Of a DNA stretch of 50,557 nt, positions 1-50,557 are shown piece by piece. Each line of letters starts with the position of its first letter. The stretch's first letter is position 1. Made by a program: the position numbers and the translations under genes. Source of the stretch: a virus (Duplodnaviria; Caudoviricetes). Below the pieces are notes generated by a model. That model was given only the letters and a program-made list of their open reading frames with translations. It did not search any database and was not told the DNA's origin. The stretch spans positions 1-50,557 of the IMG/VR virus record IMGVR_UViG_3300020477_000041; one strand, given 5' to 3'.

Positions 1-339
1 GAAGTATCACATCTAGTCTATTACCCAACTAAAGACGGTAAATCTAAGGTTGTGTATGAAGTTAGTTGGCGGTGCAATGGAACGGAAGAAAAGGATGACG
101 AAACTTATTCGTCTTCCGCAGCAGGAAATAATATTATCACATACGATGCGGATGCTTCGTTTACTGCTTTTGACGATCTGACTGAAGAACAAGTTCTAGG
201 TTGGATTTGGAAAACTGACTCAGATGATGAAAATGATATGAGTAAAGTGGTTAAAGCTGATGTTGAAGCTAATGTGCAAGCATCAGTTGATGAACATATT
301 ACGCCAACTTCTGTTGTAGGGTTGCCTTCTGGATGGTAA
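1..339 (+). CDS. Tail-fibre-associated small protein, 5'-truncated (frame open from base 1)
   Basis: Frame 1 is open from position 1 (EVSHLVYYPTKDGKSKVVYEVSWRC...). The FTAFDDLTEEQVLGW segment resembles small proteins that follow marine podovirus tail fibres. Confidence 0.55.
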   Translation, partial: EVSHLVYYPTKDGKSKVVYEVSWRCNGTEEKDDETYSSSAAGNNIITYDADASFTAFDDLTEEQVLGWIWKTDSDDENDMSKVVKADVEANVQASVDEHITPTSVVGLPSGW

Positions 340-386
340 TGTGGTAATATAAATTATGTTTTGTGTTTTAACAAAGGAGTCTTTAC

Positions 387-626
387 ATGGCTGATACAAA
401 AGACAATATCATTAACATTAATGGTACTGAGTACGACACTGATTCGTTTAACAACGAACAGAAATATGTGATTGCTCAGATCAGAGATTTGCAAGCTAGA
501 TTTGAAGTTGAGAAATTTAAGCTTGATCAAACTCAAGTTGCTTTACAGTCTTTCACTTCTGCTCTTATTAAAAGTTTAGAAGAGAGCGAAGAAGAAAAAG
601 TTGAAGCTGAAAAAGTAGCTTCGTAA
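387..626 (+). CDS. Small coiled-coil protein (possible tail-fibre chaperone)
   Basis: SD AAGGAG upstream; INGTEY N-terminus followed by a heptad helix; lies after tail-fibre genes. Confidence 0.5.
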   Translation: MADTKDNIININGTEYDTDSFNNEQKYVIAQIRDLQARFEVEKFKLDQTQVALQSFTSALIKSLEESEEEKVEAEKVAS

Positions 627-657
627 GAAGTATTCACACATAAAAAAGGGAGGAAGC

Positions 658-822
658 ATGTTAGAAGAAGTAAAGACTGTTGGCGATGTTGTAGGGGTTG
701 GATCAACAGTTGCTCTTTTGGCTGGGTGGCTTCCTCCTTTAGTTTCTATAATTACTTTGATATGGTTTGGAATTAGAATATATGAAACAGATACAGTACA
801 GAAATTGTTGAAAAAAAAGTAA
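658..822 (+). CDS. 54-aa membrane protein (holin-like), missing from ORF track
   Basis: SD GGGAGG then ATG658; MLEEVKTVGDVVGVGSTVALLAGWLPPLVSIITLIWFGIRIYETDTVQKLLKKK; hydrophobic core with basic C-terminus. Confidence 0.65.
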   Translation: MLEEVKTVGDVVGVGSTVALLAGWLPPLVSIITLIWFGIRIYETDTVQKLLKKK

Positions 823-828
823 ATAATT

Positions 829-3234
829 ATGGCAGCACTTTTTGATAATACATCTATGTTTACTGAGTCAGAGCCCCCTAAGACTGTTACTGACGTTTAT
901 TATACTTGGGACGAAGAAGACGTTGGAGATGGTGATTGGGAAAGGGTAAGAAAAACACATAAAAGACAAGTAGCTAATCCTGCTTGGGCATCTTGGAATA
1001 CACGTAAACAAGCTTTTGAAGTTGACAAGATAAAAAAAGCTGACGAAGCACGACAGGCTGAAGAAGCACGACAGGCTGAAGAAGCGCGAAAGGCTGAAGA
1101 AGCACGAAAGGCTGAAGAAGCGAGAAGGGCTGAAACGCCTACAGCTACTACGCCTACAGCTACTACGCCTACAGCTACTACGCCTACAGCTACTACGCCT
1201 ACAGCTACTACGCCTACAGCTACAGCCGCTACACCTACACTTACAACCACTACGCCTACACCTACACCTATTACGCCAACTTATACAGGGGAAAAACCAG
1301 TGTCCTATGAAAGATCGCCAGAACCTCCTAAAACTATTTCGCAACCTTACACATACGTAGCTGAGGAAGAAGACCCTAATGTAGAGAATCAAACTATAGA
1401 AGTTACTAAAACAGGAACAAGACAAGTACCTAATCCTGCTTGGGAAGCTTGGAATAATCCTGATATGACGGCTCATAGAGAAGCTCTTTTTGGCCCATAT
1501 GATCCCTCGCGTGTATATCCTGAGTTTACTTCTGCGCCTACTGCTGCGCCTACTGCTGCGCCTACTGCTGCGCCTACTGCTGCCGCTCCTGCTGCGCCTA
1601 CTGGTATCATAGATGAATCTACAGGTATTGATGTAGGTTTAGCAAGAAAAATACGAGAACAACAAGCTTTAGGTGCTGGAAATATTTTAACAAAAACAGG
1701 TGCAACTGGAGTTGATCCTGCAACAGGAAGATTTGATCCTTCTAAAGTAGAAATGTTATATGATCCTGTTAAGTATTCAATTCAAGAAGGAGAATTAAGA
1801 ACAACAGATGATAAACTTATTGATCCTGCTGCATTACCATCACCTGATGATATTTCAGGAGTACAACAAACTTCCGTAGCTCCTCAAGATGCTTCTTTAA
1901 TCAGTAGTATAGAAAGAACTTATTCAAATGTTCCAACTGCTGTTGCTGCACAAGGAACTATATCATCAAAAGATGTAATTGATCCTAATCAAGTTGTAGA
2001 TGAACGTACAAAACAACAAATGTTTGAACGTGGAAGTTTAGCTGAAGCACAAACACAAACACTAGCTCAAGAAGCTTCTACAGCTTATCAGATTGAACAG
2101 CTTACTAAAGGAATAGAAACAGGAAAGTTTCCACCGTGGGCAGCACCTACTGTTCGTAAAGCAAATGAAATAATGAATCAAAGAGGATTAGGTGCTTCCA
2201 GTATGGCAGCAGCAGCAATCGCTCAAGCTATTCAAGAATCGGCTATACCTATCGCTGCTAACGATGCTCAGAAAGCTGCTACACTTCAAATTCAAAATCT
2301 TAACAACAAGCAACAAACTGCTTTAGCTAATGCAGCTACTATTGCAACGATGGATCGTCAGAATTTAGACAATAGAATGAAAGCTGCACAACAGAATGCT
2401 CAATCATTTTTACAGATGAATTTGCAGAATGTTTCACAAGAACAAGCAGCAGCAATAACAAGTTATCAATCTAATGTACAATCTTTATTTACTGATCAAG
2501 CTGCTGAAAATGCTAGATTACAATTTAATGCTACTTCTGATAATCAAGTAAATCAATTTTATGATCAATTAGGTTTGAGTGCTGCTGAAAATAATGCTAA
2601 TAGAGATGTTGCTATTCAAAAGTTTAATAGTGAAGAACAAACAGCAATAAATGAATTTAATTCTAATTTAGATAATGCAAGACAAGTATTTAATGCTAAT
2701 ATGCAAAATGCTATTGATCAGTCGAACGTACAGTGGAGAAGAAATATAAATACAGCTAATACTAATAATGATAATATGGCTTCTCAACGTAATGCTGCTG
2801 TTCTTTTAGGATTGACAACTCAAGCTCAGAATAATCTTTGGCAAGAATACAGAGATGTAGCTCATCAACTTTATGCTTCATATGAGAATGATAGACAAAG
2901 AACACACGATATTGTTGTTCAAGGTATTAAACATCAATTTAGTGCTGAACAATACCAAAATATGTTAGACTACAGAGCTTCAGTAGCAACAGGAGCAAGA
3001 ATAAACGGATGGGTTGAAGGTTTACTAGGTCCAGTTGCAAAAAAAGGCGCTGAAGCAGTAGTAAAGGGGATTTTTGGTGATAATGATAAGGAGACTCCAT
3101 TCTCTTACGGTTCATCTCCTGCTTCGGTGTATACAGATGAATATGAAGGAGCGATATTCGATGATTATGATATAGATACTTTAGAATATGATACTGATTA
3201 CTTCTTGGAAGAAGAAGGTGAATATTATGGATAA
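829..3234 (+). CDS. Putative internal virion/ejection protein with repeat-rich N-terminus
   Basis: 801 aa; Q/N/A-rich helical C-half (RGLGASSMAAAAI, SNVQWRRNINT) typical of podovirus core proteins; first of a run of large genes after the tail fibre. Confidence 0.6.
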   Translation: MAALFDNTSMFTESEPPKTVTDVYYTWDEEDVGDGDWERVRKTHKRQVANPAWASWNTRKQAFEVDKIKKADEARQAEEARQAEEARKAEEARKAEEARRAETPTATTPTATTPTATTPTATTPTATTPTATAATPTLTTTTPTPTPITPTYTGEKPVSYERSPEPPKTISQPYTYVAEEEDPNVENQTIEVTKTGTRQVPNPAWEAWNNPDMTAHREALFGPYDPSRVYPEFTSAPTAAPTAAPTAAPTAAAPAAPTGIIDESTGIDVGLARKIREQQALGAGNILTKTGATGVDPATGRFDPSKVEMLYDPVKYSIQEGELRTTDDKLIDPAALPSPDDISGVQQTSVAPQDASLISSIERTYSNVPTAVAAQGTISSKDVIDPNQVVDERTKQQMFERGSLAEAQTQTLAQEASTAYQIEQLTKGIETGKFPPWAAPTVRKANEIMNQRGLGASSMAAAAIAQAIQESAIPIAANDAQKAATLQIQNLNNKQQTALANAATIATMDRQNLDNRMKAAQQNAQSFLQMNLQNVSQEQAAAITSYQSNVQSLFTDQAAENARLQFNATSDNQVNQFYDQLGLSAAENNANRDVAIQKFNSEEQTAINEFNSNLDNARQVFNANMQNAIDQSNVQWRRNINTANTNNDNMASQRNAAVLLGLTTQAQNNLWQEYRDVAHQLYASYENDRQRTHDIVVQGIKHQFSAEQYQNMLDYRASVATGARINGWVEGLLGPVAKKGAEAVVKGIFGDNDKETPFSYGSSPASVYTDEYEGAIFDDYDIDTLEYDTDYFLEEEGEYYG
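1039..1134 (+). repeat. 18-bp tandem repeat x5 encoding A-(D/E)-E-A-R-(Q/K/R)
   Basis: gctgaagaagcacgacag-type units read directly. Confidence 0.9.
1135..1224 (+). repeat. 15-bp tandem repeat x6 (acgcctacagctact) encoding TPTAT
   Basis: Read directly. Confidence 0.95.
1532..1603 (+). repeat. 12-bp tandem repeat encoding APTA
   Basis: ctgcgcctactg units, four tandem copies plus a degenerate one. Confidence 0.85.
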
Positions 3235-3259
3235 AATAAAGAAAAACGGAGATTAGAAA

Positions 3260-3691
3260 ATGGGTTTATTTGACGGTATTGTTGGTTCAGTCGTTAACAG
3301 TGTTGTAGGCAGTGTAGCAAGTAGAGCAGGAGCGGAACTTGGAGAAGCGATATTTGGTGATGATAAAAAATCAACTGCGGCGTCCACTGGTCCTACAGTA
3401 GCTCCCGGTACTCCTTATTCACAGGTAGACCCTCTTAAAGGTCTTGAAGAACCGAAACCACCGCCGGGTGTAGGAGGATTTATGGGAAATGTAACAGTTA
3501 AACCTTCTAGAAGTAGAGAAGAGTACAATCCATATCTAACAGAAGGAGTAAACGGTTTACTTAAAAGTGTAATGAGTGACCCTCCTGCTTCCCCTAAAAT
3601 GGTACAAGAAATAGCGATGGCAAGTGCAGCAAGTAATATTACTTCTTCAGGAAGTAGTAGAAAAGCTCTTCAGAAATTATTTAAAACTTAG
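3260..3691 (+). CDS. Hypothetical protein, probable small internal virion protein
   Basis: SD GGAG; G/S/V-rich amphipathic N-terminus; context. Confidence 0.5.
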   Translation: MGLFDGIVGSVVNSVVGSVASRAGAELGEAIFGDDKKSTAASTGPTVAPGTPYSQVDPLKGLEEPKPPPGVGGFMGNVTVKPSRSREEYNPYLTEGVNGLLKSVMSDPPASPKMVQEIAMASAASNITSSGSSRKALQKLFKT

Positions 3692-3707
3692 ATATTGGAG
3701 AATATAA

Positions 3708-4223
3708 GTGATTAATCTTGAAGACGATCCTTTTAGATCAAACCCTATTCCCGGTCAATCTTTAACATCAGAACCGGGTAAGCTTCCTTATGAAAAACCT
3801 CCTATGTACGCAAATACAATGGAAGCTTTTCAATCTATAAAATCTTCTTTATATAGAAGTAGGGAATCTGCTGAAGAATTAGCTGAGATTATAAATTCAG
3901 GAATATCTTGTGAAACGCTTGCATCTTCAATCGTTATAAGTAGTTTTATGAAAGGAATGTTTAATCCTGATGTTGCTGAATTGATAAAGCCATTTGTAGC
4001 TCTTGAAATATATAAGATAGCTGAGAGAGTTGGTGTTACTAATATAATTTTATTTAATAAACCTTTAGAAGATAAAGTTTATGATAATAGAAATGTGTTA
4101 GATCAGTTTAAAATGTCAATAGGACATGAAAGCTCAATAGAGGATAAGGAAATTAACGCTCTTATAGAAAAATCTTTAAGTAAAGAACATACTGATGGTT
4201 TTATTAGTAAAGGAGAAGTGTAA
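3708..4223 (+). CDS. Hypothetical virion-associated protein
   Basis: PIPGQSLT..PG..PYEKPP N-terminal motif of the kind seen in marine podovirus structural modules; SD GGAG. Confidence 0.55.
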   Translation: MINLEDDPFRSNPIPGQSLTSEPGKLPYEKPPMYANTMEAFQSIKSSLYRSRESAEELAEIINSGISCETLASSIVISSFMKGMFNPDVAELIKPFVALEIYKIAERVGVTNIILFNKPLEDKVYDNRNVLDQFKMSIGHESSIEDKEINALIEKSLSKEHTDGFISKGEV

Positions 4224-7200
4224 TGTTTGGTCTTAGTGGCCCTGTAAGTTCTGGGCTTATAACTGGATTTATGCAACAAGGTCTTAGGCGTGATCACATG
4301 AAAGCTGTAGCTGAAGCAGAAGCAGCGGCAGCGGCAAAAAAAGCTGAAGAAGAACGTAAGTTACAGAAAATTAAAGACGATGCGGCTGATCTAAGAACTC
4401 TTGCAACTACTCAAGCAACTATGCAAGCTGCTAGATATAGGGCCGATGCAAGTGCACACGCTTCACATCAGAAACTTCAGTTTGAAATGATTCAATCAAT
4501 ACCTGATTTGGCTGAAAAAGGTGTTTTTTCTTTAGAAGCTAAAGATCATTTTACAAGAGCTGATGATGGTACAATAATTCCTATAACTCCGTGGTTTAAA
4601 CTTTATTTTAATAAAAAATATCCTGAGAGATCTGTTAGCATATTTTCTCAAGCACTTAAAATGCAAAAAGATAGAAAACAAGAAGTTAATAAATGGTCTA
4701 ATTATCCTAAATCACTTCAAGAACATTTTCTTTTACAACAAAGCGGAAAATCAGAAAGCTACTATAATCATCTTGTAAAAAAACAGAAAGCTAATAGAAA
4801 ATTAACTCCTCTTGAAGCAAACTATAAAGCATACGTAGATGAGACGACAAAATTTAATAAAGGAGTAAAAGATAATAAACAAAAAAAATCAATTCTTCCT
4901 TTTGAATATTGGTTTGCTTTAAACGCTAAAACGACTGCTGGTCGTACAGAAAAAACACGTGCAAAAGATACGCTTAACAATTACATGAAGGGTTCGTTGC
5001 CAGTATCATTAATATATGTAGACTATGATACAGAAAAGAAAATAGTACATCCTTCTCTTATTAGAACATTAGCTATAAATGATCTATTAGTAGGGGAAAG
5101 CGTAAAAGAATTACGAAATGAAAGCAGAAGACATGCAAAACTATTTTACAATAGGCAACGTCAAGCTAATCAAGAGAATACAAAAGTAACAGGACGTATG
5201 CACATAACAGAGATACCCGGATTACATAATTTAAGAACTGTTATTCCTAATCTTCCTGATTCAGAAACAGTTTTACAAGAAACTTATCAAGGTTCTAAAC
5301 AACTAGATTTTTATAGTGCTTCAGACATGTTAACCAGATTACAGAAATTGGGTCTTTTTGGTAAACCGGGAGATACTGAAAAAAAGAGAATAGACAATAT
5401 AAAAAGGTCGGGTACTTATCAGTATATTCTAAAACTTTTAAATGCTATGTCTAAGGGTGTAGAAAGCGTAGTAGATGGTCAAGAAATAACAACTTATTAT
5501 AATCTTAACGAAAACTTGAATAAAACTCTACAAGTGTTAACAAAAATAGACTCGAATTTACCTAAAACTCATTCGCGTTTTTTTAATCAAAGAAATGAAG
5601 TACACTATACAGATAAAGCCACTCCTCAAAATGGTACAGTTATAACAAAAATAGCACCGGGAGTGTTAGGAACTGAATCTTCTAGAACATTAAATTTATC
5701 ATTACATTTAGAACAAAAAAATCCTGTCTTTAAGAGACTTTCAAACGTTTTAAAGACAGAAGATAATGTAGGACTTTCAAAAGAAGAAGTTTTAGAAGGT
5801 TATCAATATTATTTTCCTACTGATCAAAATCCAAGAGTTATAGATGATGAAGACACTCCTTATGCACGATCTGAAAAATTAGTATTAGAAAATCCTTTTT
5901 TAACTATTATTAGCCCTTATTTATCTGGTTTTGGAAATCTTTTAGAACATAAAAGCGCAATGTCTACTGTACAAAAAAGACTTAAATCTATTAAATATTC
6001 TAAAGGAACTAAAGACCCTAAAAAAATAGAGTTTTGGAAAAAACGTAACAAACTAAAAGAATCTCAAGATGATATTTTCCAACTTATTGATACAACTTTA
6101 ACTTATGTTGGCAGTATAAATGATGCAGATATAAGAGATAGTTCTTTAGATGAACTTATATCTACATTAGAAGAAAATAGTTGGAACGTAACAACAGGTA
6201 TAGGGTCTGATCTTTTTCAAAAAGTATCGGATACTTTAAAAGGTCTTGTTGGAGTAGGTGATACTTACGCAACAGAAATAAGCTCTCTCAGACAGCAATT
6301 TTCTTCTAAATTTCTTAATAATGCAAAAAGCGTAAGTAATTTAGTTAAAACAGATATCAAATTTCGAGATGAAGCTGAACTAATTAGAACAGCGAGAGAA
6401 AAAGAAAGAGGCGGACCTAACGCATCTGAAAAAGTAAAAAGGGACGCAGATAGACGTTTTGCTTTAAGATCAATAATATTATTTAATAAAGTTCAATTAA
6501 CATATAAATTAGCTGGGTTAGTGCAAGGCGATCAAACTGGAGGTAGAACAATTTCTAACCAAGATTTTGATACTGTGTGGAAACATTTATGGGGTAGGTC
6601 TGATCTTTCAAATTTAGCTAATTTAAAAGCATTAAGAACAGACATAAATTTAAGAAGAAAACTGGGAGATGCTTTCGATGTTGTTTACGAATTTGAAGGT
6701 GAAATAAGTGGTACACTTAAACGCGCTGCAAATGAAGTACATCACGATCAAACTAAAAGATGGATAAAATCGCGTCCTGAATACAAGTCACAAATTGATA
6801 GTTATTTAAATAACAATAACAATAATAATAAAGATTCTCTTTTAAAATTAAATGGTCTAATAGGTCTAGGAGAAAATGACGCATTGAAGCCTATGACAAT
6901 AGCAAATGGAAAAATAGCTGGTATATCATATGGACCTAGTGTGACTTCAATTAATAATAGAATGTTAGAATCTCCTAAATCTGAATTAGCAGTACCTAAT
7001 AGATTTATTAATTCTGCTTTACTTTTATCTACTTTAAAAGATAATCCTTCTAATAGTGGTATTACACCAACTTCTAAGCAAATGCGAGGATCAGCCTACT
7101 CTTTAGCTATTACAGCAGGAAGGATATATGGTACTCCTAAAATACTAGACCCTCAATTTGTTCTTAATGATAAGGTTACAAGGGATAATTCAATTTATCC

Positions 7201-7414
7201 AATTTTTAATCCATTAAAAAGTGAATTTTACCAGAGAGTTATTAACGGAGATATGAACACATTTGAACAATTATTAGAACATATGAAAACGATAGATTTT
7301 AGTAATGATAATGGTGATTCTGATATTTCTCGTAAAACGTTAAATATTGAAAAAGAATTTTTAATAAACCTTCTTGAATACACACAACGATATTTTACTA
7401 GAGGAGCTGAGTAA
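4223..7414 (+). CDS. Large putative ejection protein (1063 aa)
   Basis: TAATG coupling to upstream gene; size, AT-rich composition and position match core proteins; no catalytic motif recognised. Confidence 0.55.
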   Translation: MFGLSGPVSSGLITGFMQQGLRRDHMKAVAEAEAAAAAKKAEEERKLQKIKDDAADLRTLATTQATMQAARYRADASAHASHQKLQFEMIQSIPDLAEKGVFSLEAKDHFTRADDGTIIPITPWFKLYFNKKYPERSVSIFSQALKMQKDRKQEVNKWSNYPKSLQEHFLLQQSGKSESYYNHLVKKQKANRKLTPLEANYKAYVDETTKFNKGVKDNKQKKSILPFEYWFALNAKTTAGRTEKTRAKDTLNNYMKGSLPVSLIYVDYDTEKKIVHPSLIRTLAINDLLVGESVKELRNESRRHAKLFYNRQRQANQENTKVTGRMHITEIPGLHNLRTVIPNLPDSETVLQETYQGSKQLDFYSASDMLTRLQKLGLFGKPGDTEKKRIDNIKRSGTYQYILKLLNAMSKGVESVVDGQEITTYYNLNENLNKTLQVLTKIDSNLPKTHSRFFNQRNEVHYTDKATPQNGTVITKIAPGVLGTESSRTLNLSLHLEQKNPVFKRLSNVLKTEDNVGLSKEEVLEGYQYYFPTDQNPRVIDDEDTPYARSEKLVLENPFLTIISPYLSGFGNLLEHKSAMSTVQKRLKSIKYSKGTKDPKKIEFWKKRNKLKESQDDIFQLIDTTLTYVGSINDADIRDSSLDELISTLEENSWNVTTGIGSDLFQKVSDTLKGLVGVGDTYATEISSLRQQFSSKFLNNAKSVSNLVKTDIKFRDEAELIRTAREKERGGPNASEKVKRDADRRFALRSIILFNKVQLTYKLAGLVQGDQTGGRTISNQDFDTVWKHLWGRSDLSNLANLKALRTDINLRRKLGDAFDVVYEFEGEISGTLKRAANEVHHDQTKRWIKSRPEYKSQIDSYLNNNNNNNKDSLLKLNGLIGLGENDALKPMTIANGKIAGISYGPSVTSINNRMLESPKSELAVPNRFINSALLLSTLKDNPSNSGITPTSKQMRGSAYSLAITAGRIYGTPKILDPQFVLNDKVTRDNSIYPIFNPLKSEFYQRVINGDMNTFEQLLEHMKTIDFSNDNGDSDISRKTLNIEKEFLINLLEYTQRYFTRGAE

Positions 7415-7415
7415 T

Positions 7416-10400
7416 ATGGTTGAAAAAGTCGATCCTGTTCTTGGTCTTAGAGATTCTTCTCAAATTCAAAGATGGGAAGAAGCTATAAGAAATCCAAAAG
7501 GTTTTATAGCTTCTCAAGCTCCTTTTGATAGTAGTGAATCTGTACCTGAAGTTAAAGAAGAAGAAGAAAAACCTAATGTTCCGCCTTCTATGGTGAAAGT
7601 AACTGAAACACGTACAGGTGAAAGAAGAGTTATTCCTCCTAGAGCATTGTCACCAGAAACTCCTCCAGAAGAAAGAAGGGGATGGTCACAACCTACTTAT
7701 TATTCTGAAGGTGTATCACCGCAACAAGCTTTATTTACGCCGATAAGCACGGGAGACTACGATCTTTTTGGTAATGCACAAGATAGAGATGTACAAGGTA
7801 AACAAGTACGACCGGACGTTAAGCTTTTAGATGTTCCTTATCAGCCTTTACAAGCAGGAGCATTAGGTGTCAAAATGGGGTTTGAATTTCCTTTTGATAT
7901 TGCTACTAAATGGATTTGGCAAACACTATACACTGGTGTCGGTGCTTATGAGGAATTAATGAACGCACCTCTTAATTTATTCAAGTATTATACAGACACT
8001 CCATTAAGTCCTAGAGAATCAAAGTCACTTGAAAAAATAGCTAACAGATGGGATCAATATAATAAAGAAACTATTCCAATGTTGATAGAATCATATGGTA
8101 AAAAAGGATTTTTATCCCCCATAAAACTTCTTTCAGATGTGTCTAATGTTCCTGTACACAAAAGACACGCTAGTTTTACACCGTTATCTTTTGGTCTTTC
8201 TGGTGCGCTTCCTTTTGGAGGAGTATGGGCTACATCACATAAAGCAAAAAAATTTCTAGACGGTGTATTTAGAGGAGCAGCAGTTTATTCTCAACTTCGT
8301 AAACCTGTTGTTGCTAGTGGATTAGGTTTACGAACTGGAGATGATATTTTTCCTTTTGGTGCAGCAAGTTCAGAAGCACGTTTAAATATGTTAACTGCTG
8401 CAAGATTAGCATTTGAAGAAGCAAGGCAATTTAGACCAAAACTACCGGGAGTAGAACAAATAACTACTTATTCTCAACTTGCTCAAAATAATAAATTTGT
8501 TATAAATCCTGATTTAGAAAAAGCTTTAAATGCAAGGTCTGCTATAAATTTAATTCTACAGAAAAGAAAATATATACCCGGTTATACTTATGAACAAGCA
8601 AGAAAAATGTCAACAAGAAATTATAACAATGCTTGGTTAGGATTGGGTATGGGCGCAGGACACGCTATAGCTAGTCAGTTTACAGATAATGAAATGACTC
8701 AAATGCTTTTTGGTATGATGGCTGGCATTCCTATAGGTAAAGGTAAAATTAGAACAGATAAGGAAGACGGTAAGTATGGTACTTCTCTAGGTCGTCATGG
8801 TGTTAAAGCACGAAAAGCAAATATAGCATTAAGAACTCTTAGAGGTGCCAGTACTATTAGTGGTCAACTAGGTCTGCTTGCTTTAAGTAAAGCAGTTCCT
8901 GTAAAATTTTGGCAAACACTTAAAGGTGATCCTGAAGAGTTTCTAAAAATACTTACACGCAAAGATCATAATCCTGTTGCTAAAACTCTTATAGCTATGA
9001 ATTTTGGATTTTCTCTTCCTCAAATTGCTAAAACTACTAGAGAAAGTATGAAAACAACTAGATACGCTGTTAGAAAACATAGAATATTAGAGGGTGAAGT
9101 AAAAAAAGCAGAAGTAGAAATTGAGAATATAAATAAATCTATACGAGATACTGGTAAAGCTGGAACAGATGTTCATAAAAAACTTATATCTCAAGCAAAT
9201 GCAAAATTAGAAACAGCTCAAAAAGAATTTAAACATTTTAAAAATGAAAAAATAAAACAAAAAGTACTTAAATTAAATAAAGAAGGAGAAATAGAAGGAA
9301 ATCCTTTACATTTAGTTGATGATCTTTTAATGGCACCTTCAGGTAAAATGGAAGCTGTTACTGCTATGGTTAATGCTATGAAAACTACTTCAAAAGATTT
9401 TGAAGAAACTTTAGGTCTTACTTTAAAATCTTTATCTGATATATCTAAACATACTGGATTGGATATGGACGGAATATCTTTAACAATTGGTCAAGCAGCT
9501 AATGCTATTGTATTTTCACAGTACATAGAATCTTCTTTAAATGCCGTCAGAGTATCTTTAATGGATAACGGTTTTAGATTAGATAAAACTTTGTTAGGTC
9601 TTCTAGATAATGAAATAGCAGCGCATCAAGAAAATTTAGCTAAATCTGTTGAAGCTTTAGGAAAATCATTAGATACTATTACTTTATCTGGCAAAGATAT
9701 CCCTAAAGAAGTTAATGATTTTATACAAACATTAAATGGTATAAAAAAATATTATGGAGAAAATCTTCAAACTATTTTTGAAAGCAACAGAAAAAGAATG
9801 ATGGGCATATCTGATGAAACTATGAAAGCTCAACTTTATAGATCATCAAAAAAATATGAAGAAGAGTCTCAAGATTGGTTTAATTCCTCAACTTTAGATG
9901 ATATAAGAATAATTAATGATAGTATTTTTGATAATAATTTTAAAACATTTAAAAAAGATGCTGATAAGTTATACGGAGATGCTACATATGCTTTAAATAA
10001 TTTTAAAGATGTAAATGGAAATAAATACGCTTTTAGTGTTAGCTTTAATCCTGTTAGTGTTTTTAGAAAATCCAATCTTTTAGACAATGATCAAAGACAA
10101 ATATTTAAATCATTATTTGAAGGACAAGTTTTAAAAGAGTACGGATCAATTAATATAAAACCTGTAAATTTAGCTCAAGAAATGAGATTAAATGCTATTC
10201 TTGATGGAAAATTGGAAAATGCAACAAATGTACCTCATTTTAGAAGAGTAAAACAAAAAATACTTGATCCTTATGTAGACGAGCTTGTAGAAATAGAAAG
10301 AAAAAAGATTGAAGGTGCAGGAGGACAATTTAACGAAAAAAAATATAGAGAAGAAACTTTTGATTTCTTTCCTAATAAAGACAGTAGCGGAAAAGGTATT

Positions 10401-12341
10401 TTTGATCAAAAAGCTATAGATTCTATGTTAAAATTTTTAATTTCACGTAAGATTGATGAAACAGCTTTAGCTCAATCATTTATTCCTCAATCAATGCCTA
10501 TAGATACATTAATAAAACTTAAAAGGAAAAAAACAAATGAAGCTCATATAGTTTCAAATGTAGAAAAAATGGATCAAAATCAATACAATCAACTAGAACA
10601 ATTAAAAAAAGAAATAAACTTATTAGACAAAGCTATAACTGACTCTATTGAAGGTATTAAAGACCCAGAATTAGCAGGAACAGTAAAAGATGCTTTAGGT
10701 AAATTAAATAAAGCTAATGATTTTTACGCTAATAATGCCAATCATTTTTATGGTGGAAAAGCTACTGTTTTAGGTAGAGAAATTAATACTTTTAATTCTC
10801 CTTTACATAGAGCATGGCGTTCTCTTAGTCCTTCAGTTAAAAGTGATACTAATCCTGCTACATTTATAAAATTTTTCGTAAATTCTACAAATCCAGAATT
10901 AGCCAAACATCAATTTGATATGTTAGCTAGTATTCCTAAAAAAGTAGGTGATAATAGACCAGATGATGTTGTTAGTTATAATCCAGAAATAGTTAGCGAC
11001 ATGATAAAATCTTTAGGACGAATAGATGAAGCAACTGATATAAGCATGTTTACAAAATGGTTTGATGAAATAGTAGAAAATACTGAAGGTATAGATGATG
11101 TAAAAAAACATTATTCAAACTGGAAAAATTATAATAATGATAAATTTAAATTAGCTACAGATAATCCTGCTCGTATTATTGATAAGACCGATGAAGCAGA
11201 AGTAAGACTTACTTTAGATTATATAAATAAACTTGAAGAATCTTTTATAGAAATATATGATGTAGGTGGATTAGGACAATTAGGAAAAATTAGAAATGAA
11301 GATGAACTAGCAAAAGCAATTTTAGAAAAACATATTATACCATCACAAAGTGTTGAACAAGTAAAAGCAAAACTTCCTTCAGGATATGCTGAAAAACTTT
11401 TTACTGAAACAAATAGATCAGTTTCAAGAGAGCTTACTGATGCCGTTGAAAAAGCAGCACAGTTTGCATCTTCAGATTATAAAATATCACGATTAGACCT
11501 TCTTTTAATAACTTTACAAGAAGGAAGAGCTGCTAAAAGAATAAGTGAAGAAAAATATACAAAAACTATAGATTTTTTACAAAGAGCAGTAGCTACTAGA
11601 TTGTATAATAATGCTCTTAGAAAAACAACTACAAAAAGATTACAAGTTAAAGCTGATGAATTAAATCAACATAGACGAGACTATCTTAATAAAGACAAAG
11701 CAGCAGAGGATGGCTATGTTAGAAAGTATGAAGATACTGCTGATATGGAAAAATGGTTAAGAAAAACACGTAATTTTACTGATCAAGATTTTACAAATAG
11801 AGTAGATTTAAGCGATGCTTTTGATACAACATTTTATAGTTCTTTTTTAACAGAAAATAAACAAGCTTTAAATATGTTATTTGAAAGTAAACCTGAAAAT
11901 CTAAAATTTATAGAAGATATTTTTCAAGTTTCTTTAGCTCTTGATCCTGTTTCAGGTCAAGCTATGGTATCAGCATTAGCAGGAGGAAGATATACTGAAC
12001 AAATGGCTGCTGGTAGGTTATACAACGCAATGAAAGGAGTTGTGTCCTATAGATACCTTTTAATGGAAGCTGGTTTTATGAAAGCTGCTGCTATACAACA
12101 AGGTATGGTTGCTGATATTTTAGCTGATCCTAATTTAGCAGAATCAGTTCATAAAATGTTTCATCTTGGTATTTTTGAAGATAAAACTTTTGACATAATT
12201 TGGATACATATTTTAGGTAGATTAGGTAGAATGGGTTTAACTCACACTGTATTAGATTATGATGAAGTTAAAGAAGAATTTGAAAAACAATCTGAACAAG
12301 CAGCAGAATTTAATGACATTGTGCGACTTACCAGTATATAA
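7416..12341 (+). CDS. Very large putative ejection protein (~1640 aa)
   Basis: ORF 7374..12341; likely start ATG7416 after GAGGAG; G/A-rich hydrophobic segments in the first third; position of a T7 gp16-like gene. Confidence 0.55.
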   Translation: MVEKVDPVLGLRDSSQIQRWEEAIRNPKGFIASQAPFDSSESVPEVKEEEEKPNVPPSMVKVTETRTGERRVIPPRALSPETPPEERRGWSQPTYYSEGVSPQQALFTPISTGDYDLFGNAQDRDVQGKQVRPDVKLLDVPYQPLQAGALGVKMGFEFPFDIATKWIWQTLYTGVGAYEELMNAPLNLFKYYTDTPLSPRESKSLEKIANRWDQYNKETIPMLIESYGKKGFLSPIKLLSDVSNVPVHKRHASFTPLSFGLSGALPFGGVWATSHKAKKFLDGVFRGAAVYSQLRKPVVASGLGLRTGDDIFPFGAASSEARLNMLTAARLAFEEARQFRPKLPGVEQITTYSQLAQNNKFVINPDLEKALNARSAINLILQKRKYIPGYTYEQARKMSTRNYNNAWLGLGMGAGHAIASQFTDNEMTQMLFGMMAGIPIGKGKIRTDKEDGKYGTSLGRHGVKARKANIALRTLRGASTISGQLGLLALSKAVPVKFWQTLKGDPEEFLKILTRKDHNPVAKTLIAMNFGFSLPQIAKTTRESMKTTRYAVRKHRILEGEVKKAEVEIENINKSIRDTGKAGTDVHKKLISQANAKLETAQKEFKHFKNEKIKQKVLKLNKEGEIEGNPLHLVDDLLMAPSGKMEAVTAMVNAMKTTSKDFEETLGLTLKSLSDISKHTGLDMDGISLTIGQAANAIVFSQYIESSLNAVRVSLMDNGFRLDKTLLGLLDNEIAAHQENLAKSVEALGKSLDTITLSGKDIPKEVNDFIQTLNGIKKYYGENLQTIFESNRKRMMGISDETMKAQLYRSSKKYEEESQDWFNSSTLDDIRIINDSIFDNNFKTFKKDADKLYGDATYALNNFKDVNGNKYAFSVSFNPVSVFRKSNLLDNDQRQIFKSLFEGQVLKEYGSINIKPVNLAQEMRLNAILDGKLENATNVPHFRRVKQKILDPYVDELVEIERKKIEGAGGQFNEKKYREETFDFFPNKDSSGKGIFDQKAIDSMLKFLISRKIDETALAQSFIPQSMPIDTLIKLKRKKTNEAHIVSNVEKMDQNQYNQLEQLKKEINLLDKAITDSIEGIKDPELAGTVKDALGKLNKANDFYANNANHFYGGKATVLGREINTFNSPLHRAWRSLSPSVKSDTNPATFIKFFVNSTNPELAKHQFDMLASIPKKVGDNRPDDVVSYNPEIVSDMIKSLGRIDEATDISMFTKWFDEIVENTEGIDDVKKHYSNWKNYNNDKFKLATDNPARIIDKTDEAEVRLTLDYINKLEESFIEIYDVGGLGQLGKIRNEDELAKAILEKHIIPSQSVEQVKAKLPSGYAEKLFTETNRSVSRELTDAVEKAAQFASSDYKISRLDLLLITLQEGRAAKRISEEKYTKTIDFLQRAVATRLYNNALRKTTTKRLQVKADELNQHRRDYLNKDKAAEDGYVRKYEDTADMEKWLRKTRNFTDQDFTNRVDLSDAFDTTFYSSFLTENKQALNMLFESKPENLKFIEDIFQVSLALDPVSGQAMVSALAGGRYTEQMAAGRLYNAMKGVVSYRYLLMEAGFMKAAAIQQGMVADILADPNLAESVHKMFHLGIFEDKTFDIIWIHILGRLGRMGLTHTVLDYDEVKEEFEKQSEQAAEFNDIVRLTSI

Positions 12342-12598
12342 TGAACTTCATAACAGAGCATTGGGATCAACTAATATTTATAGGACTGTTGATCGTTTGG
12401 GCTACTCGCTCAAGAGAACAAGTATCTAGTCTTTTAAAAGATACAGAGATACTTCAAAACAATGTAGAAAGAATATCAACACAAAACAATACACAACAAC
12501 AAACACTGGTGCAGTTACGTGCTGAACAAGACGTTACAAACAAGCAGATAACGGCACTGTGGGACTTTGTAAACAAAATAAAAGATAAGGTAGGTTAA
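12341..12598 (+). CDS. Membrane-anchored coiled-coil protein (lysis module)
   Basis: N-terminal TM (LIFIGLLIVWA) plus heptad repeats. Confidence 0.5.
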   Translation: MNFITEHWDQLIFIGLLIVWATRSREQVSSLLKDTEILQNNVERISTQNNTQQQTLVQLRAEQDVTNKQITALWDFVNKIKDKVG

Positions 12599-12600
12599 TT

Positions 12601-12888
12601 ATGAATCCACCAAAAGGCATGTACAATGTCGATCTTAATAACGACGGTGTTGTAACAGAAGAAGAACTACGTGCAGCATCCGATGCTGAAAAGATGGAAG
12701 CACAGAAGTCTATGGCGTGGATAGCTATCATATCCATGCTTGTGTTTACTGCGTTAGTCTTCTTACCAATCTTCCCTGACTCAAGAATTAAAGCTTTAGC
12801 AGACCTGTTCTCTTTGTTTTACATAGGCATGGCGGGTGTTGTAGGAGCGTATATGGGCGCATCTGTTATGATGAGTAAAAAGAAGTGA
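12601..12888 (+). CDS. Two-TM holin-like protein with N-terminal EF-hand loop
   Basis: DLNNDGVVTEEE loop followed by two hydrophobic helices and a KKK tail. Confidence 0.55.
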   Translation: MNPPKGMYNVDLNNDGVVTEEELRAASDAEKMEAQKSMAWIAIISMLVFTALVFLPIFPDSRIKALADLFSLFYIGMAGVVGAYMGASVMMSKKK

Positions 12889-13358
12889 TCAGTCTTCTAG
12901 GCACTCTTCTAGGCTTTGGTACGTCCATTGTACCTGAAGTCTTAGGATATTTCAAGCAAAAGCAAGCTAACGAACAAGAGCTTAATATGCTTGAAGCTAA
13001 AGCCAAGTACGCTTCGCAACTATCAGAACTAAAGCTTAAAGAGCTTGACGCAGAAGCAGACATTCAAGAAACAAAGAGTATATATGAACATGATAGAACT
13101 ATCGACTCTGGAGCTTTTATCAACTCTCTCAGGGGTTCTGTGCGCCCTGTCATTACTTATCTGTTCTTTATGATGTTTATTTGTGTTAAAGGTGTACTCA
13201 TGTACGCTTTAATCGCGAATCAAAATCTTGATTGGACAGTAGCAATTGAAATGGCGTGGGACTCTGAAACCCAAGCTATATTTTCTGCGATTATAGCGTT
13301 TTGGTTTGGCAACAGAGCTATGTCTAAAGCAAGGAAATACATCGCCTCTAAAGAATAA
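12885..13358 (+). CDS. Holin-like protein (GTA 3-TM holin type)
   Basis: SVRPVITYLFF and IIAFWFGNRAM motifs; TM helices. Confidence 0.65.
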   Translation: MISLLGTLLGFGTSIVPEVLGYFKQKQANEQELNMLEAKAKYASQLSELKLKELDAEADIQETKSIYEHDRTIDSGAFINSLRGSVRPVITYLFFMMFICVKGVLMYALIANQNLDWTVAIEMAWDSETQAIFSAIIAFWFGNRAMSKARKYIASKE

Positions 13359-13382
13359 GAAATAAGAACCTAACATGTTTTT

Positions 13383-13419
13383 AAAGCTGCGCTTTGTTTT
13401 TTAAGTGCAGCTTTTTTTT
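13383..13419. terminator. Terminator hairpin between convergent modules
   Basis: AAAGCTGCGCTT-loop-AAGTGCAGCTTT plus T-run, at the junction of + and - strand genes. Confidence 0.75.
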
Positions 13420-13552
13420 ATTTGTAATCATATTGAGACTGATCTAATCGTTCTATAGCTTTTTCTTTAGCTTCTTTTTCAGATAATCCTTCTTCCATAA
13501 ATTGCTCCATTAAAGTTTCAAGGTAATTCTGTACACGCCAATCTAAACTCAT
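13418..13552 (-). CDS. 44-aa hypothetical protein (not in ORF track)
   Basis: MSLDWRVQNYLETLMEQFMEEGLSEKEAKEKAIERLDQSQYDYK; fills the gap between the HNH gene and the terminator. Confidence 0.55.
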   Translation of the reverse strand: MSLDWRVQNYLETLMEQFMEEGLSEKEAKEKAIERLDQSQYDYK

Positions 13553-13553
13553 T

Positions 13554-13958
13554 TTACAAATGTTCCCATATATCATTTATAGAAGGATTTACATCTCTTA
13601 CAAGACCGCAATTATCTATTTTTAATTTAATATTGTTTTTACGTCTATTGTTAAAAACAATCTTTTCCTTTAATCTACCCTCCATTTCTTCTAGTTCTTC
13701 TTCATCCCAATCAGGTAAAGAAAGTAACTTTTTATATTTTTTATTATATTTAAGTATTAAATATGCTGCCTTTTCACTTATTGTATCAAATAATTTATTA
13801 CCTAACATTGTATTACATTCACTACAGCAAGGAACAACTTTATCTTTAGAATATGTTCTTTTATTGTGTACATGATCATATGAATGAGGAATAACATGAT
13901 CTAAAGTATTTGCATACACACTTCCACAATAAGTACAAGGATATATTCGTCTAACCAT
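13554..13958 (-). CDS. HNH endonuclease (zinc-binding McrA-like)
   Basis: CTYCG ... TLDHVIP ... VPCCSECN. Confidence 0.8.
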   Translation of the reverse strand: MVRRIYPCTYCGSVYANTLDHVIPHSYDHVHNKRTYSKDKVVPCCSECNTMLGNKLFDTISEKAAYLILKYNKKYKKLLSLPDWDEEELEEMEGRLKEKIVFNNRRKNNIKLKIDNCGLVRDVNPSINDIWEHL

Positions 13959-13968
13959 TTATTTCTCC

Positions 13969-14148
13969 TTATTTTTCTTCCGTTGATAACTCTCCTGTAC
14001 TTTGTAAACTATGAACCATCTTACCATGATCAATTAACAAGTTTATCAAAGCCTCTTTAGGCACTGAAACTGTTTTGGTGTTCTCTCTTGCTTTATTAAC
14101 AACAACGTGCAAAAGATGAAACTGATCATCTGTTGTACTTAACTTCAT
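13969..14148 (-). CDS. 59-aa hypothetical protein (not in ORF track)
   Basis: MKLSTTDDQFHLLHVVVNKARENTKTVSVPKEALINLLIDHGKMVHSLQSTGELSTEEK; SD AAGGA; tightly packed between neighbours. Confidence 0.6.
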   Translation of the reverse strand: MKLSTTDDQFHLLHVVVNKARENTKTVSVPKEALINLLIDHGKMVHSLQSTGELSTEEK

Positions 14149-14150
14149 TT

Positions 14151-14828
14151 TTATTTTCCTTTCTCAGAAAATATTTTTTTAAGCAAACGCCTAGACTTAG
14201 TATTTTTTGCGTATTTTAATATAGCATCACTAACTGCTTTCATTCTCATTTTTATGTGCAGTGGAGTTGTAGAATCTTTGTATTCTGAATTATTTAGAAA
14301 CTCTTTAGCTGATTTTTCGTACAACCCTTTATTGAACAATTCAGTAGCTTTAAGATTAAAACCTAAATCTCCACGATAGGCAGCTTGAACAAGTTCCTTT
14401 TTAAGATACAAAGGTAACACATCATAAGATGGTATTACGTTTTTGGTTATAAATATGAAATTATCTATAGTGTATTTAAAAGTTTTATTTCTATACTTTC
14501 CTGTTTGACCAACTCCTACTGTAGGAGTACCTTTTGTATCTTGATAAGGTGAAGAAAACCCTTCCAACCTAACGACATGTTTTTCTATTTCGTTAAGTTT
14601 TCTGTTTTCTATTTTTTCTACGTGTTTAATTGCTTCATCTCCGTACAACAAAACAGTATCTTTCTTTAGTTGTTTTACTTCTTTTTCAAGTTTGTTCATT
14701 CTATGAAAACTTACAACATCTAACATAGATTTAGCTACTACAAGATGTACACAACCATTAAACATGATACAAACTATTACACAAAATAATATTTTACTAA
14801 AACATGTTCTTTTGTTCATATCTTTCAC
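14151..14828 (-). CDS. Lysozyme (T4-lysozyme/GH24-like) with N-terminal lipoprotein-like signal
   Basis: E-x7-D-x5-T in EGFSSPYQDTKGTPTVGVG; SAKEFLNNSEY; N-terminal hydrophobic stretch ending FNGC. Confidence 0.75.
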   Translation of the reverse strand: MKDMNKRTCFSKILFCVIVCIMFNGCVHLVVAKSMLDVVSFHRMNKLEKEVKQLKKDTVLLYGDEAIKHVEKIENRKLNEIEKHVVRLEGFSSPYQDTKGTPTVGVGQTGKYRNKTFKYTIDNFIFITKNVIPSYDVLPLYLKKELVQAAYRGDLGFNLKATELFNKGLYEKSAKEFLNNSEYKDSTTPLHIKMRMKAVSDAILKYAKNTKSRRLLKKIFSEKGK

Positions 14829-14956
14829 TTACTATGTCGTGATATCTAACGTATCTATTATACAGTTTATTAGATACTTTACCTATTCTTTTTGATAAAC
14901 AAAAACAAATATTACCTGTTGTTCTGTAGAAGTATATTTTACATTTATTTATCATT
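14797..14956 (-). CDS. Small hypothetical protein (start uncertain)
   Basis: ORF 14797..15027; the distal part (MINKCKIYF...) fills the gap between neighbours. Confidence 0.35.
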
Positions 14957-15154
14957 GTCGTATTCTTTCCAAGAGTAATCTTTATTATCCTTTCCTTTAA
15001 ATGTTTTATAATCTTTATTAAACACATCTACATCAATAAATGATTTTATTGTTGTGTCTAATAGTAACCAAGCATCAGATTCAGTAACATCATTTCTAGA
15101 GCATAGCTGCATATGATCTATATAATCTCTGTATAGAGTACTCATTTGACCCAT
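14945..15154 (-). CDS. Hypothetical protein
   Basis: SD AAGGGA upstream; first gene of the leftward operon. Confidence 0.5.
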   Translation of the reverse strand: MGQMSTLYRDYIDHMQLCSRNDVTESDAWLLLDTTIKSFIDVDVFNKDYKTFKGKDNKDYSWKEYDNDK

Positions 15155-15172
15155 TTTTTATCCCTTTTGACC

Positions 15173-15224
15173 TTGACAGGAGCATTATAATCCTTTAGAT
15201 ACACTATACCGAAACCCATGTCAA
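15173..15224. promoter_or_regulatory. Symmetric bidirectional sigma70 promoter
   Basis: + strand TTGACA(15173-78)-17bp-TAGATA(15196-201); - strand TTGACA(15224-19)-17bp-TATCTA on the same hexamer; lies between divergent genes. Confidence 0.6.
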
Positions 15225-15242
15225 GGGGGTAAACGAAAGAAA

Positions 15243-15434
15243 ATGTCCTACCAGAGAAAACAAAACGACCGAAAGAAGGGGTCACGCAGAAGCGTCATGG
15301 CGCACAATCTTGAAGACCCATTGTACAGGAAACGTGTTGTAGAATCTAAGCGTAAAAAGAAAACATCTAAAAGATATCCATCTTCAAAATTATTGAAAAT
15401 GGTAGATGAAGATAATGACGAAATTTACGAATAA
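15243..15434 (+). CDS. Small basic hypothetical protein
   Basis: K/R-rich 63 aa (MAHNLEDPLYRKRVVESKRKK); first gene after the promoter. Confidence 0.55.
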   Translation: MSYQRKQNDRKKGSRRSVMAHNLEDPLYRKRVVESKRKKKTSKRYPSSKLLKMVDEDNDEIYE

Positions 15435-15554
15435 GAAAATGTATTGCATTATTTTGCAATACACTTGTGTTAAAAAGGTGTAAAAACATGTCAAAAACAG
15501 AGATTATAGTGTGTTTAATGGGTATTTTAATGATTATTGTATATCTCACCTCTC

Positions 15555-15578
15555 CCTTCCATTACTAGGACTTATTTT
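15555..15578 (+). repeat. 24-bp dispersed repeat, copy 1
   Basis: CCTTCCATTACTAGGACTTATTTT; 23/24 identical to 31988..32011. Confidence 0.9.
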
Positions 15579-15581
15579 GCT

Positions 15582-16091
15582 ATGATAGAAATCAACGTAT
15601 CTGAAAAAGTGCTTGACAAAGCGCAAAAGGCAGCAGACACTCTAGGAGTGCTTAACAACTCTATAGCTCAAGGCAGAGGCAACAAAGCTGGCTACGTAGG
15701 TGAATATTGTGTTATGAACTATCTTCTGAAGAATGATCGTGATGTTGTTGAAGATAATACTTATAATTATGATTTTTATATTAATACAAAAGATAACAAT
15801 AAATTAAAGATTGATGTAAAAACTAAAACAACAGGAGTAAGACCTTTAGACTATTACGAATGTTCTGTAGCAGAATACAACACTAAACAGAAATGTGATG
15901 TATATGTGTTTACTAGAATACTTTACAGTCTTAAAAAGATTTGGTTATTGGGCTGGCTACCTAAACAAGATTACTTTAACGAATCAACTTTCTTAAAGAA
16001 AGGAACAGTGGATGAAGATAACGGTTACAAAGTAAAAGCTTCTTGTTACAATCTAAAGATAGATAAACTTAATCTTATGGAAAACTTGTAA
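15582..16091 (+). CDS. PD-(D/E)XK-fold hypothetical nuclease
   Basis: GYVGE ... YDF ... IDVKT motif pattern; start ATG15582 after AGGA. Confidence 0.55.
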   Translation: MIEINVSEKVLDKAQKAADTLGVLNNSIAQGRGNKAGYVGEYCVMNYLLKNDRDVVEDNTYNYDFYINTKDNNKLKIDVKTKTTGVRPLDYYECSVAEYNTKQKCDVYVFTRILYSLKKIWLLGWLPKQDYFNESTFLKKGTVDEDNGYKVKASCYNLKIDKLNLMENL

Positions 16092-16753
16092 TGGAAGTAA
16101 CTTTAATAGACAGTATGGGTTCTGATCTTACAGTAGTTAATGCTGCAAGAGTTTCTTTTAACAAAGAATCAGAATGGGAAATCATAACACCCGCTGGTCC
16201 TGTAGAAAACGTCTTGACAGAAAAGGACGAACGGCTTATAAACTACCTTGCCAAGCACAATCACTGGACGCCATTCGGGCATTGCTTTCTTCAGTTTCGT
16301 ATCAAAGCGCCCATATTTGTAGCTAGACAGTTGGTTAAACATCAAGTAGGATTGGTCTGGAATGAAGTGTCAAGACGATATGTTGACGATAAGCCAGAGT
16401 TTTTTATTCCTGACGTTTGGCGTAAACGGGCTGAAGACAAAAAGCAAGGTTCATCAAAAGATGGTTCTATCTACTACAATACAGCGCCTTTAATGAAATT
16501 TGTTACTGAATGTTATTCTAATATGATTGATTTAGGAATTGCGCCAGAGATGGCAAGAATGATTTTACCACAAAACATGTACACAGAATGGTACTGGAGT
16601 GGTAGTTTAGTTGCTTTTGCTAGAGTGTGTTCTTTAAGGACAAAAGATGACGCACAAAAAGAAACTAGATATATAGCAAACAGTATTAGAATAGAATGTA
16701 ACAACCTTTACCCTGTATCGTGGAAGGCACTTGATGAACATCTTTTATCTTGA
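16091..16753 (+). CDS. thyX: FAD-dependent thymidylate synthase
   Basis: VNAARVSF, HWTPF, ARQLVKHQVGLVWNEVSRRY, PEMARMILP. Confidence 0.95.
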   Translation: MEVTLIDSMGSDLTVVNAARVSFNKESEWEIITPAGPVENVLTEKDERLINYLAKHNHWTPFGHCFLQFRIKAPIFVARQLVKHQVGLVWNEVSRRYVDDKPEFFIPDVWRKRAEDKKQGSSKDGSIYYNTAPLMKFVTECYSNMIDLGIAPEMARMILPQNMYTEWYWSGSLVAFARVCSLRTKDDAQKETRYIANSIRIECNNLYPVSWKALDEHLLS

Positions 16754-17279
16754 CGAAGACCCTATACTTGCAGCGCAGATGCACTGTGACAAACACGTAG
16801 TTAAAATGATCCTTGAATCTGCACAACTTCTTTCAACAGCGCATCGCTTGATAGACGGTGACGAGCTTGCTGATGAACGAGGTCTGTACAAAGCTACTCA
16901 CAAGAACCATCCCTCTTCCAAGTGGGTTCGCGATTCTTCTGAGAATTATGAGTGGTTGTGGAATCTTTACGATCAGCTTCTTAAAGAATACACTTATCGC
17001 TACGATAAAAACCACAAATCAGGTAGACTGTTACATGATTTATGGATGTTTCCGATGAACATACAACACAACGATTTTACGCCACCACCACAATGTATGC
17101 CTGACTACTGCAAAGGCTCTGACACTGTTGAAGCGTATCGTACTTACTACGTTGTTGAGAAATGTGACTTTGCTACTTGGAAAAAGCGTAACAAACCTGA
17201 GTGGTTTAGAATAGAAGAAGTTAACAAAGATAAATCTTTTTGGCACGGGCTAGGGCTACCTGATGAAACACGTACTTGA
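16734..17279 (+). CDS. Pyrimidine-dimer DNA glycosylase-like protein (DenV/Pyr_excise family)
   Basis: MNIFYLD..P..AAQMHCDKHVVKMILESAQLLSTAH, YKATHKNHPS, PPQCMPD, AYRTYY. Confidence 0.8.
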   Translation: MNIFYLDEDPILAAQMHCDKHVVKMILESAQLLSTAHRLIDGDELADERGLYKATHKNHPSSKWVRDSSENYEWLWNLYDQLLKEYTYRYDKNHKSGRLLHDLWMFPMNIQHNDFTPPPQCMPDYCKGSDTVEAYRTYYVVEKCDFATWKKRNKPEWFRIEEVNKDKSFWHGLGLPDETRT

Positions 17280-18981
17280 TATTGAGACTGACCATCTTGA
17301 TGCTAAGAAAATTTGGGTTGTGTGTTCCAAAACAATAGGTAAAAACGAAGTACATGTACACAGAACAAAAGAAGAGTTTTTTTCTCACGGCTTTGATTTT
17401 GATAATGATGTGTTTATCGGACACAATGCTGTAGAGTTTGATTTTCCTGTTCTTAAACGTCTTTGGAATGTAGACATAAAGAAAGCTGAAGATACTTTAA
17501 TTATGTCTAGATTGTTTATACCTGACAGAGAAGGTGGTCACAGTCTTGAGTCTTGGGGTTGTAAACTAGGTATAAGTAAACTCAAGTTTATAGACTTTGA
17601 GAAACTATCAGAAAAGATGGTAGAATATTGTAAACGTGATGTTGAAATAACATACAAAATATATTCTATTCTTACTGAGGAAGGTGCGGACTTCTCGCAA
17701 CAAAGCATTGATCTTGAGCATGAGATTGCTGACATAATATCTAGACAATCTAAGTATGGTTTTTACTTGAACAAACCAAAGACTTTTGAGTTAATAAACA
17801 AGACTCAAAGTAAAGCCAATAGAATAGAGTGTAATATTACTAAGTACTTTCCTCCTAAAGTCAGAGTATTACGTAATGATTTACCTAAGTATACTAAAAA
17901 AGGTACTATGTCTAAGGTAGGTTTGAACGGTTTTGACTATAAGGATGTAGCTGGTCCATTTTGGAAGATAGAGTTTCAACCTTTTAACATTGCTTCACAC
18001 AAACAAATAGTTGAAAGAATGGATGAATCTGGTTGGAAGCCTATTGATTTAACTCCAAAAGGTTCACCGAAAGTAAACGAAACTAATCTTGCTACGTTAC
18101 CAGAATCAGCACCAGAATCAGTAAAGAAACTTTCTGAGTGGAAGATGCTTACTAACAGGTGGAAGACAGCGGAATCTTGGATAGATTCTTTAGGTGATGA
18201 CGGTAGAGTACACGGTAAGGTGTTTACTCTTGGTGCAGTTACAGGTCGTATGACACACAACAATCCTAATATGGCTAATGTAGTAGCTGTAGATAAACCT
18301 TACGGTAAAGAATCAAGGGATTGCTGGTCTTCTCCTAATGATAGCTTTCGTATTGTAGGTATGGACGCTCAAGGTTTAGAATTACGTATGCTTGCACACT
18401 ACATGAACGATGCTGATTACACAAAAGAAGTTCTTTCTGGTGATCCGCATAATGTTACAATGGAAGCGTTAAACATAAATGATCGTAAACTAGCGAAAAC
18501 ATTTTTCTACGCATTCATTTATGGTGCTTCACCTACTAAACTAGGAAGTATTTTAGGTGTTAGTCCAGTGCAAGGTAAGATACTAAAAGACCAGTTTCTT
18601 AGAAATGTACCAAGTTTAGGTGAACTTTTAAGCAAGGTAGAGGATGCAGCTTCACGAGGGTACATTCGCGGTCTGGACGGTCGAAGGCTGTACGTCAGAC
18701 ACGCTCACGCAGCCCTTAACACACTGTTACAGGGTGGTGGAAGTATTGTGTGTAAACAGTGGTCGGTCAACATGGACCGCAGCATACGTTCTGAGAAGCT
18801 GAAGGCTAATCTAGTGAATACGGTCCACGATGAATTGCAGTACGAAAGCCATATGGACGATGCAGAACGATTAGTTGAACTTTCTAGCTTGACAATCAAA
18901 GAAGCAGGACGTATGCTCAAGCTAAGGTTACCAATGGATGCTGAAGCGAAGATTGGAATGTCTTGGGCAGATACACATTAA
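17263..18981 (+). CDS. polA: Family A DNA polymerase (T7 gp5-like) with 3'-5' exonuclease
   Basis: Exo I DIET; motif A DAQGLELR; motif B RKLAKTFFYAFIYGA (Tyr at the 762-equivalent); motif C VHDE. Confidence 0.95.
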   Translation: MKHVLDIETDHLDAKKIWVVCSKTIGKNEVHVHRTKEEFFSHGFDFDNDVFIGHNAVEFDFPVLKRLWNVDIKKAEDTLIMSRLFIPDREGGHSLESWGCKLGISKLKFIDFEKLSEKMVEYCKRDVEITYKIYSILTEEGADFSQQSIDLEHEIADIISRQSKYGFYLNKPKTFELINKTQSKANRIECNITKYFPPKVRVLRNDLPKYTKKGTMSKVGLNGFDYKDVAGPFWKIEFQPFNIASHKQIVERMDESGWKPIDLTPKGSPKVNETNLATLPESAPESVKKLSEWKMLTNRWKTAESWIDSLGDDGRVHGKVFTLGAVTGRMTHNNPNMANVVAVDKPYGKESRDCWSSPNDSFRIVGMDAQGLELRMLAHYMNDADYTKEVLSGDPHNVTMEALNINDRKLAKTFFYAFIYGASPTKLGSILGVSPVQGKILKDQFLRNVPSLGELLSKVEDAASRGYIRGLDGRRLYVRHAHAALNTLLQGGGSIVCKQWSVNMDRSIRSEKLKANLVNTVHDELQYESHMDDAERLVELSSLTIKEAGRMLKLRLPMDAEAKIGMSWADTH

Positions 18982-18995
18982 ATGTAAAAAAAGAC

Positions 18996-19024
18996 TTGAC
19001 AAGACCCGTTTCAGCGTGTATAAT
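18996..19024 (+). promoter_or_regulatory. Perfect sigma70 promoter upstream of ssb
   Basis: TTGACA-17bp-TATAAT with extended -10 TG. Confidence 0.85.
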
Positions 19025-19057
19025 ATTAGAACATTTTACCCTTTAAGGAGAACAAGT

Positions 19058-19531
19058 ATGGATAAAGTTTTGTATGCAACACTCTACTATCCGAGTTTGT
19101 ATGAAGTCAATGATATGTCACAGAAATATGAAGTTACTTTAGGTAATCTTCACAGTGACACAGTTGACGAACTTGAAAACGCTGGCGTTAATGTACGAAT
19201 TGGAGAGGGCAAAAAGGAAGATTTTGAATCTTTTATTGTTGCTCGTTCTAAGTTTCCTATTAAAGTTTTGGATGCAGCAGGAAATCCGTGGAACCCTGAT
19301 GTACGAATAGGCAATGGCACTTATGCCAAAGCTTCTATTCACACTTATCCTTATAACTACAAAGGAAAGAAAGGCGTTGGTATTGGTGTTAATGCAGTTA
19401 TGGTTCTTGAGTTGCAAGAGTACAAGCCTAACAGCATTTCTCTTGATCCAGAGCCACAGTATTTTAACACCAGTGTTCTTGAGTCTTCCAATGTCTTGAG
19501 GACGAATGATCTTGAACAAGAATTGATGTAA
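19058..19531 (+). CDS. ssb: Single-stranded DNA-binding protein (T7 gp2.5-like)
   Basis: Start ATG19058 after AAGGAG; RIGNGT, Y.YKGKKGVGIGVNAVMVLELQEY pattern; follows polA. Confidence 0.75.
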   Translation: MDKVLYATLYYPSLYEVNDMSQKYEVTLGNLHSDTVDELENAGVNVRIGEGKKEDFESFIVARSKFPIKVLDAAGNPWNPDVRIGNGTYAKASIHTYPYNYKGKKGVGIGVNAVMVLELQEYKPNSISLDPEPQYFNTSVLESSNVLRTNDLEQELM

Positions 19532-19542
19532 GTCTAAGTGGG

Positions 19543-19680
19543 GTAACTCTAATCGTGAGTTACAGTATCCATAGTGAGGGTCAGCATTGCTGCGGGAATT
19601 GGATACAAATTGATAGAAGAATCACTCTTCTATTTTTACTAAAAGACTAAGACATCCTGAGTACGATGTAAAACTGCTCA
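19543..19680 (+). ncRNA. Putative structured RNA: three hairpins plus H-type pseudoknot
   Basis: Stems GTAACTC/GAGTTAC, GTATCCA/TGGATAC, ATAGAAGA/TCTTCTAT, and ACATC/GATGT whose loop TGAGTA pairs with TGCTCA. Confidence 0.45.
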
Positions 19681-19690
19681 AGTTTTTTTT

Positions 19691-19767
19691 GGTTCCGTAG
19701 CTCAACAGGATAGAGCAATAGACTTCTAATCTATAGGTTGTAGGTTCAAGTCCTACCGGGACCGCCA
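19691..19767 (+). tRNA. tRNA-Arg (anticodon TCT)
   Basis: Acceptor GGTTCCG/CGGGACC, anticodon stem ATAGA/TCTAT with loop CTTCTAA, T-arm GGTTCAAGTCC, encoded CCA. Confidence 0.95.
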
Positions 19768-19788
19768 AAATGAAAAAGGACTATATAG

Positions 19789-20241
19789 ATGCCTTTAAAA
19801 GACAAAGAACAACGACGAAAATATTATAAAGAATACAATTCGCGTCCAGAAAATAAGGAACGAAAAAAGAAAGAAAGCAAAAGAAGTTATCGCAATTTTG
19901 AAAAACCATTTTTCGTTCAGAATTTTAACACTAAAAAAAGATCGAGCAATAAAAAATTCCCTGACCGAATTTTTAATATAACCTTAGAGTATTTACAGGA
20001 GATATTTCCTGAAGATAAAAAATGTCCTGTATTAAATATTAAATTCAAAGTAAACAATTTTGGCCCCGGTGACCATTCACCAAGTATTGATAGAATTGAT
20101 AATGATAAAGGATATGAAATAGGAAATGTTATTTGGGTTTGTCAGAAAGTTAACAATATTAAAACAAATGCTACGCCAGATGAAATAATAAAAGTAGGAA
20201 AGTTCTACAAAAAGTTACTTGAAGAAAGGTCTTTAGAATGA
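19789..20241 (+). CDS. HNH-like (homing-type) endonuclease
   Basis: CPVL ... SPSIDRIDNDKGYEIGNVIWVC..VN..K; basic N-terminal helix. Confidence 0.75.
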   Translation: MPLKDKEQRRKYYKEYNSRPENKERKKKESKRSYRNFEKPFFVQNFNTKKRSSNKKFPDRIFNITLEYLQEIFPEDKKCPVLNIKFKVNNFGPGDHSPSIDRIDNDKGYEIGNVIWVCQKVNNIKTNATPDEIIKVGKFYKKLLEERSLE

Positions 20242-21098
20242 CAGTTGAGAAAACAATTCATACTTTAATACCTGATATAAAGAATCTTATATCTGAAGGT
20301 AAGACTGATATAGATGAAGATAACATCGACATCTTTCTTAAAGCTATTACTAGTGATTTAAAGAATTTTCTTAATCCTAAAGAGAAGTCTCGTTCTGGTT
20401 ATCTTCGCATGTCCAGCATAGGCAGAGAAGACAGAAAGATTTGGTACGATGTACACAACAAGACACAAGTTAAACATCCTCCAGAGTTACTGTTAAAATT
20501 CTTTTATGGTAATATAGTAGAAGCTTTGATGTTGTTTCTAGCTGCTGAATCAGGACACAAAGTAACTAATCAACAAGAAGAGGTAAAGATAGAAGGCATT
20601 ACAGGTCACATTGACGCTATGATAGATGGTGCTGTTGTTGATGTTAAGTCTGCTTCTACTCGCGCTTTTAGAAAATTTAAAACAAAAACACTTTTAGGAA
20701 ATGATCCTTTTGGATACATTGGTCAGATCAGTGGTTACATGGACGCAAAGAATGTTCTTGAAGGTGGCTTTCTTGCGTTTGACAAAAGCACTGGCGATAT
20801 CACTTTTATGATGGTCGATGAGTTGACGAAAATAAACGCTACGGACAGAATAAAACATTTGAAAGAGGTTATTTCGCTTGACAGTCCACCAGAGAAGTGC
20901 TATGAACCTGTACCTCTCGGAGTTCAAGGGAACTATACATTAAGCACAGGCTGTTCCTATTGTGATTATAAAAATATATGTTGGAAAGGTGCTAATAACG
21001 GTTCTGGACTACGAGTGTTTCAATACTCTAACAGTTTAAAATATTTTACTCACGTTGAAGTAGAACCAAGAGTAGAGGAAGTTACTAATGAGTTATGA
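20238..21098 (+). CDS. PD-(D/E)XK exonuclease (Cas4-like phage family)
   Basis: LRMSSIG, GHIDA, VDVKS, Q..GY, C-terminal CSYCDYKNIC. Confidence 0.8.
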   Translation: MTVEKTIHTLIPDIKNLISEGKTDIDEDNIDIFLKAITSDLKNFLNPKEKSRSGYLRMSSIGREDRKIWYDVHNKTQVKHPPELLLKFFYGNIVEALMLFLAAESGHKVTNQQEEVKIEGITGHIDAMIDGAVVDVKSASTRAFRKFKTKTLLGNDPFGYIGQISGYMDAKNVLEGGFLAFDKSTGDITFMMVDELTKINATDRIKHLKEVISLDSPPEKCYEPVPLGVQGNYTLSTGCSYCDYKNICWKGANNGSGLRVFQYSNSLKYFTHVEVEPRVEEVTNEL

Positions 21099-22719
21099 AA
21101 GTAAGTACGAAAAGACTCACCAACCTTGTGCTGATTGTGGATCAAGTGATGCCTTAACAATCTACAAGGATGGTGGGACTTATTGCTTTTCTTGTGGAAA
21201 AGCTAGTTTGCCAGATAAAGACACTTCTGATATTAGAGTTGTAGAAAACAACAATCTAACTTTAGGAGATGTGTCTGCAATAGAACAAAGAAGAATACAC
21301 AAGGAAACTTGTATTAAGTATAATGTTATGCAGAAGACTGTCAAAGGCAAGTCTGTGCATATCTATCCTTATTACAACTCCGGTGGTTTTCACATTGCAA
21401 GTAAGATACGATTTGTTCCTAAACATTTTTTGATAGAAGGACACATTGCTAAGACAGGTTTCTTTGGTCAACAAGCTTTTGGTAAAGGTGGAAAATACAT
21501 TACCATTTGCGAAGGCGAGATAGATGCTTTGTCAGCTTATCAAATGTTTGACAGCAAGTGGCCGTTTATATCTGTTAGAACAGGTGCAGGATCAATTGAG
21601 AAAGATATCAACGATAATTATGATTTTCTTAACAAGTTTGAGAACATAATTATATGTTTTGATAATGACGATGCAGGAAAGATTGCAGCAAAAGTAGCTT
21701 CTGAGTTACTTGCTCCTAAAGCTTCTGTTGTTCGTATGAGGTACAAAGACCCTAACGAGTATTTGTTAAAAGGTAAGGTAGCTGAGTTTAAACAGGATTG
21801 GTGGAACGCTGAAAGATACACACCGGAAGGTATTGTGTCAGGAGATAGTCTTTGGGATGAGTTGTTAAAAGGACCAGAGAAGGCTATTGTTCAGTATCCT
21901 TATAATGGCATTAACAAAGCTACTTATGGTTTAAGAAGCGGAGAGCTTGTTTGTATATGTGCAGGAACAGGTATTGGTAAATCTAGTTTTATGAGAGAAA
22001 TATGTTATCATATTATATCTCACACAGATAACAATGTTGGCCTTTTGTTTCTTGAAGAACCTATCAGAACTACAGCTAAAGCTTTGATGGGCGTTCACTC
22101 AAGCAAGAACTATCATCTTCCTAATGCTGAATACACTATGGAAGAGTACAAAGATGCTTATGACAACACTGTAGGAAGTGGAAGAATATTCTTCTTTGAT
22201 CATTTTGGTTCTAACGCAATTGAGAACATTACAAACAGAATAAGGTACATGGTAAAGATACTTAAATGTAAGTACATTGTTCTTGACCACATATCTATTC
22301 TTGTCAGTTCTCAAGAGTTTGGAATGGATGAAAGAAGAAACATAGATCAGTGTATGACTAAGCTACGTACTCTTGTTCAAGAGCTTGACATTTGTCTTAT
22401 CATTGCAAGCCATCTAAGACGAACTCAAGACGGTTCACATGAAGAAGGTAAAGAGTTGTCATTGAACCACCTTAGAGGATCGCATTCAATTGGTCAGCTA
22501 AGTGACATTGTACTTGGGTTGGAACGCAACGGACAAGCTGATTGTCCTGTTGAAAGAAACACAACAAAAGTACGTGTCATTAAGAATAGGTTCAGTGGAA
22601 TAACTGGTCTTTGTAGTACTTTGTTCTACGATACAAATACAGGAAGACTGAATGAAGTTTCTTCTGAAACCAATATTGCAAACCATGTGAACGATGTTAA
22701 AGATAACGAGTTAATGTAA
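21088..22719 (+). CDS. Primase-helicase (T7 gp4-like)
   Basis: Zn ribbon CADC..YCFSC; TOPRIM EGEIDA, DND.AG; Walker A AGTGIGKS; LDHI; LRGS.SIGQLSD; KNRFSG. Confidence 0.95.
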   Translation: MSYESKYEKTHQPCADCGSSDALTIYKDGGTYCFSCGKASLPDKDTSDIRVVENNNLTLGDVSAIEQRRIHKETCIKYNVMQKTVKGKSVHIYPYYNSGGFHIASKIRFVPKHFLIEGHIAKTGFFGQQAFGKGGKYITICEGEIDALSAYQMFDSKWPFISVRTGAGSIEKDINDNYDFLNKFENIIICFDNDDAGKIAAKVASELLAPKASVVRMRYKDPNEYLLKGKVAEFKQDWWNAERYTPEGIVSGDSLWDELLKGPEKAIVQYPYNGINKATYGLRSGELVCICAGTGIGKSSFMREICYHIISHTDNNVGLLFLEEPIRTTAKALMGVHSSKNYHLPNAEYTMEEYKDAYDNTVGSGRIFFFDHFGSNAIENITNRIRYMVKILKCKYIVLDHISILVSSQEFGMDERRNIDQCMTKLRTLVQELDICLIIASHLRRTQDGSHEEGKELSLNHLRGSHSIGQLSDIVLGLERNGQADCPVERNTTKVRVIKNRFSGITGLCSTLFYDTNTGRLNEVSSETNIANHVNDVKDNELM

Positions 22720-22720
22720 C

Positions 22721-23116
22721 ATGCCTATTTATGTTCAACAAAAAGTTCTTCCAGAAGATGTCATCAATAACAGTAACGTAATGTTTGCGTATCTGGAAAA
22801 TGACAAAAAATCTGGAGGAACTGCGTTAGCTATTTTTCTTAGAGATTCTGAACAAGGAATAGGTTTAAGATTAAAGAAAGCTCACGGTGATCAGATAGGA
22901 TGTTACTGGGACGATAAGGAGTTCAGATACAACACAGATAAAATGAAAGAAGATATAGGAAGTTTGGAAGATTTTTTAAAGAACAACGGAACTGCTGTAT
23001 TTGCAAAAGGAGATTTTGATTCCTATAATGAAGATAGGTTTCTTGAGATATCTCCACGTTCTTACAAGTACTTTAAAAATAGAATAACCAAACTTCTTCG
23101 TATCTACAGACCGTAG
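22721..23116 (+). CDS. Hypothetical protein
   Basis: ORF packed within the operon. Confidence 0.55.
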   Translation: MPIYVQQKVLPEDVINNSNVMFAYLENDKKSGGTALAIFLRDSEQGIGLRLKKAHGDQIGCYWDDKEFRYNTDKMKEDIGSLEDFLKNNGTAVFAKGDFDSYNEDRFLEISPRSYKYFKNRITKLLRIYRP

Positions 23117-23117
23117 C

Positions 23118-23507
23118 ATGGCTAAAAAATATAAAGACTATAGGTTTCGCTCTTTGTTTGAAAGAGACTTTGCTCGTGATCTTGAAGATAGAAATATAGA
23201 TTACGAGTACGAAACTAAGAAACTGTCTTGGATTCCAAAACCTAGAGTTTATACTCCTGACTTTTATCTTCCAGACTATGATCTTTATATAGAAACTAAA
23301 GGAAGGTTTACGTCTTCTGACAGAGTAAAACATCTTCGTGTAGCAGATCAACATCCTGACATTGATCTTAGGTTTGTGTTTATGACACCGTTTAACAAAC
23401 TTTCAAGATCATCTAAAACGACGTATGGTGATTGGTGTACTAAGAATGGTTTTACATTTTCTAAAGAAAGGATACCAAAAGAATGGATGAAGAAGAAGAA
23501 GAGATAA
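23118..23507 (+). CDS. Holliday-junction endonuclease (T7 endonuclease I-like)
   Basis: FRSLFE, YTPDF, IETKGRF, HPDIDLRFVF, TTYGDWC. Confidence 0.9.
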   Translation: MAKKYKDYRFRSLFERDFARDLEDRNIDYEYETKKLSWIPKPRVYTPDFYLPDYDLYIETKGRFTSSDRVKHLRVADQHPDIDLRFVFMTPFNKLSRSSKTTYGDWCTKNGFTFSKERIPKEWMKKKKR

Positions 23508-23872
23508 GAGAAATTCTTGAAGATGAGAGAAAGGATTTAAAGCCTAACAGAGTGTATATTATTCTTGAAGATATTGAAAAAAATCCTTTAAGAGAGAACG
23601 CACTTTTTACAGAATTAGATGAGGAAGAAGAAGTTGATAATGGTTATTTCAATGTAAAGGTTATTGATACAACTAAAAATAGTGATCCAAGAGAATCAAT
23701 GTCTTTTATAATTTCTCAAGGACTCTTTTGTATACTTCAAGAATCTTTGATGGAAGTTTATACGAAAGGTTCTCAATATATTCTTAATCAAATGGGTGAT
23801 AATGTTGTAGACCTTTTACCCAATTTATTGAACAAAGCGAAAGGACCGCCGAATGGCAGCGGATACCATTAA
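23483..23872 (+). CDS. Acidic hypothetical protein
   Basis: ORF overlapping its neighbours in the operon. Confidence 0.55.
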   Translation: MDEEEEEIREILEDERKDLKPNRVYIILEDIEKNPLRENALFTELDEEEEVDNGYFNVKVIDTTKNSDPRESMSFIISQGLFCILQESLMEVYTKGSQYILNQMGDNVVDLLPNLLNKAKGPPNGSGYH

Positions 23873-24071
23873 TCATCCTAAACATTACAATATGCAAGGG
23901 CTAGAAGCTATTGATATCATTCAAGCTTCTATGACTGATGAGGAGTTCAGAGGTTACCTAAAAGGTAACATTTTAAAGTATCTTATAAGATACAAACATA
24001 AGGGAAAACCAGAAGAGGACTTGTTAAAATCTTCTTGGTATCTTAACAAACTTACGGAGGGAGTAAAATAA
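23853..24071 (+). CDS. DUF3310 protein (T7 gp1.7-like nucleotide kinase family)
   Basis: INHPKHY, EAIDII, GNILKYLIRY..KG...EDL.K..WYL. Confidence 0.85.
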   Translation: MAADTINHPKHYNMQGLEAIDIIQASMTDEEFRGYLKGNILKYLIRYKHKGKPEEDLLKSSWYLNKLTEGVK

Positions 24072-24073
24072 AT

Positions 24074-25984
24074 ATGTTGCCAACAGATTATCAAAACTTT
24101 ATACATCTATCTCGGTACTCACGATGGATAGATCAAGAAGAAAGAAGAGAAAATTGGAAAGAAACTATTGATAGGTATCTGTCATTTATGTCAGACCACC
24201 TTAAAGACAATTACAACTATACTATTCCAGATGATATGTATTCTGAAATAGAAACTTCTATGTTAAATCTTGAAGTTCTAGGTTCAATGAGAGCATTGAT
24301 GACTGCTGGTCCTGCTCTTAAAAGAGAGAACATTGCAGGGTATAACTGTTCTTATCTTCCTGTAGATTCACCACGATCTTTTGATGAGTGTTTGTACATT
24401 CTTATGAATGGAACTGGTGTAGGTTTTTCAGTAGAACGACAGTATGTCAACAAACTCCCTACCATTCCTGATACTGACTTTGAAAGTTCTGATGATCTTA
24501 TTTCTGTTGCAGATTCTAAAGAAGGTTGGGCAAGAGGGTTACGTGATCTTATTTCTTTTTTATATACCAATCGTATTCCTAAAATAGATACGTCAAAGAT
24601 TAGACCGGCTGGTGCTAGACTTAAAACTTTTGGTGGACGAGCTTCTGGACCTGAACCTCTTGTTGATTTGTTTGACTTTACAATTAACACGTTTAAGAAA
24701 GCTAAAGGTAGAAAGTTAACGTCAATAGAATGTCACGACATTATGTGTAAGATTGGACAGGTTGTTGTTGTAGGTGGAGTGCGTAGGTCTGCACTTATAT
24801 CTTTGTCAAACTTAACCGATGAACGTATGCGTATGGCTAAGAGCGGAGAATGGTGGATAGATAATCCTCAAAGAGCTTTGGCTAACAACTCTGTTTGTTA
24901 CACAGAGAAACCTGACATTGGTATCTTTATGAAAGAATGGTTGTCACTGTATGAAAGTAAAAGTGGTGAACGTGGAATCTTTAATAGAGTTTCTGCAAAA
25001 GAAAAAGCTTCTTCTAATGGTAGAAGAGATGGTGATATAGATTTTGGAACTAATCCTTGTTGTGAGATTATTCTTAGACCTTATCAGTTTTGTAATTTGT
25101 CAGAAGTTGTTTGTCGCCATGATGATACTATAGATACATTGTTAGATAAGGTTAGGATTGCTACAATTCTAGGAACATTTCAAGCTACGTTAACTAATTT
25201 TAATTATCTTCGTAAAAGGTGGAAAGATACAACAGAAGAAGAGAGATTGCTTGGTGTGTCACTTACAGGAATTATGGATTGTCCTGCTGTTTACAATGCG
25301 ACAGAAGAAGAACTGCAATGGCTAAAAGAAATGGCAGTTGTTGCTAACATAAATTTGTCAGCCGACATAGGGATTAATCAAAGCACCGCTGTCACTTGTG
25401 TCAAACCATCAGGCACAGTGTCACAGTTGGTTGATGCTGCTTCTGGTATTCACGCAAGACACAACGATTACTTTATTCGTACTGTAAGAGGAGACAACAA
25501 AGACCCGTTGACTGAGTTTATGCGTGATATGAATATTCCAAACGAACCTGACTTTACGTCACCGGATAGTGTCACTGTATTTTCATTTCCTATGAAAAGT
25601 CCAGACAACGCAATTTGTAGAAATGATATGTCAGCGTTAGAACAGCTAGAGTTGTGGTTGAAGATTGCAAACAATTATTGTGAACACAAACCTTCTGTCA
25701 CTATTTCTGTCAAAGAACACGAATGGCTTGAAGTAGGTTCTTGGTGTTGGAATAACTTTGGAGCATTGTCAGGAATATCTTTTCTACCATTCTCTGAACA
25801 CACATACAAACAAGCACCTTATCAAGATATAGACAAGAATATGTATCTTGATTTGTCAACTAAAATGCCTTTGTCAATTGATTGGGATAAACTTCAACAA
25901 TATGAAAAAGGCGACACTACAACAGGAACGCAAGAACTAGCATGTACTGGTGGAGTTTGTGAAATTGTAGACATAGGAGCGTAG
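24074..25984 (+). CDS. nrdJ: Class II (adenosylcobalamin-dependent) ribonucleotide reductase
   Basis: GYNCSY, GGVRRSALI, TNPCCEI, QFCNLSE, KPSGTVSQL, C-terminal ELACTGGVCEI; no small-subunit gene present. Confidence 0.9.
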   Translation: MLPTDYQNFIHLSRYSRWIDQEERRENWKETIDRYLSFMSDHLKDNYNYTIPDDMYSEIETSMLNLEVLGSMRALMTAGPALKRENIAGYNCSYLPVDSPRSFDECLYILMNGTGVGFSVERQYVNKLPTIPDTDFESSDDLISVADSKEGWARGLRDLISFLYTNRIPKIDTSKIRPAGARLKTFGGRASGPEPLVDLFDFTINTFKKAKGRKLTSIECHDIMCKIGQVVVVGGVRRSALISLSNLTDERMRMAKSGEWWIDNPQRALANNSVCYTEKPDIGIFMKEWLSLYESKSGERGIFNRVSAKEKASSNGRRDGDIDFGTNPCCEIILRPYQFCNLSEVVCRHDDTIDTLLDKVRIATILGTFQATLTNFNYLRKRWKDTTEEERLLGVSLTGIMDCPAVYNATEEELQWLKEMAVVANINLSADIGINQSTAVTCVKPSGTVSQLVDAASGIHARHNDYFIRTVRGDNKDPLTEFMRDMNIPNEPDFTSPDSVTVFSFPMKSPDNAICRNDMSALEQLELWLKIANNYCEHKPSVTISVKEHEWLEVGSWCWNNFGALSGISFLPFSEHTYKQAPYQDIDKNMYLDLSTKMPLSIDWDKLQQYEKGDTTTGTQELACTGGVCEIVDIGA

Positions 25985-25986
25985 AA

Positions 25987-26073
25987 ATGATTTCAACAAT
26001 AATAATTAGTACTATTTGTTTTTTGTCAGTTCCAGTAATTTTGTCAACCTTATACCTTTTGTCAAACATTTAA
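25987..26073 (+). CDS. 28-aa hydrophobic micropeptide
   Basis: SD AGGAG; MISTIIISTICFLSVPVILSTLYLLSNI; overlaps the TGTCA array, so could be spurious. Confidence 0.35.
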   Translation: MISTIIISTICFLSVPVILSTLYLLSNI

Positions 26074-26074
26074 C

Positions 26075-26308
26075 ATGTCAACCGATAACATAGAAGCTTT
26101 GTTGTCACAGATTACGGTAACGCTGACGCAAGATAGTACTATTGTTGTAAAGCAAAGAGTAACGGATATAGGAAATTTGTTATCAGTATTCGAAGAAGAC
26201 ATGCCAGACTATCCTTATATCATACCATTGAAAAACTACATAATAGACTTACAAACTGTAACAAAAGATTATCTTGATAGTTTGAATAAAATATCTATAT
26301 CTGATTAA
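26075..26308 (+). CDS. Hypothetical protein
   Basis: 77-aa ORF before the hairpin. Confidence 0.5.
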   Translation: MSTDNIEALLSQITVTLTQDSTIVVKQRVTDIGNLLSVFEEDMPDYPYIIPLKNYIIDLQTVTKDYLDSLNKISISD

Positions 26309-26333
26309 ACTTATATCTGGTTTAAATAAAATT

Positions 26334-26373
26334 AAGGCTCGGTGCATTTTGTCTATTGACTGCACCGGGCCTT
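26334..26373 (+). terminator. Stem-loop ending the replication module
   Basis: AAGGCTCGGTGCA/TGCACCGGGCCTT 13-bp stem followed by TCGTTTATT. Confidence 0.6.
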
Positions 26374-26424
26374 TCGTTTATTGAATAGCATTCGATACCA
26401 CAAACCGCAGAAAAAGGGCCAAAA

Positions 26425-26613
26425 ATGCGCACACATACTAAAACCGAATACACTCGCCGCGCCGATGGTAAATGGAACAAATGGGAACTGCACCCCGCTG
26501 ATGTTTTCGGCGATTATAGCCACGTTGAGGATTGCAGCAATCGCAATTCTTATATCCAGAAAGTTTGGATTCTTACTGGTGTTTTCGATTGGGAGATTAC
26601 CGTTGAGAACTGA
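26425..26613 (+). CDS. Hypothetical protein (62 aa)
   Basis: SD AAAGGG before ATG. Confidence 0.5.
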   Translation: MRTHTKTEYTRRADGKWNKWELHPADVFGDYSHVEDCSNRNSYIQKVWILTGVFDWEITVEN

Positions 26614-26884
26614 TAATAAGTTTAAATTTATTGTTGAAAGTAAACATCCTCAGCATTTAGATTTTCATTTTTATGCTTCGTCAGGTGCAATTTGGGCTGT
26701 TGATAGTGACGTGGATAAACTAATTTATGATATGAAGAAAGATGGTTATAGTTTTGGTTTGTGGTTTATTCCACACAGTATCAAAACAACTTATGATATA
26801 AAGTTATTTGCTCCTGTTATAGACGGAGCTTTATATCTAGGATATTATGAGTTGCAGCAAAACCTTAACAATGAGGTAAAATAA
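26603..26884 (+). CDS. Hypothetical protein (3' part of ORF 26381..26884)
   Basis: TTG26603 after GGGAG; overlaps the upstream stop. Confidence 0.45.
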   Translation: MRTDNKFKFIVESKHPQHLDFHFYASSGAIWAVDSDVDKLIYDMKKDGYSFGLWFIPHSIKTTYDIKLFAPVIDGALYLGYYELQQNLNNEVK

Positions 26885-27261
26885 TGCGCGAGTGGGATAG
26901 CCTTACGTTTACTTATAACGTGATATCAGGCGAAGCTTTCCCTAGTGTCGAAACAGCGGAGAAATTTAAACAATGGCGTAAAGATATAAGCGAATGTGAA
27001 GTCTATACTTCCATTTCGCTTTACTATTTAGATTTTATATATGACGTAATGGGTGAACTGGAACGCCAGCGTGATATACTAGAAAAAGAAGAAGAGGATA
27101 ACTTTAACAAACCGCTTTCACGTTATCTATGGGAAAAATTATTGGAAAGTAATTATACTATAATGCCTAAATGGTATTACAACAAAATCGAATGCGATAG
27201 GCGGTATGATGAATACTGCCACGCATTTAATCGTAATAATAGGAATACGGAGAACGATTAA
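26884..27261 (+). CDS. Hypothetical protein
   Basis: TAATG coupling and SD GAGG. Confidence 0.55.
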   Translation: MREWDSLTFTYNVISGEAFPSVETAEKFKQWRKDISECEVYTSISLYYLDFIYDVMGELERQRDILEKEEEDNFNKPLSRYLWEKLLESNYTIMPKWYYNKIECDRRYDEYCHAFNRNNRNTEND

Positions 27262-27262
27262 T

Positions 27263-27859
27263 ATGCTTAAAATAAGCACAATGTCTGGAAAGCTTAAAGG
27301 CTTTAAAGCTTTAAACACAAACACACTATCAAATGATTTTTGTGTTAAGATGTACAATAGCGGAAAGAATGACGTTATTTGTACATTTTGTTATAGTCAC
27401 CGAATGCTTAATACTTATCGCAAGTCTTGTGTCGATCCGTGGCAGAATAACAGTGATCTACTTAGTAAATCCTTATTAAAAGATTATCAAATACCACGTA
27501 TCACAGAAAGTGAATTTAGGTTTCACGGTCATGGTGAATTGATAAACAGAACACATTTAAGGAATTTAGCGTTAATTGCAGAACACAATTCTCATTGTAA
27601 CTTTGCGTTGTGGACAAAGCGCAAAAATATTGTTCGTGAAGTGTTTGATGATCAGGAACGACCGTTTAACTTAATTCTAATTTATTCTAATCCTGTTATT
27701 GATAAAGTTATGAGAAAGCCACCAAAACGATTTGACAAAGTGTTCAACAATGTCAATAGTCCTACTGATGGCGAGAATTGCACAGGTCAAAAGTGCAAAG
27801 ATTGTTTAGCTTGTTATGAGTTTAATGATACCAACGTAATCATCGAAAGGAAAAAGTAA
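27263..27859 (+). CDS. Gp88-like Cys-rich phage protein
   Basis: Start ATG27263 after GGAG; ICTFCYS, FRFHGHGEL, FALWTKR, C-terminal CTGQKCKDCLACY. Confidence 0.6.
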   Translation: MLKISTMSGKLKGFKALNTNTLSNDFCVKMYNSGKNDVICTFCYSHRMLNTYRKSCVDPWQNNSDLLSKSLLKDYQIPRITESEFRFHGHGELINRTHLRNLALIAEHNSHCNFALWTKRKNIVREVFDDQERPFNLILIYSNPVIDKVMRKPPKRFDKVFNNVNSPTDGENCTGQKCKDCLACYEFNDTNVIIERKK

Positions 27860-27862
27860 GTA

Positions 27863-28264
27863 ATGGAAACACAAACAACTGAGTTTTTTACAGGACGCGA
27901 CGAGCTTCAAAAGCTAGGAGCTTTTAATAATAATATCCAAAACTGGATAGACTTACTTGGCAATAATATCTTCACGGTACAATTTGTCAAAGAAAATGGT
28001 TCTCTGAGAACTATAACCGGACGCTTGAATTGTCATAAGTTTACGAAATCAGGTAAACCACGAAACAGAGTTAATGATGAAACTTTGTGTATGTTTGATA
28101 TGAAGTATCGTTGTTATCGTAATGTCAACATTAATCGTGTTGTTACTTTGTCTTGTCATAATGTTGTGTTTAGGTATAGCACCCATCACGTTCTACGAAC
28201 TTTGGCTGATAAACACGGTCCTTTTTACACAAACATTGTCAATCACAAGGATTGTCAACAATAA
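27863..28264 (+). CDS. SH3/WYL_2-like beta-barrel phage protein
   Basis: FTVQFVKENGSLRTITGRL ... MFDM....YRNVN. Confidence 0.6.
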   Translation: METQTTEFFTGRDELQKLGAFNNNIQNWIDLLGNNIFTVQFVKENGSLRTITGRLNCHKFTKSGKPRNRVNDETLCMFDMKYRCYRNVNINRVVTLSCHNVVFRYSTHHVLRTLADKHGPFYTNIVNHKDCQQ

Positions 28265-28296
28265 GTTTTGTCAACCATAAAGTTTTGTCAACCATA
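28237..28296 (+). repeat. Array of four TTGTCAA at 16-17 bp spacing, including a perfect 17-bp tandem (aagttttgtcaaccata x2)
   Basis: TGTCA at 28237, 28253, 28269, 28286; tandem copies 28263-79 and 28280-96. Confidence 0.85.
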
Positions 28297-28563
28297 ACAT
28301 ATTTTCAAAAAGTGAAAATAGAACACAACACAAGCCACCCTAGCCATCGCTCCGACGCTGGCTCGACCGTCGAGAGAAATTCCTGTTTTTTGAATAATTC
28401 TCGGCGGTCGATTTTATTCTTATTATTGGAATGCCTAGCCTCAACTGTGGCGATTGGCGTTATCTCGATTTTGTGGCTTGCGCTGATTTTCTTTTGGTTT
28501 ATATTCGTATCAGTCGTGGCAATGGCTGCGATATTCAAGCACTAGATAAGGAAAAAATACGTT

Positions 28564-29721
28564 ATGTCTCACGAAATAGAAACAATGGCTTTCGTAGGTG
28601 AAACACCGTGGCACGGTTTGGGCCGTTCTATAGATTATGTCGATGCTGGTGATATCGAAGGCTTTCAGATTGAAGCCGGTTTGGATTGGGAGGTGCGGCT
28701 AGATAACAACAGGAAAGCAGATAACACGCCCATCGAAGGTTCGTTCTATATAGAGCGTATCAGCGACGGTAGCGTTCTAGGTAAATCAGTGACAAACCTG
28801 TACAAGCCTGTGCAAAATGCTGCGCTTTTTGATTTCTTTCGCCCCTACGTCGATAGCGGCAAGCTTCACCTCCACACTGCCGGTTCGTTGTTTGGTGGTC
28901 GTAAGGTTTGGGTTATGGTGTCGCCAATGCGTGGCTTTACGCTTGATGGCAACGACGACGTAAGCAGTAACGCTATATTTACGTTGGACCATACCGGACT
29001 GCGTGCCAACAGTATGATGCTGTCGCCTGTACGCGTTGTGTGTAACAATACGTGGACGCTGGCAAAGGAACTCGCTAGCGATGAAGTCAAGCACAACCAT
29101 AAAGTCGTGTTTGATCGTGAAGTTATGGATCGCGCTCTCAATTATTTCAACGCCGCGTTTGATGATTTTGAAAAAGAAGCAATCGCGATGGCCCGCCGTG
29201 TCTTAACTGGTGAGGAAGAAATAGAGTTTTTCCAACGTGTTTTTGGCGGAAAAGAAAAAGAGGTTGACGGTAAAATAATAAGATCACGAGCAGTTCAAAA
29301 AGCTCTTGCAATGTCGCGAGGTAAGGAGCTTCCAAAAACCAACACTAAAACCGGTCCAACTAAAGCAGAAACACAAAGCAAGCTTGATGCTTTAACGCGA
29401 TTAATGGAAGAGGCCGCACAATCTGGCAAGGTGTTAGATACCGATCAACTTGCGAGTATCACCGGCAAAGAAGATGACGATAACACCGACAGCGGTCGCG
29501 TGATCAATCCCGGCCACGATTTGGAAAGTACTCGGCGTGACGATGGCGTTACAGTCTGGGGAGCCTTCCAGACTGTGACAAACATAGTCGATCACAATCC
29601 GGTTAAGGCTTATAAATCAGACGATCACCGTGCAGATAGAGCATTATACGGCGCTCCTGCCGGTCAACGTGATGCTAAATCAATCGCGCTTCAGGCTGCG
29701 CGGGAATTGGTAGCGGCATAG
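28564..29721 (+). CDS. DUF932/DUF945-family protein
   Basis: MAFVGETPWHGLG, AGLDWEV, YKPVQN, TAGSLFGGRKVW, PVRVVCNNT, TVWGAFQTVT...DH. Confidence 0.85.
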   Translation: MSHEIETMAFVGETPWHGLGRSIDYVDAGDIEGFQIEAGLDWEVRLDNNRKADNTPIEGSFYIERISDGSVLGKSVTNLYKPVQNAALFDFFRPYVDSGKLHLHTAGSLFGGRKVWVMVSPMRGFTLDGNDDVSSNAIFTLDHTGLRANSMMLSPVRVVCNNTWTLAKELASDEVKHNHKVVFDREVMDRALNYFNAAFDDFEKEAIAMARRVLTGEEEIEFFQRVFGGKEKEVDGKIIRSRAVQKALAMSRGKELPKTNTKTGPTKAETQSKLDALTRLMEEAAQSGKVLDTDQLASITGKEDDDNTDSGRVINPGHDLESTRRDDGVTVWGAFQTVTNIVDHNPVKAYKSDDHRADRALYGAPAGQRDAKSIALQAARELVAA

Positions 29722-29722
29722 C

Positions 29723-29815
29723 TTGATCGATGCAATTTTGGCTATCTATAGGTTCTGTCTAGCATTAGTTATTTTTGGAGGTTTAACGCTACTACTTGTG
29801 ATAATGTTTGGATAG
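29723..29815 (+). CDS. 30-aa membrane micropeptide
   Basis: TTG start; (M)IDAILAIYRFCLALVIFGGLTLLLVIMFG. Confidence 0.35.
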   Translation: MIDAILAIYRFCLALVIFGGLTLLLVIMFG

Positions 29816-29822
29816 ATACCGG

Positions 29823-29863
29823 AAAAAGGCTGGGCAGCGTTTTAATTTGCCCAGCCTTTTTTT
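29823..29863 (+). terminator. Intrinsic terminator (bidirectional geometry)
   Basis: AAAAAGGCTGGGCA/TGCCCAGCCTTTTTTT. Confidence 0.85.
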
Positions 29864-29912
29864 ATTGTGTTAGGATCAATCACTGAAACAAATCAAGCAA
29901 AGGATTTAAACA

Positions 29913-30239
29913 ATGAGTGGATATTATCAGACTGATTTGGAAGTGATCGCCGCTTTCTTGCATGACGTTGTGAAACCGCAATTGCGCACTACTGAATTTG
30001 ACACAATTATGGATTGCTACAGCAAGATACGCGGAGAGCATGACGCGATTGAAGCCAAATTAGACCCTGCGTTTCTGTTTGCTCGTTTCATGTATCGTGG
30101 CGCTCTTGTGCTTTCAAAGGATGCCGATATGCCAGTGCAAAAGACAACACCACTACCACCAGTGATAGACACTGTTCGAGATCGCAACAGAAAATACACG
30201 TGTGTTGCATTGCGCGACGATCATCCGTGGATGAAATAG
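29913..30239 (+). CDS. Hypothetical protein
   Basis: SD AAGGA; 108 aa. Confidence 0.6.
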   Translation: MSGYYQTDLEVIAAFLHDVVKPQLRTTEFDTIMDCYSKIRGEHDAIEAKLDPAFLFARFMYRGALVLSKDADMPVQKTTPLPPVIDTVRDRNRKYTCVALRDDHPWMK

Positions 30240-30258
30240 GGGAAAAAGGACAAATCAA

Positions 30259-30885
30259 ATGGCTAATGCTTTTTATTACGATGATCAAATAGTGAATACT
30301 GCTATCGTCGACGCGATAAAGCCGGATAGCGATATCATGCCTTTGAGAACAATAGGCACGTTTGAAAAAAACGAATATCCGTGGTTAGCAGAGGATAAGG
30401 TTTGCGTCGAGTATGTCGATCCAAATCATCAGGATAAAGTCGTAGCTCAGTATCTGCTTGAAAAAGTACCCGAAGCTATAAGGAAATATGGCGAGTACAA
30501 AGAAGCAAAAAAGCGGGATAAAAAAGAAGATAAAATGTTTGTCGCATGTACCGCTAAAGTTGCAGAAGTGCGCGGAAATATGTTCGGCGTTATAAACATT
30601 AAAAACCCACAAAAACAGCATTTGCACCACCCGAATGCTCGTAACAGCGGCGGGAAGGCGGTAGGAGAAAAAACAGAGCAACCAAAATGGTCTGAGCATA
30701 AAAGACAAATGGAGATGAAAACGCTTGATGCGCTCAAGCGGATAGAGGAAAAAAATGACCGGGATCACGCAAAAGAGTTGGATGAGCTTAAGCGGTTAGA
30801 GGAAAAAATAGACCGGGTTGAGGAAAAAATAGACCGGGTTCAAGATTTCAATCTTCGCCTTGCAAAAGAGTTGGGCATGAAATGA
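30259..30885 (+). CDS. Hypothetical protein with C-terminal coiled-coil repeats
   Basis: SD AAGGA; EEKIDRV x2 encoded by a 21-bp tandem at 30799-30840. Confidence 0.6.
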   Translation: MANAFYYDDQIVNTAIVDAIKPDSDIMPLRTIGTFEKNEYPWLAEDKVCVEYVDPNHQDKVVAQYLLEKVPEAIRKYGEYKEAKKRDKKEDKMFVACTAKVAEVRGNMFGVINIKNPQKQHLHHPNARNSGGKAVGEKTEQPKWSEHKRQMEMKTLDALKRIEEKNDRDHAKELDELKRLEEKIDRVEEKIDRVQDFNLRLAKELGMK

Positions 30886-30974
30886 AACAGACGCTGCACG
30901 ATTTCTCATTGGGCTTTATCTGCGGTCTGGTGATTGTTGGTGTAATCTGGTCTATCTACGGCTGTGGGATCTAG
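30882..30974 (+). CDS. 30-aa membrane micropeptide
   Basis: ATGA overlap with upstream stop; MKQTLHDFSLGFICGLVIVGVIWSIYGCGI. Confidence 0.45.
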   Translation: MKQTLHDFSLGFICGLVIVGVIWSIYGCGI

Positions 30975-30978
30975 CGCG

Positions 30979-31071
30979 ATGGCACTGTGGGAATACGTTC
31001 TGTTTTTTCTTTTGACATTGTGCACTGGTGCGCTAGTCTATCACTGGCTTAGTGCAGTTTTCCCAGCTTGA
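30979..31071 (+). CDS. 30-aa membrane micropeptide
   Basis: MALWEYVLFFLLTLCTGALVYHWLSAVFPA; GGGA upstream. Confidence 0.45.
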   Translation: MALWEYVLFFLLTLCTGALVYHWLSAVFPA

Positions 31072-31085
31072 AAGGATCGAAAGTG

Positions 31086-31349
31086 ATGGCGGAATTAACC
31101 TTCCAAGAGTGCAAAACACACAACGAGATTTACGTCTCTAACAGGGATTTGAGCGTTGGCACGATTAAACAAATGGATTATGGCGGGCTGGTGACCGTGT
31201 TTCAGTTTCAATCGGAACCTGACGAGGACAATTATCCGCTGCGTTATTCTCTGCACGCTGCTAAATTTGACGCTATGGCTCACGATGCAGAAAGGAAAGT
31301 ACGAGCAACCATCCCGGACACGATCTCGACAGTATCACAATTCACATAA
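31086..31349 (+). CDS. Hypothetical protein
   Basis: SD AAGGA; last gene before the terminator. Confidence 0.55.
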   Translation: MAELTFQECKTHNEIYVSNRDLSVGTIKQMDYGGLVTVFQFQSEPDEDNYPLRYSLHAAKFDAMAHDAERKVRATIPDTISTVSQFT

Positions 31350-31383
31350 AACTTCCCCTTACTACAGTCTCCCTCCCAAACTT

Positions 31384-31413
31384 AGCCCGGCATGTTCGCC
31401 GGGTTCTTTTTTT
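31384..31413 (+). terminator. Intrinsic terminator ending the early module
   Basis: AGCCCGGC-atgttc-GCCGGGTT followed by C and T7. Confidence 0.85.
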
Positions 31414-31892
31414 GCCTGATAGGCTGTGCTGGCTGGTGATATATCCGCAAGGTGCTGGTTTGATTGCATAAGGCTTTATTGGTGGTGTGTTCTTGGTAGT
31501 GCGCCACCCCGCCCCAGACAGTGCTTGTTTTCAAACTTCATAATTTTGTTGTCAGTATAAACAAATCATGCCTGCGTGCATCTGCGTGCGTATAAGAGCT
31601 GTATTGTGTGGAAAGCTTGGCATTCTCGCTATATAGACTATCAAGATTTATCGCCGATGACTTTATGTCAATTTTGTTGAACAAAATGAGAACAAACTAG
31701 GCTGGGGAGGGATGGGCCACTGGGGGGGCTCCGTATACTTATATACATAACCAAGAATTTTATTATAATTTCAAAGAGATACATGTAAAAATGCTTATAA
31801 ACTACTATCAAGCCTCTACTCAGAGCTAATTAGTACTAATTAGTATACCTTGTATGATATGTATATACTACCTCCGCGCAGGAGTACCTCCT

Positions 31893-31921
31893 ATTATACA
31901 CCTGAAATAGCATCTTGTCAA
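31893..31921 (-). promoter_or_regulatory. Perfect leftward sigma70 promoter with no obvious downstream ORF
   Basis: Minus strand TTGACA-agatgctatttcaggtg-TATAAT (17 bp). Confidence 0.75.
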
Positions 31922-31987
31922 GTAAAAAATGCACTAAAGTTAATTTTTTTTATTTCTTTATGTAAAATCATCACACTCCTCCCCCCT

Positions 31988-32011
31988 CCTTCCATTACTA
32001 GGACATATTTT
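31988..32011 (+). repeat. 24-bp dispersed repeat, copy 2
   Basis: CCTTCCATTACTAGGACATATTTT. Confidence 0.9.
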
Positions 32012-32145
32012 ATTTTCTCTCTCTCTGTGTGTTAAAATCTACAAAATGTTAGAAAATACGTAAGATTTAGCTTGTTAAAGCATTACTATCTTTTCTTTTA
32101 TAATCAACAACTTATAAAAAATATTAACTTTTATTTATTTTTTAC

Positions 32146-32174
32146 TTGACAAAGTGCTAAATCATTGTTATAAT
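32146..32174 (+). promoter_or_regulatory. Perfect rightward sigma70 promoter heading the morphogenesis module
   Basis: TTGACA-aagtgctaaatcattgt-TATAAT (17 bp) with AT-rich upstream element. Confidence 0.85.
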
Positions 32175-32247
32175 GTATAATAAGATGAAAATAATGTGCA
32201 GTCATATCTCCTCAAATCATTTATTTTTTATACAAAAGAGGGAAGGA

Positions 32248-32703
32248 TTGATTCAACATTATTTTCCATCTTTCACACACACACACACAAACGCAATGGA
32301 GATTATCATTTTTAATTTTTTTACAACTTTCACAAAAAGGATAATTTTATTTTTATTTTTATCTTGTGTTATTATGTTAGCTACCAACACTGTAGCTGCT
32401 GAAAGTTGGAAGAAAAAGGATATCATACACTCCAGCGTTGTGTGTTTAAATGAAGAGACAATTCTTGAAGTAGCACGACACGACTCTGAAAGCTTAGAAG
32501 GCACTGTATCTTTTATACGAAGAATGATTATAGAAGGACGGTGTGTGTCCTTTATGCAACCTGTAGAATTTCAAGTTGACGATACTATTCTTAATTACAC
32601 AGATTATTCTAAAAATAAAAGTGCAGTGCTACGTCTCAATCATCCTTATTCCGACAACAACCCATTTGGATTTGTAATTGCTTTGCATAAGCCAAGCGTA
32701 TGA
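32248..32703 (+). CDS. Exported/periplasmic hypothetical protein (start TTG32248 or ATG32296)
   Basis: KR-hydrophobic-VAA|ES signal-peptide pattern; SD GAGGG before TTG. Confidence 0.55.
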   Translation: MIQHYFPSFTHTHTNAMEIIIFNFFTTFTKRIILFLFLSCVIMLATNTVAAESWKKKDIIHSSVVCLNEETILEVARHDSESLEGTVSFIRRMIIEGRCVSFMQPVEFQVDDTILNYTDYSKNKSAVLRLNHPYSDNNPFGFVIALHKPSV

Positions 32704-32880
32704 ATGAAAGAGCTAGATTCTTTATTGGAAATGGTTATACGTATGGCATCTAAAGCGTGTAAGAATCCTTATTGTAATTGCGATGGATGCAAAGGATGTG
32801 ACTGTACTTATGTTTGTGTTAACGAAACTTGCAACTGCAACAAAGAATCAAAAGACCTTAATTCAACAAACGATGGCTAG
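32704..32880 (+). CDS. 58-aa cysteine-rich, metallothionein-like protein (not in ORF track)
   Basis: MKELDSLLEMVIRMASKACKNPYCNCDGCKGCDCTYVCVNETCNCNKESKDLNSTNDG; starts right after the upstream stop and overlaps the next ATG. Confidence 0.55.
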   Translation: MKELDSLLEMVIRMASKACKNPYCNCDGCKGCDCTYVCVNETCNCNKESKDLNSTNDG

Positions 32881-33034
32881 TAACGATAACAATTCGTATC
32901 AACACGACGATGGATTTGACACTAAAGAATTTCAACAGTGTACAAAATGTGAGTACATTCTTTATTTAGAAGATGTAGAAAAAAACCTTTGTCCTATGTG
33001 TGGACACGAAATAGTTTCAGAAGTATGGAGATAA
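32873..33034 (+). CDS. Small zinc-ribbon protein
   Basis: CTKC ... CPMCG; likely start ATG32873 within ORF 32783..33034. Confidence 0.55.
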   Translation: MASNDNNSYQHDDGFDTKEFQQCTKCEYILYLEDVEKNLCPMCGHEIVSEVWR

Positions 33035-33076
33035 AATTAAAGAATATGAATTTTTATTTTAAAAATTGGAAATATC

Positions 33077-33517
33077 GTGTCTGGTAAAGCAATAGCTGGT
33101 ACACCATTTCGTACTGATCCAAAGCGTAAGCTTACAGAGAAGCAAGCAAGCTTCTTAGACGCTTTGTTTGAAAATGGTGGAAAGATAAGCGAAGCCATGC
33201 GTACAGCAGGATATAACACATCCAGATCAAAGCTTATGCAGTCTATGCGAGAAGAGATAGCAGCACGTACAAAGGACTATCTGGCTGTAAATGGCGTTAA
33301 AGCAGCAACAAGAATAGTAGAAGGCTTGGACGCTGATGGCACTACACCGCTGAACCAGATGGACATGCGTATGAAGGCTGCTGAGTCTATTTTAGACCGT
33401 ATTGGTGTGTCAAAGAAACAAACACAGGAGATTACAGGACAGGTCGTACATGGTGTTGTGTTGCTTCCTGCTAAAAATGAACTTAAAGACGTTACCTTAG
33501 AGGGGGAGACAATATAA
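33077..33517 (+). CDS. terS: Terminase small subunit
   Basis: LTEKQASFL..LFENGG.ISEAMRTAGY HTH; KAAESILDRIG; VVLLPAK; upstream of terL. Confidence 0.75.
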   Translation: MSGKAIAGTPFRTDPKRKLTEKQASFLDALFENGGKISEAMRTAGYNTSRSKLMQSMREEIAARTKDYLAVNGVKAATRIVEGLDADGTTPLNQMDMRMKAAESILDRIGVSKKQTQEITGQVVHGVVLLPAKNELKDVTLEGETI

Positions 33518-33816
33518 TGCCTAGTAATATGACAGTAGCAGAAGCTTACGCGGTTAAACAAGAAATGTTGGATGCTAATAATGGTAAACCACCAACGAAT
33601 AGTCCAGAATATGACGCTGCTATGAAAATACTTAACGAAGCAAAAGAAGATCAAATTAAACACGCTAAAGATTTTGTAGCTACTGCTGATCCTAAAATGA
33701 AAAAAGGCGGTAAAGTAAAAAAGTACATGGGTGGCGGTAAAGTCTACACAACCCACAACAAACGCTACGCACACGGTGGCAAAGTATCAGGTAGAAAGGC
33801 TAAATACAATGGATGA
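33517..33816 (+). CDS. Small protein with three GGKV motifs
   Basis: MKKGGKV, YMGGGKV, YAHGGKV. Confidence 0.6.
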   Translation: MPSNMTVAEAYAVKQEMLDANNGKPPTNSPEYDAAMKILNEAKEDQIKHAKDFVATADPKMKKGGKVKKYMGGGKVYTTHNKRYAHGGKVSGRKAKYNG

Positions 33817-34057
33817 AGAAGAAGAATTAGACAAAAAAATAAAATTTTTCAGAAAACAAAAAGCCCGCTCTAAAAAAATGTCGTTGGAACCAACGATACC
33901 GGGAGATACGTTGCTGACACCCTACCAATATGATGGATTGATTCGAGAGTTATTAAACAAGAAAAATAAAAAGAAAAAGAAAAATAAAGGTTTTCAAGGA
34001 ATGAAAGGCGGCGGTAAGGTCTACACGAACAACACTCGTCGCGCTAACTACAAATAG
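33809..34057 (+). CDS. Small basic protein with GGKV motif
   Basis: Likely start ATG33809; C-terminus MKGGGKVYTNNTRRANYK resembles the preceding gene. Confidence 0.55.
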   Translation: MDEEEELDKKIKFFRKQKARSKKMSLEPTIPGDTLLTPYQYDGLIRELLNKKNKKKKKNKGFQGMKGGGKVYTNNTRRANYK

Positions 34058-34063
34058 TACATC

Positions 34064-35713
34064 ATGGCTCAAAGAGGAAGACCAAAGCTTAAACCCGGCG
34101 AAAAGGGCAAATATCAACAATCAAGCGTTCAAAAGAAGCGAGTTGAAGCAAGGCGTAATATTAAAAGACAAAAGGAAAAAATAGAACGCGCTGAAGCAAG
34201 CCTTAAAAAACTTACTAAAAAGAAAGAAAATATAAAAACTGCTGATAAAGTATCAAAACAAGGTGGAGTTATAGACGATGATTTCATTAACAATTTACCC
34301 GCTTCTGTACGACAAAACCTTGAGGACGACACAGAACTCGTATTCAGACCTAACGAAGGTCCACAAACCGACTTTCTTGCAGCGCCGGAAAAAGAAGTTC
34401 TTTACGGAGGTGCTGCGGGCGGTGGCAAATCATACGCGATGCTTGTTGATCTCCTGCGCTATGCAAATAATCCTAATCACAAAGCACTTCTACTGCGAAG
34501 AACACTTGCCGAACTCACGGAACTAATCGAACAATCAAGAAAACTTTATCCTAAAGCATTTAACGGAGCAGTATTCAGAGAATCAAAGTCTACGTGGATT
34601 TTCCCAAGCGGTGCAACAGCAATGTTTAGCTACGTAGACAAAGACCACGACGTAACACGATATCAAGGACAAGCGTTCACTTGGATTGGTGTTGACGAAC
34701 TAGGACACTATCCTACACCGTATGTGTGGACGTATCTACGAAGTCGCCTAAGAACCACAGACCCAACTATAGAGACTTATATGAGGGCATCAGCTAACCC
34801 CGGTGGTCAAGGTGGATGGTGGATTAAAAAGATGTTTATTGATCCTGTACCGCCAAACACACCGTTCTGGGCGATTGATCCTGAAACAGGAAGAACTTTA
34901 AGAAATCCACGAACTCAAAATCCGTTGTTTCAAAGAAAGTTTATTCCTGCAAGATTAACGGACAACCCTTATCTAGCGGAGTCAGGCGAATATGAATCAA
35001 TGCTTCTCAGTCTTCCTGAAGTTGAAAGACGTAGGCTACTTGAAGGAGATTGGGATGTTGCGGAAGGGGCAGCATTTTATGAGTTCGATAGATCAGTACA
35101 TGTTGTTGAACCATTTGAAGTTCCCTTTAGTTGGCCCCGTATACGAGCAATGGATTACGGTTACAGTAGCCCTAGTTGTGTCTTATGGGGCGCGGTAGAT
35201 TGGGACGGGACAATATGGGTGTATAGAGAATTGTACGAAAAAGGACATACAGGAGAAAGCCTAGCAAGTCTTATTCTTGCTTTAGAATACGACGATCCTC
35301 CTATGACGCAAAATGTTCTTGACGGGTCTTGTTGGTCAAATCACGGCACAGGACCAAGTATTGCTGAAACAATGATCCGCAACGGTGCAAGATTTATACC
35401 AGCGGATAGAAATCGCATGGCCGGAAAAATCGAACTTCACAGAAGACTTGATGAAGACAAGCCACTAAGTTCTAAAGGTGGTAACGGTTTGCGTATCTTT
35501 AGCACTTGTACAAATCTCATACGCACTCTTCCCACTTTACCTTTGTCTCGCACTAATTCAGAGGACGTAGACACTAAAGCAGAGGATCATGCGTATGATG
35601 CCCTACGATACATGTGCATGACGCGCCAGACCGGCTATGCAACCAGTTCGATGTTCAACTCTATTAAACAACAACAATCTTACGAACCCTCTAACCAAGT
35701 GTTTGGATATTAA
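34064..35713 (+). CDS. terL: Terminase large subunit
   Basis: Walker A GGAAGGGKS, Walker B IGVDE, ASANPGG, RAMDYG, EDHAYDALRY. Confidence 0.95.
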   Translation: MAQRGRPKLKPGEKGKYQQSSVQKKRVEARRNIKRQKEKIERAEASLKKLTKKKENIKTADKVSKQGGVIDDDFINNLPASVRQNLEDDTELVFRPNEGPQTDFLAAPEKEVLYGGAAGGGKSYAMLVDLLRYANNPNHKALLLRRTLAELTELIEQSRKLYPKAFNGAVFRESKSTWIFPSGATAMFSYVDKDHDVTRYQGQAFTWIGVDELGHYPTPYVWTYLRSRLRTTDPTIETYMRASANPGGQGGWWIKKMFIDPVPPNTPFWAIDPETGRTLRNPRTQNPLFQRKFIPARLTDNPYLAESGEYESMLLSLPEVERRRLLEGDWDVAEGAAFYEFDRSVHVVEPFEVPFSWPRIRAMDYGYSSPSCVLWGAVDWDGTIWVYRELYEKGHTGESLASLILALEYDDPPMTQNVLDGSCWSNHGTGPSIAETMIRNGARFIPADRNRMAGKIELHRRLDEDKPLSSKGGNGLRIFSTCTNLIRTLPTLPLSRTNSEDVDTKAEDHAYDALRYMCMTRQTGYATSSMFNSIKQQQSYEPSNQVFGY

Positions 35714-35715
35714 AT

Positions 35716-35937
35716 ATGGCTAAGAAAAAAACTACAACAGATCACATTCCTTTTATCTTTCATTCTTTTGGTACAAACTTGAGTAAGTTTAACTTCAATC
35801 CTTATGATACGGGTGAAGAAAGAGCTTATCCGTACAAAGAAGTGGAGTACACAAAAAAGAAGACTGATTCTGCTGTTCCTAGTGCTGAACTGGACCTAGC
35901 AAGAATGGAAGCACTTTATAAGAAGTTTGATTGCTGA
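35716..35937 (+). CDS. Hypothetical protein
   Basis: 73-aa ORF packed between terL and the next gene. Confidence 0.5.
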   Translation: MAKKKTTTDHIPFIFHSFGTNLSKFNFNPYDTGEERAYPYKEVEYTKKKTDSAVPSAELDLARMEALYKKFDC

Positions 35938-35939
35938 TC

Positions 35940-38588
35940 ATGGCTAAAAAAGATAAAGGTTTTATAGCTACTCGTAGAGTTCCAAAAGCTGATGCTGAAA
36001 AGTTAATTGGTTTTTTTCAATCATTTGGAGATGAACTTCCAAGTGTAAAAGATTTACAAACAAAAATAGAAAAAGAAACTATTACTGTAAGAGAAGCAAT
36101 TTTATTAGCTTTTTATAATAAAGGAATATCTGCTGATAGTGTTGATGATATTTTAATTACAAATTATGGTCGTGTTAAAGATGGAAATAAATTTAGGTCA
36201 AGAACAGATGCAGAAAAAAAATTAATAGAAAATTCATTGAAAAAGAACTTAGAAAAATATATAAACATTTCAAATAGCGATAAATCTAAAACAATAAGTA
36301 GTTGGATGAAAGGAATAATAAATTTAGAAACGTATTACGATAAAACATCGCAAAGTCTAGATTCTCCTTTAAAAACTGCATTTAATACTAATTTTATGGT
36401 GAACGATCTTTTTCAAGGTGTAACTTCTAGACCAGCAGCGGCAAGTATAATAGGAGATGTAGTCGATGCTGTCTCTTCAAATGTTGTAGGATGGCAATCT
36501 GAACCTCTTGTAGGAAACAGAAAACTTCCAAGTTGGCTTCCTGAATTTAAAACACTTAAAGTAGATTTATTAACAAAAGGAATAACTGCTCAAAAAAGAG
36601 ATTTAATTGGTGCTGAAGGAGCTGCTCCATCTATAGCTAAATCAGTTTCTCCCTCTAAACATTTTGAGACTCTTATAACTTCTTTACAAACTATTCCAGA
36701 TCAAGATATAAGAAATTTTATGTACATGTCTCATTTTATTCCTACAAGACTAGAAAAGCTATTTAATTTAACTTATGGTGCAGGAAAATCAATTCCTTAC
36801 TACGATCCTGAAAGACAAATGATTGTTTTTCAACCAGATTTTAGTAAATCAGGTACACTAGAAGAAAGTGGTATGAAAAAGTATCATAATTTTCAAATAT
36901 CTGATGCTATGGCTGCTTTTATTGAAAACATTAAAAATAGTAAAGGTTTACAAAATGGACAACGGTTATTTCCTGATGATGATGAAGGTAGTTTTTCTAA
37001 TAAAATTTCCTCTCAATTAGCTTCGCAAGGAGATGAAGGATTTACAAAAAGAACTCAATCACGAGACTACGATTCTTGGGGTAGAAGAGCTATTAAATAT
37101 GCAAAAGATATGAGAGCAGTAACTTCAACTTTTTATCTTGACACTTTTCCTGATATGTCAAATGCTTTAAAACAACTTATGGGACATGTTCTTAATCCAC
37201 AAAAAACTTCTGAAGGAAGAACAAATATACAGTCAGCTTATGGTGGAGTAATCGGTGATCCTAATTATATGGATGATGCTGCTAGAATGATGGAAAAACA
37301 AGAAGAACTGTTTATAGAACAATGGAGAGAAATGTATCGTGATGAAATATTTGAATATGAAAAAACAACAGGAAGAAAATTAGATTTACGTACAGGTCAT
37401 CTTCCTTTTCTTGTTAATGTTGATTTTAGTTCAGATGGTATATATAATAAAGATTTCAGTCTTGATTTAAGTAGATTACCAACTAATGTTGAAGGCTCTA
37501 TGGCTGGTTTAGATGTACTAAAAACAAACCTAAAAGATAATCGATTTATACAAAGACTTCAAAAAGAACTAGAGATTAGTTTTGAAGATGCTAAAAGTAC
37601 TAAACAAAATTTAGAACGTATCTCTCCGCACAGAGGCGGTATTTCTCCAGAAATTATTTACGATGAAATATTTAGTATGAATCCTGTAGATGAATTTGAT
37701 AGTGCTACAGATGCACGGAAATTCTATTTAACTGCATTTAATATGCTTGAAGATGATATTAAAGAAGAAAATAAAGCAAAACAACAAAAAGCACAAAAAC
37801 TACAACCTACGCCTGAAGTTAAAGAAACAAAAGTAGAGACACAACCAACGGATGAACTTGTAGAAGAACCTAAATCTAAAACATCTGAATGGAAAAATCC
37901 AGCAGATGTTTTGGATACATCAGAAAATCCTGACTATAAACCAGATCAGGGGATGCCCGACAGAATTTCAGATTGGTTGTACAGCCGACTTAGAGATGGA
38001 AACAAACTTAAAAATGTTATTGGTCCTATTATTGCAGGAACAGCAGCAGGGTTAGCATCTTTTCATCCTGTAACACGGCCATTAGCTGGTCCTCTTCTAA
38101 AAGAAGCTGGCTTGGAAACTGGTTTACAGACTTTTGATCCTACTACAATAGGGGAAAGACCAGAAGGAGGATTTGCACCGGATTTTGGTCTTCAATTACC
38201 GCAATCTTTAGATATGAATGAAATGGAAAACTATCTAAGAGCTGCTCAACGATTTGAGGTAAGCGGTGATCCTAATTTAGAAACTGCTGCTGATAGAATG
38301 TATGATCAATATGCTCAGAATTTTCGAGATCAAGCATCTATTGAAGCAAGAAACGATTTAGCTACTCATAAATATACAGAAGAAGACTTCACTACGTCTG
38401 CACTTGATAGATATAACTACGCTCAAAGTTTACCTAAACCAAGTGAAATGCCAGAAGTTAATCGTCAAAATTTACAAAAAGATTTTGGAAGAGAACTATT
38501 TCAAAAAGATACTAAGGGTGAAACACCTTTAGGAACATTAGAACAGTACGAAGAAGAAATGAGACAATTATTTGATTTACCCACTTAG
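35940..38588 (+). CDS. Large protein with tyrosine-recombinase/telomere-resolvase/TopIB-type catalytic domain
   Basis: PTRLEKLFNL (R), YAKDMRAV (K-x-x-R), LMGH (H), NIQSAY (Y) in canonical order and spacing. Confidence 0.65.
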   Translation: MAKKDKGFIATRRVPKADAEKLIGFFQSFGDELPSVKDLQTKIEKETITVREAILLAFYNKGISADSVDDILITNYGRVKDGNKFRSRTDAEKKLIENSLKKNLEKYINISNSDKSKTISSWMKGIINLETYYDKTSQSLDSPLKTAFNTNFMVNDLFQGVTSRPAAASIIGDVVDAVSSNVVGWQSEPLVGNRKLPSWLPEFKTLKVDLLTKGITAQKRDLIGAEGAAPSIAKSVSPSKHFETLITSLQTIPDQDIRNFMYMSHFIPTRLEKLFNLTYGAGKSIPYYDPERQMIVFQPDFSKSGTLEESGMKKYHNFQISDAMAAFIENIKNSKGLQNGQRLFPDDDEGSFSNKISSQLASQGDEGFTKRTQSRDYDSWGRRAIKYAKDMRAVTSTFYLDTFPDMSNALKQLMGHVLNPQKTSEGRTNIQSAYGGVIGDPNYMDDAARMMEKQEELFIEQWREMYRDEIFEYEKTTGRKLDLRTGHLPFLVNVDFSSDGIYNKDFSLDLSRLPTNVEGSMAGLDVLKTNLKDNRFIQRLQKELEISFEDAKSTKQNLERISPHRGGISPEIIYDEIFSMNPVDEFDSATDARKFYLTAFNMLEDDIKEENKAKQQKAQKLQPTPEVKETKVETQPTDELVEEPKSKTSEWKNPADVLDTSENPDYKPDQGMPDRISDWLYSRLRDGNKLKNVIGPIIAGTAAGLASFHPVTRPLAGPLLKEAGLETGLQTFDPTTIGERPEGGFAPDFGLQLPQSLDMNEMENYLRAAQRFEVSGDPNLETAADRMYDQYAQNFRDQASIEARNDLATHKYTEEDFTTSALDRYNYAQSLPKPSEMPEVNRQNLQKDFGRELFQKDTKGETPLGTLEQYEEEMRQLFDLPT

Positions 38589-38607
38589 AAAAAAAAGGAA
38601 TAACATT

Positions 38608-38838
38608 ATGCCATACGGAAACAAACAGATGTACGGTAAAGATTACATTATGAATCAGATGTCCAAACAGGGCGAGATGAATGATGCAAACGAAAGTGCG
38701 CTTTACCGTGAAAAGGCTGAGTTTGATATGAAAATCAAACACGGTGTTCTTATTGAGGACTTTGGTAAAAAGGGTGGCGGCAAGAACGTAGATTCTAAAG
38801 TTCTTGGCAGTCTTGCTAGTAAATCTCCTCATAGCTAG
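38608..38838 (+). CDS. Small hypothetical protein upstream of portal
   Basis: ATG38608 after AAGGA; MPYGNKQMYGKDYIMNQM... Confidence 0.6.
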   Translation: MPYGNKQMYGKDYIMNQMSKQGEMNDANESALYREKAEFDMKIKHGVLIEDFGKKGGGKNVDSKVLGSLASKSPHS

Positions 38839-38863
38839 AAAATAGTACGAAAGTAATCTTAAT

Positions 38864-40933
38864 ATGGATGAATACGAAGAATATAAGCTAGTAGGCTTAG
38901 TAAAATCAAGGTTTATGGATGCTGAAACAGGTCGTAGACCTGATGAAGAACGCTGGCTTAAAGCTTATAAAAATTATCGCGGTATCTACGATTCTACCAC
39001 ACAGTACCGTGATAACGAGCGTAGTAAAGTCTTTATAAAGATTACAAAGACAAAGGTACTTGCTGCTTACGGACAGATTGTAGATATTTTATTTTCACAA
39101 AACAAGTTTCCTATTACTGTGGAGTCTACACCTGTTCCTGAAGGTATTGCTGAGTTCGCTCATCTTTCGCAGCAACCACAACAACCAGAACAAGAAGAAA
39201 GCCCTTATGGTTTTCCCGGTGACGGAAAAGAACTTCCACCGGGTGCTACAGAAGCTACTCTTCTTGCGGGTCTAAGTAATAAGTACGAAGGTGCTAATTT
39301 AGAAGAAGGCGTAGCTAAAGCTCCAAATGCACCTCAAATAGCTCCAGCAAGAGAATCCGCACGTTATATGGAAAAGTGCATTCAAGATCAGCTTTTGGAT
39401 ACTAACGCAGTAACTATTATGAGGCACTCTTTGTTTGAGTGTTCTTTGTTAGGCACTGGTGTTGTAAAAGGACCGTTTAATTATAGCAAGACAGTACACA
39501 ACTGGGCAGTTCCAGAAGAAGGTAGCCCTGAAGGCGAGAAACAGTACGAACCTTACGAAAAGACTGTTCCTCGTTTAAGCTCTGTTAGCTGTTGGGATTT
39601 TTATCCTGATCCTTCTGCTACCTCTATTAGTGATTGTGAATACGTTATTGAAAGACACAGATTTAACAGGGAGCAATTGCGTGATCTTCTTAATCGTCCT
39701 TTATTCGATGAAGACGCTATTAAACGAGTTCTTGATGAAGGTCCAAACTATCAAGAACGCTATTTTGAAAGTACTTTGTACAATAATGAAAAGGATACTA
39801 ATAATGAGAAAAATCGTTATGAAGTATTGGAATACTGGGGTATCATGGATACGGCACTTGCGCGAGAAGCTGGTCTTGAAATATCGGAAGATTCGGGACG
39901 ATCTGTTCAGGTAAACGTCTGGGTTTGTGGTGAAGAAGTTCTTAGAATTGTTTCTAATCCGTTTCTTCCTACTAGACTACCCTACTACTCATTTCCGTTT
40001 GAACTCAACCCTTATCAGATTTTTGGTGTAGGTGTTGCAGAAAATATGGAAGATAGCCAGCTTCTTATGAACGGTCACGTAAGAATGGCTATTGACAATC
40101 TTGCTTTAGCTGGCAATCTAGTTTTTGACATTGATGAAACACAACTTGTACCGGGACAATCTTATGATGTATTTCCCGGTAAAGTTTTTAGAAGGCAATC
40201 TGGTGTAACAGGAACAGCTATCAACGGTATCAAGTTTCCTAATACTGCTGGAGAGAATATTCAGATGTACGACAAAGCAAGACAACTTGCTGACGAACAA
40301 ACTGGTATTCCAAGTATCATGCACGGGCAGACAGGTGTTACAGGAACAGGAAGAACTGCCGCTGGTTTAAGTATGCTTATGTCCAGTGCAGGATTAAGTA
40401 TTAAGACTGTTATCAAGAATATTGATGATTTTCTTTTAAAGCCTCTTGGAGAATCTTACTTTCAATGGAACATGCAGTTTAATTCAAACATGCCTGAAAT
40501 ACACGGTGATCTTGAAATCAAACCACGAGGTACAAGCGCAGTAGTTCAAAAGGAAGTACGTAGTCAGCGTCTTACTACACTTCTTCAAACTATTTCCAAT
40601 CCAATGCTTGCTCCTTTTATCAAGATTCCAAACCTTATAAAAGAACTTGCTATTAGTCAAGATATTGATCCTGATCTGCTTGTAAACGACGTAAATGACG
40701 CAGCTATTTTCGCAGATATTTTGAGAGGTATAAATGCACAACCGACAGGCCAAGAACCTTCTCCCGCTGGTCAGCAACCCCCAGCTATGGGAGCCGCTGG
40801 AGGAGTACCTCAAACAGTTGGCCCAAATGATGCAGCGGCAACTGGTGGTGGCGGAATCGGAGTTGGAGATGCGCCGATTGCAGGGGAAGCTGGCTTTGCT
40901 GGAAACATTGGTGAACCTCAAGGTATCGGCTGA
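38864..40933 (+). CDS. Portal protein
   Basis: RWLKAYKNYRG, KITKTKVLAAY, WDFYPDP, FGVGVAENM, RTAAGLSML; follows terL. Confidence 0.85.
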   Translation: MDEYEEYKLVGLVKSRFMDAETGRRPDEERWLKAYKNYRGIYDSTTQYRDNERSKVFIKITKTKVLAAYGQIVDILFSQNKFPITVESTPVPEGIAEFAHLSQQPQQPEQEESPYGFPGDGKELPPGATEATLLAGLSNKYEGANLEEGVAKAPNAPQIAPARESARYMEKCIQDQLLDTNAVTIMRHSLFECSLLGTGVVKGPFNYSKTVHNWAVPEEGSPEGEKQYEPYEKTVPRLSSVSCWDFYPDPSATSISDCEYVIERHRFNREQLRDLLNRPLFDEDAIKRVLDEGPNYQERYFESTLYNNEKDTNNEKNRYEVLEYWGIMDTALAREAGLEISEDSGRSVQVNVWVCGEEVLRIVSNPFLPTRLPYYSFPFELNPYQIFGVGVAENMEDSQLLMNGHVRMAIDNLALAGNLVFDIDETQLVPGQSYDVFPGKVFRRQSGVTGTAINGIKFPNTAGENIQMYDKARQLADEQTGIPSIMHGQTGVTGTGRTAAGLSMLMSSAGLSIKTVIKNIDDFLLKPLGESYFQWNMQFNSNMPEIHGDLEIKPRGTSAVVQKEVRSQRLTTLLQTISNPMLAPFIKIPNLIKELAISQDIDPDLLVNDVNDAAIFADILRGINAQPTGQEPSPAGQQPPAMGAAGGVPQTVGPNDAAATGGGGIGVGDAPIAGEAGFAGNIGEPQGIG

Positions 40934-40958
40934 ATCAGATTCTAAAATGAAAGAATAG
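40734..40958 (+). CDS. Small helical protein overprinted on the portal C-terminus
   Basis: SD GAGAGG; amphipathic helices with MRRLQGKLALLETL; resembles small genes that follow podovirus portals. Confidence 0.65.
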   Translation: MHNRQAKNLLPLVSNPQLWEPLEEYLKQLAQMMQRQLVVAESELEMRRLQGKLALLETLVNLKVSAESDSKMKE

Positions 40959-40964
40959 TCTTTA

Positions 40965-42797
40965 ATGGCGTATGCAGATGAATATCAAGGCTTTGTACCA
41001 GTTGTAGGAGGTTTTTCTGATCCTTCTATTACTTCTTCTAATAGGTCAAGTGGTTTTATTCCTGTTGTAGGAGGGTTTAGTCAACCTCAATATCAATCGC
41101 CTCAATATGATTTTTCTAGTTCAGATAGTTTTATTCCAAAAAAATCAAACTACTATCCAAGCTATGATTTTTCTGCATTTTCGTCACAAGAACCTGAAGA
41201 TACTTCTGAAGTTATTTCGCCTGTTCCTACTACTCCGATTGTTTCACTAGATGATGTCTCAGATGATGGTTCGGATGATGATGGTGATGATACAGATACA
41301 GAAGGTCAAGATACGAATACAGGAGCGGAAAATACTACTGGAGCAATATCTAGTGTTGCTGATGCGCTAGGAATATCCAGTATTACTGATACATTAGGAT
41401 TCACTGAACCAGATGTTAATACTTATACAGAACCAGATATATTCGGTTCTAATCCTTTTAGTGTAGAAGCTGCTTTCACGGGAGCAGCACAAAACGCTGT
41501 TCTAGGTTTCTTAGGTGTACCTGAACCTGTATCTACAGCTATTGGACTTGCTGTAGGGGCAGTTGGTGTTGCAAATCATGCTCAAGCACTTAATAACGCT
41601 ATAGAACTAGAAGCTGCTATGTGGGGGCAACCACCGGGAAGAACAATAGATTTTTTTAGTGCTATTCCGTCTTATTTAGGACTTGCACCAGCGCCAATTA
41701 CTGAAGAGGAGGCTGACACGGCTCTCGCGGCAAAAGGAGCATATTTTGCTGAAGGACCATTATTTGGGGAACCTCATGCTGCTGGAGTTCCTAATCAAAA
41801 AACCCAACTTGAAATTGAACTAGCACTATATGAAGCGGAAGAAGAAGCGGCAGAAGAAGCAGAAGCATCGGGTCCAGATAGTGAAGGTCACGGACCTGAT
41901 GATGATATTGAACCCGGCACATTTGGAGCTATTTCAGAAGTCGGCGTAAGTATTGCGGAAGCAATATCACAGGCAGCAGAAGCATCAGCAGCAGAAGAAG
42001 CAGAAGCAGCAGAAGCAGCAGAAGCAGCAGAAGCAGCAGCAGCCGGTTTTGATGTAGACGAAGAGGATATAGCAGCAGAAGAGATTTCTGAAGCAACTTC
42101 GGAAGAAGCAGCAGAAGCAGCAGCAGCAGAAGCAGACGCAGAAGCAGCAGCAGATGTAGCAGAAGCAGAAGCAGAAGCAGAAGCTATGTCCGATCCTGAT
42201 GATGATGATGATGGCGATGACGAGGGAGGTGATGATGGCGATGATGATGGTGGTGGTCCTTGTTGGGTTGCTGGAACACAAATCTTAATGAAGGACGGTT
42301 CTTGTAAAAATATTGAGAATTTAAAAATAGGCGATATGGTTATGTCCTTTCCAGAAAATTCTAAGATTAGACGTTGGAACACTTCACTAGAAGCTAAACC
42401 TATTATTAATCTTTTAGTATCTAAAGCTAATATATGGCATTTAAATGATTCTATGGTTTCTGAAAATGAATGGATGGTAAAATCAGATGGAACAGCTAGT
42501 CTTGTACAGTGGTTAAATGTTGGTGACGAACTTATGGATCAAGATGGAAATAAAGTAAAAGTTTATAGAAATGAACCTGCTGAAGGAAAACTTTCAAGAC
42601 AAGTTGTTTATAACTTTGAATCAGAAAATAATTACTCTTACATAGCAAATAATATGAGAACATTAAAAGGTAAAGCAGTAAGAATGGCTGAATCTAAAAT
42701 GAATAGTTTTAGCGAAGGTTATTTTTCTGATGAAGGCAGCAGTATGAAGCAAGGGTGGAGTATGCAAGACGAGTACAGAAGAAAATTCGGTAGTTAA
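40965..42797 (+). CDS. Acidic low-complexity protein with C-terminal Hint (intein-like) domain
   Basis: GGGP|CWVAGTQILMKDGSCKNIENLKIGDMV (block A) and VYNFESENNYSYIANN (block F). Confidence 0.8.
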   Translation: MAYADEYQGFVPVVGGFSDPSITSSNRSSGFIPVVGGFSQPQYQSPQYDFSSSDSFIPKKSNYYPSYDFSAFSSQEPEDTSEVISPVPTTPIVSLDDVSDDGSDDDGDDTDTEGQDTNTGAENTTGAISSVADALGISSITDTLGFTEPDVNTYTEPDIFGSNPFSVEAAFTGAAQNAVLGFLGVPEPVSTAIGLAVGAVGVANHAQALNNAIELEAAMWGQPPGRTIDFFSAIPSYLGLAPAPITEEEADTALAAKGAYFAEGPLFGEPHAAGVPNQKTQLEIELALYEAEEEAAEEAEASGPDSEGHGPDDDIEPGTFGAISEVGVSIAEAISQAAEASAAEEAEAAEAAEAAEAAAAGFDVDEEDIAAEEISEATSEEAAEAAAAEADAEAAADVAEAEAEAEAMSDPDDDDDGDDEGGDDGDDDGGGPCWVAGTQILMKDGSCKNIENLKIGDMVMSFPENSKIRRWNTSLEAKPIINLLVSKANIWHLNDSMVSENEWMVKSDGTASLVQWLNVGDELMDQDGNKVKVYRNEPAEGKLSRQVVYNFESENNYSYIANNMRTLKGKAVRMAESKMNSFSEGYFSDEGSSMKQGWSMQDEYRRKFGS

Positions 42798-42823
42798 TTT
42801 TACAAACAAAAAGGAAAGATAAA

Positions 42824-43552
42824 ATGGCATTAGTAGATAGACCAGAAATGATGGATGCAGAACAAACATCACCACCTCCCTTACTAGAAAACGATGCTTT
42901 GGAACTGGGAATGGTGAATGAGGCTGAAGGTGCTTTGCCAGATGAAGGCGGTGTAGAATCTATGAAAGATGATGTCTCTGCAACTGCTCAAGAAGGTGAT
43001 TTTATTCTTCCTTATGAAAGCCTTCTTTTTTATGGATTTGAAAAGATCAATGAAATAGTAAGAAGTGCTATTGAGCAACTTGGCCCAGAAATTGATCTAG
43101 AAAATGTTGACGAAGGAGCGGAAGTTCCTATTCAAATTTCTAACTTTGAATATCGTATTCCAAGCAGATTGGTTCCTATTATTGGTGAAGAAGAATTGGA
43201 AGCTATTCGTACTAAAGGTTTAGAATTTAGAGATCAACTAGAATCTGTAAGAACTGAAGGTTTTGTAGAAAGAGATGCTCCTTCTCCAGAAGAAGACATG
43301 CCAATGCCTTCAGAGCAAGATATGGCTATGGCTGAAGCACCTATGCCAATGCCACAAGAAGCTCCAGCCATGCCTATGCCACAACAAGCTCCAGCCATGC
43401 CTATGATGAAAGGCGGCGGATACGTTCCTATGCAAGGTGTTGGTGGCGTAGACAATCCCGGTTTCAACAATCCTTTACAACCTCCTACAAAGACTATGGA
43501 AGAACAGACTTTGGATATGAGAGGTGGAGGGCTTGTACAAAAAAAGAGATAA
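42824..43552 (+). CDS. Acidic head-associated hypothetical protein
   Basis: DDVSATAQEGDFILP, VPIQISNFEY; PM-rich repeats; GGGxV motifs. Confidence 0.6.
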   Translation: MALVDRPEMMDAEQTSPPPLLENDALELGMVNEAEGALPDEGGVESMKDDVSATAQEGDFILPYESLLFYGFEKINEIVRSAIEQLGPEIDLENVDEGAEVPIQISNFEYRIPSRLVPIIGEEELEAIRTKGLEFRDQLESVRTEGFVERDAPSPEEDMPMPSEQDMAMAEAPMPMPQEAPAMPMPQQAPAMPMMKGGGYVPMQGVGGVDNPGFNNPLQPPTKTMEEQTLDMRGGGLVQKKR

Positions 43553-43575
43553 GACTGAAGAAAGTCTTTAAACGG

Positions 43576-43801
43576 AGCGGCTACCCGATTCAATATTGGC
43601 CCCGCTAATTAACACTACTCCTCTGAACGGCTACCCGACTACGTGTCGGCCCCAAGAGAAAAAGGAGATAAAAATGACTGATACAACACAAGAAGAAGAA
43701 TTACTAGAGCCTACCCCATATGAAAATGCGTACAGGCGAACATTGAATGAACCAGAGTGGGATGATCAACTGGACCCCGCTGTAGAACAAGCGGCTACTC
43801 C
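43576..43801 (+). promoter_or_regulatory. Three RNA hairpins sharing a CUAC/CC internal loop around the scaffold start
   Basis: Copies at 43576-43606, 43629-43653 and 43772-43801 with compensatory stem changes. Confidence 0.6.
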
Positions 43802-44519
43802 TAGAAAGTCTGATGGTGTAGTTCAAAGAGAGGAACACGACTACAAAAAGCGTTATGACGATCTCAAGAAACACTATGATTCCAAACTTAATGAATGGCG
43901 TCAAAATCGAGAGATCATGGAAGCAAAGCTTAAAATGTCTGAACAACCTGTTAATGTTGCTCAAGAACTTCCAAAGACACGCGAAGAACTGGATAACTTT
44001 AGAGATCAATATCCAGATGTTTACGATGTAGTCGAAACTATCTCTACTCTTCAAGCACAAGATAAAGTAAAGGAAGTTGAAGAGAAACTTGAAAGTCTGA
44101 GAGAAAAAGAAGTAGAAGCTGAAAGAGTTACTTCAGAAAAACAACTTCTTGCACTTCATCCAGATTTCAACGAACTTAAAACTGACGAAAACTTTATCAA
44201 TTGGCTTGATGAACAACCTGAAAATATATCTGATGGCGTGTATCACAACAACACAGATGTAAAATGGGCCGCTAGAGTAATTGATCTTTATAAAGGTGAT
44301 ATCGGTCAATCAAGGTCTAGACGTTCTAATTCAAAACAAACTAATGCAGAAGCTGCACAAGTTGTTACAAGAACCAGTAAAGGTTTAGAGCCTTTAGGTT
44401 CTGATAAGAAAGTTTGGACCATTGAAGAAATCTCCCGCTTAAAACCGTGGGAATATGAAAAACTAGAGAAAGAGATCGACGCTGCTGCCCGTGATGGGCG
44501 TGTCGTTGACTCGCTTTAA
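43674..44519 (+). CDS. Capsid scaffolding protein
   Basis: ATG43674 after AAGGAG; YKKRYDDLKKHYD coiled coil; C-terminal EIDAAARDGRV; directly upstream of the MCP. Confidence 0.8.
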   Translation: MTDTTQEEELLEPTPYENAYRRTLNEPEWDDQLDPAVEQAATPRKSDGVVQREEHDYKKRYDDLKKHYDSKLNEWRQNREIMEAKLKMSEQPVNVAQELPKTREELDNFRDQYPDVYDVVETISTLQAQDKVKEVEEKLESLREKEVEAERVTSEKQLLALHPDFNELKTDENFINWLDEQPENISDGVYHNNTDVKWAARVIDLYKGDIGQSRSRRSNSKQTNAEAAQVVTRTSKGLEPLGSDKKVWTIEEISRLKPWEYEKLEKEIDAAARDGRVVDSL

Positions 44520-44548
44520 CCTTTAACCAAAATTAAGGAGAAACAAAA

Positions 44549-45499
44549 ATGGCTTTTACTCGCGCTGGTGGGTATCAGAATTTACCGTCAGGTAATTTTG
44601 TACCTACAATTTACAGCCAAAAAGTTCTCAAGTTTTTCCGACGCGCATCGGTAGCTGAAGCAATCACCAATACCGACTATGCTGGTGAAATTGAGAATTT
44701 TGGCGATACCGTGAACATCATCAAAGAACCATCCATCACGGTGCGTTCTTATGCTAGAGGTTCGACGGTAAATACAGAAGATTTGTCTGATGACCAGATT
44801 CAACTGGTTGTTGATCAGGGCAACTACTTTGCCTTTAAGGTCGATGACATTGAAGAACGTCACAGTCATCTTAACTTTGAATCGCTTTCGACTTCTTCGG
44901 GTGCTTACTCGTTGAAGAAAGCGTTCGATTATAATGTCCTCAAGAACATTTACGACAATGCCGCTGCTTCCAGTGGCACTCTTGCAACACAAAGCACTTC
45001 TGCCGATACTGGTGATGAAGTTGCTAATCTGGTTGCACAGGCTGCTCGTAATCTTGACGAGAATGATGTTCCTGAAGAGAATCGTTGGCTTGTGGCACCA
45101 CCACAGTTCTACGAAGTTCTTAGAGGAGCATCGTCTAAGGTTATGGACATGTCGGTCACAGGTGGCGGTTCCTCGCCTCTTTTGAACGGCAAAGTAACTG
45201 CCCAACAGTTGCATGGTTTCGACCTGTATCAGTCCAACGCTATTGCAGTTGGTTCTACAGGTACTGCGGCTACGCATACTTTTGGCTCTGGTACAAACTC
45301 TGGTGAAACTCTTATTCTGTATGGGCATCAAAGTGCTGTTGTTACTGCTTCGCACATTGCCAAGACAGAAGTGATTCGTGACCCCGACAGCTTTGCTGAC
45401 ATTGTTAGAGGTCTTCACGTTTTCGGACGTAAGGTTCTCAAAGGCAGTGGCACTGGCTTCAAGGGCGCGTTCAAGGGTTTGCTGGACTTAGACAGTTAA
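44549..45499 (+). CDS. Major capsid protein
   Basis: FVPTIYSQKVL, TNTDYAGEIENFGDTVNI, FKVDDIE, VPEENRWLV, FADIVRGLHVFG; strong SD; expression-biased codons. Confidence 0.9.
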   Translation: MAFTRAGGYQNLPSGNFVPTIYSQKVLKFFRRASVAEAITNTDYAGEIENFGDTVNIIKEPSITVRSYARGSTVNTEDLSDDQIQLVVDQGNYFAFKVDDIEERHSHLNFESLSTSSGAYSLKKAFDYNVLKNIYDNAAASSGTLATQSTSADTGDEVANLVAQAARNLDENDVPEENRWLVAPPQFYEVLRGASSKVMDMSVTGGGSSPLLNGKVTAQQLHGFDLYQSNAIAVGSTGTAATHTFGSGTNSGETLILYGHQSAVVTASHIAKTEVIRDPDSFADIVRGLHVFGRKVLKGSGTGFKGAFKGLLDLDS

Positions 45500-45515
45500 A
45501 AGGGAGGACTGAAAA

Positions 45516-45983
45516 ATGGCTACTTATACTATTACAGGTGGTGGCACTACAGGTCTTTCCTCTAGTGCGCCTAAAGTTCGCGTAGCAAGCGTAGTTGTTG
45601 ACTTCTCGTCTACTACGAATGCTGCGGGTGATGTTTTTGAGTGTATTGAAGTTCCAGCAAATAGTTATGTTGTTACTGCTGGTGTTGATATTCTTACTGT
45701 TGGAACAGGCAGTGGAACTATCTCTCTTGGAGATGGTGATGATGTCGACCGTTATGTAGCGGCTGTTGTTATGACAGCGGCTGGTCAGAAAACTATCGTA
45801 GCTCAAGCTGGTACTAGTGTTATGGGTACTACTTCTGCGGGATACGGCATTTATGCTGATTCTGATACAATTGATATTGTTACTGCGACTGCTGCCGTAA
45901 ACGGTGTTTGCCGTGTTTGGGCAATTATTGCAGATGTTGATGGTATTGGTGACGGTCAAGGTCAAAAGGTAACTTTCGCCTAA
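45516..45983 (+). CDS. Putative minor capsid/decoration protein
   Basis: SD GGGAGG; small beta-rich protein co-transcribed with the MCP ahead of a hairpin. Confidence 0.6.
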   Translation: MATYTITGGGTTGLSSSAPKVRVASVVVDFSSTTNAAGDVFECIEVPANSYVVTAGVDILTVGTGSGTISLGDGDDVDRYVAAVVMTAAGQKTIVAQAGTSVMGTTSAGYGIYADSDTIDIVTATAAVNGVCRVWAIIADVDGIGDGQGQKVTFA

Positions 45984-45997
45984 CCTGATCTAAAATT

Positions 45998-46027
45998 GTG
46001 TGGGGGAGATTAATTTCTCCCTCACAC
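45998..46027 (+). terminator. Hairpin after capsid genes
   Basis: GTGTGGGGGAGA/TCTCCCTCACAC followed by T-rich sequence. Confidence 0.7.
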
Positions 46028-46068
46028 TTCATATCTTTTTAATTCTTTTAAAACAGCATGGATGAAAA

Positions 46069-47112
46069 ATGGCTACATTTCTAGCACTGACGAATAGAAT
46101 ACTTAATGAGTTAAATGAACCTGAACTTACTTCAGGTACTTTTACAAGTTCTAGAGGTATTCAGACTATCGCTAAGAACATGGTAAATAAAAGTGTTCAC
46201 GATATCTATAATTCTGAAATAGAGTGGCCTTTTATTCATAGCGATCAAACTGACTCTCTTACTGCTGGAACACAAGAATATAGCTTTCCTTCTGATCACA
46301 GAAAAGTTAAAGTAGGTACGTTTATTCTTGTTCCTTCTAATCTTATTACAAACGGTACGTTTGATTCTAATATTAATTCTTGGTCTACAACATCTGGTAG
46401 TCCATCTCACTCATCAGGTGTTATGAGACTTAACTCCGCTGGCGCAGAACAATCATTTAGCACTGTAGTAAATAAACAGTATGTTCTAAGATGCCGTACA
46501 TTTGGAGGTGATCTTACTTTAAATATAGGAACTGGTTCTGGTGGAACTCAAATAGATACACAAACATTAAGTGTTGACAACGTAGGTGACGGACAGTATC
46601 ATGCAATTAAGTTTGCTGCTACAACAACTACAACATATGTAGGATTTGTTAACTCTGCTTCTGCTAATTACGATGTAGATAATGTAGAAGTATCTGAAGA
46701 TATTCCACCAAGACGATTAAAATTCTTGTCGTATGAGGAGTGGTACGAGAAATTTTCAGCAAGAGATTTAGACCCTACTCAAAAGGAACAGTTTGGTCTT
46801 CCTGAGTATGTGTACGAAACATTTGATGATAAGTACGGTCTTACTCCTATTCCAGATAGAAGTACTATAAGTGTAAAGTACGAATATTACAAAGTACACA
46901 CTGATTTAGATGCACATGGCGACACGCCTGATCTTCCATCGCGATATGACGATGTAATAGTAAACAGAGGAAAGTATTATCTGCACATTGTAAGAGCTAA
47001 TATGCCAGCAGCGCAACTTTCTGAAAAAGATTATAAAGAAGGTTTATCCAGAATGAGGATTGAACTTATAAATAAAAGAAATTATATTTTTGCATCAGGA
47101 TTGCATATCTAA
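46069..47112 (+). CDS. Head-tail adaptor (tail tubular protein A-like) with inserted beta-sandwich domain
   Basis: MATFLALTNRILNELNE, EWPF, LTAGTQEY, PIPD, PSRYDDVIV; insertion running NLITNGTFD...VDNVEV. Confidence 0.7.
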   Translation: MATFLALTNRILNELNEPELTSGTFTSSRGIQTIAKNMVNKSVHDIYNSEIEWPFIHSDQTDSLTAGTQEYSFPSDHRKVKVGTFILVPSNLITNGTFDSNINSWSTTSGSPSHSSGVMRLNSAGAEQSFSTVVNKQYVLRCRTFGGDLTLNIGTGSGGTQIDTQTLSVDNVGDGQYHAIKFAATTTTTYVGFVNSASANYDVDNVEVSEDIPPRRLKFLSYEEWYEKFSARDLDPTQKEQFGLPEYVYETFDDKYGLTPIPDRSTISVKYEYYKVHTDLDAHGDTPDLPSRYDDVIVNRGKYYLHIVRANMPAAQLSEKDYKEGLSRMRIELINKRNYIFASGLHI

Positions 47113-48605
47113 TGACACAACAAGTTACTTCCAGTATCGTTACCGTAAGTGGCGGTCTTATTCTTGATCAAGACGTTTATTCAACGCCGCCGGGAGCAGC
47201 TTCAATTTTAAGTAATTTTGAACCGTCTATTTTAGGAGGATACAGAAGACTTGAAGGAACTGCAAAATATTCTTCTTCTCAAGTAAACGGTTCTAATGTT
47301 GTTCAAGGTGTGTTTGTGTACAATGATCAAGTCTTCGCCATTTCTAACGGCACGTTAGCTCGTAGTTCAGGAAGTACTTGGACAAGTGTTACAACAGGTC
47401 TTAACTCAAGCGGAAGGTATATAGGAGAAAGATTTAATTACGAAAATACGGAAAAACTTATTCTTGTGAATGGAGCGGATGCTCCTCGCGTTCTTACTGG
47501 AAATACTGTTGCTACTATATCTTCTAGCGGAGTTGAAGGCGCTCAATACGTAGCTTCTTTTAGAAATCACATGTTTTATGCAGGAATGTCTTCAAATCCA
47601 CAAGAAATAGTTTTTTCTGCACCATTTAATGAAGATGATTTTACATCAGGAAATGGTGCTGGCTCTATTAAGGTTGACGATAGTGTTACAGGATTAAAAG
47701 TTTTTCGTGATAACCTTTTCATCTTTTGCCGCGATAGAATATTCAAACTTACAGGAAGTGGATTAGCTTCTTTTGCTATTGAGAATGTTTCTAGATTTAT
47801 TGGCTGTTTAGATGGATTTAGCATACAGGAGATAGGAGGTGATCTAGCGTTTCTCGGTCCTGATGGTATTCGCACAGTGCAAGGTACTGCTAGGATTGGC
47901 GATATCGAATTAGGTTCAATTTCTAAACCTATTCAAAGAAGATTTGAAGGCATTATACTAGACAGAATTAGTTCTGTTGTTATAAGAGAAAAAAGTCAAT
48001 ATCGTTTATTTACACCTTCAACAGGCGGTATTGAAAAAGCAGCAAAAGGTATAATAGGTGTTATTAAAGCTACTCCTCAAGGTGGTATAGGTTGGGAGTG
48101 GTCGGATTTAAAAGGCATCAAACCTTCTTGTTGTGATTCTCAATATATAAGTAACAGCGAAGTAGTTGTACATGGTGCGTATGATGGTTATGTATATCAA
48201 CAAGAAAGTGGTAATACTTTTGCAGGAACTAATATACGAGCATCTTATCGTTCTCCTGATCTTACATTAGGTGACGCGGGTATTCGTAAAAATATGCAAA
48301 GAATAAATGTTAACTACGATTCAGCGGGTGAAGTAGACCTTATGTTAGGTGTTAAGTTTGATTTTGAAAATGCTGATATTCCACAACCAGCTAACTACAG
48401 TCTTACTACTCAAGTTTCACACGCTTTGTATGGAAGTACAACATACGGTGGATCGACATACGGATCAGAAGGTTTTCCAATTGTGAGACAACCTATAGAA
48501 GGAAGTGGATTTACGGCAGTTGTTAAAATTGACGATACATCAAGTAATCCACCTATTACGTTAAAAGGTTTTCAATTAGAATTTACACCGGGAACAAGGA
48601 TGTAG
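47112..48605 (+). CDS. Tail nozzle (tail tubular protein B-like)
   Basis: NFEPSILGGYRR, propeller-like repeats, GCLDGFSIQEIGGDLAFLGPDGIRT; position. Confidence 0.75.
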   Translation: MTQQVTSSIVTVSGGLILDQDVYSTPPGAASILSNFEPSILGGYRRLEGTAKYSSSQVNGSNVVQGVFVYNDQVFAISNGTLARSSGSTWTSVTTGLNSSGRYIGERFNYENTEKLILVNGADAPRVLTGNTVATISSSGVEGAQYVASFRNHMFYAGMSSNPQEIVFSAPFNEDDFTSGNGAGSIKVDDSVTGLKVFRDNLFIFCRDRIFKLTGSGLASFAIENVSRFIGCLDGFSIQEIGGDLAFLGPDGIRTVQGTARIGDIELGSISKPIQRRFEGIILDRISSVVIREKSQYRLFTPSTGGIEKAAKGIIGVIKATPQGGIGWEWSDLKGIKPSCCDSQYISNSEVVVHGAYDGYVYQQESGNTFAGTNIRASYRSPDLTLGDAGIRKNMQRINVNYDSAGEVDLMLGVKFDFENADIPQPANYSLTTQVSHALYGSTTYGGSTYGSEGFPIVRQPIEGSGFTAVVKIDDTSSNPPITLKGFQLEFTPGTRM

Positions 48606-48609
48606 AAAA

Positions 48610-50557
48610 ATGGGTACAGCTTATTCAGCTAGACAAAGTAGTTACACACAAGGCGATACTATTGACGCTGATGATTCAAATGATGAATTTGATGCTATTT
48701 TAGCAGCGTTTGGAACTAGTGGACACTCACATGATGGTACTGCCGGTGAAGGTGGAGCAATTGCTAAACTTCTAAGCAATACTCTTACATTTGGTGCTGC
48801 TACGGCTGGAACAGATATTACCATTACGTTTGATGGCGAATCAAATGATGGTGTTCTTGCTTGGATGGAAGATGAAGACTACTTTAAATTCTCTGATGAT
48901 ATTCTTGTTAATTCTACAGAAAAGATTATGTTTGGAGATACTGCTTCATTTATTCATCAAAGTTCAGATGGTGTTCTTACTATTGATGGCGAAGCTACAA
49001 TTGACCTTAACGCATCTACAGCAGTTCTTGTAAGTAACGATCTAAAACTTAACAGCGATGCTGCTGTATTAGGTTTTGGTGCAGATAATGATGTAACACT
49101 AACTCACGTTGCTGATACTGGTGTGCTTTTAAATGGCACAATGGCTATTCAGTTTAATGACGCTTCTCAATATATCAACGCTCCAAGTGCTACTGTACTT
49201 GATATTAATGCTACAGATGAAGTTGAACTTAACGCTACATTAGTTGATGTAAATGCTAATCTTGATGTAAGTGGTACTTATACTGGTGGCGGTCTTATGA
49301 CTACTGGCGGTAACATTGTTATTCCTAATGCTGGTAATATTGGTTCTGCCAGTGATACTGATGCTATATCCATCTCTTCCGGTGGTGTTGTAACAATGAA
49401 TCAAATACCAGTATTTAGTGCTGGTATTAATGTTTCAGGTGGAACAATTGCTGGTACTCTTGCTACTGCCGCTCAAGGTAATGTTACTTCTCTTGGAACT
49501 CTTACAACTCTTACAATAGATGATATTATCATTAACGGTACTAATATTGGTCATACTTCTGATACTGATGCAATAGCCATCTCATCTGGTGGTGTTGTAA
49601 CAATGAATCAAATACCAGTATTTAGTGCTGGTATTAATGTTTCAGGTGGAACAATTGCTGGTACTCTTGCTACTGCCGCTCAAGGTAATGTTACTTCTCT
49701 TGGAACTCTTACAACTCTTACAGTTGATAATATTATTATTAACGGTACTACTATTGGTCATACTTCTGATACGGATTCAATAACAATTGCTTCTGATGGT
49801 AAAGTTACTTTTTCACAAGCAATACTAGCTGGAAGAACCTCCTCTACTATCACTTCAAATGCGCTGCAAGCATCTCTTCAAGTAATGGGGAATGACTACA
49901 ATAGTTCATCTATTTCTGCGATGAGATGGGGTGCAAATGCTAATGGAGCAACATTAAATCTAGGAAAATCAAGGAACGCCACCGTTGGAAGTAATACAGT
50001 TGTTAACAATAGCGATGAGTTAGGAAGGATTGATTTTAGCGGTGATGATGGGACAGATTATCAAACGCTTGCCGGTCGCATTAGCTCCGTTGTAAACGGT
50101 ACACCCGGCACTGGAGATATTCCTGCTGACCTAGTTTTCTCTCCGGGTGACGGCGGCTCGGTTGCTGAAGCTCTACGTCTAGCGGGTACTGGGTTAGCTG
50201 CCACATTCAAGGGTAACATTGTTATTCCTAATGCTGGTAATATTGGTTCTGCTTCTGACACAGATGCAATGGCAATTGCTTCTGACGGTAAAGTTACTTT
50301 TTCACAAGCAATGATTGTTCAAAATCAAGTCATCGCTACTTCACTAGATATATCTGGTGATGTTGATATTGATGGCACAACAAACCTAGATGCTGTTGAT
50401 ATTGATGGTGCTGTTCAAGCTGATGGCGCAATTACAGTTGGCGTAGACGGTACTGGTTATGACGTTAAATTTTTCGGCGATACGTCTGGCAAATACATGC
50501 TATGGGACGAAAGTGCTGATGTCCTGCATCTGCCTGACAACACAAAATTAAGGCTTG
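48610..50557 (+). CDS. Tail fibre protein, 3'-truncated (not in ORF track)
   Basis: ATG48610; MGTAYSARQSSYTQGDTIDADDSNDEFDAILAAFGTSGHSHDGTAGEG anchor; G/T/S/D-rich repeats; appears open to the window end. Confidence 0.85.
   Translation, partial: MGTAYSARQSSYTQGDTIDADDSNDEFDAILAAFGTSGHSHDGTAGEGGAIAKLLSNTLTFGAATAGTDITITFDGESNDGVLAWMEDEDYFKFSDDILVNSTEKIMFGDTASFIHQSSDGVLTIDGEATIDLNASTAVLVSNDLKLNSDAAVLGFGADNDVTLTHVADTGVLLNGTMAIQFNDASQYINAPSATVLDINATDEVELNATLVDVNANLDVSGTYTGGGLMTTGGNIVIPNAGNIGSASDTDAISISSGGVVTMNQIPVFSAGINVSGGTIAGTLATAAQGNVTSLGTLTTLTIDDIIINGTNIGHTSDTDAIAISSGGVVTMNQIPVFSAGINVSGGTIAGTLATAAQGNVTSLGTLTTLTVDNIIINGTTIGHTSDTDSITIASDGKVTFSQAILAGRTSSTITSNALQASLQVMGNDYNSSSISAMRWGANANGATLNLGKSRNATVGSNTVVNNSDELGRIDFSGDDGTDYQTLAGRISSVVNGTPGTGDIPADLVFSPGDGGSVAEALRLAGTGLAATFKGNIVIPNAGNIGSASDTDAMAIASDGKVTFSQAMIVQNQVIATSLDISGDVDIDGTTNLDAVDIDGAVQADGAITVGVDGTGYDVKFFGDTSGKYMLWDESADVLHLPDNTKLRL
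49354..49767 (+). repeat. 207-bp (69-aa) tandem duplication in tail fibre
   Basis: Units start at 49354 and 49561 (partial third at 49768); 49381-49515 matches 49588-49722. Confidence 0.9.

Follow-up and report, generated by a model that had tools for sequence, protein, structure and literature searches.

Why would a short word be repeated on one strand of a phage genome, across the end of a gene for a conserved enzyme, and what might read it? The question is raised by the pentamer TGTCA in and beyond nrdJ in the window, by which we mean the whole stretch of 50,557 nucleotides that was analysed. The window represents the genome of an uncultured marine podovirus almost in full; the structural genes are of the HMO-2011 type and the replication module is T7/cobavirus-like. 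The closest cultured relative, judged by the capsid protein (67%), infects Pelagibacter. No RNA polymerase of the phage's own was recognisable in the window. An earlier note on this DNA had recorded a gp4-like enzyme, and that gene is indeed present (Table 1), with the domains Zn-ribbon (11–37), Helic-prim_T7_N (60–118), Toprim (138–228) and DnaB_C (272–514).

The 18 plus-strand TGTCA that had been listed between 25098 and 26107 are all in the sequence, and TGACA is absent from that interval as claimed, the closest minus-strand copies being at 24913 and 27733. A background of about 1 per kb had been supposed, and the computed value is ~1.2 per kb per strand. The roughly six copies reported for the preceding kilobase agree with a plus/minus count of 6/1 in 24001–25000, followed by 13/0 in 25001–26000 and 5/0 in 26001–27000. 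The excess is local, since the total for the whole window (103 copies, 55 plus and 48 minus) is below the 119.6 ± 10.2 expected for both strands. Among all strand-specific pentamers, TGTCA makes the third strongest 1-kb cluster; the two ranked above it are tandem coding repeats at 41.3–42.2 kb.

The observation is real, and it is larger than the earlier note stated. The full zone covers 4.2 kb (24180–28290) and holds 33 TGTCA on the plus strand and 2 on the minus strand. A second cluster had been overlooked; it has nine copies within 27751–28290 and closes in a tandem array of its own. A motif-poor gap of 1.6 kb separates the two clusters, and its three ORFs use 0 of 1, 0 of 4 and 1 of 10 possible TGTCA sites. 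A gap of 1.2–1.9 kb is present too in relatives G001, L208 and L209. The extended form of the motif is TTTTGTCA(A/G)C, or TTTTGTCAAC when written as an oligonucleotide.

Table 1. Coordinates of the zone, its arrays and the neighbouring genes in the window.
Feature	Position	Strand	Remarks
T7 gp4-like primase-helicase, candidate motif reader	21088..22719	+	phrog_239, E 2e-175
nrdJ, cobalamin-type ribonucleotide reductase	24074..25984	+	phrog_367, E 1e-175; 19 sense TGTCA, 1 TGACA
Array 1	26024..26107	+	five TGTCA: 26024, 26042, 26060, 26076, 26103
Small ORF, 77 aa, kept behind nrdJ in relatives	26075..26308	+	homologs in L203, L204, G001
Motif-poor gap	26381..27859	+	three ORFs, including GP88-family gene 27206–27859 (PF17338); 1/15 possible TGTCA used
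Second ramp, before array 2	27751..28236	+	five TGTCA: 27751, 27985, 28031, 28123, 28154
WYL_2-domain ORF	27863–28264	+	6/9 possible TGTCA sites used
Array 2	28237..28297	+	four TTGTCAA(C), 16–17 bp spacing; two identical 17-nt units included
Non-coding, repeat-rich, GC-rich spacer from array 2 to the DUF932 gene	28298..28563	.	
DUF932 / TIGR03299 gene, constant right neighbour of array 2	28564..29721	+	Pfam, NCBIfam; 0/12 possible TGTCA used

The non-coding copies form tandem arrays, and the coding copies arise by synonymous choices plus a few amino-acid changes. Array 1 spans the 90-bp spacer 3′ of nrdJ and the start codon of the ORF at 26075. Its close spacing, put at 16–18 bp, was found as 18, 18, 16 and 27 bp. 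The spacer is missing in L007, where nrdJ overlaps the small ORF, and the copy number of array 1 differs among relatives and in one metagenome variant. A terminator-like hairpin, read from the sequence and not called by the scan, follows the small ORF at ~26336–26382. Four of the five copies in the second ramp lie inside the WYL_2-domain ORF. Homologs of array 2, with 2–6 copies, precede the DUF932 gene, by ~240–390 bp in 10 related records and by ~710–760 bp in L206. The spacer to the right of array 2 holds, in relatives, a terminator hairpin, simple repeats and a host-type promoter. Across relatives, the arrays have 2–6 copies at spacings of 12, 15, 16, 17, 18, 20 and 24 bp. There is no inflection of GC skew at the zone. 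The arrays as single strands fold no better than shuffles (z from −0.7 to +1.4), and a hairpin-type single-strand signal was accordingly dropped.

Could the word be a by-product of codon or codon-pair usage, of mutational bias, or of a recent transfer of nrdJ from a word-rich genome? Early and replication genes do use the codons involved more than structural genes do, but the other results make such an origin hardly credible. Codon-preserving shuffles within nrdJ gave 4.22 ± 1.53 TGTCA, with a maximum of 11 in 5000 shuffles, against the 19 observed, so the enrichment survives the synonymous-shuffle check that had been proposed; in the 3′ part of the gene alone, 13 copies stand against 1.93 ± 1.22. 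TGTCA occupies 19 of its 26 synonymously possible sites in nrdJ, the top usage among 943 pentamers (median 7%), with a z of 9.5 where the next unrelated word reaches ~4. The reverse complement is depleted in the gene (1 against 4.0 expected), and the same word builds the non-coding arrays. Several nrdJ sites (24189, 24445, 25356, 25854 and 25872) owe their presence to amino-acid replacements at variable positions. Since all three codon phases are represented among the copies, the signal resides in the nucleic acid, not in the peptide. The earlier suggestion that density rises along nrdJ fares less well. Site usage is 6 of 11 in the first kilobase and 13 of 16 in the second (Fisher 0.21), and the rise is mostly because the second kilobase offers more possible sites.

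The sites are also kept above the synonymous background. Six relatives with 92–94% nucleotide identity in nrdJ, probably about three lineages, were compared with the window as reference. The five that have most or all of nrdJ keep from 17 of 17 to 19 of 19 of the window's sites, and L245, with a partial nrdJ, keeps 4 of 4. Base differences number 0–1 in the 85–95 positions within sites and 128–150 in the 1660–1816 outside them. At third positions, the changes are 0–1 of 33–37 within sites and 96–117 of 548–600 elsewhere (16–20%), with Fisher values of 0.0004–0.015. Judged from these alignments, the TGTCA copies are under purifying selection. The idea of a second code laid over a conserved enzyme thus holds on both counts, the enrichment beating codon shuffling and the sites being kept far above synonymous background.

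The earlier note had proposed to look for the cluster at one position in related genomes regardless of gene, and this check comes out positive: in more distant relatives, the cluster sits at the same genomic place whatever gene is found there. In G001 (52.9 kb), the replication module is inverted. Its nrdJ, whose protein is 81% identical, has 3 sense TGTCA against 2.0 expected and is unenriched, and all 12 forward TTTGTCAA copies of the genome lie within 24110–27542, adjoining the GP88, WYL_2 and DUF932 genes. Relatives with the inverted module have the same oriented arrays in the same place, beside the GP88/DUF932 block. A further 63 full-length nrdJ relatives (59–83% identical) each hold just 1–8 copies, and the strand bias of the window was found in none of them; no other word is comparably clustered at the same place in nrdJ relatives. 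In a third lineage, it is the DUF932 gene that is saturated. The possible sites used are 11 of 14 in L209 (2.5 expected), 7 of 13 in L207 (1.7 expected) and 5 of 14 in L205 (1.3 expected), and in each of these none of 400 shuffles attains as many; the same gene uses 0 of 12 in the window and 1 of 8 in G001. A plain nrdJ in the G001 type together with a saturated DUF932 gene elsewhere means that the signal follows position and not gene. The zone thus belongs to the place beside the GP88/DUF932 block, not to nrdJ. Across the genomes compared, a zone holds 15–37 oriented copies. As a separate observation, a TGTAG cluster occurs in some of the nrdJ relatives at 67–68% identity.

Two other patterns involving the word were set aside. 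A switch of polarity at 24 kb might be taken as an origin signature, but sense TGACA is common in the replication genes (21 of 79 possible sites used) and this excess travels with the module in both orientations, so it was dropped. The arrays were also rejected as module-inversion sites, the other breakpoint (13.4–15.6 kb) having no copies in inverted orientation.

What reads the word could act on RNA. The UUUUGUCA(A/G)C copies in the sense transcript would bind an RNA-binding protein or a small RNA and set message stability, decay or translation, or serve as a sponge. Every strongly enriched gene (nrdJ, WYL_2, DUF932 and the small ORFs) has the word on the sense strand, array 2 lies right before a terminator hairpin, in a 3′ untranslated region, in several relatives, and the occurrence in three codon phases and the unstructured single strands would suit such a signal. 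We nonetheless consider an RNA signal unlikely. The orthologous nrdJ of G001-type genomes is unenriched, and therefore the signal follows the place and not a message needing regulation. G001 and G002 also hold plus-oriented copies upstream of a predicted plus-strand promoter. In L208, the plus-strand word runs antisense to the minus-strand DNA polymerase gene (10 copies against 4.4 ± 1.6, P 0.0018); this is weak evidence because replication genes often use sense TGACA anyway, and we have downgraded it as proof of action at the DNA level.

A sequence-specific protein could instead bind the sites as double-stranded DNA, either an early or middle regulator or a nucleoprotein organiser like p6 of phi29. 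It would coat or regulate the early GP88/DUF932 region, and its binding head to tail, or the polarity of promoters, would account for the orientation of the sites. In keeping with this, arrays are intergenic, at the ends and starts of operons, and the zone is always with the same gene block. In G001, the arrays occupy a divergent promoter region and the stretch just downstream of one predicted promoter (L140 609, 625 and 832), and a gene of the "DNA binding protein" family phrog_624 is the first beside the zone in G001 and G002. On the other side, 19 selected sites over 1.9 kb of nrdJ and 5–11 within DUF932 are unlike operators, the spacing of 12–24 bp lacks helical phasing, and the motif overlaps no convincing promoters in the window. 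Nor is any protein singled out. GP88 was rejected as the reader since its homologs occur in the cultured phages CRP-5 and Greip with no arrays nearby, and WYL_2 since it is absent from G006 and has no match in the L205 or L209 loci, where arrays persist. AlphaFold models were poor (pLDDT 55 for GP88 and 44 for DUF932), a PDB sequence search gave no match for GP88, phrog_624 or WYL_2, and an Atlas search with GP88 returned its own family only. No functional study was evident in the portion of the DUF932 literature drawn on here. A double-strand binder of this kind seems to us improbable, though not negligible.

The motif resembles the Pho box, in which PhoB sites are direct repeats with 11-bp phasing; the 32 intervals separating consecutive sites include none of 11 or 22 bp, and this candidate was rejected.

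The earlier note had offered a further alternative, minus-strand TTGACA decoys for the host RNA polymerase. More broadly, the minus-strand word would supply −35-like hexamers that serve this polymerase as decoys or as antisense promoters. The zone's plus strand does contain 18 TTGTCA, each a perfect first hexamer on the minus strand, and a few copies have a fair second hexamer (27990 and 26065). However, only about four minus-strand sites in the zone pair a TGACA-containing hexamer with a second one at 16–18 bp (27990, 26065, 26029 and 25701), two of them with a perfect first hexamer, and sigma-70 promoters on that strand were set aside. Fifteen of the 33 copies have no preceding T; therefore, these fifteen are not the hexamer. 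The conserved flanks, a T-run 5′ and AAC or AGC 3′, also exceed a −35 element. The suggestion is thus poorly supported, and we regard it as very improbable.

The word may alternatively mark a genome end or a packaging site with no involvement of a primase: a pac-like site recognised by terminase, repeat arrays of the kind that adjoin the T7 terminal repeat, or Chi-like sites that would halt a host exonuclease coming in from a DNA end on the right-hand side of the arrays. The sites are oriented short direct repeats, their density in the window stops abruptly at each array, and array 2 is bordered on the right by a non-coding spacer rich in repeats. T7 has heptamer arrays of one orientation adjoining its terminal repeat, and the terminal repeats of cobavirus ICBM2 adjoin the early region. 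The k-mer depth between the arrays, taken from assembled contigs, which carry no read starts, is not doubled (X4, 4.2–11.8 against flanks of 10.3 and 11.8; X5, 6.7–13.1 against 9.6 and 6.5), and there are contigs that run across both arrays. These results make a 2-kb direct terminal repeat between the arrays unlikely, and it was set aside as a candidate; this leaves room for a short repeat. Also against an end signal, the terminase small-subunit gene is 4.8 kb from the zone, and the minus strand has no counterpart cluster that could serve the other end. Sites of the G005/G006 lineage run on to the right of array 2 into DUF932, which removes the argument from an abrupt right edge. We rate an end or packaging signal as quite unlikely.

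The reading that we favour, tentatively, and that the earlier note had put forward as a priming hot-zone, is that the sites are recognition sites of the phage's own T7 gp4-type primase-helicase, together forming a priming or loading zone. The copies would be independent, orientation-specific recognition sites; the copy number of 2–6 and the 12–24 bp spacing of arrays across relatives were counted for such independence. The likeliest reader would be the gp4-type enzyme acting on the plus strand while it is single-stranded, this being the non-template strand of the operons and presumably the lagging-strand template of a rightward fork. A dense run of sites would make priming or helicase loading nearly certain in the region, and the zone may mark a replication start or the spot at which a final primer has to be made. 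The contributions of many low-efficiency sites would sum, which would explain selection on number and density and not on exact spacing. A general lagging-strand role is excluded because plus-strand TGTCA is rare elsewhere (1 of 136 possible sites in 34–50.5 kb). Also counting against the primase reading are the motif-poor gap between the two clusters and the lack of a GC-skew inflection at the zone.

The T7 primase site is 5′-(G/T)(G/T)GTC-3′ (as described in PMC12839067). All 33 zone sites contain TGTC; 22 match the T7 pentamer, and 11 read ATGTC or CTGTC. The claim that most of the 18 copies first listed read TTGTC or GTGTC is borne out by 13 of them. For T7 primase, an A immediately 3′ of the site is described as binding best and an A/T-rich 3′ flank as favoured, with A/T-rich positions 1–8 and TA, TG, GA or GG at positions 9–10 (PMC12839067), and G/T-rich flanks are described as increasing binding (PMC6136900). 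The arrays read TTTT-GTC-A-ACCATAA, and their flank AACCATAA is A/T at 6 of 8 positions. Of all TGTC in the zone, 33 of 40 have A next, the A being invariant in TGTCA by definition of the word. The dinucleotides of T7 positions 9–10 (the "−10 element") are unmatched in the arrays, which have AG, CA or CT there.

T7 itself has clusters of primase sites, although these are 4–5-fold enrichments only and were found after the primase idea was formed. The densest 400-bp cluster on its plus strand is at the right end (39538–39930, 8 against 1.87 expected), and on its minus strand at the left end (245–591, 9 against 2.15 expected); a second minus-strand cluster of 7 sites at 5670–6027 spans the primary-origin promoters. 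The four zone-bearing whole genomes compared all have primases of one clade (58–94% identity), and two zone-free cobaviruses have a primase at just 28–29% identity. However, this clade travels with DUF932, SSB, exonuclease and DUF7831, and therefore the co-occurrence does not single out the primase. Relatives of gp4 are described as differing in primase specificity, plant Twinkle using another site (PMC5737085). The primase-helicase gene of the window has 6 sense TGTCA against 0.7 expected, with just 2 of the 6 positions common to G001. Two or three of the G001 copies are placed within the divergent promoter region, on the upstream side of a predicted plus-strand promoter, an arrangement that looks more typical of a protein binding double-stranded DNA.

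How does the zone compare with known systems? It is like the T7 gp4 sites in that the phage enzyme has the same architecture (Zn ribbon, Toprim and DnaB-type helicase), and the word, oriented on one strand, has a T7-type core with A directly 3′ and a T-rich 5′ flank (following the descriptions in PMC12839067 and PMC6136900). The densest clusters of T7 are at the right end for the plus strand, at the left end for the minus strand (inside the heptamer repeat array) and at the origin; here, there is a single zone, placed relative to genes and not to mapped ends or origin. The enrichment is far stronger than the 4–5-fold of T7, with 33 copies in 4.2 kb and up to 73% of coding sites used. Unlike in T7, coding sequence carries the words, a third of the copies depart from the T7 pentamer, and the phage lacks any recognisable RNA polymerase of its own.

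Iteron arrays flank the initiator gene in plasmid and phage replicons such as P1 or F, their repeats measuring about 17–22 bp, regularly spaced and bound by the adjacent initiator. Similarly, two direct-repeat clusters of one orientation here flank a gene block of ~2 kb, and in some relatives the clusters adjoin replication genes. In contrast to iterons, the units are short (12–20 bp), their spacing is not conserved and copies are scattered in neighbouring genes; no recognisable initiator gene is present, and the neighbouring ORFs have no initiator family in Pfam, PHROGs or NCBIfam. An iteron-type origin was rejected on the irregular spacing (12–24 bp), the 2–6 copies and the lack of an adjacent initiator family. 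Chi and KOPS are short oriented words selected for number and polarity and tolerated in genes by synonymous choice. Chi sites are over-represented in the host genome, run in the direction of its replication and are recognised by host RecBCD or AddAB. The phage word is likewise short and oriented, with number and polarity selected over exact position, but Chi and KOPS are genome-wide and read by host enzymes, and the phage word is confined to one zone of 4–8 kb. The lambda ori in gene O and the P22 pac in gene 3 are cis-acting sites inside phage genes, and so, like the zone, are DNA signals overlapping protein-coding sequence. Those are single compact sites in a fixed gene, whereas here there are tens of copies and the gene carrying them changes with gene order.

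These features would be accommodated by a polar zone code, in which a family-specific reader needs ~20–35 same-strand copies within a few kb at a fixed address, and selection on dosage recodes whatever essential gene resides there. We offer this as possible but doubtful, and with similar reserve we suggest that the gene so recoded was nrdJ after the module inversion and DUF932 in another lineage.

The zone is an unusually clean natural case of a non-protein code over essential genes. With nrdJ plain in one gene order and motif-saturated in another, the sites then being frozen, selection on a DNA (or RNA) signal becomes measurable against a synonymous background. The main paper on the group (PMC9038755), as far as its text is represented here, makes no mention of a promoter, a terminal repeat or a replication origin. 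The zone provides a cis-element open to testing in uncultured marine phages, an abundant group in which replication, termini and regulation are little studied. Should the gp4-type primase-helicase prove to be the reader, the zone would be the first case of an origin or priming region set by the statistical density of primase sites and not by a discrete origin. Replication start zones in uncultured T7-like phages would then be findable from sequence alone, and motif density could predict both start zones and primase specificity from metagenomes.

The excess of TGTCA at the end of nrdJ is local, because across the full window the word is no commoner than in shuffles (both strands together, 103 copies versus 119.6 ± 10.2). 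All 18 plus-strand copies listed in an earlier note are present, and there is no TGACA between them, as that note had said. In a scan of all strand-specific pentamers, only two words cluster more strongly, and both are part of coding tandem repeats at 41.3–42.2 kb. The enrichment also survives the codon shuffling that the earlier note had named as a test: nrdJ holds 19 copies of TGTCA versus 4.22 ± 1.53 under synonymous shuffling within the gene (maximum 11 in 5000 shuffles), while TGACA is depleted (1 versus 4.03). Counted over possible sites, where the encoded protein allows the word by synonymous choice, usage is 19/26, the highest among 943 pentamers (whose median is 7%); its z is 9.5, and the next unrelated word reaches about 4. 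The copies are found in every codon phase. In a codon alignment that includes relatives, the window's nrdJ picks the motif-forming synonym at places that vary in the relatives, and at least five sites arose by amino-acid replacement, again at variable positions. The rise in density along the gene is weaker than it had appeared, with usage going from 6/11 possible sites over the first kb to 13/16 over the next (Fisher 0.21).

Gene layout of the window
Feature	Position	Content or location
Structural genes	33–50.5 kb, resuming at 1–13.4 kb	Include terminase, portal, capsid protein
T7/cobavirus-like replication module	15.5–26.3 kb (15537–26308)	Thymidylate synthase, phrog_624 'DNA binding protein', family A polymerase, gp2.5-like SSB; tRNA-Arg, endonuclease VII, Cas4-type exonuclease, endonuclease, kinase
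tRNA-Arg, anticodon TCT	19691–19767	Inside replication module
gp4-like primase-helicase	21088–22719	Within replication module
nrdJ	24074–25984	Within replication module
Downstream of nrdJ		77-aa ORF, then three ORFs including a GP88-family gene, then WYL_2-domain ORF
DUF932/TIGR03299 gene	28564–29721

The window, an entire IMG/VR virus record (50,557 bp), is classed as linear, with 96% completeness by CheckV, and its capsid protein is 67% identical to that of the HMO-2011-type Pelagibacter phage HTVC033P. Coding tandem repeats lie at 1035–1277, 1527–1603, 41832–42255 and 49353–49782; an 801-aa ORF has units of 15 and 18 nt, the ORF at 40965–42797 has GCAGCA/AGAAGC runs, and the tail-fibre ORF has a 207-nt unit repeated twice. 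An AT-rich non-coding stretch of 770 bp (31400–32172) follows a strong terminator (31384–31405). It has perfect consensus sigma-70-type promoters at 31921 (minus) and 32146 (plus) and several near-perfect ones, and metagenome contigs diverge or break there; a masked repeat lies at 32264–32371. This stretch may be a control region or a terminus region.

Six close relatives with gene order as in the window, probably from about three lineages, came out of searches that used DUF932 and the primase as queries. Their nrdJ is 92–94% identical in DNA, and the window's sites are kept in L203 (18/19), L204 (19/19), L245 (4/4), L246 (19/19), L247 (17/17) and L256 (18/19). Where most of nrdJ or the whole gene is present (five relatives), 0–1 of 85–95 site bases are changed versus 128–150 of 1660–1816 elsewhere; for third codon positions, the figures are 0–1 of 33–37 and 96–117 of 548–600 (Fisher 0.0004–0.015). 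The partial nrdJ of L245 is uninformative (Fisher 0.32). Motif-laden nrdJ also appears in marine metagenomes, in the contigs of four runs that belong to four studies. One metagenome variant has 63 bp of the array just after nrdJ replaced by 15 bp, with the word still present.

A second TGTCA cluster, missed by the earlier note, lies at 27751–28290 and closes with a four-copy array (28237–28290, spacing 16–17 bp). It is preceded by a 1.65-kb copy-free stretch using 1/15 possible sites; the WYL_2 ORF uses 6/9. In the whole zone, 24180–28290, 33 copies are on the plus strand and 2 on the minus strand. In its extended form the array motif reads TTTTGTCA(A/G)C, often with CATAA next, and TTTGTCAAC occurs four times genome-wide, each time on the plus strand and inside the zone.

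It had been proposed to check whether relatives show the cluster at the same genomic position regardless of gene, and they do: the zone adjoins the GP88/DUF932 block. An IMG/VR pattern scan for three spaced TTGTCAA copies gave 114 stretches, mostly unrelated tandem repeats, and included three relatives whose array has the matching syntenic location, flanked by the WYL_2 homolog and DUF932 (records L140, L130 and L164, the genomes G001, G002 and G003). G001 (52.9 kb, 100% complete by CheckV) has its replication module wholly inverted relative to the window. Its nrdJ, 81% identical in protein, is distant from the zone and unenriched (3 sense copies versus 2.0 expected), and its forward TTTGTCAA copies all fall within 24110–27542 (12/12), with one reverse copy elsewhere. 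The other full-length nrdJ relatives (59–83% identical) have only 1–8 TGTCA copies in 63/63 cases, and none of these 63 has a strand bias of the window's type. In three nrdJ genes of the G001 type (74% identical in DNA), the window's sites survive at 1/6, 2/17 and 1/19. Among DUF932 loci, the eight with upstream DNA at 45–74% identity (L203–L210) all have an upstream array of 2–6 copies, about 240–390 bp from DUF932 in seven and about 710–760 bp in L206, with units spaced by 12, 15, 16, 17, 20 or 24 bp. The record of L211 (43%) has no DNA upstream of DUF932, and an array there is seen in 0/17 loci at 39% identity or less (L212–L228). The whole genomes G004, G005 and G006 have one zone apiece. 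The lineage of G005 and G006 has its coding copies within DUF932, at 11/14, 7/13 and 5/14 possible sites (expected copies 2.5, 1.7 and 1.3); the observed count was reached by 0/400 shuffles in each case, and the sites are partly common. DUF932 usage is 0/12 in the window and 1/8 in G001. Arrays at a constant syntenic location, the unenriched G001 nrdJ and the recoded DUF932 therefore indicate that the zone keeps an address, not a gene. That address is fixed beside the GP88/DUF932 block, and whichever gene occupies it is recoded. The codon shuffles, the conservation of the nrdJ sites and the saturation of DUF932 contradict a neutral by-product, which is scarcely credible.

Other features of these loci are as follows. 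The module inversion, between otherwise syntenic relatives, spans 14093–24078 in G001 (loci L199–L201); the window, G004 and G008 have one orientation and G001, G005 and G006 the other. Inverted motif copies were looked for at the other breakpoint, and none were found. In L205, L207, L210 and G001, the DNA that separates the TTGTCA array from the DUF932 promoter has either a second direct-repeat family, with three copies of a 9–12-nt unit that includes CTGCTAGC, or a run of a pentanucleotide; G001 (L140 4085–4145) has the run, about ten GGCTC units. TGTAG clusters, 9–12 copies per kb, lie inside nrdJ of L025, L045, L059 and L080 (67–68% identical). The related phage HTVC033P shows the opposite-word pattern in its early region (MZ892993.1, L202, 475–6268), with 20 plus-strand TGACA in 6 kb versus 4 TGTCA and several TGACA copies exactly at annotated gene starts. 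Sense TGACA in replication genes is about twice the synonymous-shuffle prediction in either module orientation (21 versus 10.5 in the window, 15.5–24 kb; 11 versus 6.1 in three G001 genes, 20.8–24.1 kb). The window's primase-helicase gene has 6 sense TGTCA versus 0.7 expected and its G001 ortholog 5 versus 1.1, with only 2 positions in common.

We favour action at the DNA level, because the signal tracks a genomic address and not a particular message. The plus-oriented copies retained in the divergent promoter region of G001 and G002 count for this reading. The minus-strand polymerase gene of L208 is enriched for the word in antisense (10 versus 4.4 ± 1.6, P 0.0018), which is weak support, since replication genes often use that codon pair (21/79 possible sites). 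A signal in RNA would agree with the sense-strand rule and with the location ahead of terminators but is at odds with the plain nrdJ of G001, and we think it unlikely. That spacing and copy number vary speaks for independent sites rather than for protein bound in a phased array. The copies in the promoter region would be accounted for by a regulator or organiser that binds double-stranded DNA, but such a protein fits poorly with coding copies spread over kilobases and is a doubtful reader. Signals for ends or packaging, Chi-like protection among them, agree with the sharp edges of the window's arrays; they are rather improbable, as another lineage has sites running on into DUF932. Contig depth gives no support for a 2-kb terminal repeat between the two arrays. 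The minus-strand promoter decoys that the earlier note had offered as an alternative are contradicted by a promoter scan of the zone and are very improbable. Iterons, Chi, KOPS, Pho boxes and the embedded sites of lambda and P22 are the comparison systems.

From the core match, the flank bases, the encoded enzyme and a T7 control, we therefore rank first, tentatively, a priming or loading zone for a gp4-type enzyme. Such an enzyme is indeed encoded, 1.4 kb upstream of nrdJ. Passages of PMC12839067 give the T7 primase site as 5'-(G/T)(G/T)GTC-3', with best binding when A comes right after it and with help from an A/T-rich 3' flank; a passage of PMC6136900 reports that a G/T-rich flank aids the enzyme. 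The site is matched by 22/33 zone copies and TGTC by 33/33, and the invariant A after the core is, by those passages, the base giving best T7 binding. The control, a scan of T7 (NC_001604.1, L243) for primase pentamers per 400 bp, was done after the idea was formed. The densest plus-strand cluster is at the extreme right end (39538–39930, 8 versus 1.87 expected) and the densest minus-strand cluster at the extreme left end (245–591, 9 versus 2.15), within the array of heptamer repeats that adjoins the terminal repeat; each cluster is on the strand that has its 3' end there. A second minus-strand cluster (5670–6027) covers the primary-origin promoters. These enrichments are modest. Several points count against a primase: a third of the zone copies misfit the T7 pentamer, the reading does not account for the motif-poor gap, plus-strand TGTCA is rare outside the zone, and there is no GC-skew inflection.

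A term search of the main paper on this phage group (PMC9038755) found no description of such a motif zone. The zone is real, strongly selected, position-bound and strand-specific, and recognition by a gp4-type primase is the leading, directly testable candidate for its putative mechanism.

Follow-up and report, generated by a model that had tools for sequence, protein, structure and literature searches.

Between the large terminase and portal genes of an HMO-2011-type marine podophage lies a gene, here called X, whose protein is predicted with high confidence to have the tyrosine-recombinase fold and which carries the full catalytic set of that superfamily, hidden from every sequence-based annotation method that we used. 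The gene was found in a window of 50,557 nucleotides (IMG/VR record IMGVR_UViG_3300020477_000041), and its location in the packaging-head operon is unexpected. Because X is a fast-evolving, exchangeable cassette in a late operon, we take it most likely to be an accessory DNA-processing enzyme that is produced late and sits in a zone of genetic conflict; it is probably neither a classical lysogeny integrase nor a hairpin telomere resolvase. We hold this overall reading at about even odds. The protein would combine a helical N-terminal region, a catalytic domain at residues ~226-460 and an acidic C-terminal half of ~425 residues, an architecture without precedent. Whether X serves integration or late DNA processing, it represents a new family of the superfamily, one that can be detected by structure, and offers a compact target for biochemistry. 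HMO-2011-type phages rank among the most abundant marine viruses (PMC9038755). Most of their subgroups have no recognisable lysogeny gene and for that reason are regarded as strictly lytic.

Gene X lies within a late operon

The first-pass annotation had proposed a gene here, and the frame 35931..38588 (+) is indeed open, giving 885 aa from TTG 35931. The likely start is the ATG at 35940, which gives an ORF of 882 aa at 35940..38588 (+); residue numbers below are counted from the TTG. The preferred ATG lies 3 nt downstream of the stop codon of a 73-aa ORF (35716..35937, +) that the ORF list and locus comparison place in the phage backbone. Upstream of this is terL, encoding the large terminase (34064..35713, +; PF03237, phrog_979), and downstream of X come a second small backbone ORF in the gap before the portal gene (38609..38838, +, from ATG 38609; listed from TTG 38572) and the portal gene itself (38864..40933, +; PF23899 SU10_portal, 5e-30), so that the position between terL and portal noted at first reading holds. 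The same terL-X-portal order is kept in loci L006 and L008, and no intergenic DNA directly flanks the gene.

A pattern scan found no terminator-like site from terL to portal, and X lacks a separate promoter and terminator. Judging from gene order and pattern scans, X would be read within the late packaging-head operon, for which a sequence at 32146..32174 (+), a 12/12 match to TTGACA-17-TATAAT with a TG extension, is a candidate start by pattern matching. Its late-operon position thus suggests that X would be made late in infection. The gene also stands outside any lysogeny module, as had been suggested: there is no integrase, repressor or excisionase family, nor any other recognisable lysogeny gene, in the 25 window ORFs scanned, in which small ORFs were partly covered.

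Structural comparison places X among the tyrosine recombinases

AlphaFold models of X, built on 6-8 sequences, have a mean pLDDT of 50 at full length and 63 for domain 130-520, with the catalytic blocks at ~70-90 and the segments bearing K316 and Y437 below 50. When these models were compared by VIA-align with 48,161 chains, ranks 1-24 for the domain model and ranks 1-23 for the full-length model were all tyrosine recombinases, type IB topoisomerases (TopIB) or recombinase-fold regulators. The best match was 4a8e (Z 11.9, rmsd 3.4, 161 aligned), followed by 5vfz (Z 11.8) and 1ae9 (Z 10.4). The top 10 Foldseek matches were likewise members of the superfamily, at weak E values of 0.03-0.25, and ESM Atlas features for residues 225-470 matched Tyr-recombinase and PF00589/PF16795 clusters at 0.96-0.97, among them an archaeal phage-integrase cluster. 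From these structural matches and Atlas clusters we place a predicted tyrosine-recombinase catalytic domain at residues ~226-460 (36606..37310, +), and we have little doubt that the fold assigned to X by the first-pass annotation is the right one.

The preceding residues 1-225 (35931..36605, +) form a helical N-terminal region with pLDDT 40-77 and are possibly a core-binding domain, as weakly suggested by VIA-align: the match to Brujita Int 5vfz covers 116..463 of the full-length model, and that to the N-domain of an integrase, 2kj5, covers 44..238 with Z 5.4.

Profile searches did not recognise this relationship. The whole protein had no match in Pfam at E ≤ 1, seven X domain sequences had none at E ≤ 10, PF00589 included, and PF00589 itself had none at E ≤ 10 in six frames across the whole 50.5-kb record; PHROGs, NCBIfam and two PDB profile searches also left the protein unrecognised. 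Forced hhalign alignments to a 20-sequence lambda-Int family profile were not colinear with the catalytic domain, and the sole alignment of box II came from hhalign to lambda Int alone, at E 0.32. In our reading, X is a highly divergent member of the superfamily of tyrosine recombinases (DNA breaking-rejoining enzymes).

The closest structures are the simple tyrosine recombinases, XerA (4a8e/5hxy), Brujita Int (5vfz), lambda Int (1ae9) and the HP1 and P2 integrases, which share the catalytic fold at Z 9.5-11.9 and rmsd 3.0-3.5 over 134-163 residues, although X has no detectable sequence similarity to them. Across all comparisons, Xer/Int structures scored Z 9.3-11.9 and TopIB Z 6.3-8.0. The superfamily fold is also shared with P1 Cre (1kbu, Z 7.9), with TopIB from variola (2h7f), Leishmania (2b9s) and bacteria (3m4a; Z 7.1-8.0 for the three) and with telomere resolvases (N15 TelN, TelK 2v6e, TelA 4dwp, ResT 8vs5), among which TelA, ResT and TelK scored Z 5.7, 5.2 and 5.0, below 24 other chains.

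The catalytic residues are conserved in order

All five residues that the first-pass annotation had picked out, R273, K392, R395, H419 and Y437, occur in X at the positions and in the motifs that it gave, and four of them proved to be invariant in the six full-length homologues. The box I arginine, R273 (codon 36747..36749, +; FIPTR), is found in 8/8 sequences. In box II, K392-D-M-R395 (37104..37115, +), R395 is found in 8/8 sequences, whereas position 392 is K in four of the eight and T, L, A and A in the other four, with T, L or A in clade 2. The second histidine, H419 (37185..37187, +; MGH), is invariant in the 6/6 sequences that cover it, as is the candidate nucleophile Y437 (37239..37241, +; xYGG). 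To these we add K316 (36876..36878, +), a candidate beta-hairpin catalytic lysine that is invariant in 8/8 sequences; in the model it lies just ahead of strand E319-322 in a three-strand sheet, and this place before the third strand is the one expected of a catalytic beta-hairpin lysine.

The R, K, R, H, Y order is conserved in 6/6 full-length homologues, down to 24-26% identity, and these five residues are among the 40 invariant columns of the 235 in the catalytic region. Their placement in three dimensions was judged through alignment ranges: the lambda Int core aligns model residues 114..320 to chain residues 180..355, a range by which R273 comes to lie within about 2 residues of lambda R212, and Y437 likewise of lambda Y342. 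In simple tyrosine recombinases, too, R, beta-hairpin K, x-x-R, H and Y follow one another in this order, and the spacing of H to Y, 18 residues in clade 1, is 11 in clade 2, as in those enzymes. Where they have H at the first box II position, the X family has K, T, L or A; this position varies across the superfamily.

We infer that X is catalytically active, and hold this to be a reasonably strong likelihood. Attack on a DNA phosphodiester by Y437 would yield a 3'-phosphotyrosyl intermediate, R273, K316, R395 and H419 would stabilise the transition state, and religation or exchange of the cut strand would follow.

The K-x-x-R form of box II had originally been read as a cue for a telomere resolvase or TopIB, a reading that fails in that K392 is not conserved and Xer/Int structures outrank both TopIB and the protelomerases. 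The TopIB-like lysine is present in X clade 1 and is not family-wide, TopIB ranks below the recombinases, and X has no Pfam Topoisom_I match. That X is a telomere resolvase making hairpin ends is very improbable indeed. The N15 TelN motifs that had been cited in favour of this are present in the N15 record, and clade 1 does resemble TelN in having KDMRA where TelN has KDSRA, followed by GH and Y, and in its acidic C-terminal tail. Yet hhalign of X against N15 TelN was null (E 0.42 on an irrelevant segment), and the protelomerase scores are low. N15 has a 56-bp repeat 165 bp from telN, whereas X has no adjacent intergenic DNA and a different genomic position, and no telRL-like palindrome was found in the record searched, which is ~4% short of the full genome, the best candidates being 31 nt at 71% and 17 nt at 88%.

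X is a fast-evolving, exchangeable cassette

Gene X is confined to a narrow phage clade. A profile search returned 7 matches among 1.84 billion representatives, and the gene occurs at 6 metagenome loci; no homologue was found by tblastn in 50,697 phage records, by an IMG/VR pattern scan or by scanning 185,579 species genomes with two peptide patterns. The cultured relatives, and the closest terL relatives in MAG contigs, are without the gene.

Within this clade, no neighbouring gene evolves as fast as X. Across loci the protein is 86, 54, 27 and 25% identical, whereas identity at the same loci is 92-96% in terL, 93-96% in portal and 97-99% in coat. The omega of X is 0.27-0.33 by ML/YN00 and 0.68-0.72 by NG86, against 0.05-0.11 for terL and portal, making it 4-6 times as high as in the flanks. 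Relative to L008, nucleotide homology is lost at 35955 and 38545, at the ends of the X ORF, and relative to L006 it is lost within the ORF. X thus behaves as a fast-evolving cassette that is exchangeable among near-identical phage backbones, and relaxed constraint would explain its raised omega no less than conflict would.

The raised omega and cassette-like boundaries could also be expected if X were a catalytically dead DNA-binding or structural protein of recombinase fold, or a selfish cassette useless to the phage. The regulators MrpR (8a0a, Z 6.8) and SroF (9rd5, Z 7.5), which are non-catalytic and represent a non-integration use of the fold in phages, are among the structural matches, and the clade 1 catalytic domain is acidic to neutral, with a net charge of -3 to 0, which is unusual for a DNA enzyme. 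Against this, X retains the whole catalytic set, in which R, K, R, H and Y do not vary even at 25% identity, and its 2.6-kb frame stays open at a GC3 of ~0.13 in all 5 full-length loci. Taken together we regard these possibilities as rather unlikely, and each of its two forms, an inactive DNA binder or a selfish cassette, as distinctly improbable.

Integrase modules are classic exchangeable cassettes, and X could instead be an atypical lysogeny integrase whose alleles differ in attachment-site specificity. An attP within the integrase ORF is found in the SSV1 and Mx8 integrases, and the same could hold for X. The structural neighbourhood speaks for this, since X is closest to Int/Xer, including the SSV1 integrase at Z 9.9, and matches an archaeal cluster of phage integrases; the record also contains no other integrase. 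If X were an integrase, the lifestyle of the lineage would need to be reassessed. Against it, the gene is coupled to a late operon, and at 880-950 aa across the family, with a 425-aa orphan C-terminal half, X is unlike simple tyrosine recombinases; its elevated omega is a further point against integration. No repressor or excisionase was found in the ORFs scanned, no att site or other candidate recombination site was found in the record, and no homologue turned up in species genomes, in a search of limited sensitivity, nor any copy in the MAG contigs that carry the nearest terL relatives. Where HMO-2011-type phages have int, it is located upstream of the replication module, and lysogeny genes are missing from subgroups IV-X (PMC9038755). 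An integrase role for X is therefore, in our estimation, doubtful.

It is conceivable, though unlikely, that X works at packaging to resolve or cyclise multimers of the phage genome, and slightly less likely still that it belongs with Cre, Xer and TopIB housekeeping more broadly, resolving or cyclising multimers or relieving torsion at replication or packaging. The gene is near terL and all catalytic residues are present. P1 Cre has been proposed to act on phage DNA by cyclising or resolving it, and not by integrating it. A similar role was proposed for gp143, the tyrosine recombinase of the lytic phage phiCbK (PMC3556154). Unlike X, both are small (208-343 aa), encoded in replication or early regions and not hypervariable. 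Housekeeping enzymes are not usually hypervariable, close relatives manage without X, an endonuclease VII-like enzyme is already present in the phage gene set, and a site for X was not found in the record.

The C-terminal half and the possibility of virion delivery

The long C-terminal extension seen at first reading is present, comprising ~425 aa beyond the catalytic region that are acidic and, in the models, part helical and part low-confidence. Residues 461-680 (37311..37970, +), a helical middle followed by a low-complexity acidic linker, are the most variable part of the protein. Residues 681-885 (37971..38585, +) form a C-terminal module that has no relatives outside the X family: a profile search with X found no other family for it, and the ESM Atlas gave no usable match for residues 461-885. 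In L006 this module is 80% identical, against 43-55% over the remaining protein, and is co-inherited with the portal side. The C-terminus of clade 2, by comparison, is 29% identical, though portal is 93-94% identical.

The AT-rich composition remarked on earlier is also real. The GC3 of X is 0.126, as against 0.26-0.40 in terL, portal and coat, and such values are otherwise mainly common to the large distal late ORFs of 801, 172, 1063 and 1655 aa at 829-12341 (0.11-0.16), with a post-portal ORF at 0.165.

These features bear on the proposal of the first-pass annotation that X is loaded into the head and injected along with the genome, and would cyclise, relax or cap the incoming DNA before phage genes are expressed, a proposal that we consider plausible but rather unlikely. 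The gene is in the late operon and near portal, its extreme GC3 is shared with the distal late ORFs and the post-portal ORF, its fast evolution is like that of host-interface proteins, and the long orphan C-terminal half, with its portal-linked module, could serve loading. A fuller version, in which X is loaded through the orphan C-terminal module and a covalent 3'-phosphotyrosyl link cyclises, caps or relaxes the DNA ends before expression, is unlikely. TopIB of poxviruses is carried in virions, a precedent for a packaged enzyme of the recombinase fold. On the other side, none of the X-bearing phages is cultured, and the distal late ORFs are presumed internal virion proteins, having no Pfam family and no informative PHROG. 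The divergence of the clade 2 C-terminus also sits poorly with loading, and the C-terminal half has no conserved segment of transmembrane grade, its best 19-residue hydropathy being 0.8-1.67. The literature searched yielded no packaged phage tyrosine recombinase.

If X were delivered in this way, it would shield DNA from host exonucleases and defences, with an arms race driving the turnover of its alleles, and it would be the first virion-delivered enzyme of the superfamily in a phage, to our knowledge and within the literature searched. More generally, as a late or virion-borne DNA-processing enzyme, X would represent a new phage route for handling or protecting the genome.

The 31.4-32.2 kb region and short motifs

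The region at 31.4-32.2 kb, which had been suggested as a substrate for X, showed nothing that ties it to the enzyme: it contains a terminator, two divergent consensus promoters, which together make a 61-nt inverted repeat, and short repeats at chance level, and its match in Rfam was sub-threshold. Its identity across loci (88, 73 and ~70%) falls alongside that of X, though four loci are too few for a statement on co-variation.

Two short motifs in X were also set aside. The LFDLPT motif at the C-terminus was considered as a functional tail; it is missing from L007, and the conserved stretch from 38545 onward lies just upstream of the next ORF, so that the motif probably reflects conservation of the backbone at the nucleotide level. 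The N-terminal KGFIA motif, taken by the first-pass annotation as a link between X and the 1655-aa protein, occurs at residues 44-48 of that open frame. The two proteins share 12 5-mers, against 8.0 +/- 2.8 in 500 shuffles, of which 12% gave at least 12, and the motif is missing from divergent X homologues; it is therefore a chance match.

Gene X sits among packaging and head genes

The open frame of gene X spans 885 codons (35931..38588, + strand; residues are counted from the TTG at 35931), and ATG 35940 is the likely start, giving 882 aa and lying 3 nt downstream of the stop of a 73-aa ORF. The first-pass annotation had placed X between the large terminase and portal genes, and profile matches uphold both neighbours: terL (34064..35713; PF03237, phrog_979) lies upstream, and the portal gene (38864..40933; PF23899 SU10_portal, 5e-30) lies downstream after one small ORF. 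In its portal protein the phage shares 57% identity with Pelagibacter phage HTVC033P and 49% with Puniceispirillum phage HMO-2011. The 50,557-base virus record has a completeness rating of 96%, and also encodes a family A DNA polymerase, primase-helicase, ribonucleotide reductase, thymidylate synthase, endonuclease VII-like protein, Cas4-like exonuclease, coat protein and tail proteins.

Pattern scanning found no terminator-like site between terL and portal. Upstream of X, the + strand has a single 12/12 promoter match (32146-32174), which in turn lies downstream of a terminator-like hairpin (31384-31405). The simplest reading is thus co-transcription of X with its packaging and head neighbours, in a late operon whose promoter and terminator calls are pattern matches.

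A protein with a predicted tyrosine-recombinase fold

Sequence searches with X gave no relevant match in Pfam, PHROGs, NCBIfam or PDB profiles, nor did hhalign, global or local, against a 20-sequence lambda-Int family profile. Against lambda Int alone, hhalign aligned only box II, the (K/H)-x-x-R motif, pairing K392/R395/H419 with 308/311/333 at a non-significant E of 0.32. Structural models were more informative. Confidence is low across the full-length model as a whole (mean pLDDT 50; residues 241-410 at ~60-77), while a domain model of residues 130-520 built from 8 sequences has a mean pLDDT of 63, with catalytic blocks at ~70-90. When compared with 48,161 representative chains by VIA-align, ranks 1-23 (full model) and 1-24 (domain model) are all tyrosine-recombinase-fold proteins, as the first-pass annotation had proposed for X. 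The matches include archaeal Xer 4a8e (Z 11.9, the best; rmsd 3.4, 161 aligned), Brujita Int 5vfz (11.8), staphylococcal Int 3nkh (11.2), the lambda Int core 1ae9 (10.4; rmsd 3.0, 144 aligned), SSV1 Int 3vcf (9.9), Flp (8.3), Leishmania TopIB (8.0), Cre (7.9) and variola TopIB (7.3). Foldseek returned the same families in its top rows, though with weak E-values (best 0.03), and ESM Atlas features place residues 225-470 with Tyr-recombinase clusters at 0.96-0.97.

The predicted elements begin with two helices and a helix opened by R273, followed by a three-strand sheet (K316 precedes strand three), further helices, a helix opened by K392/R395, G-H419 and finally Y437. This is the canonical layout. 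Judged from the range of the 1ae9 alignment rather than residue superposition, R273 and Y437 fall within ~2 residues of lambda R212 and Y342; the loops carrying K316 and Y437 are low-confidence in the models. The positions originally assigned to R273, K392, R395, H419 and Y437 check out in the translated protein. X homologues form two clades, clade 1 (window X and close homologues) and the divergent clade 2, with 24-31% identity between them. The six full-length proteins share 40 invariant positions out of 235 aligned catalytic-region columns, R273, K316, R395, H419 and Y437 among them. Conservation of the R/K/R/H/Y set thus held at R273, R395, H419 and Y437 but not at K392, which is K in clade 1 and T, L, A, A in clade 2. 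Because of this replacement, K-x-x-R is not a family trait of X, and its earlier use as a resolvase/TopIB cue falls away. Models and alignment together show a tyrosine-recombinase fold whose catalytic set is conserved; X is probably active and would cleave DNA through Y437.

Hairpin capping by X as a telomere resolvase had been suggested by likeness to TelN, and the TelN motifs quoted there are real. However, hhalign of X against N15 TelN was null, and the resolvases TelA, ResT and TelK score only Z 5.7, 5.2 and 5.0. In N15, telN has a 56-bp inverted repeat at a distance of 165 bp; X has no flanking intergenic DNA, and the best palindromes in the window are 31 nt at 71% and 17 nt at 88%. This reading is very unlikely.

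Integrases are prominent among the structural matches, and a classical integrase is an unlikely reading of X. A six-frame search of the record with PF00589 found nothing at E<=10 (14/14 control genomes were positive), and no integrase, repressor or excisionase family occurs among the window ORFs scanned, which agrees with the earlier remark that neither of the latter two lies nearby. Passages of PMC9038755 place int, when carried by HMO-2011-type phages, upstream of the replication module, and describe subgroups IV to X as without identifiable lysogeny genes.

Outside the catalytic region, residues 1-225 are helical in the model and may form a core-binding domain, with weak structural matches. 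Residues 461-885 are acidic (net charge about -27 in the window protein) and modelled as partly helical plus a low-confidence linker; no conserved membrane-grade segment was found in them, and profile search and ESM Atlas returned no relatives outside the X family.

Narrow distribution and rapid evolution

No X match occurs in 50,697 phage records, and pattern scans found none in IMG/VR or in prokaryotes (one genome per species, 185,579 species). A word-indexed search of 5.8 billion clusters yielded three X proteins, and a HMMER profile run in full over 1.84 billion representatives yielded seven matches, five of them fragments. Six metagenome loci encode X. Gene order is unchanged in L006 and L008, where X (874 and 948 aa) follows terL (549 aa) and precedes portal; in L007 a small ORF separates X from portal. 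The terL-portal interval is empty in the cultured relatives HMO-2011 and CRP-207 and holds 3-4 small ORFs in HTVC115P and HTVC033P, and two MAG contigs (terL identity 65% and 49%) have only small ORFs at this position. Given these relatives without X and the few homologues, X is specific to one narrow lineage.

Across loci, identity is 92-96% for terL, 93-96% for portal and 97-99% for coat, against 86, 54, 27 and 25% for X. NG86 estimates the omega of X at 0.68-0.72; ML and YN00, which take skewed codon usage into account, put it at 0.27-0.33. terL and portal give 0.05-0.11. The dS of X is below that of its flanks against L005 (ML 0.18 vs 0.37-0.39) and far above it against L006 (1.15 vs 0.26-0.32), a pattern consistent with transfer of alleles between backbones. 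Against L008, nucleotide homology ends at 35955 and restarts at 38545, the ends of the X ORF; homology to L006 breaks within it (37511-37964), with the final 200 codons back at the level of the backbone (91% nt, 80% aa). By these sequence comparisons X evolves fast and behaves as an exchangeable cassette with a modular C-terminus.

The GC3 of X (0.126) is matched only by four ORFs at 829-12341 (0.11-0.16), the post-portal ORF being next nearest (0.165); the AT-rich likeness to presumed ejection genes seen in the first-pass annotation therefore stands. Every locus keeps a 2.6-kb frame open at such a composition, which points to selection on the protein. Housekeeping resolution at packaging agrees with the location of X but is at odds with its variability, and relatives manage without it. 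Delivery in the virion, proposed earlier, is a candidate role that would fit the composition, variability and orphan C-terminal module. Our literature searches turned up no phage tyrosine recombinase or TopIB that is packaged (PMC3556154 included), and no description of X among papers on HMO-2011-type phages and pelagiphages (PMC9038755 included). X represents a new family, undetectable by sequence, within a known superfamily; its architecture and genomic setting are new as well.

Other features of the window

The ORFs at 829-12341 are consecutive (801, 172, 1063 and 1655 aa; GC3 is 0.25-0.45 for most genes), have no Pfam family or informative PHROG, and are presumed internal virion or tail proteins. 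A 610-aa ORF directly after portal (40965-42797) has an acidic, Ala/Glu-rich N-terminal ~430 aa and a C-terminal Hint/intein-like segment (PF05203, 3.6e-7, under gathering score, residues 433-461; weak PT-HINT, 447-562). Its C-terminus is 95% identical in L008 and its N-terminus just 34% in L006; the protein may be a head or ejection component that cleaves itself. Between terS and terL, a pair of small, basic, overlapping ORFs (99 and 108 aa; 33517-34057) share GGGKVYT-like C-termini, and their ~80-nt unit matches two places in L004 (6054-6631) and L005, suggesting a repeated module whose copy number varies.

The 0.8-kb non-coding region separating early/middle from late genes contains two perfect, divergent TTGACA-17-TATAAT promoter matches (31893-31953 and 32114-32174). 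They make up a 61-nt inverted repeat with 79% complementarity, whose arms enclose a 160-nt segment. The repeat is present in L008 too, and the leftward match has no obvious ORF ahead. An Rfam suhB/mmgR match over the terminator-like hairpin (31354-31419; 22.7 bits vs gathering 41, E 0.088) is probably chance. The sole sizeable minus-strand ORF (14151-14828, 225 aa, phrog_37474) lies where GC and AT skew are reversed (13-15 kb), which may mark an early-region boundary. A DUF932 protein (28564-29721; PF06067, 9.5e-32) has the top GC of the window (0.48) and just 61-75% identity across related loci, and a complete tRNA-Arg (anticodon TCT) lies within the replication module at 19691-19767.
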